Shown: positions 1-64,000 of the stretch, one piece after another
How the letters are laid out: each line of letters opens with the position of its first letter
How positions within the stretch are numbered: position 1 is the first letter of the stretch
Source: Blasia pusilla
Lineage: Eukaryota
Assembly (NCBI GenBank): GCA_050084515.1
Contig: CM114271.1
Span: forward strand, 22,940,001-23,004,000
Direction of reading: 5' to 3'
DNA length: 64,000 nt
Position numbers and translations under genes: made by a program
Notes under the pieces: generated by a model
What the model saw: only the letters and a program-made list of their open reading frames with translations
Databases searched by the model: none
What the model was told of the DNA's origin: nothing

Positions 1-3000
1 ACCCTGGAACCTACTGATAAGCCGAGTGGGGCGGACTGCCATCAATATTCGAAACGCTCTCTGCCAGTTCTCGTTACTAGTTTTCCTCAAGTTGAGTATG
101 TGTACAATAAGATTGAAAAGGTCGACGAAATTGTAGGGATCCCCCAAATATGCCTCAGGCGTAAACAGAAAGCCATAGGCAGCACTCTTGATTATCAGAT
201 CTATTGAAAATACCTGCAACCACCAATGGCCACCAATTCTAAGGTCTGCAGATCAAATTCGTAGGCACATCCTGCTCTTATCGGCTCAACAGTTCACATC
301 AGATAATCCCTTCTTTCAAAGGGGAGTTCAGTTTGGCTCAGTCCTTCACACGTACAGTAATGTATTCCATCTATATTAGCATTGGAGTGGTCAGAAAAAA
401 ATTAGTCCTCATCACGAGCCGTGAATCAAATGCCAATGATTATGCATAGGTAGTGCAGGCAGGCACACATGATCATGGGAAAAGGATTGGAATTCCTAAA
501 GTGACTGAATTTGGGACTATCGCCAAGTCTCTACTTAGAAGTTGTCAGTGAGTGTGCTCTTATGTGAGGTGGTTGGCATTCTCCATGAGTTTCTGCAGAT
601 GTGATGTCCAGTATGACCATTTTCCTTCATTTGAGTTTTATTTGAGTTTCTCTTCTCATTTCTAGAAGATCAGCACCTTCTTTGCTATTAGTATCACAAC
701 CTCTCCAGGTGATCTATGATTTCTTCAGACTACGACAACAACGGATGCGTTCAAATCTAAAAGCACGCGTGTCTATGAGAAAGGATGAAGAACCCCACCC
801 ATTTCTTGATACAAAGGGACACTCCATGGATGCCCAGTACACATGAGTCATTACAGGATGCAAAAGGGTGCACATCCAAGTAGGCAGACTTGAATTTTGG
901 TTCAAAGGTAGATTGAAGCTAAAGACAAGTTATGCTTCTTATGGTCACTGCACACTTGACTGCATTAGAAAGCATGGTCAGAGATCATTCAGAATCCCAG
1001 CCATTCCTTGAAACAAATGAACATTCTATGGATGTCCAGTACACAGGAGTCATTACAGGAGGGTGCGCACACATTCAAGGAGGCAGGCTTGAATTTTGGT
1101 TCAAAGGCAGATTGGAGTGAAAGGACAAGCTACACTGCTTATGGTCATTCCAAACTTGACTGTATTGGAAAGCATGGTCAGAGATGGCCCTCCATCAACT
1201 CATACAAAAGGCCCGAAGGTAAACGTCTGTGGACAGCGCATGCGCCTTCACCAGAATTCTACAGGTATTGCACGCCTGTAAATATTTTCATGATAGAAGG
1301 TCAGCACAAAGTACAGAACCGGTTAGAAATTCAGTTTTTGTGCCTTCCCTGAGACTGGAATCTGCAAGAAGTTTTCGAGTAAAGATGAAAAGTATGGACC
1401 AACTGACCGGTAGTGTGATGTCTGGTTCAGAGCGGGTGCAGCTGATTGAAGGGCTATTCAAACAGATGATGCTACAAACTGGTTAAAAGTATTGGCAATC
1501 ATAAGCTCCATGGCTTCCCTTGTGATGTAAAATGGTCAAGGCGGATGTGGTCGAGGCTTACATGCCAGGGAATGTGTTCGCAGTGGATCCAAAGATTCAG
1601 GAATACTCACAGCTAGTACAATGTAGTCCAATATCGGCAAGAATGGTGTCCCATATAGGATCAAAGGCACTCCAGTTGTACCTGTCTCAATAACAACGAA
1701 TATACTAACAGCTGCAATAAAAATCTGCCACCATTGATACCAGATGTTATCAATCACCCTGTTGCAGAAGGCTCGAACTTTGCTGCCAGGGTTGAAAAGG
1801 AATAGAGACCTTGGAGACATATACCATGGTACAACTTTCTCACCAGAACCTTCTATGCCCTCATAGTCAGAGAGGACGAACGAGGTGCGAACCTTCTTTC
1901 TACTTGGAGTTCTGCCATAAGGATCTTGAACTGGGTCAAGTTTAGACTCTTCCTTATTAGACTGCTTTGCCAGTTTAGCAACCATGGCTTGCTCATCTAC
2001 AACTGCTAAGAGTGCAGCTTGGAGTGCTGTTCTGTTTGCACCATCAGTAGTGGCGAAATTTGATTCATTGAAACCAGTTCTTAAGATGACTTTGTCAGAT
2101 AGTTGGCTGGGTCTCCGACGCATCGGGGAGTTCACAGTGGTTGAAGTCATTAGACCTATGGCGTTAAGAGCTCCTGTGCTGCTTCGTCGAAGAATTCTTG
2201 CCTTTGTCTTATCACTCTCTGCAGTGGAGCCTGGTATGTCAACTGTGGTGAATGGAAGTCTCCTTGAAGAGTTTGCTTCAATAGTCGGCAGAGCTGATCG
2301 TGACCTCTTTGGAAGTCTATCTTCCACAACCGGTTCTGGTGATTGTGCAGGAACCATCCTCACGAAGCCAGTGTCCGGTTGTAGGACAGGAAACAGCGAC
2401 ATACGTGACACTCTCATGGTACTCATTCTCCGCCTCATATCTGTGATCCCTCTTTGTGCTCCTTCCACTGCACCAACAAGCCAGTCTGAACTTCTCGTAC
2501 TTGAAACATGGTGAAGATGCTTTGTATGCAACCACTTAAGGTGTTCTCTCTGTAGAAGCACAGCCACCATATATATCAGTCACATTTGTTGGAAAACAGG
2601 ACTGCATGGCAAGCATTGTAGCCACCATAAATGCTCCTGAACAAAGCCTACCAAGAATAGTTGGCTAAATAGCACTGTATTTTCTACCAAAAATTTGGGA
2701 AGGACCAAGTTATAGACTAGAACTGAACACAACACTACAGAACTTCTTACCTTCTGAATGTGCTTCTTTTGGTTGTCTGTGAGCTCAGTTTCCTCCAGGA
2801 TTGTGGCAATAATGAGGTTGAGGATCACATAAGCGGTTATCATAAAGTAAAGTACATACAAGAATGGTGCAACCCACCTAACACATCGGAACCACTCAGT
2901 TTCATTAAGACGATGGCACTGAAATTTCTGCTCATCACAAACAGTATGCGCCTTGGCTCACAGATTTCTTTCAAGGAGGATTCAAAAGCTAAAGCAGGTA

Positions 3001-6000
3001 AGCCATCCAGCTGTGATGATGCTAGAAGATACACGGTCTTGCCATTGGCTAGGTTAATTTTACCTGAAGCTGTGTAACTATGCAGCTATGGTTCTCAACA
3101 CTCTCATTCATACTTTCCTAACCCTCACCGTTTTATAAGTCGAACATTGAATAACTACCTCAAGAACGGTGAACAGAAACACTTCAAAAAAACGTTTTGA
3201 TAAACAATCTCAAGTAATCCTATCCTTTCATTTGAAAAAGTGGGCACGCCTTGGACTGAGGCACCCTGAAATACCATGTTTGAACTTCTTTTAGTCAGGG
3301 AACTGTGTGCCTTCATAATGGAAGTCCTGGTGCAGATCAGTAGGTAATTGACCTCGCTTAAGGGTATACCCCTGAGAGAAAAGTCACTCTGGTCATGCAT
3401 TACAGAGAACTTGGTTGACAACTTATATATCTGAGTAAGGGGACGATTATTTAGCAGCATAGGGAAGAAGACCTTAGCCATACATGTGAAACCAGGCACA
3501 ATATGTGTTATAGAAACTTTTTCTTCAATCTGCTCAGTGAGAGGGGTACTTTCTTACTTGGATGATTGGCTAGTTGTTGTGTCACACCCTAATGTCTCTA
3601 TTGCCCACTTGTCAGTGTGAAATTTCAGCTCACCTGAAATATTTAAAGGCATATCCTAAGTAATCGAACTTCCAACGCTGTGAAATAGGGATGCTCATAC
3701 CTATTTTTCACTCCTGGACGCATAGAATTCCACATTTCATTAGGCCAGCTTTCGGCTGTTGTAACAGAGAACCAGGTTATCATTGCTTGTATAAATGTAT
3801 CATAGTTGGCACGAGGGTAGCCCTCTTCGAAGTTGTTGAACTGACCACCCCACAGCTCCATACTGATGACTGAAAATACAAGAATTATAAGCAGAAGAAA
3901 GAAGAACACACTCGCCATAGCTCCTGTACTTCTGAGAATTGCTGCCTGTGCAAAGAAGTGAACGGCTTCAGCTACATCTCCAGATTCTGCTTCATAAACC
4001 ATCACTTATTTTTGTACAAAAGAAATAGCTTTGTATTGTGTTCCAATTGTGTGAAGTACAACATCAACTCCATCTTGTAAAGATATTCTAAGCACTGCGA
4101 GGTAAGAAGTGGTGAGGTCTAGTGTAAAGGCACCCTAAGGATCAGCTGTTAGCATGCAGGAAAGTAAAACTGGAAAACTGTGAAGAGATAGTTGAGATGA
4201 GACGTGCCAGTATTGATCCACTTTCTTCTTCATCATGTCTCTTCTTTTGGTAAAACCAACGCAACATTCTGATAGGGGTAATGTTGGGGTATACATGTTG
4301 TGAGGCCACGGCACCAATGGATACACAAACCACTAATGCATCAATCAAGTTCATTCCTGGATAACCAAATGTAGCCATTAGCCAAAAGCTGACCTGCAAC
4401 TACACTGTTGAACATCCTTGAAAACTACTCTCCGACCACCACTTTCTTGGTAGGGAGTTAGAAAGAAAAGACCACTGCGAGAGTTTCCTTGCGAGTTCAC
4501 AGATGAATTCAAAATAGCTTCAGATTGGGAAAGTGTGGAAACTGTAAGGCTTTCTTTGATATCCACCACTAAAGAGATGTTCTATAGTAACGTGTATGGA
4601 GCAAAATGACAAGACTCTAGCAGTTGTTACTGGAAAGTTTGGACAAACTTCAGTGTCAAGAGGTTGGTCAGTCGCGACATCAAGCTGCTCACTACCATAG
4701 ACACTAACCTGATGTGGCAACAAAAATAGCATTAGGTCCTGTTCTCTGATGGTCTGAAGCCTTCAGACCTGATCTGACTTTTCACTCGGACACAATGCAA
4801 GCACTTCCACACATAGCTTGATTCAAGTGAACGTACAAGACTGGATCAGTTAAACCTGTTTAGATGTATTTGATGATTGTAAGAGCTGATAGGGGTGGTG
4901 TGATAGCTTGAGGGAATTCTTCAGTTTCATGGGGTTGGTCTTCACAACTAGGATTGAAGGCTCATTTGTGAAACAGAGGTGCAGATTAATGAAAACAAAG
5001 TGGGTAAATGATATTTACAAGTTATCTAGGTAGCCACAACCAACAACATAACTACGCAAGAGTTTCTCATAAACAAGTTTGTTTCATACTTTCATCTATA
5101 AAGTTAACAAGGCCAGCTGCTAAGAACCGCAAAATAAGCTCTGCAGCAAAAATGCATAACATGACCGCCTCCAATATTACTGTTCCTTGGTCAAGGGTCT
5201 TACTGAAGTAAGGATTCAAAAATTTATGTAGCATCTAATACAAGGGTCTGCCTTATGGAACAGCTTATTGCCTTTAAACAAATGCAACTTGGGGTTCTAC
5301 TGTTGCTATTGAGTCCCCACTTTCTTAGCATGCAATTTTTCTGATTCTTAACCAGTAAATGCGTAACAATCCCTTCAGAAAGTTGGCAGAAAAGAGTAGT
5401 ACTATATTCATTTATTTTGAAACATGATTCATCCTGAAAGGTAAAAGCTAAACCCATCTCTGCAATGATGGTGGTGTCTGTATCAGTGTGCCGGATGAGA
5501 GGTCCATTTGAATTCAGATTACACAATTTATTCCTCTACTAGACCAAGGTGTATTTGAAATAAATCTAGAGCTCATGGTGCAAGGATACAAATATTATCT
5601 CGGTGCCTGGAGCTCATGTTTGCTTTCAAGCTACAGAGACCTGCCATGTTGAGGCTGATGAAGAATAATTCAGCAAAGACAAAGATCTTGCTTTGCACTA
5701 TGAGCTGGCACTTCTTCGAGAGATTCTGAGCTGCATGTAGAGTTTGCATAGATATGTGACGAGAAATAGAGTGGCCAAAGCGAGCAGCACTCCGAGCGCC
5801 ACCTGAGAGATTCCGAGACAAGGTGCGAGAGAAGGTGCCAGACATGCTTTGGTCCAACGGTTGCTCATCATGTTCAGGCATGCCTTCACTGAGTTCAGCA
5901 GTGCCTGTAAGACCAAAGCTGCTGATACGTTTAAGGTAGGAGTTGGGATCATTCCAATCCACAGCTCTGGACATGGATCTCCTCAATCTTGTGCTCTGAC

Positions 6001-9000
6001 GTCTTAGAGTTTGAGAGAATTTTTGACTCAACTTCATAGTCCTTCGTCGCATGCGCTGCCTCCAAGTCAGCTTTGCATCATCACTCAAGATGACTTCCTT
6101 CAACAGCTTAGCCATCGTGATTGCATTCGCAAATGAGAATGCCTTGTCTCGTCGGTACTTTTTCAGGAGGATCTATACCCATGCCACAAGTGAGCAAAAA
6201 ATACAGCCCACTTGAAGCCTCTGGAAAAGCAGGAGTGATAGGAGTGCCTACACAGCTCTGTTTCACTCAGAATCCAATGGCTTGATCATATGAAGAACAA
6301 TTATATCCTGTCACCTTAACAGAAAGAGCAAGGAAGCACATCTACTGACTCCATTTGGAATCACTTTTTTTTCTTTTTCTTTTTTCGCTTTGCCTCTGAA
6401 CTCCAATTGCATCTCTTCTTTCCATCCCAGACCCTTCTTATGAAGCTGACCCTATGATTCAAAAACTGTCATTTCTATCTGGTTCTTTAATATTTAAGTC
6501 TCCTATGCACATTGACTTCCTTGTAGACAGAGAATCAAGCTGTTTTTCCAGTCTGATCATTAGAATGAAGATCCTGAATTGATGAATTTCTCAGTTGAAT
6601 CTACTGTGTACATTTCCTTTCAAGAATGATATACCTGATGTTCCTGTCTTACTCTAAGAAACACTCCACTTATTGCTGCAACAAAGATGTTCACCAAGAA
6701 GTAACTTCCGATAACCACCAGAATGATGTAGTATGCCTCTGCAAACAGAAGCAAAAAGACATCCAAACAAATAATCTTGTAACTTCCTGTTTGCAAGTAG
6801 ATACTCCTGAATGCCACACAAAAGCATCCTTGAAAATCCTTGGTGTTGGGTTCTAACAAGCATTACTACCTTGCTGTTCTCTCTGTTCCTTCATTCTGTC
6901 CCCAAATGCAAGAAATACACACCTGACGAGCCATCAGTATCTTTCATGTTGTACATTAAAAGAGACCATCCTTCAAACGAGAGAATCTGTAGAACCAAAA
7001 GAAGTTCAAGTGACTACTATTTCCAATGTAAAATCAGAATCACTTGTTGAACAAGGTAATAATCTCGTTGAAGGTGTTGCACAACTGCATTTGAATTAAC
7101 TTTTTCCTACTGGACATAAGAAAGGACCAGCCTACCAAGGCGGTAATCTGTCCAGTGATGCAAACAATAGATCAAAGGATTTCAGTAGGCCAGCAAAGGC
7201 ACCCTCTACAATGGTAGATGAGAACTGGGAACAGGAAATATGGGAATTTAACCTCTGGAATGGACATGAAAACACATAAACACAGAAGATGCTAGTTTTA
7301 GTTGAGCATACTTAATGCATAATAGAAATACTTTGGCCAATTACTATTGAAGTTAAGAGCCATACTTTTATCTCCAAAGATATGGTAGGATATCAGTACC
7401 TGTTAGCAAAGCTAGAAATTCAGGGCAGTGCAGATACCTTTCTACATCATAAATAGGGCTATGGTTTCAACCTGAAACAAAGTGAGAAATGCTGCTGCAT
7501 AGTTGTCAAAGCTGGTTGCTCCCCAATTTGGATTTCCCAAGTTCTGGAGAAGACAGACAATCCAGTTCAGAGAGCTCTGTTAATTCCTGGGAGGTACTTA
7601 CCTGCAGGAGGAATGAGAACGTTACTTTTCTTTGAGGAAAATAGTCTCATTGTTAGATTTTTTTAAAAGGTAGTTTTTGCTGCCAGCTGTCTGCTGAACC
7701 ACAATACTGTGACATTTCGTGACTCTAAACATGATTGTGAGGTTTCATCAACTGAGGAAATGAAGTTCTTGGGATCCATGACTACAAAGTGATTCGAACA
7801 GTCACTATTCTACAGCTTCTTGCATGAAACAATGGTAAGGCTCTTGGGCTCCACGACTATGAAGTAGTTCAAACAGTGACTATTCCACAGCTTCTTGCAT
7901 AAAATAATGTTGTTAGAAATGTCCTAAATTTCTATGCTGATCAAGTCCCCAGAAATACTGGAGAGTTTTGTTGCCAATTACTTTTCATTAGTACTTTCTC
8001 CCAATAACAACAAGATTCTATTTTGTTTTGTTTTACTTTTCACCTTATCGTATGGCTAAGGAAAGCGGGCTGTAATGTTGTCAAGATTGGACATGACCAC
8101 AGAAGTGAATGTTTTTCTTGATTTTCAGCAACCTACCTGTATTGATACCTAGCAATCCAGATACCCAGAGTCAACTGGGACCGATGGGCTTTTTCCGGTG
8201 ACTCACATGCACAGGTATCACTTTGTGAAATCCATGCTAGCCTAGTCACCTCAGAGTTTCAGATATTCCTTAATTTGATGGAACCTATTTTCAAGTTTGG
8301 AATCAAAGAATGACAATGTTTCTCAAATCTGAAGAACTCATGGAGATGGCCGTGGGGGGACAGAACTGAAGACCATAGAACCTGCTGCAGCAGCTATGCT
8401 TGTGTCTCAGCAAAACCTTAACAATCAATTGAGAATTTAGTGTGCAGGAAGATGACTCCACTCTCTGCTATAATTAATGATGTCTAATGACATCAGAGGC
8501 TTGGTCACATCAGCAAACCCATACTCACAGGACTCACAGGACTCCACAGCAAAATGGAGAGGCACAGAAGAATATAACTTTGTTTCATGTCTTGTACTTG
8601 CAGTGCTACAGCAGTCAGGACTTGAAAATGCTTATTGGGGTAAGGAATAGCCACAGCAAATTAGGCTCAGAGCAAGAGAGTTTGTTTGAGTTCCCTGAGT
8701 CTGGGAGAACAAGTTGAGTGGGAGCTTTAGCAGCTCCAGCATGGACCACCACTGGAGTAGGTATACATTCACAAGGGTGAGCACTCTGAGCACTACTCTC
8801 AATCCTATAAACATTCCAATGTACAACAGATTTCTTGAAGCTTCACCAGAACAAGTTCAGATGGAGCCACAGATTGGTCACAAAGAATCCAAGTCCAAGA
8901 TAACTCCAGAAGAAACAAGTGCTGGACCATGAAAATCTGAAACAATTTCTATGTGAGTGCAGAAAGATGATGTTCCACTCTAGGAGTCGCCTCACGGGGA

Positions 9001-12000
9001 ATCCAGAGAAGGAGAAGTTCCCTGATGCAATATTTAGTCCTCAAGAGAAGATCAATATTGATGAATCCAAAACCTATGCCAAAGCTCTCTCCAGGCAACA
9101 AGTAGTTCACTTGAAGAATGCAGTGGAATGAGGTTCAATGACACATGGTCACTCACCTCACCCCCACCAGGTAGAAGGGCTGTGGGATGTAATTGGATTT
9201 TCCAGATCACATACAAGCCAGACAAGGGGATTGAAAGGTATAAATCCAAATTGGTAGAAAAAGGCTACTAGCAGGTACATGACATGGGCTACACTCAGAC
9301 TTTCTCAACTGTAGTAAGAACGACTTCAATTCAACTTATGTCTGCTCTGGCAGCTCAGTATGATCTTGGAGTACGTCAGATGGATTAAAGACAGCATTTG
9401 TGAATGGTACTCGTAAGGAGGAAGTGTACATGGAGATGCCTGAGGGAGTGCCAGACCCTACTTGCCGAGATTCTAGACTGCACAGGTGCACTGATGGACT
9501 TGAACAGTCATCAAGACTGGTATCATGGGACAGATCAATTTGTTTTGTTCAAATACGACTTAGAAAATCTAATAAATGTGACCATTCTGAAGGATCGGGA
9601 ATTTTTTGTTCAATGGGCCCTTTCAGTAGATAACGTAATACTGATTAGCGATTGTATGGCATAGCTGAAATCTGTGTAGGACTCAAGACAGGAGGAGCTC
9701 AGAATGGCAGACCTAGGACAAATCCCTCATTTTCTTCAAATGGAATTATCTAGTAAAAGAAAGGAACGATAGAGAGGAGGGATGGGTAAGACTATCTCAG
9801 ACCAGGTTTGTTAATAATGCACTTTCAAGGTCTAAGAAATCTGACTGCAAACTTGTGGATGCACCAGTGGAGTTAGGACATAAGCTCTCTAAAAAGGATT
9901 TTCTTGGAATGAGGAAGAGAGGAGCTTCATGAGAAAAATACCTCATAAGAGTGCAGCTGGAAGTCTAATGTGGGCCACTGTTTGCACCAGGCCTGACATT
10001 TCTTTTGCGGTAAGCATGATTTCTGGATATATGGCTGAACAGGGTCCAGCTGATTGGGTTGCTGTGAAAAGGACTTCTAGAAATCTAAAGGGGACAGCAG
10101 ACTGGGGACTGGTATACAGTAGAATGGACAGTTAGAACCATTTTATGGGGACTGTGATACTAATTGGGGTAGTAGCCTGGATGATTGAATGTCCAGACAC
10201 CTAGTTTCTGTTTCTTGTTACGACAGGCAGCTGTATGCTGGGGAAGCAAGAAGCAGAAATCTGTTGTCTGAGGGTATGGCTTCAGCGAGAGTTCTCACAG
10301 AGGAAACTTGATCAGGAAATTTTCTAAGTGGGATAGGAGATCAGCAAGGTAAGACTGTAGTGTCTTTTGACCTTCCTAGAGAGAACCACATTCAGTGAGT
10401 GGACCAAGGACATACACATGAATATTAGGGAGATGGTGCAAAAGGGATTGATAGGGGTCGAAGATTATGCTACCAATGAAATGGTCTGAGACAGTTTTAA
10501 CAAAGGATTGACTAGAGAGAAACACATTATTCGTAGTGCTACTGTTAATGTAGGTAGTCACTTAGTGGGAGTATAAGAAATCAGCTAAATAACTTTTCTG
10601 ATCGCCAGTGACCAACCTCTACTGACACCTAGCAGTCAAGATACACCTAGTCAAATAGGATAGATAGCCTTCTCTGGTGATTCACATGCAACAGGTGTCA
10701 CTTGTCAGTGAGTAGGCTAGCATGGACGTGAATTGCATTCAGTTCATTAAGGACACAATTCTGCTCAAGCAAGGACAGAACTTAGAGGTCCTTGAATACA
10801 TACGTAAGCTACTCTGACTGGCTCTAAGTTGCAAATCACATTCCTGACAGATGCGAGTTGTGCTATTTCCTGCTCAATTCTGTCTGTTATATTGATCAGT
10901 CTAGTCCTCTGATTTCTTACAGTTTTAAGCTCAACAGATTCCAGGAACAAGAAACAATCCATTAAGCCAAGGATAAGACTAACAAAAAATTTCCAACAAG
11001 ACTGAAAAAGTGTATGGAGACAACCCCTCTAGGTAAGGATTCCAAGGCTGACTCTACATCCCTGCTGGGAGAACTCTAAGTTTCAGTGGACACAGGAATC
11101 CATCAACACCATAGAGTAGAACTTAGCATAACTCCCCTCCAAATTGTGCATTGGATGTCACACTTCCCTCTCACATAGATTTAGGAACTGACCGAACAAA
11201 GCTGTTCTTGCTCCGTTGGGCAGGTGTCACCAGTTGTCCTGCTGATTGTACAAAATTTCTCTGGGAACGAAATTTGCTCGTCTGACTGCCGTACACACCT
11301 GCAATGAACACGACCAGTCAGCTGGGAGGACATATACAGTGACTCCACAAATCTGAGACCAGAACCACAAAGGACAACAATCAGGATAAAAGCTGACATC
11401 AAGTTACTTTGGTAGGAATCGTAACCTTGAAACTGCCAACCACACTGAACACCAGTAGACTGATCTCTCTGTGCATGTGTTTAGGAAAGGTGAAAGTAGA
11501 CTTTTACCTCATGCGCAGATTGCCATTAAAGAAAATTACACCCACTAAGCCATAGAAAGATAAGATGATGAGAGTGAAAACGATGACAGTCTCCAATGCA
11601 ACCACGCTCTTCGTTATGGCATCCATAATAGCCTGTAGACAAACAGATCAGACACGCTACTGAATATAATGCTTTAATCAAGACATTTAAAATAAGGCAA
11701 TGAGAGACATACTCTGAAAATGCATCAGTGTTGCTGGGATCAGTTGGAGTGTTTACCTACCCACCCTCAATCTTGATTCGGACGACTTTGGTCCATTTGC
11801 TTGTGGGCATCCCCCTACAAATGACTAACTATCTAACCTGTATTTGAAGTGAGCACACTTCCCCACATCCTACAATCCAAGGCCCCAGGCTCCTGGTGCA
11901 CATTGATCCTAGTGTATAGTTGAATATGACAAAACGAAACCCAAGTAGATCAAATCTCGTGTGAAAGACGGCAATTTTACAGAATCCTCGCATATGGTAT

Positions 12001-15000
12001 AGGCAGCAAACCAGGAAAAAGAACCAGGGAAGGAACAATGAACATACGAGCACATTTCCGATGAAGGAAAAATGACGAAGAATCAGCAGTGCACGAAATA
12101 CTCGCAGGGTTGCGAGGCGAAGCCAGAACTCTTTCTTGAGCACAATTGTTCTTATAATGTGAACCCTGTGTGTTACATGACCCAATTACGATGTAAAAAG
12201 CACATTGTACACGCACATCTTGCATGACAACCATGGCAGTTTTGAATGGTAGAAAGCATCTAGTCTGGATAGGATTTCTGCATCCTCCTTTTCTGGCTAA
12301 CGATTGAAGCTTTTATACGCTTATCATAAATGGGATGAAGTTACAACTACTCCAAGGGGCTTGAGCTGTAGATGTACCATGAGTCTATGACAATAATCAA
12401 ATCAAGTGTGTTATAGCTGTTGCGAAGATATGTGTGAGGACCCCGGATGAAGCCAAGAGTAAGGATTTTGGAAATAGCTTCAAATCTGTGAGCATGTGTA
12501 AAAGACTCACGATCGTCAGACATTGAGTTAAATTACACCAACAAAAAATGTGTGATTTGGTAACAATGTGAAAGACCTCAGAACAGCCAATTGAGATTCA
12601 TTGACCAGCAATACACCCTCATTAGCTCACAGTTTCTACAGTTACAGCATAATTGAGTTAGCTATGGGAGACATTCAATCATCATAGGCATAAACTTCAA
12701 CATTTCTACCGAGGGGTTGGAGTATTGTTCACTCTACTGATTTACTTCTATTCCTAGCATTCCAATCCTCTTTGTTCCACACATATGGTTCTACTAAGTC
12801 ACTAGATTTGGTTGCGATTGAGGATACATAAGCAACAGAAAGAAGTAAATCTTCAGCATAAGTCATAAACTAATCTGAGGTTACGAAGTTGATTACTACA
12901 CAGAGGTTTACTAATTCCTTGAGGCTACTACCATACCATCCAACCTACACTGATTGATTGTAAATTAAGACGAAGGGAAGCCTCTTCTTCATACACATGC
13001 TGTCCATGTTTCTTGTACTTTCATGGCATTTGGACATTCTTCTTCTGATTTAGGACGACGTCCAACCAAGGGACAGTTACTCAGAAAAGTAATTCACTTC
13101 TACTCTTGCCCAAGGGTGAATAATATCTTGGCATGTAAGCTTCTTTGTGGATGCTAACAATCAGTCCGGTCTAGTAAATGTCAGTCAAAGTGGACTTCAC
13201 AGAAACCAACTATACAGAGGCATTCACATGTAGGGTTTCCACAATAAGGGACTCCTTACGTGTAGAAAGAAGTGAGAACAATATCTGCTACATCCAGCTG
13301 ACTTTTGGTTGGATGGAATGATGTCACGAATTTGTTTTCAGCCTTCAATATAAGAACGAAGATATGGCTTGCTATGACACCGAGCAGCAAGTACTCAGTC
13401 TTTCTGTTTGATGATTAAGGAAGGAGACTATACCACAACATAAATTGATATTCACGCCACTTGCAACAACATTCAAAGACAATTTTTTCTGCACGATATA
13501 GATTGATTATGTGAAATGTCCGAAGCAAAAAAGAAAAGCAAAAGCTTTCCACAAACAACAGCAATTGTGAGAAGGCCTCTGAAAATGTCTGGCGGATACT
13601 CATTGTACCAGAAGTTGAACAATGAAGCGCGAGTTTCACTCTCTATGCTTATAAATCCCAATGCGTGGCCTTCCATTGTTGCCCCAGTTCCTATGGGAGT
13701 ACTCAAGGCCTTCTTTTTCATAGCCTGTATCCACAATCAGCAGTCGCAATGTGTGACGTCTAGCAAGATGGACTACGCAACCCCTAGAATTTCAAACAAT
13801 CCCGGTTGCGAGGCTCTTAAGAAGCTGCATCCCCTACTTTTGCTTCAAGACTTTCTTTAAAAGAACTGCTACAACATGAACAACAACAATATGACCAGTC
13901 TGTCTGCTTTCCGTGAAGGAAAGTAATTCACAATGGCTTATCAGTTGTGTGGATCTGCAGAACTGAAAAGCGAAATCAGTGCACACGACAGGCAGATATT
14001 GTATGATAAAGAAAATGTAAGAGAGAGAAAATACATTTTGTCGCCTGACAAATTGATAAGCTTTCTTCCACCTATGCCTTGCTAGGGTCTCTGGTATTTT
14101 CATCTGTAGAGTTGGACCCGACAGATTGTCAGCAGATGAGGTGGAAGGTGCAGTAGAGGATGACGCGGCATTGCTTGCATAAGGAATGTCTCTGCCTAGC
14201 TGTGCTCGAATTTTATCTGCATAGTCAGGGTCTTGGCCTATATCGTCCTCCCACTGGGGCGCTTTGTTTGCATAACTAGGATCATCCTCCGGATCAAAAG
14301 TATCGTCTTTCCTGCACATGTGTAATTGCGAGAGTGAGTTACTGCACCCCATCACCGCCACAGTCATCGCCTCAAAGTCTGATTCCCAAGACCCTTGCAT
14401 TAACCTAAGAGCAGCGCCTGGACTACTCTGAGCATTCACCCTCACCGTAAGAGCTCTCAACTGGTGATGCTCCCCATGACACGCTTGACCAAAAATTTGT
14501 TCGTTCGTTCTTTTTTTCTTCATAGGTCTCTTTCAAGGTCCTACCCTCACGGTTGCTGACTTCACGACTACCAAGAACCAAGTTCAGATTGCCAACTTCG
14601 TAGATAGGTGTGAGAAGGCCAGGGAACACCACCTGGACCAGAAATCCTCTTAGGTCGTCTTTGTTCGGGTTCACACTGATCAATTCGCGCAAATGTTGCA
14701 AATCCAAGTCTAATGGTTCTTCTTTGGAACCCCGTGGACAATTAATCATTTCATTCATTCTCTATCTAGAAACAGACATTATGACAGATTCCCTGACAGA
14801 GTTGAGGAGCCTAGGGTATAGTCTCGGAAGACTGCAGTTGAATGCAAATCCTGCTTTTATAAGAGGAAGTGTAGCGCGCACTGAGCAGAATTGAAAGCAG
14901 CTGCAGCGCTCGTCATGACATTGGTAACAACTTCCTTGGCATGAGACGGGTGCAGCGACAAGGACATTCTCTTTGGCCGTGGCTCCGAGGGTGGTGGTAG

Positions 15001-15252
15001 CACCCCATGGATGGAAACAGAAACTGCGCCCTCTGATTCAACGGGCACAGAAACCGAAACCGAAACCGCTGATTCAGAGGGCACAACTACTGTCTCGATC
15101 AACTTGTTGGTGGCAATCGACTTCTTCGCCCCACGAAGCACCTCTTTCGCATGGTGCTTCAAATTTTCTGCCGACTCTCGCACAATTTCTCCAGCTTCTG
15201 CATCCGAAGACTCACCCACAGCTCTCTTTTCTTTTGCCTGCACCTGTGACAT
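1..15252 (-). CDS. Multi-domain (probably four-domain) voltage-gated cation channel alpha subunit, Cav/Nav superfamily; 3' part outside the window
   Basis: Frame-consistent exon chain: 14311-14035, 13724-13600, 13403-13260, 12485-12378, 12165-12048, 11632-11508, 11298-11193, 7543-7472, 6986-6923, 6738-6635, 6172-5607, 5202-5090, 4356-4208, 3945-3701, 2877-2751, 2549-1611, 213-<1. Upstream exons near 15252-14882, ~14760-14597 and 14460-14405 are less certain. Repeat I: FEAISKILTLGFIRGPHTYLRNSYNTLDLII, S4 LRLATLRVFRALLILRHF, SFDNYAAAFLTLFQILSFEGW, S6 YFLVNIFVAAI. Repeat II: ANYDTFIQAMITWFSVTTAESW, S6 ILNLIIATILE. Repeat III: DLIIKSAAYGFLFTPEAYLGDPYNFVD, S4 RAFRILMAVRPTRLISR. Confidence 0.9.
788..1185. 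repeat. Diverged tandem duplication, 2 x ~199 bp, intronic
   Basis: GAATTTTGGTTCAAAGG at ~892 and ~1091; GAAAGCATGGTCAGAGAT at ~969 and ~1168. Confidence 0.85.
7766..7912. repeat. Diverged tandem duplication, 2 x ~75 bp, intronic
   Basis: TCTTGGG...ACTATTC(T/C)ACAGCTTCTTGCAT occurs twice, 75 bp apart. Confidence 0.8.
8095..10707 (+). mobile_element. Degenerate, internally deleted Ty1/copia LTR retrotransposon in a channel intron, antisense to the host gene
   Basis: Broken RT and RNase H motifs (ERYKSKLVEKGY, KEEVYMEMPEG, GSLMWATVCTRPDISFAVS, WVAVKR..RNLKGT). PPT-like CTTAGTGGGAG at 10561-10571. Similar LTR-like segments at ~8130-8225 and ~10612-10707 share ACCTAGCA and GGTGA(C/T)TCACATGCA...CAGGT(A/G)TCACTT. 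Confidence 0.8.
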
Positions 15253-15444
15253 TTTCGCTCGCCCTTACCTCTAGCCCAGCAGACGACTATCAGAGGTCAA
15301 ATAGCTAAACCCCACTAGCACACGCGGCCCACTTCTCAAACCTACAATCTTGAACAGCACAACACCAAAAATCCGCCCGATAAGAAGCTTCCATACTACC
15401 GGGAGCAACGACTGTAACTTGTGATGGACTGCATCATCCTAAAC

Positions 15445-16400
15445 CCGCACTTTCCAATCCTGGTCCCATTGGACTTCCATGCCTTCTCTTTCCCCCGCCC
15501 TCCATGGGATCGCAGTCTGGGAAGCTCCACGGCTTCAACCTCTCCCTCTATCGCGAATCCCTGTTCCCAGATCTACAAACCCTCGTATCTCCTTTCTTCC
15601 ATCCTTCCTTCCCCAACCCATGCCTCCACGTCGGTCAGACCCCCAAGGAACCGGATTGAAGATGGCTGCAACTTGTGCACTACTACAACTTTATCTTGAG
15701 AAGCCTCGGTTTCGGTCATGTACTCGAGGACAGCTCTTCGGATTTCCTTGCGTCCATCCACCTCCCGGCCCATATCCCTGATTCCTTCAAAGCCTCAGGC
15801 ACCGCATTCTGGGAAACTCCATAGCCTCAGTCTCTCCAGTTACAAAATCTCTGAAATCTACAAGTCCTCGCATTTCCTTGCATCCATCCACCTCCCTGAA
15901 CTTGTCCTCAATTACTTCAATGAGGCCGGCACCGCATTCTGGAAAGCTCCATAGCTTCAACCTCTCTCTCCGTTTCTGGAATCTACAATCCCTCGCTATT
16001 CTCCCATTGCTATCCCATCATCTCGCACCCCATGTCTCCACGTCCTTCAAACCCCAGTCACCACATCCTGAAAATCTCGAGAGCTTCAACCTCTCCATCT
16101 TGTCTTGAATCTAAAATCCCTCGAATTCGACCCATCCATTATCTATTCATATCGCATCCCATGTCTCCACGTCCTTCAAACCCCAAAATCATCGCGTCCT
16201 GGAAAACTCCACATCTTCAATTTCTCCATCTATATGAAATTTACACACCCTCACTTTTCTCCCATTTCATCCATCCACCTCCCAACCCACCCCCGCCACC
16301 GCATTCTAAAAAGCTCTACGGCTTCAACCTCTCCGTACTTTCTTCCGGAACCGCAAACCCTCGCATTCCACTCATCTCCCACCCCCGTCGCCAGTCATTC
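15445..16400. repeat. Degenerate ~130-bp C/T-rich tandem array (about 6 recognisable units) upstream of the channel CDS
   Basis: Core resembling CCGCATTCTGGAAAGCTCCA.AGCTTCAACCTCTCC at ~15511, 15802, 15932, 16061, 16192 and 16299. Confidence 0.75.
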
Positions 16401-18427
16401 TCCATCCCTTCCACTCCACAGCGGTCAGTGTCGCTCAACAGCACCACAACAACTCGGGCTGTGAAGAAATTCCTTTCTGCGCGCTCCGCACTCCCGCATC
16501 TGCGACAGCGACTGCACCCTCAAGATCTTTGCTGCGCTCCATTAGGATTGGCACCAGCACATGGAAGAGCGGTCCGGAGTAGCCAACAAATACTTTATCT
16601 CGATCTCAGGCTGCGCAACGAACGAAATTGTAGGTCGTCAGCAGATGCTGAGACGAAGGAATGTGTAAATAAAACAATTAAAGAAAGAATGAAATGGATC
16701 GATGAGCGAGTGGATTGAGGAATGGATTGACGAAGTAGAGCGAAGATGTACGAATACATGTGTCGTTGGACAGTTACTTGATGAGCAGTACAGTACGACC
16801 CACGAAATTGAAGGCGGTGGTGCGTGCGCACTGATTCTGCGGAATCCAGCGATGGCGATTGCAGGGCTTCCAGTCCCCTCCCTCAACGGATCTGCCCCCG
16901 CCGCCGCTTTCACGAGCATCGGCAGCAGCAGGAGCGGTTGATTTTTCGTCTGCTTCAGCACAGACGTGCACCATAACCAGCGCCTGTAAATAGTTCAATC
17001 GTAAGGCCAATGGTCAAGCAGTTTTCCGGGATTCATTTTCATCGGCTAAAAAGGTTTTCGACCTAAACTCCGGTTGCTTTGCGGTCTATCCAATATTACA
17101 TGGAGGGTTTTTTATTATTATATCTTAAAAAAATTTATTAGTAAAGAATGTCCGAAAAGTTTTTAAGATGAATATATTACACACAAATTTTTTTAAAAAT
17201 TAAATTTTTTTTCAAATCAATAAGGCTCTCTCCCGTAATAATATAGATTATGATCTATATAGATCATAATAAAAAAACTCAAAATTATATTTGTTAGATA
17301 GAGTTAGAAGTGTTCTTCTCGGCACTTGAGGATAGAGTTAGAGGAAACCCTCATGAAGTGTCGAGGGGGACAATTTTAAGATCCTTCTATTGTTGACGCG
17401 TATCATTTTAGGGTAATTAAATTGAGGGAAAATATTTTGCCAGTAGAATGGACGGACGACACGATAAGTTAAAGTTCTCCCTTAATTTGACACATGTGCA
17501 TCTTACGGGAAAATATTAGTATAATAATATCAGCAATAGGGTCAGTAACCAACATCTCTCTATTCGACTCCCGTCTTTTGGGTTGTCTCTAGTTTTAACA
17601 CCTGACCACTCTGATAGTTTAGCTTCATCTCACTAAACTAGATGAGAAGGAAGGTTTCTTTCACCTTTGCAAGACACTAGCACGACTAGTTATCTTAGTT
17701 ATCAATATTCAATCCATGTGTGACTAAAAGATATAATTGTTAACAATTTCAGAATTTATTTTCCAGATGGGATGTTGAAGTGGGAAATTAAAAGGGTTCT
17801 TATTGATGTCAATTATTTTGAGATAAATCAAGTTATGAGGTCCAAATGATAAGAAGATTAGATAACATGAAGAAAAGATCGTGGGTATCTCATTCTAACC
17901 TTTCCTTATAAGAAGCAAGAAAGTCATTTTTTTCCATTAGGTTTGGGGTAGAGCATGTGTTGTAGTTGTGTGGTTGTGTGGTTGTCCAAGGGAGGAAAAA
18001 AAAAAAGGGGGAAGTTAGAAAAAAAATCTGATTATTTTAAAGTAGAAATATTGACTCCATGTTAAGCATTTGGCTAACATTCATTCCACCCAAAAAAAGG
18101 TTTTATGTTTTGTTATTTATGTATGCAGAAGAGGTATTTACAAGTGAAAAATTGTTCCAAACATCTCTCCTCTGACACTTGCTCGCCTTTAGCTAGTAAA
18201 ATAGTTCGCTTTCTGATCCAATAGTTCCATTAAAAATGACACTTGGAAACTTTAAGAGTTAATTATGAGACACAATTTAGACCCTTGGACATCATAATCT
18301 TACATTAGTCACTAATAATTAGACATTTCATCCATTTGAGTAGAACATACTAGTAAAGATTTACTAATGTAAATCATTGTCATGCAAATGATTAAATTAT
18401 CTTCCAAAATAAGAATAAAATTTCAAA

Positions 18428-18605
18428 TCTATATAACTAAAAGAGGATGGGATTTGAGAAATCTTCCTCTGATGTTGACGTGCGCCAAATTTAAGAGAAT
18501 AATTAAATTGAAGGATATCTAAAATAATTTCCCCCCTCATCTATATAATTAAAAGAGGATGGGTTTTGAGGACCACTTCCTCTAGTGTTGACATGTGTAA
18601 ATTTT
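18428..18605 (+). mobile_element. Two tandem Helitron-like 5' termini
   Basis: A|TCTATATAA(C/T)TAAAAGAGGATGGG...TTCCTCT...TGTTGAC at 18428 and 18540. A TC start after A followed by an AT-rich run is typical of plant Helitron 5' ends. Confidence 0.5.
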
Positions 18606-18793
18606 TCCCTCCTCCGATGACGACACGTGTAACAAGAATGGGGCCCCTCGCCAATGCAGAATAGATAATTTGGATTGAAATAAGATAAATGGACGTACAC
18701 ACCATGGAAAGCTAGCTCGATCGGCGCAATGCAGTAAGCAATAGTAAAAGTGGATATGGGATATAAAATGTAAAAGTGCATTACAGTTGATAA

Positions 18794-21096
18794 CTAGATA
18801 TTTTGATCTTCTTGCAGCGCAATATCTTTTATACGGGCCCTCATGTGCCATGTGAGTATTTGCTGTGAATATGAAGTAGCATGAAGCTGTTGTGTTTTTA
18901 TTGATTGTAAGGCATAATGGTAAGCTGCCCTTTGGGTAGCTCGCAAAGCAAAATTGAGTATGGTAATGTTGTGAAGACGTACATATTGAAAAAGGTATTG
19001 GTGATCAAATAAAAGATGCATGTAACATGTGAATGCATTTATGCACTCAGAGGGATGAACTCTAGCATTTACACCAAAGAAATAGATTGATTATAAGGAT
19101 AAAGTATAATCTTCAAAATAAGAGAGTCGGAAGCAAGTGATGCTAAGAAAAAAAAAGAAGTGCATATAGTGAGCCAGAATAGAGCTTGAAGATTGCAAAT
19201 AGCGAGAAAAATTGCAAGTGGGCCGAAATGTAACATGCGTGGAAACTGCAACATGTGGAACTAATAAAGTCTGACATTGAACAACTAAAGTGATCAAGTT
19301 TGTAGCTAGTTCAGATATATGGAACTAAGTGGTTTTAAGTGGGAACACCCACTCACACACAAATTCTTTAGATCCACAAGCCTATGTAAATCTACATCAC
19401 AGCCATATTTATGATTCTGAATACAATAAGTCTCAAGTGAAACTATGTCATCCAACATAGCTTTACTTCGCTGTTGAAAAAATAAGGCTTGCTGAGTATT
19501 GTAGCTTTTGTCCTCGGCGACGGATCCCATCCATGTTCGTAGAATATCATTCTGATATTCACTTTCATCAAGAAGATCTTGGATTATGCCGATATTTGTA
19601 AGCGATGCATCGAACAAAGAAATTGGAACAATATCGTTGCAATAGATTGGGTCTCCCATCTTTGGAAGTTCAATCTCGGTGCTATGAGAATGGCACCTCC
19701 TTCTTGTTCTCTTATGTTGCACCGCCCTTCGTGAGCAAGGAGTGTGGTAAGGATCACTTCCATGATATGAAGAGACGTCCTGAAACAACTACCACAATAG
19801 ATTTCCAGATATCACATGTTTCATCAATGAAAATTGTCATTTTCAACCTGTGAAGTGCTAGGTGCAACTATGCATAGTTATTTGACAAGCTACTGAATAA
19901 AGATTGAAAAAGGTAAAATAAATTCATATAGTGAATAAGATTGAATTTACAACAACAAGCGTGAAGCTTAGGAGTGGAAATGTCAGCCACCATTGACAAA
20001 ATGAGTTAACCATAAAGTAGGGAAGATAGACATTTTGACATAGGCAAACTTGAGTTAAAAACACATGAAGCAAAGGTAAAATTGCGATGCATGAAGCGGT
20101 TATAGTTGGGGTAATATGCTGCCAAATAGTTCAGCTGAAAAGTACAAGCCATAGTTGAATTTTGAAAAGTAACTATGTGCACTGTAGATGGAGTAATCAA
20201 AATATCACATTAGTGTGAATAGGGAAAGTCTATTTGCTATATGACGACAGGTCCAGTAGCAAATGTAACATAGTGTGTAAGTAGCAACGATAGCCATCAT
20301 GGTGTAATTGCTATGTTTTTGGAGCATGCATTTTCCCTGGCACATGAAGAACACATAACGTTGGATCAAATAAGGAAAAAGGCTGGACAAAAAAGACTTG
20401 TCTGAATGTTACAATGGAAAAAAATGACCACTTTCTTATAAACAGGACAGGAAACTTACCATCATCAAACACATTTTCTTTTGTTTGGCAATTCTGGCAG
20501 CAATGGTCCCTAGTAGGGTGTTGCGTTGTTGTACATCTGTGAAGCGTGGAATCGTTGAGTGTGTGGTACGTCTTGGCTGGAACCTGGTGTGTCTGAGTAG
20601 GTATTGGGAACTCTACCACCATCTGCTGCTTTAGCAACAAGTGTACACCCTTCTTTGGCGATCTTCATGCGCTCCAGCCGGTGTGCGGCTTTTGTAGCTG
20701 ATAAATTTTCAACATGCTGATTGGTAGTTTCATTATCATGCGTAGTTCATGGAACTAATTAGGCTTAATGCCACCAGTTAGCCTAGAGTAATGTATAGCG
20801 GCTTGCTGACTCATTGTATTGAATATTCTTGTAGTCCATGACTTCTTTTTGAACTCTTGGCATAGATATCAATACAACAAGCACATTAGAGGTGAAGAAA
20901 AGAACTATCATTATCCTATTGATAAGAATTAATATTCGACACATTTCATGCATGGGAGTGAAAAGATTAATCCTCCCTACAAAACTTCAAAATTCCTTTC
21001 TTGATGTCCATAATATAAATTTGTTTTCTCGATTATTGAAAAACATTTTCTGGAAAGGATACTTGAAAAGAAAAAGAGCACTTGTAGTAATATAGA
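18794..21096 (-). mobile_element. Possible non-autonomous Helitron carrying decayed ORF fragments
   Basis: Minus-strand A|TCTATATTACTACAAG begins at 21096. A candidate CTAG|T end at 18794 has only a weak hairpin. Includes a 160-aa ORF (19306-19788) that I do not recognise. Confidence 0.3.
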
Positions 21097-21311
21097 TGCG
21101 AAAAACTACAGTTTTGATGCGCGTGGCGAACAAGAGCGTGGAAGATGCGCTGATGGAAGAGGAGAGGTGATGGGGTTGTCCGAGAGTCGAGCGAGCGATG
21201 AAGGGAGGAACAGGAGCAGAGGCAACGATGTCGTCGTCGTGGGTGTGGAGGTAGTAGAGCTCTGGTTGCCGCCGCCGTTGCTGTGTGGTGTGGTGAGAGC
21301 GGAGGCGAAAC

Positions 21312-24300
21312 ATGCTGTACATTGTGGGGCTGGGTTTGGGTGACGAGCGGGACATCACTCTGCGAGGCCTGGATGCTGTGAGGAAATGCGAGCGGGTGTA
21401 TCTGGAAGCTTACACGTCTCTGTTGGCATTGGGTCTGGGTGCTTCCGCCACCACCACTCTGGTAAGTGACTGACTCGCCACTGCCGTCGTTAGCTACTCG
21501 TCTTGCTTGCTGCGCTTGCAATCGGGGACCGGAGTTGTCGTTTCTCTGGAATTCGTGCTGCGATTCCCGATGTGCAGGTGATTCTCAGCGGCGCCATCGC
21601 TCTTGACTGACCGCCTCGCCGACCGAGCCTTGTGCCTGCAGGAGAAGCTCTATGGACGACCCGTGGTGGTGGCCGATCGTGAAATGGTGGAGCAGATGGC
21701 AGAGCGCATTTTGGAGGAAGCGCTAGTCAGTGATGTTGCGTTTCTTGTCGTGGGGGATCCTTTCGGGTCAGTACAGAGTCGAGTTCGTCTTTCTAGTCCA
21801 GCAGGAGCCTAAAATATAAGCCCATGGGATCTCTTCTATGTGTGATAATTGCGTCGCACTCGAGAGGCACCTTCACATCCAGATTACGAGCATTTCTGCT
21901 TCGGGTGAAGAGTTCATTGGAAGGAAGTACCATGTGAGAGGACGGAGACTCTCATACGGTGTGAATGCACACCGCACAGAGTGTCGGTGCGGACCTTCCC
22001 AGTGCCAATCAAGAAGCTCTTTACAACTCTATCTACCCTGCCTGACTGGGATCCCCAGCACACGTTACTTACCAGTGGAGCAGCTTTTGGCAGTGAGTCT
22101 AGGTTACCATATGTGTTAAAACAGTTTTGGTGTTACCAGCTTAGCAATGTAAGCAGTGGATTTGGCTGTTTGTGCTCTGAATTTTGCACAGATGACCAGG
22201 TTGTGACTAGAGGTTCCGTCCTCATCATTACTCAATATGCAGGACTTTAGTTGTGTTCCCATCGTGCCTTTTTGAGGTTCAAGAGGATTGCCCCTGTCCT
22301 GAACTTGAACTTAAGCTGGGCTCCCAAACAAGCCTTCCTCTCAAATAGTTTCTCAGTTCTGCTTGTTCACGATATGCAGTTGAGAGGCACATGATTTTAA
22401 GGGTTGAGCACACTTGTAGATTTGACCATGCCGGTGATGATTATTGCTTCGGTTACTGAGCTCACCCTCTTATCACTCGTTTCCACAGAGCGACGACACA
22501 CTCAGATCTGCTGGTTCGAGCCAAATCAATAGGAGTGAAGGTGGAAGTAATTCACAATGCTTCTGTGATGAATGCAGTAGGGGCTTGTGGCTTGCAACTT
22601 TACCGGTTTGGTGAGGCAATATCCATCCCTTTCTTCACAGAGACATGGAGGCCTGACAGTTTTTATGATAAGATCAAGTCAAATCGCTCCATGGGCCTGC
22701 ACACGTTGTGCCTTCTCGGTAATGTCCCTCTTCTCTTCCCGTGGTTGTTCTTGAATTTTAGTGAATATCTTTCCACTCTGCAGACTGGGAGATCTTTCTG
22801 TTGAGATGGGAGTGATGCATCGGTGAGTTTGGAGATGACAAAAGAATCACTCTGAACGTCTTGCATTCAATATCAGAGAAGGTTTCCCCTCTCCCTGTTA
22901 TACAGCTGCTTACAGCCTACTTCTATTGGACTCTTTGATCCTCCGGTCCCTTCCTCCAGCCTCCCTCTCTCCCTCCGTCCCTGCACCTCGATCGGTAGCC
23001 TTTTCTCTCATGTCAATTTGCGGAGGGATATTACAGAATAGGGTGCCATGACCTGTTGGGAGAAATCTTTTTCGGTGAAACCTGGCAGATGTGGTACAAC
23101 GTGCAGGTGATGGGGCACTGGGCCATTTGAAAAAAACTTACTTCACATGTGCTTGGGATTAGAGCCGTTACTTGGACAACATTTGCAGTGAATGTCCAGT
23201 GAAGCGCTCTGGTTTCATTAAATGAAATCAAGAGGAGCTTACTTTCCAACAATGCAGGAGGCTATGGAAGATGAACCACGAAGAGACCTCTCACATTATC
23301 TTGGACTTGACTTGGAGTCAGCAGCTCGAGTAAACAGCTTTGGTGGGAAGCTGTCCAATAGACTTCATTCCCAAACCTTCTTTCAGGAAATAATAACGGA
23401 GCCAGTGATGGGTCAGGGGCACAATTATGAAAGTGAAGCACTGCTGTCCAGGTTGTGTTGATGAGAAGAAAATAACTTAGATGAGAAAGCTCCCTGAAGG
23501 GGAAGTTTAGTCGGTCAAGAGGTTGTGTGTCCTGTGGATAGAATCTCTTACATTTCTTCGTCCTATCGTAACAGAGATGCAATTTATCAAACCTTGCTAT
23601 ATCAGATAGCTGGTCTTTCAAACATATAACATGGTATCTGGATACTGACTAATGTATTGATGGTGTTTCTGCATTACGCTCACAGTTTGACTTCTTATCC
23701 ACGCACGAAGAATTAGATTTGCACGATGTGGAGATTGTTACACCAATGACATGGGGCGCATTTGTGGTTGTGGACCTACCAGACATTCGAGTGAAGGAAC
23801 CCTCCGTCGAAGCTTTGTGTAGGTGAGAAACTGAAGTTCACTGAAAAGATATTGTGGTATCTGCTCAGCACAACCCACTGCTTTCATTGTAAGTTCCTTC
23901 GAGGAGCATGTTCATGGTGCTTGCTTGGTGATGGAGTATTTGCACATGTCCCCTTCTGTTTTCTTTCGCGAAGTACATTTAGCTTCATGGGACACTGTTA
24001 AATTCTATTGTTGTCATGTTTCAAGTCCTGCATGATGTGCTCTACGCAAGTGCTGGAGTCATGGTAATCTCAAAGTGCCATGGTGCGCTGGAGAATGATT
24101 ATTTTGTTCTGTACTTATCTTACACTCAATCCTGAAACCGAGTTCTTTTCTCAAGGTGTTTGACGATCGCATCATAATATGGGATGGCAAACAGAGAAAA
24201 GTCAACAACCTAAGTGTTCCCTTGACAATTATAAATCGCAGTGTTGAGTCAAATTAGAGGCTGGGGTGAAAATAAAATTGAAATTAAGCTGTGAATAAAA

Positions 24301-25110
24301 CTTGGTGCGATCCAGGTTCCCCCTTGTCAAATGTCTGAACTTGTTGCTGGTAAACCTAACAGGGGAAGGAAAGAATATGAGCCTCCCCGCTACATGTCAG
24401 TGAACACGGCTGTAGAGCAGCTCATCGAAATTGAAGAATCGCGACAGGAGAATGGTGAGTTGTAATTTTTTGTTGTACACTTGCTCTTAATGTTGTTTTT
24501 AGCCTCTGTATAGATATCCACAGCTGAGTATCCAGCAACACCAGCAAAAGTATGTCATAGTGAATGTATCAGGAGCAGATCTAGCAGCTCTGCTGTTCCT
24601 TGTTTGTAAATTCGTGCGGCAAGGATGTATGTCATGCTCCATGTTGGAGTCCAAACTTAGTGTGTGAGGTTACAGCTGGATTGCGAGCCCTTGTCACAGG
24701 GGTTAGTGGGCAAACAATCCGTCATAGTTTGTCATCGTCTGTAGATGAGAAAGAAGGCTTCTGAAGCTTACAAGTTCTTCATGTACACTCTAAGCCCATT
24801 TTTAGAAATTGGTGTTATTATTCCCCATGGAGCATTGACACACAGAGAGTATTGATCAAAAGGCGTAGAAGTTTCTTGCATGAAGTACAAGCTAATTTTG
24901 ACAGATTTTATGGGAACTGCAGCGTACACTGAGAGCACAATGGCAGTGGGAATTGCAAGACTAGGATCTCCAGATCAACTAATTGTAGCTGGGCACTTGA
25001 AGGATCTGCTGGAGGTGGACTTTGGGCCCCCATTGCACTGCTTGATTATCACAGGAACAACACACGTTATGGAAGAAGAGATGCTGAATTTTTTCAAAGT
25101 TCAAAAGTAG
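21312..25110 (+). CDS. DPH5: Diphthine methyl ester synthase (diphthamide biosynthesis methyltransferase)
   Basis: Exons 21312-21461, 21642-21766, 22489-22718, 23783-23822, 24363-24454, 24923-25110, all GT-AG and in frame. Motifs [94 protein letters not shown]. Confidence 0.97.
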
Positions 25111-28100
25111 TTATTCTGTTTGCGGTACAGCTGCCACAATCTGGCTAGATTTTGATCTGAGTAAAGTTTGAAATTCGATTCGGAATATGATCTAAGGTTT
25201 ATCTACTCATGTGTGTTTGAGCTAAGCTTGTGGGTATGTTGGCAATTGTGTGAAGTCCAGCATGTGGTTGTTTTGGCCTCTACATACCTTGCGGTTTCAG
25301 TTCTCTTCAAATCGCCTATCCACTTAGTTCCCACCCACCATTTTCCATTTAGGATCTCTTAACGCATGTGTGTGATTTTCTTCCCCTATTCAAGTAGCCG
25401 CACACTGGTTGAGTGAAAACAAGCAAGTCGCAATAAACCCCACGAATTGAAGACTCGTTTGAGTCTGTAGGATTTTTGTAGTGATTGTTTCGTATCTTAC
25501 TATCACCAATCTAATATGGCGAGAACTTCAGCCTTCCCAAGCATCCCAAAGGCATGCCTTTGAAAGAGGAAATACAAAGTCCCAGATTTTAGTTGAGCAA
25601 GTTTTATTATATGCTATTTGTGTGTTAGTCTCCATTTGTGGACCGGATAAGAACGCCTTCCTTTTCCTACATTGTATGGTTATTGATATAGGAGGATTAC
25701 AATGATTGGGAAGATTGTCCCATAGTTGAAATTCTAATGTATGAAGATGGCTGGGTAGTTGTGAAATGGGAGAAGGGAGCTTGGAGAAGAAGACCAAACA
25801 ACATTGGAACAATATAAATGACAAAGGTATAACCACCATCCCCTTTAGCTGATGTTGACATTTCAGCAGGAAGGAAATAATTGTGATAATCTAGGGTTGA
25901 AGAGGTAGGGTTGAAGTGGTAATCACTTCAACCCTAGATGTATGGAAGCAACAATGAACAATGCATGTAAAATTCATGTTTCAAGACAAATTCCACCCAT
26001 GAGGGAAAGAGGGTCATGGGGAAGAACCTCACTTCCTATTGTGCAAATATACTCTTGGTATTCACCAAATGCCTCTCCGATGAATGTATGACATACCTTA
26101 TTGTGCACACCATAAACTCAAGTATTAAAGAGTCCATAGACATCCAAGAAACTCAAACTTAGATGAGGTATATTAAAGAGATAATAGACATACAAGAGTC
26201 TCAAAGCTCAATGGGGAAAATTGAGGCCTCACGCAAAACCGAGTAGAAATGGGATTACAAAGATTGAAAACATGGATGGGAATATTATACACTTTGCTCC
26301 TAATAGAAGATAAATAAAGTTAGGAAAGTACATTGTAAAAAGATCACCATTGAAATTGACATGCCTCAAATCCAACCATGGAGTGTTTTGAGTTTATCAA
26401 ATAATATTCTTATTCCATGATAGTCCTTAAACGAGGAATCTCCAACATATCCATATAAAAAAGAAAAAAGGGCACTATTCCATCCAAAATAAAAAGGAAA
26501 TAGAAAATAAATGCACCCACTTAATCAAACAAGAGAAGGAGAAGGAAGAACTCCATATCAAGTAAATCCAAAACCAAACTCTACCCAAACAAAACATCAA
26601 AACTCCCACTAAGTCCAAAAGTACAAAACAAAGCCCCCTTATCTATTATTAAGATAGGACAACTTCTCGATTTTTGAACCTCACATGGTCAACATATGTC
26701 TTCTCAAGCTTGAAGGACAAAGAAGAAATCTCAATCCAATATACAAGCATAGGGATATATTACCATCAAATAAAATCCATCAATAACTCACAAAAATACC
26801 AAAATCAACCAAAACCACACTTCTCATCCAAACGAGGAATCCAACATAAAAAAATTATGCAAGAGTACCATTCATATCTATCCAAGATCACACTTCGTCC
26901 ACAATCAAGAACTATCCAACACCCCTTCCACTCCACTACCCAACCACATCCAAAACCATTCTTAACATCCATCCAAGTCCCAACACTACACTCTATCCAT
27001 TTTCTAAGAACAAACTATTAACTTATTAAATAAGAGATATGTGCAAACATATACTTCTATATGAAACACACAATTATTAGCAAGTTTGATGCTACTAATA
27101 TTGTCTGCATATATTACACTAGGTCATAAGTTACTAACACCAATCTCAACAAGTAATCGATGAAGCCACACCTCCTCACATGTTGCATTGCTTGCTCCTC
27201 TGTACTCAGCCTCAGTCGAAGATAAAATAACTATAGGTTGCTTCTTTAAAGCCCAACTCATAGCTACCCTTCCCAAAGTAAATGAATAACCATATGTGGA
27301 GTGTCGATTAGACACGCTTCCTGCCCAATTAGCATATGTGAATCCCCGTAATTGAAAACTCGGAGAAGGTTCAAATTAAAGCCCGAATTGAATACAGAAT
27401 TTTACATATCGTATAACCCTACTCACAACATCAAGGTGAGGTTTTCGAGGTGCTTGCATAAACTGGCTCACTAGGCCAACAACATAGCTCAAATCTGGTA
27501 TGGTTATAGTTAGATAGATCAAACTTCCAACCATGCATGTGTACATATTAGAATCTGCAAGCAACTCTCCTTCATTCACTCTTAGCTTCACACTCTGGTC
27601 CAACGGTGTAGAGATTGGCTTACAAGCTGTCATACCATATTTCGAAAGCATATGAAGGGCATATTGTCGTTGCAGTAATCACATGCTCTCTCCAACCTTG
27701 ATAAACTCAATACCGAGGAAGTACTTGAGTTCTCCCAAGTCCTTCATAGCAAATTGTGCTTGTAACTTAAGCTTGACTTGTTGTACCATTTCTTCCGTAC
27801 TCTCAATAATCAGGAGATTTTCAACATACAACATAATGAGAACCTTATGATCTTGCCCTCTAAAGACATATAACGAGGAGTCAGACTCACATACCCTTAA
27901 ACCCAACTCTTGTAGGTTGTATGTAATCTTGCCATACCAACCTCTTGGAGCTTGTTTGAGCCCGTATAGAGATTTCTTCAACCTGCCTCCGCGAAATGGA
28001 AACTTGGGATGCTTGTATCCAAGTGGTTGAGTCATATATACCTCCTTGTATAGATCTCCAGTCAAGAAGGCATTCTTGATATCCATGTGATGTAATCTCC

Positions 28101-28748
28101 ACTTCTTACTTACTGCATTTGCAACTTTTGTTCTCGTAGTTGCCATCTTTGCAACAGGGCTAAATATTTCCTCATAATCGATGTCATATTGTTGTGCATA
28201 GCCCTTAAACACCAATCTCGCTTTGTATCTGTTAATTGTACCATCTTGATTGCGCTTGATTTTGTAAACTCATTTGCAACTTATAATTTCCTTACCAAAA
28301 GGTATATCAAGCAGCTCCCATATTTGTTGATGTCTTAATGCTCTTCCTCCATAACTTCAATCCATTCGACTTTACTTGCAGCTTCTTCAAAACAACTCGG
28401 CGCCTGTTCTTGAAGGGTAGTCATTATATATGCATGATGTGTCGCAAGGAAATTTTCATTTATGAATCTATGAACTTGATGTGTACTCTACTTGATCTAT
28501 AAAGTTGTTGTTCAGAGGTAGATGCTTCTAACACTTGACTCGAGCTCTCACTAATGTCAATAGACTGCATACCTACTCTTCTCGTCCATGGACTCACATA
28601 TTTAACTGATGAATCTATGACCTCTCCTAATCCTACACTAGTACTTAGGGAAGTTGGAGATAATGTCTGTTGGTTTACAATCACATTCTCCTCCTCAACA
28701 GGCGAGTTAAGAGGTGGAATAGGCTCAGATGGAGCATACCATGACTTT

Positions 28749-31700
28749 TGTCGTGCGCATATACATCGCTACACAACAAACATCGCTGTCACCGAACACA
28801 CACACAAACACGCACGATCCCATCTAACTCATGGCATGCAAACAACAAGACAAGAAGTATCAAAATAGCTCCAATAAAATAAGATCCAATCTCTCTCACA
28901 ACACCATAATTCTCACATGTGTGCACTCTCACATGTCTCTCTCAATGTCAAACCAAACCCACTCTCCTAATGAGAGGCTTGGGTTACATACACAAGGCAA
29001 CCAAGACCATAGCTTCGCCGCCTCATGCCAAAAGGTTCAACAAAAAGTGAATAAGCTCTCAAGCTCTCTCTCCTTGAGATATATCCCTCCCCTCTTCCAA
29101 GCTCTCTCCATGATAACCTATGCTCCCAAGTCGCCTCCTTGGCTCTTGACCTGATGTAGGAGGTCAAGGGACACTTAAAAAAAATAGAAAGTCAATAATA
29201 TACTCAAAATGGTACTTACCTAAAATAGGAAGTTCTTCAATATGGCTCGAAATGAACAGAAACGAAGGGGAAACCTGCTCTCTCAGGTTTCCTAGATGTC
29301 ACGTCTTTTAGGATATATCAGTGAGATCTAGTAGAGCGCCTTTGTGAGTAGTGGAGGACAGGCTCAATAGGTCGAGGATGACCTGTTGAGGCCCCGAGAA
29401 ACTTGAGAGAGCAAGTTTTCCCTTGGTTTCGGCTCATTTGGAGCCTTATTGAAGAACTTACTATTTTAGGTAAGTACCATTTTGAGTATATGATCAACTT
29501 TATATTTTTGTTAAGTGGCTCTTGACCTCCTACATCAGGTCAAGAGCAAAGGAGATGACTTGGGAGCATAGATTACCATGGAGAGAGCTTGAGAGCTCAT
29601 TCTCTCTTTGTTGAACCTCTTGGCATGGGGCGGCATAGCTATGATGCTTGCCTTGTGTGTGTAACCTAAGCCTCTCATTAGGAGAGTGGATTTGGTTTGA
29701 CATTGAGAGACACATGTGAGAACTATAGTGTTGTGAGAGAGATTTGATCTTACTTCACAAAGAGAGAATGAGAGAATGAGATAGTGAGAGAGCTTCATGG
29801 GGGAGCTCGCTGGTCACTCGCTGTTTTTGCAAGTTGGAGACTGTGTTCCCCATTCAGCCGCTCATGGGAGTGCTCACCGGAGCAAGGGATGCTTTGATTG
29901 TTCTTTGCATTTGCCGATTTTTTGTGTGGAAGAATGACGCGCAGAAGCGCTGCCCAATTTCTCATAGGGATTGAGTATGGGGCCAGATTGCCCAATGCCG
30001 ACGCTCTTGGGAGCACCGTGTAGCTTGCTGATTTATATTTTTACAGGTTTTACATTTTTGTTGGGAGAAATCACGCGGAAGCGCTGCCAAATTTTGTGTA
30101 GGAGAAAGAGACATTGGGCTTTACAACAGTCCCCATCAGTTCTTACAGGAATGTCCGATTCTAAATATTTTTTGACATTATCGTAGATTGTGAAGCTGTG
30201 CAACAAATAGTGTGTAATTTTGAGTTGCGAGCATAACGTTATGGTCAATCTTGCAAAACTGCCATTGCTAGGCGATTTTTAGGGTTAAATTGTTCAAACC
30301 CTAAACCAACCGCCGTGCCGGCGGCGGCCGTCGCTGTCATAGTCACTGTCAACGGTCTGCCGTCGATGGTCAACCATGAACCGTCACTGTCAACGATCGG
30401 CCGTCACCATCAACGGTCCACCATCCACCATCGGCGGCGGGCCGCCTAACGCTACTCAAAGCCACGTTCGTCTGTTGTCCAGCCTTTGGTTGCTATTGCC
30501 GCCATTATAGAGTGGAGGGTCTTCCACGACCACCGTTGATTCTCTGACTTGGGCCGCCACCACGTACTTTGGTTTGGCCGCCACCGTCATCGCAGTTTTG
30601 TCATCAACCAGTGATGGCAGGTGATCCCGGGTTATGGTGCTTGAGTTTTCATCTCATGCTGCTATGTTGTAATTGGTAGCCACTCGACCACGATCGAGTA
30701 CCGTGCCGTGACGCCCGTAGCCACAACGCGCCACTTATTGCCATGCCGTGCCGCTCGTGGCCGCACCGCTCCATCTTGATTGCGGAGCCGCTCCTTCACT
30801 AAGGTGTAAAGCGTGTGAATTGCTGATTGAGGAGGGTATGCTGCCGAGTGCCGTGCCATTTGTAGCCGTTCTGTGCTGCCAATGCCACACCGGACCGTTG
30901 GACCTGCATCGCACATCGAGGAGGTTTGAGTAGCGTCTGTACAAGAGGAGTACGACTTGCTGATTGGAGGAGTTGTCTTCACAATTGAGTTGGGGTTGAG
31001 ATTTGCAGTTGCCGAGAAGTGACATCGACATTATTGGCACGTTACCCATTCTGGTCTCTTACCCTGCACGTGTGAGGGATTTCCAGATATTGGGAAATTA
31101 TTTGGGATATTGAGTTTCATGCTAATGCTAGGTGCATCGATGATGTAGGGTTTTAGGGGACATAGACCTGTGTGGGATGTCCAAAGTTGAGGATGGTTTG
31201 TCGATGAGGCAATAGATCGGTTGATTTGCCATATCACGCTACTTGTTGCCGCACAACACACGTCTCAGTGAGAGAGTGTAGATTGAGTGCCGCATGTTTA
31301 GTTTGAGTGATTGAGGGATTACTCACGAGATTGAGAGTGATCGTGTGAGAGGGGCACGAGGGCCATCACAGCGATCTTTTGGGATTTTGAGAGGCAAGGT
31401 AGTGGACCTGAGAGTAGCTCTAGAGGGTTTACCCGGAGTGGTGCAAGGTTTCGAAGGTCTCCACGTGAGAGACCACCTTGATCTCCTTCTGTGTCTTCTT
31501 CAGACGAGAGTGAGCGTGTAGACGAGTGTGTTAGTGATCCACCGTACACATTGAGATTGGAGATATTTTGGTACTTCTTGTCTCGTTGTTTGGATGCCAT
31601 GAGTTAGCATGGGATTGTGCGTTTTTGTGTGTGTTTCCGGTGACAGCAATGTTTGAATGTTGTGTAGCAATGTGTATGCGTACGACACGGAGCCTCAGCA

Positions 31701-34700
31701 CGTCATCCTCGACCTACTAAGCCTATCCTCCACTACTCACGAAGGCGCTCTTCTAGATCTCATCGATCTATCCTAAAAGACGTGAGAGTTGTCGTGCGTA
31801 TACACATCGCTACATAACATACATCACTGTCACCGAACACACACACAAACACGCACGATCCCATGCTAACTCATGGCATCCAAACAACGAGACAAGAAGT
31901 ATCAAAATATCTCCAATCGCCCCCCTAGTTGGTGAGTAGGTCCCTCTAACTCTAGATAGCCATCTATCCCTACCTACCATGACATACATCTCTCGGATGC
32001 TAAGAGCAAGAAGGTCGGGTGCTCATGTGATCCCATCGTTAGTTACCTTCTTGTCATCCATGTACCAGACACAAGTCGGAATGTAGAACTACCTACTGTA
32101 TGTACATCTGGGACACATCCATCGTCCCTGAGGAACCCTAGTGAGAGGTGGCGTCAAACATGCCATATGCCATCCTCTCAAATATCCATCACAGACTAGT
32201 ATAGTGGCTGCACCATGCGCGAAACCACACAACATACACCGCAAGCCTGTAGGAACTATTGCTAAGCTCGGATCAACTGTAGCGTCAATGTTTGGAAGAT
32301 GACATGGCACACAGTTACGCACATGGTCCTTCCAAACCATACCATCGCGTCCCTCCAATAAGAGAACACCGGATGGCAAAACCTCACGCACTCTCAAGAT
32401 GGTACGCCCTGCAGTCACATCCAACGTTGTGGGTGCCGTCTGCTGCAAGTAGACATAGTCTCTCTGATGAAACCTCCGAATAGTCGCATACCTCAACGTA
32501 TGTCGATGTTGCGCAATTGCCAAGTTCTCAAACGCCATGGGCATCACTCTATGAAACAACTCAGACCTATGAGAACATGCTCGCATCCATACATCAGGGT
32601 CATCAAGGTTCAACACCTCACCAGTATCTCGACGAATGGCCGCAGGTAAATTTGGATCTCGGCCATAAAGCAACAAGTAAGGTGAGAAAGACGCTAAGGA
32701 TGTCTACTTGTTGAATCTGTATCCCATCGCCAACCACTGCAACTGAAGGTCCCAATCTCCTAGGTGACCTCTCTGCAAGCCATACTTGCGTAGCCCTCTC
32801 TTCATCCTTTGCACAACTCGCTTCGCTAGTCCATCCGCCTCAGGATGATCTCGCAAAGTAGAGCAGTGGTCTGAAACTCCCCGCAGAACTTTGTACCCTG
32901 GTTTGTCATCACCTCAGTTGGTGCACCGTAATGACTCAGCACTCGATCTAGGAAGGCATACGCTACTCCCTCACTCGCTTTGTCAAGCAATGCAACCAAC
33001 TCTATCCACTTCGAGAAGTGCTCGACCATCACCAACACATAACGACTATGGCGCTCCGTCAAAGGCAAAGGTCCTGCAAAATCCAAACTCCATCTATGAC
33101 CTAAACCCATGATTGAAAGTGGATGCAAATGTGGAGTTGAAGCATTGAACGATGCTTGGACTCGATCGTACACCATGCATCTGGCAACAAACTGCTGAAA
33201 GTCAGTGTGCATGCCTCGCCACCAATATTGAATCTGGAGCAAGCTGTATATCCGCTTCAATCCAAAATGACCAAACTCCTCGTGGGAATGACGCACCAAA
33301 CGTACTCTCTACGAAGGATGAGGCACTTCACACACTCTACCATCCTCCCAGACTCGTAACACATGTGTGCCCTCCCACCAGAATCGTCTGGCTCGCTCTA
33401 GGATCCGATCCCTCTCTCTAGCATCCAATGTGCTCGCGACACTGCATGTACAGAGGTACTCCAAGACCACTCCATCATCATGAATGTCTCGGCCACCTGT
33501 CGTCTCCTCACCGGCCTCTGGATCTAAAGACTCTCCATCAGACCTCGCCATCAAAGTCTTAGCAATCTAGCTCTCCATAGCCAACAAGCCCAAATAGGCT
33601 GACGCATGCCATCATGGCATCAACTTTTCATCACTCTCACCATGCCAACGAGCTCTTGTCGCATCTTGCTCACTCGGGCATGGGTTACGGCTCAAACCAT
33701 CTGCATCCTGGTTGAGCATCCCAAGTCTATGCACCACTTGGAAGTCATACTCTTGCAACAAAAAAGCCCACCTCGCAAGCTTCCCTGTAAGCTTGTCGAA
33801 CTCCATCAACCACTTAAGTGGATGATGATCAATGATGATGGTAAGGGAATTGCCAAATAGATAACATCTGAAATGTGCGACAGCCCACATTGCAGCCAAG
33901 CACTCACCCTCATACGAGCTATACTTTGCCTCTACAACATTGTTCGAGCGACTAGCATAAGCCACCACGAACTCTCTACCTTCATCGTCATGCTGGGTGA
34001 GTACGGCTCCAAGCCCCAACATGCTCCAATCGATATGCAACTGGAAAGGACGCCCCCTGATCGGTCTCTTCAATATGGGCGCGGACGTCAATATGTCCTT
34101 GAGCATATAAAATGCTCTCTCTTGCTCATCCCCCCAATGCCACTCTTGATCCTTCTTGGTCATCAAGGTTAGCGACTTTGCAATCATGTTGAAACCCCGG
34201 ATGTACCGTCGATAAAAGTTCGCCAATCCCATGAATGCACGAACTCGACTCACATCTGTAGGGCGTGGAATGCGTGAAAAAGCCTCTACCTTCGTTTGTT
34301 GCACACTAAGGCTCCCTGGGTATATCATATGATCCAAGTACTCAATCTCGTTGTAGAAGAACTTGCACTTGTCTGGATGTAGCTTTAGCCCATGTAACTG
34401 CAATCCTTGAAACATCTCCTCTAGATGTCGCTCATGCTCCTCAACCGTGGCGCTAAACACTACGATGTCATCAATATAACACCTAGCAAAATCTGGACCT
34501 GCCAAGATCCTATCTATGACCCTCTGAAACTCAGCCGGGGCATTCTTTAACCCAAATGGTAAGAATCGCCACTGGTACAAACAATCCTTCCCGTGAGGAT
34601 CGATGCCCCAAAATGCCGTCTTCTGCCTGTCTTTCAATCTCATAGGCAGTTGATAGTATCCGGCTCGCAAATCCAATGAACTGAAGACTTTTGCATGCCC

Positions 34701-35909
34701 AATCGCATCAAAGATCTCCTCAGGGGTCGGCATGGCACACCTATCGGACTTCGTCTGCCGATTGATAGGTCGGTAATCTCCACACATTCGCCTATCCGTC
34801 TAGTTGCCATGCACATCCTTCTTGGCGGGCATGACAGTGGCAGATGCATACTCTCCATGCGACATCTCCACTAGTCCTGCTCCAACCAAGTCCTGGCTCC
34901 TACTTTGAATCAGAGCCGTCTCCATGTCACTGTACCTCTAGGCTCGTTAGAAGATCAACGTATCACTCGACAACTCAATGCGGATCCCTGGACCCTTCAT
35001 CGTACCCAAATCATGCATACTAAATGCAAACAACTCCTATAACTCCTGAGGAACTGGTGTATCCGGCGCCGCTCTCCTCCTGTCAACTTAGGGCCCATAT
35101 CTGGCTCCCAAGTCTCCATCGTATCTACGGTAGGACTCTCCTGCGGGGGTGTCGGTGGTTGCTATGGTGCAACCCCATCTCGAACAATAGAACTCTCATC
35201 TCAACAAACTAAATGGTGCTCTCGAGAGCACCAGCATGGGGCAAACCGCCCCCATACTCAATCCCTATCAAAAATTGAGCAGCGCTTCCGCGCGCTACTC
35301 TTCCACACAAAAAAATCAGCAAGGAAACATCACAAGTAAGCGACTGTTGCTGTGATGAGCACTCCCATGAACCGTTGAACAAGGAATACGATCCCCAACC
35401 TACAAAACCACCGAGTGACCAACGAGCTCCCCATTAAGCTCTCTCACTCACTCATTCTCTCTTTGTAAAATAAGATCTAATCTCTCTCACAACACCATAG
35501 TTCTCACATGTGTGCACTCTCACATGTCTCTCTCAATGTCAACCCAAACCCACTCTCCTAATGAGAGGCTTGGGTTACACACACAAGGCAACCAAGACCA
35601 TAGCTCCGCCGCCTCATGCCAAAAGGTTCAACAAAGAGAGAATGAGCTCTCAAGCTCTCTCTCCTTGAGATATACCCCTCCCCTCTTCCAAGCTCTCTCC
35701 GTGGTAACCTATGCTCCCAAGTCGCCTCCTTGGCTCTTGACCTGATGTAGGAGGTCAATAGAAAGTCGATAATATACTCAAAATGGTACTTACCTAAAAT
35801 AGTAAGTTCCTCAATATGGCTCCAAATGAGCCGAAACGAAGGGAAAACTTGCTCTCTTAGGTTTTCCAAGGCCTCAACAAGTCATCCTCAACCTATTGAG
35901 CATGTCCTC
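28749..35909 (-). mobile_element. Ty3/gypsy retrotransposon (RT-RNaseH-DDE integrase-PHD finger) with split-direct-repeat ends; gag and protease deleted
   Basis: RT MCGDYRPIN...LPFGLKNAP...YIDDI and RNase H VAYASR...YEGECLA (34787-33612). Integrase HEEFGHFG...SLDFAGP...VEHFSKW (33299-32826). C-terminal PHD (~32240-32100). Repeats: X1 35909-35464 (5'-truncated), G-run 31928-31916, Y1 31915-31790, X2 31787-31688 plus 29296-28874, Y2 28873-28749. Confidence 0.9.
29297..31687 (+). mobile_element. Non-autonomous copy of the same gypsy family, inserted in opposite orientation into repeat X2 of the first copy
   Basis: Starts TGTCACGTC and ends CGTACGACA. X at 29297-29759; internal leader 29760-30020 homologous to 35463-35212; Y at 31558-31687. 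No RT or integrase. Confidence 0.85.
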
Positions 35910-38251
35910 GATGTTGGATGCCATTCTAACGTAAATAGTCATCAAATTCTGTTGAAAGATACTCTCTGCCTCCATCACAACGTAATTTCAAAATGTGTTC
36001 TCAAATCTGCTTCTCTACTATAACTCTGAATGTTTGGAACACTGAGAATACCTCTAACTTGGCTTTCAGAAAGCATATCCGCATATACCTAGAGAAATCA
36101 TCAATAAATGAAACAAAGTACTGGCAACCACTAAGGCTATGTTGTGATGTTGTCCACATATCACTGTGGATCAACTCCAATATCTTGGATGCTCTTTTAT
36201 CTTGCTTTGGAAAAGGAAATCTAGCTTGTTTTCCAAATTGGCAAGCATGACATACCTCTAATGTAGTAGGACTCGCTAATTTAGGGAGTCCTATTACTAT
36301 ATTAGATGATGAAAGACTCTGTAATCTTTGAAGATTCATATGTCCAATTCTTTTATGCCACACATTTAGATCTGTAACTTGTTGGTCGGTTTGACCATAC
36401 ATTATTGTTTGAATCTCTAGCATAGAAACATCTAATTTGAACATTCTGCCAAATCTAGTTCATTTGGCTATCGTAGTCTGGTCATTCATTGTTTCAATCA
36501 AACAACCATCTGCGTTAAACTTCAATTAATAATCCTATTCTACTATTTGTCCTACTAAAATCATGTTTCTTGCAATGGTAGGAACATAGAGAACATTTCC
36601 AACAGCACAAAGACCATCTAATGCTATTGGAACTTTACCGATATGCGTAATATGATAGTGAGTGTCATCTCCTGTGAGCACAATTGCAAGATCTTTCATC
36701 GACTCCAAACTACTGAACCATTTAGCTTGTGAGGTCATATAATTTGATGCACCAGAGTCAATGTACTAATCTGCTGTCGAGTCTTTCTTGACCATTGCTC
36801 TCATATGATGAGTCAAGATCAAGAGATGCTCCATTTGTGAATGTTGCTATTCTTGGTACTGCTTTTGGTGTTATTACTCCACATAGTTTTGTTGTTGTAA
36901 GGCTCCTATTCTCATATCTGCCTTCTATTTGAAGCAAAATTTTGCATAGTGATATTTTATCCCACAATAATTCCAAGATCCAGGGACCCTCTGCTGTTGA
37001 CTTCGATCCTAACGATTTCCACCATCACCACCTTGTGATTGTGTCTAGTACTGGTTCGTAGTTGATTGAATGATATTATATCGAGTGTCTCTTCCTCCAT
37101 ATGCTTGATATCCACCACGACCATGGAAGTTTCTGCCACGACCCCTGCCTCTGTTTGATCCATAACTTGCAAATAGCGCACTCTCTTGCACACTAGACGA
37201 GCTACCGCTGCCTACTATGCACATCTCTTCACTAATTAATAGTGGAACTAACTCTTGAAAGGTTGGATACCTCTTTCTCACAGAGATAGAGGTTTCAAAG
37301 GACTTGTAATCTTTTGGAAGGCCTTAAAGAGTGAAAAAAATCATATCATCATCTTCTACTGTCACTCCAATGCTATTCAACTAATCAACAATATGTTTGA
37401 TATTCAAAATATAATCATTGATGCTCTGCTCACTTTGTTCAATTGCTATTTCAATTGAAGTTTTTTGGCCTTTGTAGATGTCTGGAACAACTTTTCCAAT
37501 GCATCCCAAGTCTCCTCCAAAGTATCAACATCTTGAATGTGACCTATCATTGGCGAATTGATCGTTAATGAGATGTAGTAGATCACTTGCCTTGCGCGTT
37601 TGTTCTTGGCGAGAACATTCAAGTCTGTTGAGTCACCTCTTGGCTTGGCCTCATCACCTGTGACAAGCTCCCATAGTTCTTGACCCATGAGAAATTATAT
37701 CATTCGACACTTCCAAACATTGTAATTCTGCTTATCTAGCTTCTCGCTTGTAATTGCTATTGAGGAATACTCCATCACGAACGATTTCACAAAGATGTAA
37801 TTTCAGGTTCTCTACTGCTCCAATTGAAGCATAGATCACTCCTACACAGAAATCGACCTGAAATTTTTCCAAAATTAATCAACTATACGAAAGAACTAGT
37901 CGAAATTGACCTATAGAGAGCAAACTGCACAACTTTTCTTCACTAATTGCACTTTCCTACACTCAAATTGCTACCGCATGAGCTCAGAATGTCAAAATCA
38001 AGCGATTTTGGGTGAGTTGAAAAGCTCTCGACGAGCTCTATAAGAAAGCTAAAACAAGCCTATGGCATTGTTATAGCCGCTGCGAACCCAGATGGCTAAA
38101 TCGACTGGGAAAGCCTTTAAAAACGCCTCCAAAGTTTTATCACCGTCAAAGCTCCATCTGAAATCTGCACCCATTGAGCTCTAAACAAAATTTCCTTCTC
38201 CCAAACTGAAATGAATTTCAAGTGATGTTCTCCTATCGCCCTGATACCATA

Positions 38252-38558
38252 TGGAAAATTGCTAAAGCAGCATAAGTGGTGGGAAACGACTGTTACACTC
38301 ACAAACCACCATGGAGAACGAAATTTGCAATGAGAGAATGAGTGGAAGCTAGTCCCCTTCTCAATTTTATAGGGTATGTACAAGCAACCCTAACCCTAAC
38401 CTTAACCATAGTCTCGAGTTAGACTAATTGTGATTAACTAACCCTAATTAAGATAATCGCGCTTAATTGACTAACAAAGATTAAGCTTCCTTACTTCGTG
38501 TGAGTACCAAATATAGCAGTTCAGGTGTCTCATGAGCTTGACTGTAACTCAATCTTCA
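38252..38558 (-). repeat. 5' LTR of the copia element
   Basis: TG...CA-bounded segment immediately upstream of the tRNA-Met PBS; contains short TTAGGG-like repeats (~38386-38408). The outer boundary cannot be confirmed without a partner LTR. Confidence 0.6.
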
Positions 38559-41500
38559 ATAATAATGAGGGATTCAAGATCAAGCATTAATTGACCAAAT
38601 GATCGGAGAATGAAATATTCAATATTACATACTCAGATTCTTATCTCTATGGTTGGTAGTATTGTTGTGGTTACCACATTCACTTGCTTTCTTGGCAGAG
38701 GTAGTAGGATCCACACATGACTTGGACTTCTTGGGCCTACACTTCACAAAGATTCTTGATAAAGCATGTGTCTACTTCTCCATTTCATTATTCGCCTTTT
38801 GTTTTGACGAAGTGCTCACCAAGTTCATGGCATATAATGTTGGCGACATGTGTCAATTAGAATGATTTGAGGCAATCTTTTATGTGGAACGGTGATGGGA
38901 TTTGAACCCCAAGTAATTCCACTAGTTTTGGTCTCATGTGTAGATCATAGACTTAATGATATGACATTACTTATATTGCATGATGGAGGTGGGGCAACCG
39001 AATCCTATGTTTTTTCATATGGATTTTATTTCGACAAAGTTCCAGTGTGTGTTCCTTTACTCTCCATTAGAACTCCATCTAAGTCATTTTTTACAAAGCC
39101 ATAGATTGTGTGTGACTTTGTCAACAACGATATCAAGTATATCCTTGTTCAAACCTCTCTACTGTATACAATTGGTGAAGATATGACTAGGGATATGATG
39201 TGCAGGAATTAATAAGGACAACCCATCAAAAAGATTAAAGGATTGAAAAAAAATGAATACCAAACTATCACGATGTTGCTAATTTACCATATCTATAGTG
39301 TCTTTCTCTGGCAAGTCAACCCCTTCAACTAGTATATATGGATTTCACTGTAGTGCATAAGTTTGCTTCAACTATTGTCTTCTTTATCGCCTTTTGAATC
39401 CTATAGTTCTCTTTAAGGCATAGTTCACAAAATTTCATCGAGGATCAAACTACCATATATGCCATCCAAATTTGTGTTGCTTAAGCCAATGGTACACGTA
39501 AGAGATGTGTCATTTCTGAGTTTTTTAATTGTCCTTGTATACAACTTCGTCATCAAAATCCCTCACCCCATATAAGAGGAATGTTTGCTACTTCTACTTT
39601 GCAATCCCAATAGTGATTATACTGCGTAGAGCCTATTTGCAAGAGGTTGGGTGAGGAGGGATTTTTGGTGCTCTCGATCCATTTAGGCAACCATCTTAAG
39701 ACACTACTTGAAAAAGGAATAATGCTATTTAAATTTGGCCATACGGAATAATACCTTTTAGGAGTGATTTATATCCTTCTGAAGAAGAAATTCATGGAAA
39801 TCCTTGCCAAAGTTGTTCCATCATGACAAAGACTTACAACAAATTCTAAGTGATGCATGAACTTCTCTATGATTTTGAACAATTTGTGCTTTCTCCTCAG
39901 CTCCCATTGTTTTTCAACTCTTTTTCAAAGACGAATTTCAGCTATGAAAGTGCCTACAACACAGATAGACCCTAATTCGATATCTTTTATTGCTTACACA
40001 CAAGATAAGGGTTATTTGTACTTTCTAGGGGGATAGGAAAGAGGAGAATCCTTACTAAAGTTATTCCAAATCGTATCTTAGATGTGGTGAATATTGTGAG
40101 CAGATGGCTAGGCTAGTTAATCATATATTAGATGTTGGGGGATTGACCTTAGGTACGAGTAGGGAAGCAACCGTGGAATGATTTTTGGAAATTTTGCAAA
40201 AATTGTTCCACAATTTGGAAAAAGATTTCATCCCACCAGAAAAGATGAGCATCCGGAACGACAATTCATATTTTTGGTTCTCGCAATATCGCTCTCCTCA
40301 CAAATCCATTTGGATTGGCATATAGGGGAGTTTTGGAAAGGAGATTTTTCTACAAAAGAAATTATTTCATACATCACTCCTAGGTCTCGATTGATCCTTA
40401 TATCCATTCCATACTCTTATGGTTGCATGCAAACATACCTTTTTTTCATGGACATGCCCAATGGGACTCCGCCCAGATTTTTTTTGTATCTTGGTGGCCT
40501 AGGGCCACGGGTACTTGGGCCCGCACAAACATGTTCGTAAACATGTATTGTGTCTGTGTGCAACCTTGCATGATCTCCTCTACATCTTTTTTCTTGCAAA
40601 GGAAGGAAAATCCTTACAACCTCTACAAGTAAGTGTTATTTATGACATCTACACAAAACTCTTGTTCTTCTTCCTCTTCATCTAGCCTATCCATATGGAT
40701 TCAACTACAAATTCACCACTCTTCTTACACAAATTTCTTCCACTCTCAAACAAGCCACACATTCATTTTGAGTTTCTTCCTACAACCTATCCACACTTAC
40801 TCCACTCATTATCTCTTTTTAAGCGATTAACCACTAATTTCATCCCGATAAAGGGACTCTAAAACACCACACACTCATTAGCAAGGTTTGGATAGATCCA
40901 ACATTCCATGTCAAGATCGCCGGTTGCGAGAGACCAGTAACTCAACTTGACTACATAATGTTGGGATTGAAGCCAGGATAAAAATTACCTCAACCGACTG
41001 CAGATCGTCCCGTATGCATAGTGCAAGGGAAAAAGCCGCCCCAAGTATAGAGCTACCGGTTAATTTTTTTGACATATAAATTGACCGGATAGCAAGAAAT
41101 TTTCACTAAGAGGGAGGTGTCGGCTAAATACGGGAAGGAGGGGGGAAGCCCGGATGGGGTTTGATGGGTGTAGTACATGAGAGGCCCCATAAAGCCCAAT
41201 CTAGGCCATCTGGATTCGGGATGGGAAGGGGGTCCTATTTCGGCCTTGGGATTTGTTTAGTGTGGGGTGAGAACTTGGGGGTTGCGGCGCCTAGCTGCTT
41301 ACCCCATTTAGGGCTTGCCCAAGGCTAAGGCCCTAGATTTAGGGGTAGTCTCACCTAGCCAACGACAGAGCCTCACTTTGTGCCTTGATCTCTCTCGGTC
41401 CTCGACTTATGCGTTCACGATTCTGCCTTTCTCTCATACTCTCTCGTTGCCTTGGCGCCTCATTACATGACAACGCATTTTCAACTTGGACTCTCAAAGC

Positions 41501-42299
41501 TTTGGAAGCTCTATGTCAACTCTCTCTTTCAAGCAAAATATATGCAGGACCAATGTGGGCTTCAAACTCTCTCATATTCTCTTGTTACGCGTTTGTGAAA
41601 CTGTGGGTTGGGTTGTCTTTCTTTATGATTATATGATGTTGCAGAGGAGTGGAAGAAGCTGAAATTTTGCTTGAATCCTTGACTCTCTCTTGCTATGTCG
41701 CAATGGGTTGTCTCTCTCTTTTTGTGTCTTAGATAGAAGGCTAAGACAAAAGGCTTGAAGTCTGAAAACTCTCTTTTACAAGTTGGAAAACTTGTTAGTC
41801 TTTCAAATTTGACAAGTAGTAGTCGGATCTTGCCCTCTCATGCATGCTCACTCCTTATTTCCCCCTTGCAAGCTTGATGGTATTGTTGTTGAGACATCTT
41901 TGTAAGAACTTTACTACCCTCATCCTTTTGCCTTGGAGGTTTGTTGCATTGAGTCTCCTCTAAACCTACGCTCCCTTTCATTGAGTTGCATTATCATTGT
42001 CTCTCAATGTCAGTCCGTAAGATAGCATACTTTTTTAGACTCTATGATCTTTCAGAATAAGCCTCACCTTGACTTTTGAATTAAGAAGGGACCCAAGCAG
42101 AACCTATGAGTGGCAGCCCCTTTACTGTTGCCTTGACTCTTGTAGTCCATTTGAACTTGAAGAGGTTGTGAACTTGTGAATCACATAGTAAAGATATAAT
42201 TTACCGATTCCAATAAGAGATAGAAGTTACTTACAAAATTAGGGTTTGATAGAAAATTGGAGCCAACCAATGAGTTCGTAGAAGATGTAGATGATTCCA

Positions 42300-43130
42300 A
42301 AATTCCTGACATGGATTCAATCAAACCTCTATAATCTAAGATTGAAGAAAGTAGAAAGCTTTGGAGAGATGCATCGTATCCTATTGTTGAATGGATAGAA
42401 TTTTAGTCCCAAAACGAATGAGTATTTTGTGAGATATGTGGAGATAGTAAGGGAAGATCAACCCTGATGGATATTTGAAGCATCTTCAACCTGAAATTAT
42501 AGGATATTTCTTCCATTTCATCTACATGGAGAGGGATATATCAGGTAAAGATCTAAAGGATACAATTTTCTCTTAGAAGAATTTTGCCGAGGTAATATGT
42601 GTAGCTTTGCGAGAGATATTTGAGGATAATTCTTTGGTCGGAGCAATCAAGATCCTCAATCCCCTTTGTATACCTGCACATATGGGTAATTTGAAAGATT
42701 GGGGTGTCAAAGAAATAGAAACCTTGGTTGCTTTTTATGGAGAAGAAAAGCCTCGCCTTTACATGGAAGGTCTAGGAAGTTGTTGTTAGATGGTGCAACC
42801 ATCAAGATTGAGTTCCTGGTTTTCAAGATCCAAGCCACTCCAACATGGAAAGAAAAGTCCTTCAAGGACTTGTGGCCCATGATTAGCTGATATGAGGTAT
42901 ACTACACTAATTTGCTTACATTAGCTAACATAACTAGAGTGCAATGAGTAAGTACAACGAATGTGATTCAGAATATGATGAAAACAAGGCTAGGGAATGT
43001 TTTGGATTCCAACCATTTAGATGCCCTAATGCGAGTTAGCATGGACAATCCTTTCGAGAGAAGTGAGTGTAATGATGTTTTAATAGAAGCTACAGATGTA
43101 TGGAAGCATTTTAAAGAGTCTACTTTTAAA
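42300..43130 (+). mobile_element. Decayed hAT-superfamily transposase, C-terminal/dimerisation region
   Basis: Fragments LKDWGVKEIETLVAFYGEEK, NLLTLANITRVQ*VST and IQNMMKTRLGNVLDSNHLDALMRVSMD resemble the hAT dimerisation-domain pattern (N.IKT..RN.L....L.ALMRI). Interrupted by stops and frameshifts. Confidence 0.65.
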
Positions 43131-45299
43131 ATTGATTCTTGCTTTCCTACGGCTCCTACTATGGGGTGCTACTTAAGGGTTTGGTATTCTATTGTCTGGT
43201 TGTTATCGATTTCTAGGGTTAGTACATTGCATTTTGTTATCCATGTGTTCTTCCTTTTCCGAGCTCTTTTGAGCTTCGTCATTCACGGGAGGATCTCTTT
43301 GTCTTCCTTTCTTCTTACTCTAGGGTTCTTAAATCAGATATCTTCACTCAATTTTCTTCTTTGCGTATTTGATTGTAAGGTTTGATAAGCACGGGTATTG
43401 AACTTTAGGGTTATCAAACTTATGTTGGTCCTTTAATTTCCGGTTGCCTCAAGCCTAGGTGTTCTCATGGCTTACCTAATCGGGGTTAAGTCTCATTTTC
43501 AGACCTCATCTCTTTATCTTACTTCCCCAAGTTACCTATCTTCTTCTTGTCCTTGGGATTGACATTTCCCAATTTCTTTGAAGGAATTTCTTTCCTTCAT
43601 TCCTTCTACGCCTTTATCTGCAGGGGCGACTAACTCTAGGGTTACCACACACGTCTCCTTGTGTTACTTCGTGTCTTTCCATCCACTTTGATGTAGGCGG
43701 TGAGAGGTGAAAGAATATCGGATTGGGCAAGGAATCTGTGATGGGTAGGAATAAACCACACATTTTGCGAAGAGAAGTGGTGAAGATCAAGATACCGATG
43801 CCAATTATCAGGTTCCTCGACCACAATTTTACCCATTACTGCAGTTGGCGCACTTGTTGGGGCGATCTGTGCTCTCTGAGCCAATTCCGGATAGTTCGAA
43901 CGCTTGCAAAGGGTATCTAGTGCAACCATGGTTAGGATGAGTTGGGTGCTTTAGGGCGGGATCCCATGGACGACCGGGACCTGATTGTATCAATATAAAA
44001 CAACTTACCATGCCACATAGAAATTTACATTTGTTTCCTGTAGTATGAAAAATGTTTTCTTGCTGCCCACTTGTTATGTGATATTGGAAGGTAACAATCT
44101 ACCATCCCAAAATGTATCCTCAAATGACCTTGCCTCTTAAACTCTCCTTTGAATCTTTGTTGCTCAAACTCAAGATTTTTGCTCAATTTTCATTTTACAA
44201 TTATAAAATAAAATCTCAGTTTTTATTAGAATTAACTTTTTGTATAAAGGCTATCATTGGATGCCTTTATATAAGAGATTGCTAGCAACTCTAGCCCCAA
44301 AAGGTGAGGTTCTCTAGTTCAAATCATGTTAGAGGGGTAAAACAAATAAACTTATTTAAAAGAATCAACTCATAAACCCCACGCACAACATTAAAATTCA
44401 AATAAATATTGATGAGATCAAAACAGAACGAGAAATTAACTGGAGGACACCAATGAAGTTTAAAATAGAAATGGTTGCAAGAAAAAAAAAGACGAGTGAA
44501 ACAATCCATTCACTAAAAAATCCCAGCTGATAACCAAGACTAGTAAAACAACCTAGGAGATGGACAAAAGGAATATTATGACAACCTAGGGGATGAGTGA
44601 AATCCCAAGAAAAAAACTTATAAGTAAAAAAACCTAGTTTTTTTACTCATCAGCTACCCTCTAAAAAGTGACGATGATAACAAATGATTTCTAATTTCTA
44701 AATTGCAAACAATGAACCCTTGTTCACAAATCCTATGCAATGTCTGGGTAGAATCGCGATAACGTGTTGAGCTAACTTGAAGACTTTAATTTCTTCTGAT
44801 TTAGTTTTCAATCTTCGATAAAAATTAAATGATGGTATAGACAATTTCTCTTTTGTATTTACAGCCCAACTTAACACCCGTACTTTACGGTTCCCTCACA
44901 GGTGCTTGTAGAAGACAATATTTTTTGTAGTCGTACCACAATGTTCTAGTTGATTCATATTATGACGTGGAGAAATATTATTGGATGAATAAATTCTATG
45001 GGTTGGACTTTCAACATGGTAGCGGTCACTATGTATTCACGGTCACTCTATACACACGAAGTTCGTATTGATTCGTTCTAGTGTAATTGATGGCTCCCCT
45101 AGCCCGTCGTTGCATTCTAGATTGGGTTATGGCATTCGTACGCGGTCTATCGTATGAACCCTTATCCTTAGTATTGGATAAAACATTTGTTTTGTTGTTG
45201 CAATAATTGTTTTCACATTATTGTATTCATCTTTTGGTAGTATATGGGATTGTTAAGAAGATTTCATATGTTTTCACACTATTGTATTCATTTCTCCTT

Positions 45300-45494
45300 C
45301 CTAGTGTATTGAAGACTAATTGAAATTTAAAGACTTTGTATATTTTTACATTTTTTAATGTAGTTTTTAATTTTTTATGACTACATTCTTTAATCAGAAG
45401 TCCGCATTAAACTTATTCGCATTATATTATGGTTTTTTATTAAAACTTATTCATATTTTTTACTAAGACCCCATTTTCGGGGCCGTCACACTAG
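45300..45494 (+). mobile_element. Helitron-like 3' terminus
   Basis: AT-rich run, GC hairpin GACCCC-ATTTTC-GGGGCC (45467-45484), 6-nt spacer, CTAG (45491-45494), then T. Confidence 0.6.
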
Positions 45495-46004
45495 TACAAG
45501 GCGAAAATGTACCCATCCTGTCCTATGGTTTGGGAAGGAGGGTTTAAAATCATGGCCTTATTCAGAGACCACTTAAAGGGTATTAAAAGTTAATGACGTG
45601 AGACATTATTAAAGAGCCGTAGAGACACATTAATGCCCGAAAGACCGCGAAAAGGGACAGACAGAGAGAGAGAGTCGAGTGGAGAGAGGGCGGGCACGTT
45701 CGCGCGGAGCGATGTGCGGAGACGAGAGGAGAGGGGAGAGGTGGAGATCTCACGAAGGAATATGCAGAGCACCCGCATCATCATATTCGCAGGATCATCC
45801 CTCTGGAAGTCCTCCCTTCATTCCTTGGGATCACGCTCGCTCCTCGCTACTCCCTGCGGTGCGAATTTCTCGTTGCGTTTCACAGCAGCAGGCTGAACGG
45901 CCCTCTCCGCCCTTTTGTTCGCAATTGAAGCAAATCTCTCGGAGCACAACAGAACACAACGGAACGGAACACGCGAATAGCACACACGAGCGAACAGAAC
46001 AGAA

Positions 46005-46205
46005 TAAGAGAAGAGGAGAGGAGAGGAGAGGAGAGGAGAGAAGAGAGAGAAGAGAAGAGAAGAGAAGAGAAGAGAAGAGAAGAGTAGAGAAAAAAGAGGA
46101 GCAGAGAAGAGAAGAGAAAAAAGAGGAGCAGAACGGAAGAGGAGAAGAGAAAGAGAAGAGAAGATAAGATGAGATAAGAGAAGAGCAAAAGAGGAGAGGA
46201 GAGGG
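46005..46205 (+). repeat. Purine-only (GAGAG/GAGAA)n simple repeat upstream of the downstream gene's start codon
   Basis: About 200 bp of almost pure G/A pentamer repeats. Confidence 0.9.
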
Positions 46206-46462
46206 AATGTCGATGCTGCAGTGGGTGTGGGGTGGTAGATGAGTGCGGGGGAAGTCGGAGCCGAGAGGTAGTGAGCAGCACGAGGTTCCTGGGTAGCCAG
46301 ACGCAGGAGTGGGGCTGTCCGTCCGCCAGTTAGTCACTCACTGGTAGAATTGAAGGGAGGGAGAGAGCGGAGGTCGAGGATTAAGAGCAAGAATTGCGTG
46401 CGGAGGAAGAATTGACTCGTCTATGAGGTGAATGGGGATTGGGCACACGCTGGGTCGAGAAC

Positions 46463-49400
46463 ATGGCGAAGCCTGGAGCTCTGGTTGCTGGATTGCTGTG
46501 GGTGGCGTGCTTGCTGGCGGATGTCCAAGCTTTCAGTTTGCCGTCGCTCGTGCGGGACTCGATTCCTCTGTTGCCTCACTCTGTATCTTGGCCTCTTCTG
46601 AACACTCTCCACAACGCCGTCGATTTGCTACCGCAATTTGTGGGCGCCATTTCTGAAAACGATTCAATTGCGTGGAAGGGCGCGTGTTTCTACGAAAACG
46701 AGGCGTACCTCGAGTTTTTAGAGCCTACCGCAGAAAATCCGAATGGTGGTGGGATCCTTCATTTGATGGTCTCTCTCTCTCTCTCTCTCTCTCTCCCCTC
46801 TGCAAATTGCGCTTAATTATCGTTCGAGGAGAATTGCATAGCGCTGCCTCTTGTCCTCAAGGCAACCAGCGAATTCGGGTGAGCTGCCCCCTCTGCCAAA
46901 GAGGTGGCCTTTGGGCTTCTCACTCCATTTCAGGTTTTCGCACCTGTGCCAGGTCCCGGTGCAAATGGCGACTGCCGTGTTTCCCTGCCCCTTCGGTTAT
47001 GTCGTACTGGAATTCTGCGAAATGGTCTACTCCTGTCACTTCTTGACGTTTTGCGACGACTTCCACTCTCATCACTTAACCGCGAGAAATAACGAGAGGG
47101 CCTCTGCAGCTCGAATAGCCCGACAGTGGAAGCCTGCGATAGTTTGATTTACGACGCATTGTCGGGAGTTGGTTTCGGCGGGTGTGCTTCCTCAGATTGT
47201 GTCGGGCTTCCGGCTTTTCTCTCTGGGAAAGTCCTTCCCTCACTTCGCTGCATTCGAGGCAGTGGATCTGCTCTGATTTCTGGACGCAGCTCCATTTCCA
47301 GGGGAGCTTCATTGGTGGCCTCCGATTGCACACACCGAAACATAAAGTGCGAGAGCGAGCGCTTCGTGCAATGAGCTCGAAGAATGGTTGTCTCCTGCGA
47401 GCTATGCAGGGGGTTTCTTGTGGAACCGCGGGTTCGGCGAGAGTGCTAGAAGCTTTCATCTTGCCTTCCCTGCACGTTCGATTGGTCACTTGTATCCTTC
47501 ACATTGATCGAGTGATTCCATTTGCGTGTGCAGACAAGCGCCGCCCACAGCTGGACATGTATAGACCTGTATGTGTTTGCAACGCCCTTCCGAATAACTT
47601 GGGACTACTACTTCACTGCCCGCCAGCATACTTTGAAGATCGCCAGTTGGGAAAATGGGGAGCTTGAATACGTAAGATTCCTACTCATTTCTTGTTTCAA
47701 GCTTGAAAGAGACAGCGATTGCATTCGTTTCCAATCACTTGTGGGAATCAAGACTGGTGTACCAAGAGGTATGTAAAGGTTATGCGTGCGATTGCTAGTC
47801 AGTTTCAGCCCTATACAAGTACGTCTACTGCTGATGGAATTGGATGTTCACACTCTCAATGGCTCGATGCAGATCAAAGAAAGAGGTTTTTCTCTCTTTC
47901 TCATGCCGGCTGGAATGCTGGGAACACTCGTGGCATTGTGGGATGTGCTACCGATATTCTCCAACTCTGGGTGGGGCGAGAATTCGAACCTTGCGTTTTT
48001 GGAAAAGCACATGGACGCGACATTCACAAAACGCCCTCTGCCATGGATCACGAATCTGACCACAGATGATATCCACTCTGGGGATTTTCTGGCTCTTTCA
48101 AAGGTTCGAGGCCGCTGGGGGGGTTTCGAGACACTTGAGAAGTGGGTCACAGGTGCATATGCAGGACATACAGCAGTATGCCTGAAAGACGAAGCAGGAA
48201 AATTGTGGGTTGGCGAATCAGGTCATGAGAATGAGAAGGTACAGAGTTGATGTCTACGATGCTGTCAAATAAATGAGATAGACGATTGCCATTTGATTTC
48301 ACAAGATGTTGATGTTCTATAAATGCAGCCACCTAATTCTTGGGCACTTGGTCCTCTCTATCAGTGGCCGTGATGAGCCAATAATATTGGGACGTTGACC
48401 GCGGTAGGCCAAGCTTTTGTTGCATCTTCCCCTCTGGGGTCCACCAAAGCTCTCACTAAGATTTGCAGGTCTGGGTTTTGTGCAGGGTGAAGAAGTGATT
48501 GTTGTGATCCCGTGGGAGGAGTGGTGGAATTTGCAACTAGTTGACGAAGCCGATCCTCATGTAGCTATTCTGCCTCTGCATCCTGATATGAGAGCAAAAT
48601 TCAACAATACCGCAGCTTGGGAGTATGCACGTAAAATGGATGGACAGCCCTATGGATATCACAACATGATTTTCAGCTGGATTGATACAAGAAATCAAAA
48701 TTACCCTCCACCGCTGGATGCAAACTTGGTATGTTGTATTTTGACTTAGTTAATATGGACTTTTCTCGATTCCTCCCATGCTTTATTCAGATAACTATTA
48801 GACGAATATGCCCATGTTATATACTTCACAAAGAAGATTTGAATGTGGTAGAATCCTTGTACTTTCTTTGTTTCCCCATTTTCCCTTGCACCAACCCATA
48901 AGGAAATCTGCCGTGTTTAAGACTATGACATGTATGGCTGTATTTTCTAGCTTCCTTTTTACGAACCATTTTCACGTGCACACTAGGGACAGTCAAACAC
49001 TGATTCTCAACACAACCATGAAAGCAACAAGGTACTTGCCGTGGTAGTATTTCCATAAACTCAGGAGGGACTGTGGACCATGTTTCAATACTAAACTGTG
49101 AAACCCACAGCTTCACTGAATGTGAGGGAATTGCTATACTCTCTCACTACAGGAATGACCCCCACTGCTCTACTCAGTGGGACAGCTTGATGGCCTGAAA
49201 TATGAGTTATTGGAATAAGTGAGGCTGAACCATAGATCCAGTGATGGGTGGAAATAGAGGACACCAATGTAAGTGTGAGCTAATAATAGCCAGGTCACAT
49301 TAAGAAGGCAATATCAAGACATATCACATGTCGATATGCCTAGTGCAGGGTCTGGCACATTTGAGAAAGGGGAGCAGGAGTCGAGAGTGGATCTAGGAAA

Positions 49401-50415
49401 GGTCAACATGGAAATTGGCTACATTTAGAGATGATTTAGCACTGATTAGAGCTGAGGCTTGCTCCATCCTTGCAACCAGACGGGCACACAATCCTGTTCA
49501 CACTAAGCTTGCCATCACCTCTGCAATGGTCTTTTACAAGGTGGTATATCAGTGAATAGTGAAATTGTGCCAACTGGAATTATAAATCCTTGTAGTTTTC
49601 AGCATGAAAACTCATCATATTGGCTGATCAATAGATATGCGGACTGCAGGTGGCATCGGTCATCACAATGTGGACTCGAATTCAGCCTGATTATGCCTCA
49701 AATATGTGGAACGAGGCGCTTAACAAACGTCTCGGAACTGAGGTAATTGACTACTACGACATCATATGTCATGGGCGGTGATCAAACTGGAGACTTTTGA
49801 AGTTTTTTTGCTTAGGTAGATTTGAATGGATTCTGATCCACTTGTCCTATCTCTGTTGGAACCAGGGCTTAGACCTGCCGGCTGTCATTGTGGAGAGTGA
49901 CAAGCGAGGTATACCTTTTGAGGAGCTTCTTGCAATGCCAGAAAAAGATGAATGGGTATACAGTGATGGGAAGTCAACTACATGTGTAGCATTTATTCTG
50001 GAAATGTACAAGGAGGCTGGGTTGTTCGGGGACCTTGCAAATGAAGTACAAGTAACAGAGTTCACGGTAAGTCCTGGATTTTGATCACCTAGTTCTGGAT
50101 GATACCGTGCTGGTTTGAATAGTGCTGAACTCTGATATTGTGTAGCTCTAAGCACTTCTTCGGACTACATACTGATCTCTGTTTGTAATTTCTGCCCAGA
50201 TTCGAGATGCGTACATGCTTAAGTTCTTCAATAATGATCCAACAAATCTACCCGCCTCGTGTCATCGAAAAAATGAAACTGTTCTACCTTTCTGCCAAGT
50301 TCTTGGCCAATACTTAATGGAGCTGCCAGATTACAACACAATTCTACCGTATCCACACATGAACGAGAAGTGCCCCTCAATAGCACCAGACTATCAAAGA
50401 CCTCCACTGTGCTGA
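46463..50415 (+). CDS. Conserved uncharacterised secreted plant protein (At1g70160/At4g27020/At5g54870-like), ~520 aa, putative permuted NlpC/P60 fold
   Basis: Exons 46463-46768, 47534-47671, 47873-48238, 48486-48728, 49650-49742, 49866-50066, 50200-50415; all phase-0 GT-AG introns; 1563 nt. N-terminal signal-peptide-like stretch. Motifs recalled for this family: AVDLLPQFVG, WKGACFYEN, AHSWTCIDLYVFATP, SGDFLALSKVRGRWGGFETLEKWVTGAYAGHTAV, PYGYHNMIFSWID, YSDGKSTTCVAF. Confidence 0.92.
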
Positions 50416-51137
50416 GCGCATCTAGATTTCAAGCTGTACATTTAATTTATGGTATCTAGCTTAAGACTTTTGAGCTTACAAATTAACTAGAACTATCTTC
50501 GGAAGTCTTGCTGATCAACTGATCAGATGATGCATCTCTAGAGATATCAACTTGGCCACTTAAGTCCCACTCTAGTGAGGGTGCCATTCTTTGCGCACCA
50601 CATCTGGGATTGTGAGTGGACCACAATTTGTAAAATACGATAACTTTAATGATACATTCCTCCCGGCCGGATTCCACTGGCGGGAGGAATGTGCCCTAGA
50701 TCTGACGGGGAACATTGCATAAGAATCAACTTGTGTTGTTTCCCAACTGAACTTCACAACTGCACCAACTTTTCTAACCTCCTGCCACTGTTCCACTATG
50801 TGCCAAGGATAGTCTTTTTATGTGCTTTCATCTCATATAGGTGAGGATACTTTCACCATCTTTAACAACCCCTTGTGAAAAGTGTCATGTATGTTTTCTC
50901 TTGACGGCCATTCAAGTGCAAGCATATTGGAGTCCATTCCAGTGATTTTAAGTGGTGGAATTTGTGCAGATGGTTGGAAACCCTCCCAAAAAATGCAATA
51001 GATTCTACAGGTTTCTCTTGCATCTGTGTGGGGAATGGTAAGAGATGTTCACCACATCAATTTTTTTCATAATAGGGCAAGGTGGTTGGTATAAATTTTG
51101 AAAAATTAACCTATATGTAATTGTTAGAAAAATGTCC

Positions 51138-51302
51138 AAGAGAAAGGTAACCTCTCACTAGTACTATCAGTTTACTTTTTATTATACTTTAGTGTTATCA
51201 CGGCTTTTATGATAAATTAAAGAGAAAGGTAACCTCTCACCAGTGCTATTAGTTTACTTTTTATTATACCTCTAGTGCTATCACGTCTTTTATGATAAAT
51301 TA
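51138..51302. repeat. Tandem duplication, 2 x ~82 bp, spanning the left junction of the solo repeat
   Basis: AAGAGAAAGGTAACCTCTCAC...TATCACG(G/T)CTTTTATGATAAATTA occurs twice. Confidence 0.9.
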
Positions 51303-51908
51303 ATGAGACCTAGTAGAGCGCATTCAAGCATAGTCAAGGGTTCCGTCAAGAGGTTGAGGCTAAGGATAATGTGAGAAAGCAAGTTTTATCTTTGTTTCGG
51401 CTCATTTGGTGGCACATAGAAAATCGTACTATTTCGAGTGAGTTATCGTTTTCAGCATAGTTGACTTTTCATTTTGGGAAGTGGATTTGGACCTCATACA
51501 GCAGGTCAAGAGCCAAGGAGGTGATCTACCAGCATAAGTTATCATGGAGAGAGCTCTGAGAGGGAAAGGAGTATACTTCAAAGAGAGAGAGTTTGAGAGT
51601 TCATTTTTTTTTAACCTGTTAGCATGAGAGAGTGTAACATGGTCCCCTTTGCTTTATGTGTGTAACCTAGGCCTCCCATTAGATGAGAGTTTGATTTGAT
51701 ATGAGAGAGAGAGAGAGAGAAAAGAAGAAGAAGAAGTTGTGTGCATCATGGAGAGACTTTATCGTGAGAGAGATCTTTGATTTGGAGATATTTTGATACT
51801 TAACGTCCTGAAGTTTAGATATCATGAGTTAACATGGAATCAAATGTATTCGTGTATGTCTTCGATGACAATGATGTATGTTGTGTAACAATGTGTACAC
51901 ATATAAGA
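51279..51908 (+). mobile_element. Older solo terminal repeat (X-Y) of the same gypsy family
   Basis: TATCACGTCTTTTA...CTAGTAGAGCGC...GCAAGTTTT...GGTCAAGAGCCAAGGAGG (X, to 51782) is joined directly to TGGAGATATTTTGATACTT...AATGTGTA (Y, 51783-51908). Confidence 0.8.
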
Positions 51909-52549
51909 TTACACTAAGTGCAACTTGTATGCTTGCCTAGCCTCTTACGAAGTTTACGTGTGCATGGGATAATACTCCTTAAAGATGCATATTTAACAAC
52001 AAACACATTAGAAGTAGATCACTAAATGATTAAATTTTCTATTTTATACTTATTTGCACTAATTTTAAAGGAGTGGAGAAGAGGTTGAGGTTGAGTAAGT
52101 AAAGTACATTGTTTTTAAATTCGGTTGTTTCATCATATCTTATATGGAATTAAAATGAACTAAGTTATCAAACTTTCTATGATAATATATAAATAGAACA
52201 TTTAACAACTTTATTGTAGGGGTTTGTCTCCACTTTCCATTTCCATCTTTACTCTTTTAATCACTCCAATGTGCACATCAATTCACACAAAGACCAAATG
52301 TATGACATAAATCAAACGAAACCATGTCTTTGTGTAAGTTGCTAGACTCCAGTTTTTGTTCTCCATTTAAAAAAAATTCTTTGGGATTATTGTTGCTCAT
52401 CGTAAAATTTCCTTCATGCCACCAAATGGAATAGTAACATCTTACCTTCAAGTTTGGAACATTGAAACTATCCCATTGGGCACTTAAACAGTGCAATAGT
52501 AGGACAATGCTTTGCAACTAACATTATACAAGTACAGATAAGTTTCGAA

Positions 52550-55500
52550 GGAAGATGGGTTTCCAAACCTTCTTGGTTGAGCTGTTTAATCCATGTACTC
52601 CATAAACTTGGTGATGCGTGTTGAAAAACATGCTTGCAAAGTCTCCTTCCCCTCTTTTATACTTGCTTTGGTTGCATGGACAATCACTTGACTTACTTGC
52701 TCAAGTTCATTGGTGTGGTTTATGAGACCAACATGTTGGGGATGCGGAACAGTTTAGTTGTGTTCCCATGCTGCTTTTCTTATGGTTCAATGGGATTGCT
52801 CCCATTCTGAACTTGAACTTGAGCCGGGTTCCCACGCAAGGGGTTCCCTGGAAATAGTTCTTCAGTTGTGCCTTCTCACGATATACCGTCAAAAGAGAGA
52901 GGTCAGCCATTTTCATGGCTTCCTCCGTGTTGTTCTGTTGTGAGTGTTTGCCCACTGCTTTAGTTATGGTATCCACGATTGCTATCTCATCTTGCTCCCA
53001 CAGTTCAGGTCGTGGAGGGAGCTTGGATGCTTGCATAATCTTTTGAACCTTTTTCGTGCAAGATTTGCCCTGCTTTATGGGTCTTCTTTGGGTCCAAGGT
53101 TTCCCCATCACCTCTTTAGGATAGCGATGGGAGTCCATTGTCTCCATCTGCCTATGCCATTTCAACTTGGCGATGTCACGTCTATCCTCCAAGGGATCTA
53201 CACCAAGTTCTGATCTCACACCAACTCGGGCTGTTCGTGAGGAAGTTGACATCATACCCCGAAATGCCTTCAGCTGCACAACTTCAAGCATGTCCCTTTG
53301 TTTAGTGTTGGCATCCCATATTCCAGTGAGGGAAAAATGGTATGCAAAATGACACTGCGCTTTACTTTTGATGTGATATCCCGGCAGTGTAGGAATATGG
53401 ACAGACCGTTCACCTTCTTGTGGCCTTTCTCAGTAGTCTTCTTAATCTGTGCATTCCACATGAAGCTTCCGAGAATTCTATGCCGAGACAGATGTATGTG
53501 GTCACACGGGGGATCTCTTGTTCACCCCAGTACCACTGTTGGTCTTGGTCCTTCCTCCTTGCCATTGAAAATCATCACACCGCACTTCAGTTCATTTGCC
53601 TCCATGCCCCACATGTCACACCAGATTTTGGTAAGGGAGATCATCTCTTGGAGTTTCTCTCCTTTTTCCTCGAGGCCACCAAAGTCAGCAGCAAACATTA
53701 GGGCATCAACAAAGCTCTTGCCCACCTGTATGCCTAGTCCACTATCCTCCATTTCTTCCAATAGGGAATTCACGAAAGTGTTGAAGAGAGTGGGGGAGAG
53801 CGGGCATCCTTGAGCCCCTCCTTGCTGGATGTCGAATGTCCCACTCTTTTGGCCATTCACCAGAACTCTACTCCTTGTGTTCTGGTACATCTTCTCCACC
53901 ACCCTCCAAATTTTCCCTCTCAGCCCCGCCTTCCACAAGCTTTAAGATAGCCCGTCACGCCATATAGTGTCATATGCCTTCTTGAGGTCCAAGAAGAAGC
54001 AATAGGTGGGTTTCCCCTCTTTTTTCCTACCCTGGATAATCTGACTGAAGGTGAAGATGTGATCCACGCATCCTCGGGCTTGCCGGAAGCCAGCCTGGCC
54101 TTCCTTGATGACAGAATTCTCCTCCAAGTACACAGAGATCCTATTGTTGAGTATTCGGTAGAGGAGCTTCCTGACTACACTCAGCAATGTAATACCCCTG
54201 TAGTTTCCAGGGTCTTCTCGCTCACCCTTCTTGAAGAGGTTCACGATGACTCCCACCCGCCATCTTTGTGGGATGAGTTCTGCCCGCCAGACCAGGTTGA
54301 AGAGACTCACTAGAGAACGAGCCATAGCAACATCGCCATACTTCAACAGCTCATTCACAAGCTCATCACCACCGCGTGCTTTGTGGTTCGCAAGTTCTTT
54401 GATCGCTGCTCCCACCCAGCCAGGGATATCTAATCGTTATATGGGTTGCCCAGCTCAACCTCATCATCTACCTTCTCCCGTTGTATCTTAACAAAATCCT
54501 TCACCACCCTCTCGAAGTTCTGCTCTTCAAGGGATGTCCGAGCGGGCTTCCTACCTAACTCCTTGTAATGGTCTTCCAACACATGTCGGATCTATTTAGC
54601 CGTGGTCACCATTCCACCGTCTTTTCTCTTCAAGGCCTTTACGTCATTTTTTTCCATGGCCTTGCTCAATTTCTGCACTTCCATCCAGAACTTTATCTGA
54701 TTCTCAGTGAAATTCTCATTGATGGATGAGTATGTCACTTGGTTCAATTTCTTCTTGTGCATGCGCACGAGAAGACGAGTTTCCTTGCGTAGGGCCACAT
54801 ACTCTGCCCACAAGGATGCATTGTCCCTGGCTTTGGCACTTGTTACATACGCTTCCCTTCGTTTGGCAATGGCTGCCTTGAGTTCCAAGGACCACCATTT
54901 GACGGCTCTGCCGCATATTATCAATTTCCTGCCGACAGAAATCTCGGCGGCATCTATCACTCCACGCTCCCACCATGCCAGCATCATGTCCATAGTTGTT
55001 CTTGTGAACCCAAAGGTCTTGATGGTAGATGCAATGAAAGTGTCAAATGCCAAGAGATTTTCTTCCAGCTTGCCAATGTACACCTTCTTGTTGTCCTCAT
55101 CTTGGAAGTCCTCTATCCTCCATTTCTTAATCACTCTCTTCACTGGTTTGGTTGAGCATTTTAGCCTTTGCTGCAACTCTGTCCAAACCAATGAATGATC
55201 TGATCTTCCAATGTCTATCGCATCCACTGTGATCTTCCCACTGCGTGCGTAGAGTTCCTCATCCACAGCTATGTTGTCCACAATGGAGCTTTCATTCTCC
55301 TTGAAGTTGACCCTAGTCCAAGCCAGGGAACCCACCTTATGCCTATCATTCAGTGCCATCAGTTGAAGTTCCCTCAACATCGTGATCAGCCATGTGCCAT
55401 TGCCATTCACTCTCACATCTCCAAACATCCCGATCTCCGCTTGGGAATCAGTGCCTTGCCCCACCCAGCTATTGAAGTCTCCCAGCAAAACTATGTTCCC

Positions 55501-57000
55501 CTTTGTCTGGAACCCAAGGCAATCAGTTTTCACACTATCAAAAGCTGCCTCTGTTACAACAGGAGATTCACTGTTTGTAGGCATGTAAATACACCCAATA
55601 TACATATCCCGCGAGTTGCACTCTGCTCGGACTTTGACCCATATGCTGTGTTCATACTCGAGCCCTGTGCTGATGATCTCACACCTGTCCACCATGAAGT
55701 CTTTGATGAAGAACTCGACACCCTTCATACCTCTGTTGTTGTCCGCTTGGGTGTTGCACATCTTTCCAAACCATGCATAGTGCGGTACATGGGGTACCTC
55801 CATTAACTTGGTTTCCCAAGTTTCCTGACCACCGCATATATGTATTTGATTTTTCAGCAAAACTTCAGCAACCTCCAGATGCTTCATTGCATGGGTCAGT
55901 CCACAGAAGTTCTAGGTACCCAAACGGAGACCTGTCACTAAGTGGGTTGGGGGTCAGCGGGCACGCTTTTGGCGTATGTGTGGTTGCTTGCAACATGGAA
56001 CCTCTTCATGTGCAGGCTCTTCATCGCTGGTTCCTTGGAGAGCACAAAAGATATTAGGTGTGTAGATCACCAACGGTTTTGTGGAGATGGGCCTTTCCTT
56101 CAAGCTGGAACCACCCTCGACTACCATAGCCCTCCAGTTGTAGGCATGTCTCAATTCTTCAGACACCTGGTTTTTATGGCAAGCCAAGTATTGGTCTCCT
56201 CTGCCCTTGATGGACGCCTTGAAGATACATTAACGGCCATTCATCATCCGAGTAACTCCAGCAGTAGCCATGAATTCAAAGCCCAAAGCTGCGCACATGA
56301 TCTTAAATGAGACGAAGTCTATTGTGGGACGTACACCGAAAATGATCATGTGGACCCGTTGTCTCCTCCTATAGACCAGATTGAACTCTCTGCCCACATC
56401 CGAACTGCAGGGGGCCTTTGATCGTCTCACATAAACATGCCGGTATTCCCCGCCCAGCTTGGGGATGCAGAGCTTTGGTATGCGCCTTTGATAGGTGAAT
56501 TGATACTCCTCACAAGCTTGGGAGGACGGAGATATATTGGGCTCAAGGCCGCTGATTATATGTGGAGGTTTGGCAAACAACTGATTTAGGATCTGGGGAG
56601 AATCTTTAAGCTCCCAGCCCGAGAGTCCAGACAGGGACTCGCTGTCCTATTTGTGCGGAGGGGCTGCCTCCAAGCCCAAAGAGAGCCCGCTTGTTACCCC
56701 CAGAGATCATCACTACCTGCCAAGGTGAACAGTCCTGGCATTAAGCTACAGAGGAGGGCCCCTGAATCCAGCTTCAAAAGAAGGAGAGGTCTCCATTTCT
56801 CCAACTAAGTCCACTAGACACCTTACTTGTGGCACAACCGCCACAAGTCACATGGACTACAGGACACACTAATCCACACCTACCAACCAGGGGAACGACA
56901 TCGCAAGCTCACTACAGGTTCCAACTACAGCAATGGGCAACTCTATAGAGAGTATTGCTATATTGCTTGCCCGCGGTTCACTCATTATAAGCTACCCAGG
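52550..57000 (-). mobile_element. Degenerate non-LTR retrotransposon (APE endonuclease plus RT; RTE/RTEX-like, clade not determined)
   Basis: APE motifs GGQETW, LLGDFNS, SIVDNI, SDHSLV (55887-54592). RT motifs PGNYRGITLL, QAGFR, FLDLKKAYD, QGCPLSPTLF, FAADF (54415-53522). Decayed ORF1-like region ~56800-55950. Stops and frameshifts; ends not defined. Confidence 0.88.
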
Positions 57001-57977
57001 AGTAGTGCTTTAGAACATGTCGTCCCAACATACTAGGCCTGTCGGAACTTGTAGTTTTGGGGTTTAAACCCAACCCAATTCTGAGTAAGAGAGAGAGAGA
57101 GAGACTGTACTCATTAAATAGTGCCTGTCGTAGCCTCGCGACCATAGACCCCGCGCCCTGGTTAGACCGTGCTTGAGACTGGGATGGGTGTAGAGAGAGA
57201 AGCAAGTGAAGAAGGTACCATATGAGAGGAGGGAGACACTCTCATATAGTGAGTGCTGACCAAACAACGGTGCGTAAGAGAGAGAGATAGAGAGAGACGC
57301 TCTGATTCAATCCAAACATTTCAATTTTTGTTTTCAGAAGCCCTCTGATTGCAAGGTCCCACTGCAACAAGCAGAAAATTTGTGGACCCTGTGCTAGATT
57401 AGACACCTTTCAAATAAATGAACAAGTCTAGTTGGACAGTTACGGGATCCATCCCACAAAAAAAGTTTGTGCAGCGGCACTTCCCACTGTGGACTACATC
57501 CATTAAAATTGGAACTTTCGTCTTTGTATTTCCTTTCACTTTTTGGCAGTCACCAACCGGATACAAATGCATGGAAGAGGAGTGATCCACAACCACAAAG
57601 CAGTAGATTTCAACTCCACCTTCTAGGTTTAAAATCCCGAGTCTTCCATATGCTAGACATTTTACACTGCATGATCATGCTATGTCCGATTTCCTTCCTA
57701 TCAAGATTTATAAAAAGAATCTAAGCATGTCAACAACCTTTCTATCTTCATCTAATCTTGATACTTCATATACGGATGACTTTAGAGTTTTAAGCCTGAA
57801 AATAATTGAAATGCCAGAATTCTAGAACTATGATGATAATCTACAGTGGGTGAGACAAAGAAACAGGTTTTCAGTCTCAAGTTACAAATACAAACTGCAC
57901 ACTAAATCCGGAGAAATACTTCAAGAGCAAAACTGAGAAAGCCGCGATTTTAGGTCCGCCATTATGATTCATGTCAC

Positions 57978-60900
57978 TCACAACAATGGTGGCACAAATA
58001 TAGTGGCTAGACCTTTCTCGACTGTGATATCAATTGTGGGGCCATATGCCATAGGATCGTTACTACCGTCACCATATGAGCCTTGTCCTCTTGCGAGCAC
58101 CTCTCCATCTAGGTCAACATAGCCACCCTGCATTCCACCTCCTACTATTCCCCCTGGAGCAAGCCGGAATGCTTTCACCTGATCATTGCATATTTATTAG
58201 CACACAAAATCAGGATAAGCAAAATGGCAAATGCACTAGACATGACTTGAATTTGGGTAATAAACTGTCAGGCCACTGTTGGGCTACATGTGAATCTTTA
58301 GTGACCATTCGATCAAAAAGGGATCTTTGCAGCCATCAAAGGCAGTGACAGCTGGACAAGCCCCACCATTCTAACAAACGGTCCTGATCATGAAAAAGAA
58401 TCAAGTAGAAAGGGATAGGATGCCAAGATGCTATGAGTGCGTGGATGTTAGCAACCAATAAAATTAGACTTCAAATGGCTTTGGGTACAAGTCAGCCTGT
58501 AAACAAATACTTACACTGGTTTTCAGTGTTTTAGACAGACCAAAACACTGAAAACCAGTGTAAGTAGCGTTTCCCGGATTAAATCTTAAAAGCAGCTCAT
58601 TAAGACTTTCAATCCCCATGAAGAACAAAAGACAGCTGACACACAATCTAGAAAATTCATTGAGAAGTTCCAAAAGTGTCACCTTCATATACTGCACATA
58701 TTTCGATTTGATGTGGCCGCCATTCTTCATGCTTAAGAGTATGCCCAGAAGTTTCCATCGTGGACAATCACGGATAATGACCAAGTCAAGATACCCATCA
58801 CAAAACTGCACATTTGCAGACTCGATTCAGAAGCAAGTAGATAGGGGACTCATGATTCTTAGCATGCCTCATAAAGATGTTAACATCTAAGTGTTGGGAG
58901 GAACAGCTACCATGACACAGTCTTCTTTATGAAATACATATGTAGCGGTTTAGAATGTTGATTGCTTTCTAGTTTTACATGCTCCCAACCTTAGCCTTTG
59001 GCCCAGCCATGACATCTTCAGTGGCGTACGGTACGTTTTGGGCCCAGATGTATATGAACGACCCCTCCATTGATCGCCAGTCATTCTGTGCTGGAGATGA
59101 TAATGGTCCATCATAACCCCCTTTCCGCCATGGTCTTTCAGTATCACTACCAGAACTCTTTTCAAGAAGACTAGTTTGCTCAAGCCCTGTCAGTGGTTCT
59201 CCCACTTTCTCAGCTCCAGGAGCTGGAATGTAGGCTAGGCTGCCATTATACTCCCGCAGCCATATAAGACGAACAAACGCCTGCAAGAATATGGACCCAC
59301 AAAATAAAGTCTAATCTTACTCATGCATACTCAAGGGCAGCTTCATGAATTATCTACGGAGGGAATTTTTTTATAACCATAACAAGTGCAGCTTCTCCAT
59401 CATAATAAGTAATAACAGAGACACATGTAAGTGGATAGGCCATCAGAATCAATTCTTCCACATGTTGTTAACTCTCACTCATTGTCAGTCTCCACTAGAA
59501 TTTGACTGATTGAAAACCAGACAAAAAACCTCTCTTCTTTCCAGAAACTTGCATTAACAACATGAAAACCAAAGCATCTAGAAACCACTTCCAAACCTGA
59601 GAACACAACCATGAATTTTTATCTCAGCATTTTCAGCACTTGGAAGGTAGTATTTACTATACTAAAGCAGTTAAATCTTCCAATTGGTATATCAGCAGCC
59701 CAGAGATTAGCAGATTCTTCCGATGAAAGGTTGTCTCAACAAAACAATTGATATGTTCGTAAGGATCTCAACATAGTCACTTAGTAAAATTTCACCTCGT
59801 ATCAATTTTGTCAACAGCTTCAAATGGTGAATAGTATGTTTCGATGGTGAATAGTGTGGTACTTTTCACCGTTTTAAGAAAGTATTCCATAATTCCGTTC
59901 TGAACTCTGACAAAAGAGGAAGCTGAAATTGAAAAGTGAAAGCACCTGACATTAATGCCTGACAATACTTGACATGTTTTGACAAACAATGACTTCTTCA
60001 TTCTCAGGGGAACTTAGACAGGGGAATTCAGATAGTCTTATTCATACTGCACACGGATTAAGGTTATCAATGCCTACTTGTACATCAATCCGTAAGCCAC
60101 CAAGGTGCCTCCATTTCTCTGATTCGAAGTCCACATCACTGACAAATCCTGACCAATGAGTTAAAATCTTATCAGTATTCCATAGGTGAAGTCTTCTGAG
60201 TATCGTGGTGGTTTCCATTCTTGAAACTTCACTTTGAAAGAGTGGAAGATTCAACTGACATCCAACCTTTCATCAATGGTTAAAAAATAAGTTACTGGGT
60301 CCTAACTACAGCCAGTGTATACCCCATGACAGCATCAGGAGGCTGTGAAACTTGGCTTGCCCTTGCACGACGGTAGCAACATCTAGAGCCTGCTTTCCAC
60401 CTGCACAGAAAGTCAATAAGAAGACAAGGTCACAAGGGTATGACTGGTAGGCGCAATAACTTTTTGGAAATATCTACAACACTCTAAATTCAATCTTTCA
60501 GCCCCAGGTCTCTCCAATTCACTTGAGACTTCAACTATCTGTGTGTGAAAACTTCATTGGACTCAAAATTCACGTTTCAAGATCTTGAGGCTGAAACAAG
60601 AAAGGGACAGTAAAAGAGCAAAGCCATGAGGCACCTCGGATAATGGCAAAAGTCGCATTTTCAGCATCAAAATGCTGATTGCCAGCCTCTAAAATCGACT
60701 TTGCCATTCCATTCCCTGTTCCTGATTTGCTAGAAGGAAAACAGAATCGTAAGTGCTGTACAAAACCAAAATAGAGTTTAGATCCACTTTACAACTTCTT
60801 CTTGTTCAGATACCAGCAACAAAAAAAGATTCATGGACCTTCACATAATGCACATAAAATATAATATGATATGGTAGACAATGGCTTGAGGTAGAAACCA

Positions 60901-63422
60901 TGTGCAGCAGCTGGAAGCTTCTGAGGGCATTCATACGGTGAAGAACAGGTGAGGGAACACTGGTGGCATGCGTGTTAGGACATGGTCTTGCCTTTAGGGC
61001 ATGAAACAAAGACATCGACAGATCTTAAAAATTGCAACTCTTTTTGCAAGGCTGGCCAGGTGGTTCATCATCTCATGGACCGAAAGTTGATGTCAGAACA
61101 CATTCTCACGGACTGTAAAGTAATGTTCTGTAGTTTCAACAGATGATGATAGAGGACACCAAGAGAGTAGGAAAATCACCGTTACTTCCTGTTGGCGGCC
61201 TTTCAGATTTTACAAATGACAAATCCATCTGCATAGAGGGGGGGGGCATGAGGTATCCAGGATCAAGCTATAGGAATCTTTGTACCTCACAAAGTTTAAA
61301 GGTGGATGTCTTTGTTTGACGTGCTCTATGAGAGTAGATTCGTTCATAACTGTTAAAAAGACACATGTATACATACACTCGCACCTGCTGGTATGATGCC
61401 AAGGGGCATCTTAATTGCCCGCTCCCAATCTGGTCGTTCCAGAAGCCCATTCAAGACCTGCCCATCATACATGGCCAGAGAAAACTTCTTAGCTGGTCCA
61501 TATGGTTGGATATAACAGGAAACTATGTGATCATTTTCTGATCCACCAACAGCTGTAATTGAGCTAAGAACCAGTTTGCACAAAAATCAGACTATGAGGA
61601 GAGAATTCGTCCAACTGCACGTGGACGGGAGCTTCAACTTTTCAATCTACGGTTCTGTCTTGTTCTACTCTGCACATGCTGTAGCATGAGTTTTCAAATG
61701 AATTGAGACAAGTCCAAAAAGAATCAGTCACGAACTTTAGAGTAGACTATCAGCAAGTTATCCAACATACTGACTAGAATAAGATTGACACAACATGCAA
61801 TTCTGGAGTCACACATGTGATACTTGCACAATTAGCAATACCTCATAGTTAGGGATGATCCATGGAATGCAAAACACATTATGATAGCCTAGTTATGGAA
61901 TTGAAGTAATCAAACAAGTAACTACCACTGATAGTGTGATATTTGTATGAAAAATTCATGATAGAAATACACACCTCTGCAAGAACACCATCCCCACTCA
62001 CACAGACTATCCCGTCGTATTGAGCCAGATCAAATGACTTGGCCAGATCTTTGGCATGGCGTATATATTGGGTTTCTGAATTAAATGTTAATCACAATCA
62101 GACAGTTAGAATACTAAAGTCTCTCATCACCAGACCATCGGGTCCAAGAGGAATGAACATAGAACTTGAGGATGGCCTTCCCTGGCCACCAATTCAGAGT
62201 CCCAAGACTAATGTTGCAAAGAGAACATACTCGTCTTTCTTAAACAGTAGAGAAACACTACTTGGCATTCTTAGGGTGTAATAAGTGATGAATGATCGAC
62301 ATGAGCAAGCAGAGGTCTTTCCTTTAAATTCAATAAGAGATTACCAGAATTTTGCTTGATCAAACTGTTCTCTGGAAGAGTATTTTTGTTGTGTAGGTGC
62401 TAAGTGTATTAAAGACCAATATCAAACTGATACAATTACTCGTATGGAGTACATAAGAAAGTGATAAGCACAACTATAGTTATAGTAGGGTACAGAAGCA
62501 TCTGCATACGAAAGAGATGTATGTGCTACCATGAAAGACTCTCTCCCAGTTGCCAATGACGACACTCTCCTTTCAGATCATGTGATATGGAACATTGCAA
62601 GGTGATGACTCTGCAGACACTTGAACCAAAAGCCACCCAATAGCAAGAGAACAGTTTATCACTTGTGCCATATAAGTCTACTTATGAAGAAAAATTCATT
62701 GCAACTATTTGCTCGCCAAGAGCATTCTAACTACATCGGCCCAGCCGGAGAAGAAAATTCAACATATATTCCTAAGGGCCAGACGAATGCAAATAGTTCT
62801 CGTACCTCGCATAGTGATAACTATCCCAGCGGCTTTCATTAGAGGCTCCACAACCTCCGTGAACACTTTCCTCCCCCGATTTTTGCCACCGAAAGGATTA
62901 ACTAAAATCAGAAGTCGCTTTGGTCTCCCTGTAAAACGATGTTTTTTGAAGGTCAGACGGAAAAGGACAGTCCACAAGGTCGGACTAACTATCGCACAGC
63001 ACAATTTCATAACGTGGACCAAGTAAACTCGATCACCAAGGCCATTAACTTCCCATCCCTTCAGGTTCCCGGAATTGCTCATTAGTTTATAGGAGTAACC
63101 TACCAGAGGCATTAAGCACACGCTGGGTGGCGTTGCTCCACTCTGTGTGCGCATCTCTGTCACTAAACTCCACGTTATAATCCCGCTTGTCCCTGTGGGG
63201 GTGGCCACCACAACATTTCACCTTCGTTTGATGGAAAGTGTGATATACGATAGTGGAAGAATTTGTCGTGAAGCCGATGACATCATTTACAAGATCAATA
63301 GTACCAGAGCTATCTTTATGCCAGCTTGGTTCAACGCTTTCCCATTGAAGCAGCCCCGAAGGAGTGAGAGAAGCATTAACCCTGTATCCCGCAATTACCA
63401 CCTGTTGCTTCAAAACTTCCAT
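57978..63422 (-). CDS. SPHK: Sphingosine / long-chain base kinase (DAGK-like catalytic domain)
   Basis: Exons 63422-63104, 62928-62806, 62075-61975, 61457-61385, 60721-60635, 60400-60323, 60148-60078, 59280-58990, 58805-58683, 58178-57978. Motifs RPKRLLILVNPFGGK, DGIVCVSGDG, LGIIPAGTGNGMAKS, WGFVSDVDFESEKWR, DGYLDLVII, YVDLDGE. Confidence 0.95.
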
Positions 63423-64000
63423 CGTCGGCACAAGTATTTATCTCTACTCCTTAACCACCTTAAATCCAAATACGCAGGCCACAGATCAATGCTGCTCTTC
63501 AAGGCAGGTCACACAACAATGTCCCCAGTTTATATTCGTTTGGCGATTGATTTCTGCGACGATCTTTCGACGCAGGTCGCGTGCGACTATCACCAGTTCC
63601 TTCTGTTTCACAATCGATGTCTACTACAATCTGAAACCGGACCCGACTGAAGAATGTGAAAAAATAGAGATCGGAGCGTCCAAGAAAAGAGAACGAGCTG
63701 GGCAAGATTTCAGCTCCTCCCAGCTTCCCAAGAGCCAATTTGAGCTCCCTTGTAGACTACTTTTGCCAAATCGGAATCGATCACCGGTAAGTTCTTCGAT
63801 AAAACTCCAGTGAAGGTACCAAAAATAACCTCAGGCTTCCATGCTCCCGAACCTACATGCAAGTCGCACTTAAGTGTTACTCCGTGGACACGCGATCTCG
63901 CGCGCTGGCACAACCAGATGCCTGTCCCAATACTTTCTGTCACGTCCCTCGATCTTCACCACAGGACATTCAAGACCGTTCGATTAAACAGAGCGCACTT

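Follow-up and report, generated by a model that had tools for sequence, protein, structure and literature searches.

The window, as we call the whole 64,000-nucleotide stretch of Blasia pusilla DNA analysed here, carries at its left end a large multi-exon gene on the minus strand, which begins at position 14400 or further upstream, perhaps at 15252, and reads leftwards through position 1 and beyond the window edge. The spliced model, assembled from read joints together with homology and with its exons counted from 14400, comprises 17 exons totalling 3678 nt (1226 codons) with no stops, and GT..AG borders are found at all 16 introns. One intron contains a copia fragment. Within the window, the model encodes an ion channel from its N-terminus through the complete repeats I and II to segments S1–S4 of repeat III, with the two intervening linkers, the hydrophobic segments following the S1–S6 pattern twice and then S1–S4. 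An earlier sequence-only reading of this DNA had also described an open, Cav-like gene of 17 exons. The gene is real and the count recurs, but as our 17 exons are counted from 14400, the two exon sets must differ somewhere. The features are as follows.

14860..15252, minus strand: candidate first coding frame of about 130 codons (ATG at 15252), an open frame whose membership of the gene is uncertain
14035..14400, minus strand: N-terminal cytoplasmic exon, upstream limit and start provisional (tblastn with Marchantia, Selaginella and Diphasiastrum; donor GT at 14034)
13600..13724, minus strand: pre-S1 segment of repeat I (61.5% identity to P0158 residues 192–230; GT..AG; no joint)
13260..13403, minus strand: repeat I S1 and start of S2 (54% identity to Marchantia; hydrophobic residues 167–185)
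12378..12485, minus strand: repeat I S2–S3 (joints on both sides; Ion_trans; 65.7% identity to Selaginella)
12048..12165, minus strand: repeat I S3–S4, the S4 having four R/K (joints on both sides; S4 motif)
11508..11632, minus strand: repeat I S4–S5 linker and S5 (joints on both sides; Ion_trans)
11193..11298, minus strand: four-cysteine extracellular turret of repeat I (joints on both sides; 44–47% identity to lycophyte proteins)
7472..7543, minus strand: repeat I pore helix (joints on both sides, including that of the 3649-nt intron 11192–7544)
6923..6986, minus strand: repeat I selectivity filter SFEGW (joints on both sides; alignment)
6635..6738, minus strand: repeat I S6 (joints on both sides; 64–73% identity to relatives)
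5590..6172, minus strand: I–II linker and repeat II S1 (upstream joint; homology; no joint at the donor)
5090..5179, minus strand: repeat II S2 (homology; borders by splice search; no joint)
4204..4356, minus strand: repeat II S3 and charge-poor S4, donor ambiguous between 4204, 4222 and 4171 (homology)
3701..3941, minus strand: repeat II S5 and pore loop TAESW, acceptor ambiguous between 3941, 3965 and 3971 (Ion_trans, 53.4 bits)
2751..2877, minus strand: repeat II S6 (joints on both sides; 64–74% identity to relatives)
1611..2549, minus strand: II–III linker, repeat III S1 and start of S2 (joints on both sides; 197 bits to Marchantia)
1..213, minus strand: repeat III S2–S4, the S4 having five R/K, cut by the window edge (Ion_trans, 34.9 bits; joint 211>1609 in X19 and X20)

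Homology support for the gene starts near 14355, in an exon that bears HRWKKAY and a motif kept in relatives (DPEDDP...QWEDD). Upstream of this, residues 13–76 of the candidate first frame show a weak likeness to residues 5–75 of the Marchantia protein P0158 (about 64 residues at 29.6% identity, with an E of 2e-4 in a search against five sequences only). RNA read depth over the frame is about 0, and a donor search there returned three donors scoring at least 4 of 7, none of them phase-compatible with the next exon. The cDNA-like contig X1 spans 14034–14338 and then departs from the genome at 14034. A second such contig, X3, has a loose end of 255 letters at 14642 that was considered as an upstream exon and left unused because it resembles adjacent window sequence and was read as a diverged repeat copy; its first 30 letters have no match in the window with up to three mismatches allowed. 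Further downstream, the donor at 5590 was picked out of 3200 splice combinations, and the junction of the exon at 4204..4356 has several open alternatives with scores within 15 points of one another.

Pfam Ion_trans was found in eight of the 16 stop-to-stop frame pieces tested across 1–15264, above the Pfam cut-off in two (3643–4005 at 53.4 bits and 1–252 at 34.9 bits), in keeping with the channel assignment first made from the letters. Residues 48–918 of a Selaginella protein give colinear tblastn matches along the locus and these, together with the spliced transcripts described below, exclude a chance resemblance. Of the three or more six-transmembrane repeats described in the sequence-only reading, two are complete in the window, whilst the third is begun, with S1–S4 at its edge. 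A two-repeat TPC is excluded even so, as that reading had argued for TPC1: one and the same spliced RNA carries the joints 211>1609 and 2549>2751, and the II–III linker is encoded together with the S1 of repeat III in the exon at 1611..2549.

An exhaustive HMMER search gave 905 matches at E ≤ 0.001. The top group (94–117 bits) consists of proteins from Diphasiastrum, Selaginella, Ginkgo and Marchantia along with further, unassigned fragments, and an oyster Cav comes next at 85 bits. Over the model, the Marchantia protein is 48.5% identical (570/1176) and the lycophyte proteins 41–42%, compared with 23.8% for the oyster Cav. Five relatives were scanned with Pfam: three (P0158, P0005 and P0002) have four Ion_trans stretches, two incomplete models have three and two, and an IQ motif is present in the tails of two of the five. 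Comparison of the predicted proteins shows the gene to be orthologous to Marchantia Mp2g23520 and to the lycophyte and Ginkgo proteins. Word-based sequence searches were insensitive, and since they missed Marchantia polymorpha itself, their blanks carry little weight; ESM Atlas returned generic Ion_trans clusters only.

In the gene tree the land-plant proteins form a clade with 100/100 support, within which the window gene, Marchantia and Calypogeia group together (100/100), placing the window gene in the liverwort-containing branch, and the lycophytes form a second group (97/99). A second tree, built with FastTree from a MAFFT alignment of 87 rows, agrees with this picture. Starred branches set the plant clade apart from the clade of the oyster Cav, and membership of the animal Cav1/2 clade was rejected on this ground. 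The proteins of the streptophyte algae Mesostigma and Chlorokybus also fall outside the plant clade, whose sister group comprises environmental proteins, the four nearest being metagenome or Logan records. Among ten further entries looked up, Fabomonas, Lacrimia and Stentor were the only ones named.

Both filter residues given in the sequence-only reading can be read in the spliced model: glutamate in SFEGW in repeat I (model residues 391–395) and in TAESW in repeat II (residues ~781–785). The former aligns with the glutamate of the animal Cav motif and the latter with the repeat II filter glutamate of human Cav2.1 and of the oyster Cav, and in both pore loops the acidic residue is followed by the conserved tryptophan. 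The two glutamates would also suit the EEEE filter of animal HVA Cav1/Cav2, but the relatives have D at filters III and IV, which argues against it, and the full-length relatives compared read E-E-D-D. The voltage sensors are of unequal quality. The S4 segments of repeats I and III have four and five R/K, respectively, including the RP.R motif common to Cav, and acidic counter-charges (E/D in S2, D in S3) are present in repeats I–III, as is characteristic of four-repeat channels. The charges of the repeat I S4 are irregularly spaced, with a leucine at a position that is charged in animal Cav. In repeat II, just two S4 arginines fall in register, and this sensor is degenerate throughout the plant clade. 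Voltage gating may be weak or atypical, because the repeat II S4 has just these two arginines and that of repeat I its irregular spacing.

These sensor features leave some room for a different kind of four-repeat protein, namely a cation channel of leak or store type, insensitive to voltage or weakly modulated by it and working like NALCN or fungal Cch1, as does the position of the plant clade outside the animal Cav clade. We regard this as unlikely. The five charges of the repeat III S4 and the S2/S3 counter-charges are retained, and structural comparison points the other way, bearing out the Cav/Nav-type assignment of the sequence-only reading. The Marchantia orthologue has 54 PDB matches, every one of them a Cav, Nav or NALCN chain and the best of them Cav1.1 with 317 bits, against 241 for T-type Cav3 and 197 for NALCN. 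The best match of the window's own repeat II pore exon is repeat II of Cav2.1 (79.7 bits), Cav3 scoring 33–37 bits, and its 19 matches at E ≤ 0.001 are all Cav or Nav, with no NALCN chain among them. The filters of NALCN and Cch1 contain a lysine (EEKE or EKEE); there is none at filters I and II of the window gene or at III and IV of its relatives. Membership of the NALCN/Cch1 group was rejected on the lower PDB scores and the lysine-free filters, and a voltage-gated, Cav-like channel remains the preferred reading.

The gene is also transcribed. Spliced RNA joints back 11 of the 16 introns, drawn from the contigs X1 and X3 (taken as RNA by guess) and the raw RNA reads X19 and X20; a further, twelfth listed joint belongs to an intron already counted and carries two synonymous differences, and the remaining five introns were placed by homology and splice rules only. 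Intron 13259–12486, for example, is bridged in X1, X3 and X19 alike, and intron 3700–2878 in X19. In X19 and X20, the first mate lies on the plus strand for nearly all of the depth, as expected of minus-strand RNA. Depth is low, at about 0–5 per base with 6–12% of each RNA run read.

Could the gene nonetheless be truncated or decaying beyond the window, so that no working channel is made? The window stops short of repeat III S5–S6 and of repeat IV, and neither the Ginkgo nor the Diphasiastrum model in the databases is complete. The part that can be seen gives little sign of decay: 1226 codons are open, splice sites are canonical and the spliced transcripts are stranded. Reads continue past position 1, where X19 depth is highest (bin 1–520), in contrast to zero in bin 15081–15600; one X1 record, four X19 reads and four X20 reads cross an end of the stretch. 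Reads and assembly differ at eight exonic sites, six of the differences being synonymous and two nonsynonymous. A defunct gene is accordingly improbable in our view.

That the contig is a non-plant contaminant, or the gene horizontally acquired, has in its favour the environmental sister group of the plant clade, and is barely credible given that the gene tree, with its branches for bryophytes, lycophytes and Ginkgo, mirrors that of plants, that 16 spliceosomal introns interrupt the gene, one with its copia fragment, that most reads of runs labelled as one organism are at least 99% identical to the locus, and that the adjoining gene is a conserved land-plant gene (475 matches, every named one of those listed coming from a land plant, with Riccia best at 82–84%). 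The contaminant reading was rejected on the neighbour gene and the gene tree, and the plant origin that the sequence-only reading had presumed stands. The agreement between gene tree and plant phylogeny points to vertical descent of the plant clade. Over the part within the window, the locus is an intact, spliced, transcribed nuclear land-plant gene.

After its full-length relatives, we infer that the complete protein has four repeats and an E-E-D-D filter. In the mechanism we propose, depolarisation would open the channel through the charged S4 segments of repeats I, III and IV, and the open channel would admit Ca2+, with the IQ motif in the tails of relatives suggesting feedback by calmodulin. 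Ca2+ entry would in turn control the flagellar beat of swimming sperm, a step that draws on the distribution of the clade and on algal CAV2. By this analogy, Ca2+ entry for the sperm flagellar beat is the most likely cellular role; a second candidate role lies in excitable thallus cells, where depolarisation would activate the Ca2+ entry. The sequence-only reading had placed the channel in a lineage with flagellated sperm, and indeed all of the named relatives (liverworts, lycophytes and Ginkgo) have swimming sperm, although this link is drawn from few taxa, the searches having given neither presence nor absence for mosses, hornworts, ferns, cycads and conifers. For the reading as a whole – an intact, transcribed land-plant gene for a channel that would have four repeats, open on depolarisation and admit Ca2+, with sperm flagella as its likeliest site of action – we estimate a probability of about 0.7.

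A bolder proposal, advanced here quite tentatively, is that four-repeat Cav-type channels were never wholly lost in land plants, an ancient EEDD clade having been kept where sperm swim and steering their flagella. If this were true, this clade with its degenerate second voltage sensor would be the depolarisation-activated Ca2+ channel that has long been sought in plants, sperm flagella would be steered much as by Chlamydomonas CAV2, the same channel would perhaps provide the Ca2+ phase of action potentials in liverworts, and the other seed plants would have lost it along with their motile sperm.

A 2021 article by Dreyer in Trends Plant Sci reportedly surveyed the voltage-gated cation channels of plants and may already mention the clade. 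Passages of five papers state that land plants lack or have lost four-repeat Cav/Nav channels, or that they have no known depolarisation-activated Ca2+ channel (PMC5824947, 2018; PMC6509283, 2019; PMC6259924, 2018; PMC11085791, 2024; PMC11617655, 2024). As predicted proteins, the window gene and its relatives from Marchantia, Calypogeia, Selaginella, Diphasiastrum and Ginkgo show that such a statement fails for non-flowering lineages. We found no description of the plant clade in the searchable literature (supplements aside), no mention there of Mp2g23520 or Mapoly0069s0001, no paper among 20 listed that brings Marchantia together with Cav, Nav or NALCN, and no electrophysiology on any clade member; a preprint on spermatogenesis (10.1101/2021.07.25.453666) mentions neither channel nor calcium. 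What is new is the recognition of the clade rather than a new kind of protein, the sequences of the relatives being already public under automatic names, and the window adds a spliced, transcribed example from one more plant. It also supplies a concrete gene for two questions, the Ca2+ control of plant-sperm flagella and the Ca2+ channel of liverwort action potentials. Marchantia is transformable, and both are therefore directly testable.

The closest relatives of the window gene are Marchantia polymorpha Mp2g23520 (BBN03442 and isoforms, 1767–2039 aa), filed as an 'Ion transport domain-containing protein', and fragments from Marchantia paleacea and Calypogeia fissa. Mp2g23520 is colinear with the window gene over the whole model and shares with it conserved linkers, the filter motifs of the first two repeats and a likewise degenerate S4 in the second; the exon at 5590..6172, with the I–II linker, shows 49% identity (172 bits) to Marchantia and 54–57% to Calypogeia and M. 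paleacea. The two species are nonetheless deeply distant, the Marchantia protein has a longer N-terminus and the branching order of their shared subclade is unsettled. In Mp2g23520, repeats III and IV are visible with D filters, whereas the window ends before the corresponding filters. Selaginella moellendorffii XP_024521493 and its paralogues, and Diphasiastrum complanatum KAJ7531395, belong to the same clade, the complete Selaginella models having four Ion_trans repeats, filters that read E-E-D-D and a tail with an IQ motif. These lycophyte proteins show 55–60% identity to the window gene in the repeat II pore exon, against 41–42% overall, but have shorter linkers and, in Selaginella, several paralogues. 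The NCBI pipeline names of the latter are automatic and contradictory, ranging over L-, T- and R-type calcium channel and sodium channel alpha subunits.

With the animal Cav1/Cav2 alpha-1 subunits (e.g. PDB 6jpa and 8x90), the plant clade has in common the plan of four times six transmembrane segments (complete in full-length relatives, and seen as far as repeat III S4 in the window gene), and the window gene and its relatives share E in filters I and II, a tryptophan at filter +2, a cysteine-rich repeat I turret and the S6 asparagines. Identity to the window gene is only ~24%, however, and the plant relatives differ in the degenerate S4 of repeat II and in their last two filters, where D takes the place of E. 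Animal channels of this kind bind their beta-subunit through the AID, a motif in the I–II linker with the core GY..WI; in an alignment with the oyster Cav, this core is absent from the window gene and from all of its plant relatives. The T-type Cav3 channels have an E-E-D-D filter, as do the plant relatives (the window itself displaying E-E only), but score lower in PDB than Cav1/2 (241 against 317 bits for the orthologue and 33–37 against 80 for the window exon), and the trees contain no named Cav3 sequence. Finally, Chlamydomonas reinhardtii CAV2, with which comparison was by description only, resembles the window gene, itself predicted to have four repeats, as a four-repeat channel of the green lineage and is tied to flagellar motility; a passage of PMC11085791 describes it as a flagellar Cav, and part of PMC6509283 also refers to it.

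The locus is an intact-looking, transcribed gene for a Cav-type four-repeat channel in a bryophyte-like land plant. On the minus strand, 1-15264 contains stop-to-stop frames that resemble pieces of a voltage-gated channel, and Pfam matches eight of the 16 pieces tested to Ion_trans, in line with the channel identity proposed by the sequence-only reading. Two matches exceed the curated cut-off:

1-252, minus strand, Ion_trans, 34.9 bits
3643-4005, minus strand, Ion_trans, 53.4 bits

Used as query in a word-based protein search, the repeat II pore exon had two matches among 29 candidates, both from Selaginella moellendorffii (57-60% identity). With the longer Selaginella protein (1721 aa), tblastn gives colinear matches for residues 48 to 918 that descend from 12481 to 7, so the gene runs from right to left and exits the window at position 1, within repeat III.

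On 1-15600, 25 and 18 records were aligned from two contig sets (X1 and X3, respectively) and 81 and 98 from two raw paired RNA-seq runs (X19 and X20), most of them matching the window at 99% identity or more. The locus occurs in public runs that carry a single organism label. Together these yield 12 splice joints, 11 of which have CT..AC ends (GT..AG on the minus strand), all 11 being exact at a shift of 0-2; the twelfth is intron 12047-11633 again, read across two synonymous differences. In X19 and X20 the first mate lies on the plus strand for nearly all depth, as would be expected of reads from minus-strand RNA, and the gene has the transcript support that had been looked for. One X1 record and four each from X19 and X20 overrun an end of the stretch, and X19 depth is maximal in bin 1-520 and zero in bin 15081-15600; the overrunning reads and the peak indicate that the transcript extends leftwards past the window.

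For the other intron borders, 3200 GT/AG combinations were scored against Selaginella, with close Marchantia matches serving at the 5' end. The resulting model comprises 17 exons (3678 nt, 1226 codons, no stops) and 16 introns, all GT..AG, bearing out the stop-free spliced frame first described.

Introns of the model without a read joint (all minus strand, GT..AG)
14034-13725
13599-13404
5589-5180
5089-4357
4203-3942, alternative borders possible

Reads and assembly differ at eight exonic sites, six synonymous and two nonsynonymous, a bias that agrees with selection on the channel protein, albeit in a small sample. A degenerate piece of a Ty1/copia element lies in the long intron 7544-11192 (3649 nt), oriented opposite to the gene, its copia-like frames spanning about 8400-10300 on the plus strand. 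One stretch, 9065-9271, matches RVT_2 at 23 bits, and other RT-like frames are broken by stops. Some X20 reads are stacked at 8841-9360, five of them starting at 8921, and probably derive from other copies of the element.

Relatives show homology from near 14355 onwards, first in an acidic, conserved motif and next in HRWKKAY. The ATG proposed earlier, at 15252, begins an open frame some 130 codons long, residues 13-76 of which resemble the Marchantia N-terminus (29.6% identity, E 2e-4 in a search of five sequences only). Read depth over this frame is nil and no well-scoring splice donor in a fitting phase was found within it; the translation start of the model is provisional and the 15252 ATG a candidate only. 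One X3 contig matches 14560-14642, then diverges from the genome for 255 further letters, which were not found in a search of the window and which resemble the sequence adjoining 14560-14642. This suggests a diverged copy of a dispersed repeat on the gene's 5' side, and the continuation, absent from the window and of diverged-repeat appearance, was left out of the model. Directly upstream of the gene, at 15930-16185, are two copies (79% matches) of a 129-bp unit, within a proline-/serine-rich open frame (15924-16718, plus strand) that looks like more diverged copies.

Hydrophobic segments and alignment give the following layout of the protein:

Repeat I, S1-S6: model residues 167-432
I-II linker: about 170 residues
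Repeat II: model residues 607-826
II-III linker: about 290 residues
Repeat III, S1-S4: model residues 1118-1224

Where at least three six-transmembrane repeats had been claimed, repeats I and II are whole and the third is present as S1-S4 only, cut at the window edge. The S4 of repeat I carries four R/K residues (one spacing irregular) and that of repeat III five. In repeat II, S4 is degenerate, with only two in-register arginines ahead of WFY and a cluster of K/R (residues 694-709, exon 4204-4356); this is common to all the plant relatives (Marchantia, Selaginella, Diphasiastrum and Ginkgo) and is a conserved trait of the clade rather than decay of the Blasia copy. Four cysteines lie in the turret of repeat I.

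When HMMER compared the repeat II pore exon with all 1.84 billion representatives, 905 proteins came in at E<=0.001, 78 of them at E<=1e-10. Scores lie at 94-117 bits for the leading seven and drop to 85 bits at the eighth, an oyster Cav. Named proteins make up five of the top seven, with two more scoring lower: Diphasiastrum complanatum KAJ7531395, several Selaginella proteins (whose automatic names contradict each other), the Ginkgo fragment Gb_09885 (737 aa) and Marchantia polymorpha Mp2g23520. Three short metagenome/Logan fragments (P0004, of 98 aa, P0006 and P0013) are 59-70% identical to the exon, two of them closer than any named relative, and point to further plants with the channel in environmental data. 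The I-II linker exon has three matches among 1112 candidates (Calypogeia fissa, 57% and 54%; Marchantia paleacea, 54%). Overall, the model is 48.5% identical to the Marchantia protein (570/1176), 40.6-41.9% to lycophytes (Diphasiastrum, Selaginella A and B), 35% to the Ginkgo fragment and 23.8% to oyster Cav.

Trees were built with FastTree (87 rows, 1276 columns) and IQ-TREE (24 rows, 1373 columns, LG+G4), excluding isoforms and short fragments (<1250 aa in the FastTree set) save that of Ginkgo, and without named Cav3, Nav, NALCN, Cch1 or CAV2 sequences. Both recover a land-plant clade (100/100), within which the window, both Marchantia species and Calypogeia form a subclade (100/100) of internal order not resolved by the trees, beside a lycophyte branch (97/99) and a separate Ginkgo branch. 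Its sister group (100/100) consists of three environmental proteins; Mesostigma, Chlorokybus and oyster Cav fall outside both. The agreement of the gene tree with that of the plants speaks for vertical inheritance.

That the contig is of plant origin is upheld by a neighbouring exon (47777-48247, plus strand) with 475 matches at E<=0.001 among 765 candidates. The named proteins among the 120 matches listed are all from land plants, the best of those listed being Riccia fluitans (84%), R. sorocarpa (82%) and Sphagnum (80%). Its gene (46400-48750, plus strand) is conserved in land plants (about 520 aa in relatives), of unassigned function and unmatched in Pfam at E<=0.001; its name in some UniRef entries is 'inositol-1,4,5-trisphosphate 5-phosphatase'. 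Copia, gypsy and LINE remnants occupy much of the window:

32089-34799, minus strand, gypsy-type retrotransposon body (RVT_1, RNase H, integrase domains)
32089-32703, minus strand, PHD-like cysteine-rich tail frame of the gypsy element
27679-28269 and 36001-36459, minus strand, copia-type RVT_2 (185 bits) and GAG-pre-integrase, probably of one or two elements
52700-55911, minus strand, LINE-like element (weak endonuclease, RVT_1 frames)

Two further regions, 22460-22804 (plus strand) and 58400-63450 (minus strand), contain frames reminiscent of an exon for diphthine synthase and of a gene of the sphingoid-base/diacylglycerol-kinase type; Pfam gives none of their tested pieces a match at E<=0.001.

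The Blasia gene belongs to a plant channel clade that the review literature has overlooked. The relevant passages describe embryophytes as without these channel genes (PMC5824947), land plants as having lost them (PMC6509283) and 4 x 6 TM channels as 'purged' from land plants (PMC6259924), a statement repeated in 2024 (PMC11085791). Passages of PMC12412391 on Chloroplastida channels place them in several clades and name no land plant, and the Marchantia identifiers Mp2g23520 and Mapoly0069s0001 were not found in the main texts of the papers searched. Flagellar CAV2 is required for a Chlamydomonas light response, according to a passage of PMC11085791. The Blasia channel may have a role in swimming sperm.

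Comparison with known channels sustains the Cav-type reading. All 19 PDB matches of the repeat II exon are Cav or Nav chains, led by repeat II of human Cav2.1 (79.7 bits), and the Marchantia protein scores best on Cav1.1 (317 bits, against about 270 for Nav, 241 for Cav3.1 and 197 for NALCN). Aligned with animal Cav, the I-II linker is without the core of the animal beta-subunit binding motif. Pfam finds four Ion_trans stretches in three of five relatives (three and two in two incomplete models) and an IQ motif in two of the five, and the Blasia copy would likewise have four repeats. The glutamates previously read as filters stand in repeat I (SFEGW) and repeat II (TAESW), the latter over the Cav2.1 filter E. 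Filters III and IV of the relatives align as D, giving a clade filter of E-E-D-D. The Blasia channel, presumably voltage-gated and Ca2+-permeable, would then share this filter, a pattern that animal T-type channels also have.

What the first reader, a model, noticed from the sequence alone, without database searches (positions are those of the whole stretch)
28749..35909. Gypsy-type DDE-integrase retrotransposon with split direct repeats (X...Y-X-Y) instead of two LTRs
Seen in sequence: the terminal unit is X (~460-520 bp, starts TGTCACGTC) plus Y (~127 bp, starts TGGAGATATTTT, ends ACGACA). The coding copy reads X1 - leader - pol - G-run - Y1 - AC - X2 - Y2. The 5' end lacks Y and runs straight into the leader, with no TGGTATC-like tRNA PBS. 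The same X-to-leader junction occurs in an independent second copy (29759 vs 35464), so it is unlikely to be a one-off deletion. The internal junction CA-AC-T(C)TCAC looks like a pre-formed end-to-start (circle) junction. The other two copies are the products expected from repeat-repeat recombination: X-internal-Y (29297-31687) and solo X-Y (51279-51908). Established knowledge: A1...B1-A2-B2 split direct repeats characterise tyrosine-recombinase retroelements (PAT, Ngaro, TOC1), whereas gypsy elements normally have two full LTRs and a PBS. Inference: this may be a DDE-integrase lineage using a tRNA-independent, SDR-type replication scheme. I cannot tell whether it has already been described.
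Basis: partly seen in the sequence, partly recalled or inferred. Interest (0 to 1): 0.85.

Follow-up and report, generated by a model that had tools for sequence, protein, structure and literature searches.

The report
Gypsy-type retrotransposon with split terminal repeats
This is a decayed copy of a very abundant plant retrotransposon that has a normal gypsy-type integrase but carries its terminal repeats in a split order (X ... Y-X-Y), a layout noted once before in a related algal element and apparently shared by the whole lineage.

Summary
On the minus strand the window reads: X1 (about 56 nt missing at its 5' end), leader, RT-RNaseH-integrase-PHD, G-run, Y1, AC, X2, Y2. X2 is split by a nested, oppositely oriented X-leader-unrelated-Y relative.

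The layout is not a local accident.
- In 50 eligible related metagenome loci, 26 show B-nn-A-B after pol and 17 show a single B.
- None of 16 upstream A copies has B beside it.
- Whole units are flanked by 4-bp target duplications (5 of 7 perfect).
- Every B-to-A junction I inspected has exactly 2 nt between ...ACA and TGTCA....
- Reads from the host species show thousands-fold depth, heterogeneous flanks at X-start and Y-end, and sense-strand RNA.

New here:
- The G-run (polypurine tract) always abuts Y.
- The first 10-17 nt after X1 are complementary to X sequence about 30 nt after a TATA box, as in Tf1-type self-priming.

So the replicative LTR is probably Y-nn-X, and the integrated copy is its circular permutation.

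The split repeats in a gypsy-type element were already noted for Klebsormidium KnitGypsy-Dnmt3 (de Mendoza 2018, a figure legend). I rate this a new member of a known but barely characterised kind. The integration mechanism is inferred, not shown.

The parts
35467..35920 (-). X1 (= A1). The 5' repeat of the coding copy, lacking about 56 nt at its 5' end. It contains the TATA-like TATATC (35674->35669) and the predicted RNA 5' end CTCATTCTCTCTTTGT (35646->35631).
35451..35466 (-). Predicted self-priming primer binding site ACAAAGAGAGAATGAG. It is a perfect 16-nt complement of 35646->35631.
   Evidence: 0 of 300 shuffles reach 16 nt. The same pair occurs in the second copy.
35188..35450 (-). Leader. 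It includes a 20-nt perfect palindrome at 35233->35214. Most family copies diverge from this locus upstream of 35187.
   Evidence: loose end at 35187, 774 reads, agreement 0.90.
32089..35187 (-). Frameshifted pol: RT, RNase H, integrase (H2C2 plus DDE core) and a C-terminal PHD finger. No gag, protease or DNA methylase.
31917..31926 (-). G-run AGGGGGGCGA, the presumed polypurine tract. It directly abuts Y1.
   Evidence: The same arrangement is seen in relatives.
31790..31916 (-). Y1 (= B1), ending ACGACA.
31788..31789 (-). 2-nt spacer AC between Y1 and X2.
   Evidence: A 2-nt spacer is present in all 27 distinct related junctions inspected.
31688..31787 (-). X2a, the first 100 nt of X2 (starting TCTCACG). 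Its last 4 nt, TCCG, are one copy of the nested element's target duplication.
29297..31687 (+). Nested non-autonomous relative, in this order: X (29297-29756), PBS (29757-29772), about 280 nt of shared leader, about 1.5 kb of unrelated interior, Y (31556-31687). It has TG...CA ends. The predicted transcription start motif is at 29596.
   Evidence: the empty-site joint skips 2395 nt, and RNA molecules begin at 29595.
28876..29296 (-). X2b, the rest of X2. The first 4 nt (29296->29293, TCTA) are the decayed second copy of the target duplication.
28749..28875 (-). Y2 (= B2), the 3' terminus of the coding copy, ending ACGACA.
   Evidence: 818 loose reads with heterogeneous continuation (agreement 0.42).
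51279..51908 (+). Solo X-Y unit of a diverged subfamily (70-74% identity). Its ends have decayed to TA...; the 3' end and target duplication are uncertain.

Best explanation
The locus holds a decayed, internally deleted member of a green-lineage Ty3/gypsy clade. The clade is the PHD-finger / 'Gypsy-DNMT3' clade, and its integrated copies have the form A1 - interior - PPT - B1 - nn - A2 - B2 (A = X, B = Y).

Shown:
- The layout itself.
- Its recurrence in relatives.
- TG...CA termini at A-start and B-end, with 4-bp target duplications.
- An invariant 2-nt spacer at B1-nn-A2.
- High copy number and sense transcription in the host species.

Inferred, about 0.7:
- The unit that works as the LTR during reverse transcription is B-nn-A.
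- Transcription starts about 30 nt after a TATA box inside A.
- The first 10-17 nt of the RNA fold back on the primer binding site that directly follows A1, as in Tf1-type self-priming.
- The plus strand starts at the G-run that directly precedes B1.
- Ordinary reverse transcription from such an RNA gives linear DNA of the form [B-nn-A]-interior-[B-nn-A].

Inferred, about 0.4:
- The outer ends of that DNA (B-start and A-end) are not integrase substrates.
- They are joined to each other, which makes the A2|B2 junction, as in a 2-LTR circle or an equivalent end-joined form.
- The DDE integrase then cuts the abutted inverted-repeat site ...ACA-nn-TGT... inside the upstream LTR.
- The two nicks are staggered by 2 nt, so they leave ordinary processed CA ends.
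- These ends insert with a 4-bp duplication, giving A...B-nn-A-B.
- Using the sites of both LTRs would give A...B and A-B. Both are dead ends, and both are seen here.
For: 1. Window anatomy and repeat identities.

2. Domains. D721 and D781 are invariant and E816 nearly invariant, with 60- and 35-residue spacing.

3. Clade: the window RT-RH sits in a 29-row clade (SH-aLRT 99). The clade contains all the PHD- or DNMT-bearing green-lineage proteins sampled, including Klebsormidium proteins, and is separate from 14 other gypsy-like rows. This is a quick tree using 42 of the 120 listed hits.

4. Of the 50 loci whose pol match is complete and which have at least 900 nt downstream:
   - 26 have B-nn-A-B. 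One search finds 24. L076 and L077 were missed by that filter but are seen.
   - 17 have a single B followed by flank (my reading).
   - 2 have B-nn-A and then end or break (L001, L036).
   - 1 has an internal deletion (L016).
   - 4 distant, GC-rich loci show nothing recognisable.
   - Near-duplicate loci are L014/L021, L076/L077, L028/L030, L031/L033, L044/L045 and L050/L051.

5. 16 loci have A upstream of pol. 0 of 16 have B next to it.

6. Target duplications, my reading:
   - Perfect 4 bp in L012, L038, L056, L070 and L075 (5 of 7 full units).
   - 3 of 4 bases in L052.
   - L022 matches only under one choice of B end.
   - For single-B units, L028 is perfect, L026 has none, and L062 cannot be evaluated.

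7. A 2-nt spacer is present in all 27 distinct related junctions inspected, and in the window.

8. In the 20 loci, a run of 5 or more G lies immediately before, or within 3 nt of, B1 in 19. The exception is L052, whose repeat boundary lies further in.

9. Self-priming complement:
   - Window: 16 nt in both copies (0 of 300 shuffles).
   - Relatives: 10-17 nt, with at most 2 of 200 shuffles reaching it, in 9 of 16 upstream A copies. The other 7 are weaker and not significant.
   - The partner lies 30-38 nt after a TATA box in L022, L028, L038, L056 and L058, and 28 nt after one in the window.

10. Host-species reads (the reading of the joints is mine):
   - Y-end to X-start: 66 DNA reads.
   - X-end to Y-start: 63 and 78 reads.
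   - X-end plus 13 nt of the primer binding site, then Y-start: 36 DNA and 15 RNA reads. This variant is expected if the primer copy is retained at an end-joined junction.
   - Heterogeneous loose ends exactly at 28749, 29297 and 31790: 818, 767 and 583 reads, agreement 0.33-0.42.
   - RNA molecules begin at 29595 (7 and 13 molecules), one base before the predicted start motif of the nested copy.

11. L056 has an A that is about 300 nt longer in both A1 and A2. This fits one mispriming event further downstream.
Against: - The circle-opening step predicts the other permutation (A-B-nn-A...B) if either LTR's site can be cut. I saw none: 0 of 16 upstream ends. Some asymmetry remains unexplained.
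- No extrachromosomal DNA, transcript 3' end or enzyme activity was examined.
- The start at 29595 rests on 7 and 13 molecules. The matching start in minus-strand copies was not listed.
- 7 of 16 upstream A copies give no significant self-priming complement. I attribute this to decay, but that is an assumption.
- The variation at the A|B junction could be inherited within subfamilies rather than re-made in each cycle.
- The window copy lacks gag, protease and its own 5' end, so nothing here shows it ever moved on its own.
- The related loci are unnamed metagenome contigs, probably from few host taxa, so their independence is limited.
Confidence: 0.6

Rival explanations
1. A DIRS/PAT/Ngaro-like scheme. 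The RNA runs from inside A1 to inside B2. The internal B1-A2 junction serves as a bridging template that restores the missing ends. A2|B2 is inherited through the RNA rather than re-made in each cycle. Only the last step differs from the tyrosine-recombinase elements: a DDE integrase acts in place of a tyrosine recombinase.
For: The model needs no bias between two identical sites. An A of arbitrary length, as in L056, is natural under it.
Against: The conserved position of a self-priming site directly after A1 and of a G-run directly before B1 has no role in this scheme. A minus strand primed at that site never copies B2. A|B coincides with 'last base before the PBS plus first base after the PPT' in all but one inspected element.
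Confidence: 0.15
2. No free circle is involved. The integrase cuts the site in the upstream LTR of the linear cDNA and holds both new CA ends. It inserts them into the target. The host's end-joining then seals the two outer cDNA ends (A-end to B-start) inside the chromosome.
For: It gives the same product and the same junction heterogeneity, including the 13-nt PBS remnant. It needs only the linear cDNA.
Against: It shares the unexplained bias towards the upstream site (0 of 16). It would leave a chromosome break that depends on repair. Nothing in the sequence distinguishes it from the circle route.
Confidence: 0.15
3. An ordinary gypsy element with Y-X (or X-Y) LTRs, whose odd look comes from local rearrangement, nested insertions or assembly error at this locus.
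For: The locus is rearranged: X1 is truncated, X2 is interrupted, and the host copia has lost part of its integrase.
Against: The same layout with target duplications recurs in unrelated contigs. The junctions are multi-copy in raw reads of the host species.
Confidence: 0.03

Closest known systems
KnitGypsy-Dnmt3 of Klebsormidium nitens (de Mendoza et al. 2018, PMC5890265; passages read). Called 'Gypsy-DNMT3' of streptophytes in a 2026 preprint (10.64898/2026.05.21.726589; passages read).
   Same: Same RT clade: Klebsormidium proteins with RT, integrase and DNA_methylase fall in the 29-row clade that holds the window RT. The authors state the same DIRS-like order of repeats with gypsy domains. 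Full-length relatives fetched here carry a DNA_methylase ORF upstream of RT.
   Different: The window copy has no methylase, gag or protease, and its host appears to be a bryophyte. In the passages I read, the paper gives no target duplication, spacer, PPT or PBS position, and no replication model.
The family names are recalled; the SDR definition is as in PMC8557442 (passage read).
   Same: The A1...B1-A2-B2 order, and an internal end-to-start junction.
   Different: Those elements encode a tyrosine recombinase. I found none here, either in the 17 ORFs scanned against Pfam or in the precomputed domain lists of the 120 hits. Here there is a DDE integrase, 4-bp target duplications, a PPT and a self-priming PBS.
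Self-priming Ty3/gypsy elements of the Tf1/sushi group and the plant Tcn1 clade (as described in PMC6317226; passages read).
   Same: No tRNA-type PBS. The sequence directly after the repeat is complementary to the predicted 5' end of the transcript.
   Different: Those elements have two ordinary LTRs and a chromodomain. This lineage has split repeats and a PHD finger. I did not test the RT relationship to Tf1/sushi, because no named reference sequences were at hand.
Cleavage of the palindromic LTR-LTR junction of 2-LTR circles by retroviral integrase (PFV, PMC1180852; HIV-1, PMC1905944). I saw only the search listing and the start of each abstract.
   Same: A DDE integrase cutting abutted CA/TG ends inside continuous DNA. 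This is the step my model needs.
   Different: In retroviruses the palindrome is made by ligation and is a side path. Here the abutted-ends site is a permanent internal part of the replicative LTR, has a 2-nt spacer, and would be the main path.

Membership tests
Ty3/gypsy LTR retrotransposons | pol order RT - RNase H - integrase, with an H2C2 zinc domain and a DDE core | tested here: met
   RVT_1 5.2e-27, RT_RNaseH 3.5e-32, Integrase_H2C2 1.6e-12, rve 1.9e-08. D721 and D781 invariant, E816 nearly invariant.
Ty3/gypsy LTR retrotransposons | gag and aspartic protease | tested here: not met
   In the window copy only about 280 nt lie between X1 and pol, with no gag or protease hit. Some relatives carry them: PF13650 and PF00098 appear in the precomputed lists of P0044 and P0048, and L038 gives a sub-threshold protease hit.
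Ty3/gypsy LTR retrotransposons | two complete, identical LTRs at the ends of the integrated copy | tested here: not met
   for the window. 0 of 16 upstream A copies carry B.
Ty3/gypsy LTR retrotransposons | PBS next to the upstream repeat, PPT next to the downstream repeat | tested here: met
   Met only if the LTR is read as B-nn-A. The PBS complement directly follows A. The G-run directly precedes B.
Ty3/gypsy LTR retrotransposons | TG...CA ends and a short target duplication | tested here: met
   4 bp perfect in 5 of 7 full units and 1 of 2 evaluable single-B units. The nested copy shows 4 surplus nt and an empty-site joint.
DIRS order (PAT/Ngaro-type) | split direct repeats A1...B1-A2-B2 | tested here: met
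DIRS order (PAT/Ngaro-type) | tyrosine recombinase instead of a DDE integrase | tested here: not met
   No PF00589 in the 17 ORFs scanned or in the domain lists of the 120 hits. A DDE integrase is present.
DIRS order (PAT/Ngaro-type) | insertion without target duplication (recalled from memory) | tested here: not met
   4-bp duplications are present.
KnitGypsy-Dnmt3 / Gypsy-DNMT3 lineage | RT in the same clade as the Klebsormidium elements | tested here: met
   clade of 29 rows, SH-aLRT 99, quick tree; 45% identity to P0069.
KnitGypsy-Dnmt3 / Gypsy-DNMT3 lineage | Dnmt3-type methylase inside the polyprotein | tested here: not met
   Absent from the window copy. Present in relatives L038 and L070 and in 14 of the 120 listed hits.
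KnitGypsy-Dnmt3 / Gypsy-DNMT3 lineage | DIRS-like order of repeats | tested here: met
   The published statement was read.
Tf1/sushi-type self-priming elements | PBS complementary to the first bases of the transcript | tested here: inconclusive
   The complementarity is strong. The transcript start is supported only by 7 and 13 molecules beginning at 29595.
Tf1/sushi-type self-priming elements | membership of the Tf1/sushi RT clade, and a chromodomain | not tested
   No named reference sequences were available. The C-terminal domain here is PHD, not chromo.

The most novel reading that the evidence does not exclude
In this clade the ends made by reverse transcription and the ends used by the integrase are out of register by one B segment. 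Every productive insertion must then pass through an end-joined (2-LTR-circle-like) cDNA. A DDE integrase opens that DNA at a built-in abutted-ends site with a 2-nt spacer. Split direct repeats would be the footprint of a circle opened off-centre, which may also explain how the same layout arose in tyrosine-recombinase retroelements.
Probability: 0.35. Interest if true: 0.8.

Novelty: new member of a known kind. Interest (0 to 1): 0.6.

Why it matters
- A DDE-integrase retroelement whose integration ends lie inside its replicative LTR would make a circular or end-joined cDNA a required intermediate. In retroviruses that form is a dead end.
- It would give a concrete, testable route from ordinary LTRs to split direct repeats.
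- On the practical side, the family is very abundant in its host. Mean depth over pol is about 900-1600 per read direction from roughly 1% of one whole-genome run.
- LTR-pair-based annotation tools would miss or mis-split such copies.
- The same clade carries captured DNA methylases and PHD fingers, so its life cycle bears on how transposons interact with chromatin.

Tried and rejected
- The window's own genome is not held, so I could make no genome-wide census.
- Earlier notes of this scan held nothing.
- tRNA-type PBS: none next to X. A TGG-starting 20-nt palindrome in the leader (35233->35214) lies about 230 nt from X and is only partly kept in the nested copy. I dropped it as a PBS candidate.
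- LTR = X-Y with a deleted 5' Y: rejected, because the same X-to-leader junction recurs in relatives.
- LTR = Y-X integrated conventionally: rejected by the target duplications and by the heterogeneous flanks at X-start and Y-end.
- Target duplication of the solo copy: ambiguous.
- Four distant GC-rich loci (L006, L039, L059, L061) showed no recognisable repeats, so I cannot say the layout holds across the whole clade.
- RNA holders: no RNA holder was listed by the index. The RNA evidence comes only from the two raw-read runs laid.
- The careful tree search did not finish in time. The tree cited is the quick one.
- Literature: eight searches found no description of PBS, PPT, spacer, target duplication or replication model for this lineage. 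The library omits most subscription journals and Repbase reports. Supplements were closed.
Full report
**What is in the window**

A self-comparison and direct reading confirm two repeat modules. X is about 460-517 nt and starts TGTCACG. Y is 127-132 nt, starts (A)TTGGAG and ends ACGACA.

The coding copy lies on the minus strand. In element sense it reads:
- X1, 35920->35467
- a 16-nt sequence, 35466->35451
- leader, to 35188
- a frameshifted pol, 35187->32089
- G-run AGGGGGGCGA, 31926->31917
- Y1, 31916->31790
- AC
- X2, in two pieces: 31787->31688 and 29292->28876
- Y2, 28875->28749

X1 and X2 are 91% identical. Y1 and Y2 are 93% identical.

Pfam finds RVT_1, RT_RNaseH, Integrase_H2C2, rve and a C-terminal PHD finger. 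It finds no gag, protease or tyrosine recombinase.

X1 lacks about 56 nt at its 5' end. There it meets a copia integrase fragment, and the other flank leads into copia RVT_2. A deletion has therefore removed this copy's 5' terminus.

**The nested copy and the solo copy**

X2 is interrupted by a 2391-nt relative on the plus strand (29297-31687). It consists of X, the same X-to-leader junction, about 280 nt of shared leader, about 1.5 kb of unrelated sequence, and Y. It has TG...CA ends.

Four surplus bases flank it: TCCG on one side and TCTA on the other. The differences are transitions at a CpG. Whole-genome reads from other copies join 29292 to 31688, skipping 2395 = 2391 + 4 nt (37 reads).

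A diverged solo X-Y lies at 51279-51908. Its target duplication is unclear.

**Relatives**

The genome is not held. The RT-RNase H ORF has 782 relatives at E <= 1e-20 among longer proteins. The best are from liverworts (73% and 69% identity). Next come Klebsormidium, Closterium and Tetraselmis.

The typical relative is 1000-1100 aa with RT, RNase H, integrase and PHD. 14 of the 120 listed hits also carry DNA_methylase.

In a quick tree of the window ORF plus 42 of those 120 hits, the window sits in a 29-row clade (SH-aLRT 99). That clade holds all the PHD- or methylase-bearing green-lineage proteins sampled, apart from 14 other gypsy-like rows. The careful search did not finish.

**Is the layout a lineage property?**

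An alignment of 25 relatives was used to fetch 80 metagenome loci. Of 50 loci with a complete pol match and at least 900 nt downstream:
- 26 have B-nn-A-B just after pol. One search found 24. L076 and L077 were missed by that filter but are seen.
- 17 have a single B followed by unrelated flank (my reading).
- 2 have B-nn-A and then break.
- 1 has an internal deletion.
- 4 distant GC-rich loci show nothing recognisable.

Six pairs of loci are near-duplicates, so the non-redundant counts are about 24 and 13.

Sixteen loci have A upstream of pol, and in none is B next to it. No locus shows ordinary paired LTRs or the permutation A-B-nn-A...B.

Full units are 9-10 kb. Between A1 and pol they carry ORFs with DNA_methylase hits and a sub-threshold protease hit. 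The window copy is therefore an internally deleted form. In agreement, 774 host reads diverge from the locus in one conserved direction at 35187.

**Termini**

My reading for target duplications:
- Perfect 4-bp duplications flank A1-start and B2-end in L012, L038, L056, L070 and L075 (5 of 7 full units).
- L052 matches at 3 of 4 bases.
- L022 matches only under one choice of B end.
- Among single-B units, L028 is perfect, L026 has none, and L062 cannot be evaluated.

Every B-to-A junction inspected has exactly 2 nt between ...ACA and TRTCA.... This holds for 27 distinct loci and the window.

In host reads, continuations beyond 28749, 29297 and 31790 are heterogeneous (818, 767 and 583 reads, agreement 0.33-0.42). 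This is what true element ends look like. Breaks inside the element, by contrast, have agreement 0.88-0.96.

**Priming signals**

In the 20 loci printed, a run of at least five G lies at or within 3 nt of the start of B1 in 19.

The sequence directly after A1 is complementary to a stretch inside A:
- Window: 16 nt in both copies (0 of 300 shuffles reach it).
- Relatives: 10-17 nt, with at most 2 of 200 shuffles reaching it, in 9 of 16 upstream A copies. The other 7 are not significant.
- The partner lies 28-38 nt after a TATA-like box where one is seen.

In two stranded RNA runs, molecules begin at 29595. This is one base before that motif in the nested copy (7 and 13 molecules).

This pattern matches self-priming as described for Tf1/sushi and the plant Tcn1 and TAR elements (PMC6317226, passages read).

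**Reading of the mechanism**

With a PPT before B and a PBS after A, the unit that behaves as the LTR in reverse transcription is B-nn-A. An RNA from the start in A1 to the same point in A2 is then an ordinary R-U5-PBS...PPT-U3-R genome.

Its cDNA would be [B-nn-A]-interior-[B-nn-A]. The outer ends of that cDNA are not inverted repeats. The integrated copy is the circular permutation of it.

In all but one inspected element, the A2|B2 junction equals the last base before the PBS joined to the first base after the PPT. The exception is L056, where both A copies are about 300 nt longer. One downstream mispriming event would give that result.

Host reads also contain X-end plus 13 nt of the PBS joined to Y-start (36 DNA and 15 RNA reads; the reading of that joint is mine). 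That is the kind of remnant expected when cDNA ends are joined before the primer copy is removed.

I therefore infer three steps:
1. The cDNA ends are joined.
2. The integrase makes two nicks 2 nt apart at the abutted-ends site in the upstream LTR.
3. The resulting ends insert with a 4-bp duplication.

Retroviral integrases are reported to cut the palindromic junction of 2-LTR circles (PMC1180852, PMC1905944; search listing and abstract starts only).

Weak points:
- The model predicts the other permutation, which I did not see (0 of 16).
- No transcript 3' ends, extrachromosomal DNA or enzyme were examined.

**Expression and abundance**

From about 1% of one whole-genome run, 102,733 reads were laid at 85% likeness or better. 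Mean depth over pol was roughly 900-1600 per read direction.

Both RNA runs cover pol almost only with first mates on the plus strand, and the nested copy with first mates on the minus strand. For the usual stranded libraries this means sense transcripts.

The expressed copies carry a different B type, starting GTTGTGGTACAC, as in loci L070, L012 and L072.

**What is known**

De Mendoza et al. 2018 state that KnitGypsy-Dnmt3 has the repeat structure of a DIRS element with gypsy domain composition (PMC5890265, Fig. 4c legend, passage read). A 2026 preprint mentions 'Gypsy-DNMT3' of streptophytes without structural detail.

Eight literature searches found nothing on the spacer, target duplication, priming signals or a replication model.

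**Verdict**

The layout is a real lineage trait, and the element is a new, degraded member of a kind already noted in print. The added value here is:
- the permuted-LTR reading;
- the self-priming signal;
- the 2-nt abutted-ends site;
- the 4-bp duplications.

The integration route remains an inference.

Noticed in passing
window 27376-28748 and 35921-37300, minus strand: The gypsy-type copy sits inside a Ty1/copia element. gag_pre-integrase and the start of the integrase core lie on one side, and RVT_2 on the other. Roughly the C-terminal part of the copia integrase is missing, together with the first ~56 nt of X1.
   Followed up: partly
window 33923|34995: An RNA-only joint skipping 1071 nt of the RT region. 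It is seen in 12 and 23 reads in two RNA runs and in 0 reads of the DNA run. At this locus the ends read GG..AG on the RNA strand, with 3 nt (AAG) shared on both sides. It could be a spliced isoform of other copies or a template-switch artefact.
   Followed up: partly
window 51138-51301: An 82-nt tandem duplication (91% identity). It covers the left flank plus the first ~23 nt of the solo X.
   Followed up: no
window 35214-35233, minus strand: A perfect 20-nt palindrome in the leader that starts TGG and ends CCA. It is only partly kept in the nested copy. Its role is unknown.
   Followed up: partly
window 45992-46216: A GA-rich, degenerate short-period repeat tract of about 225 nt.
   Followed up: no
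window 22246-22375 and 52753-52884: A further 130-nt direct repeat pair (77% identity), unrelated to X or Y.
   Followed up: no
L056 1392-1991 and 11048-11682: In this relative, A is about 300 nt longer in both copies and includes the canonical PBS. The A2|B2 junction carries about 12 extra nt resembling the start of B.
   Followed up: partly
L038 8547-9110; L070 8700-9311: Full-length relatives carry a C-5 cytosine DNA methylase ORF upstream of RT, as in the published Klebsormidium elements.
   Followed up: partly
window 31917 (loose ends in RNA runs): In the host, expressed family members continue after the G-run with a different B module (GTTGTGGTACAC...), with agreement 0.96-0.97. The subfamily represented in the window is therefore probably not the active one.
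   Followed up: no
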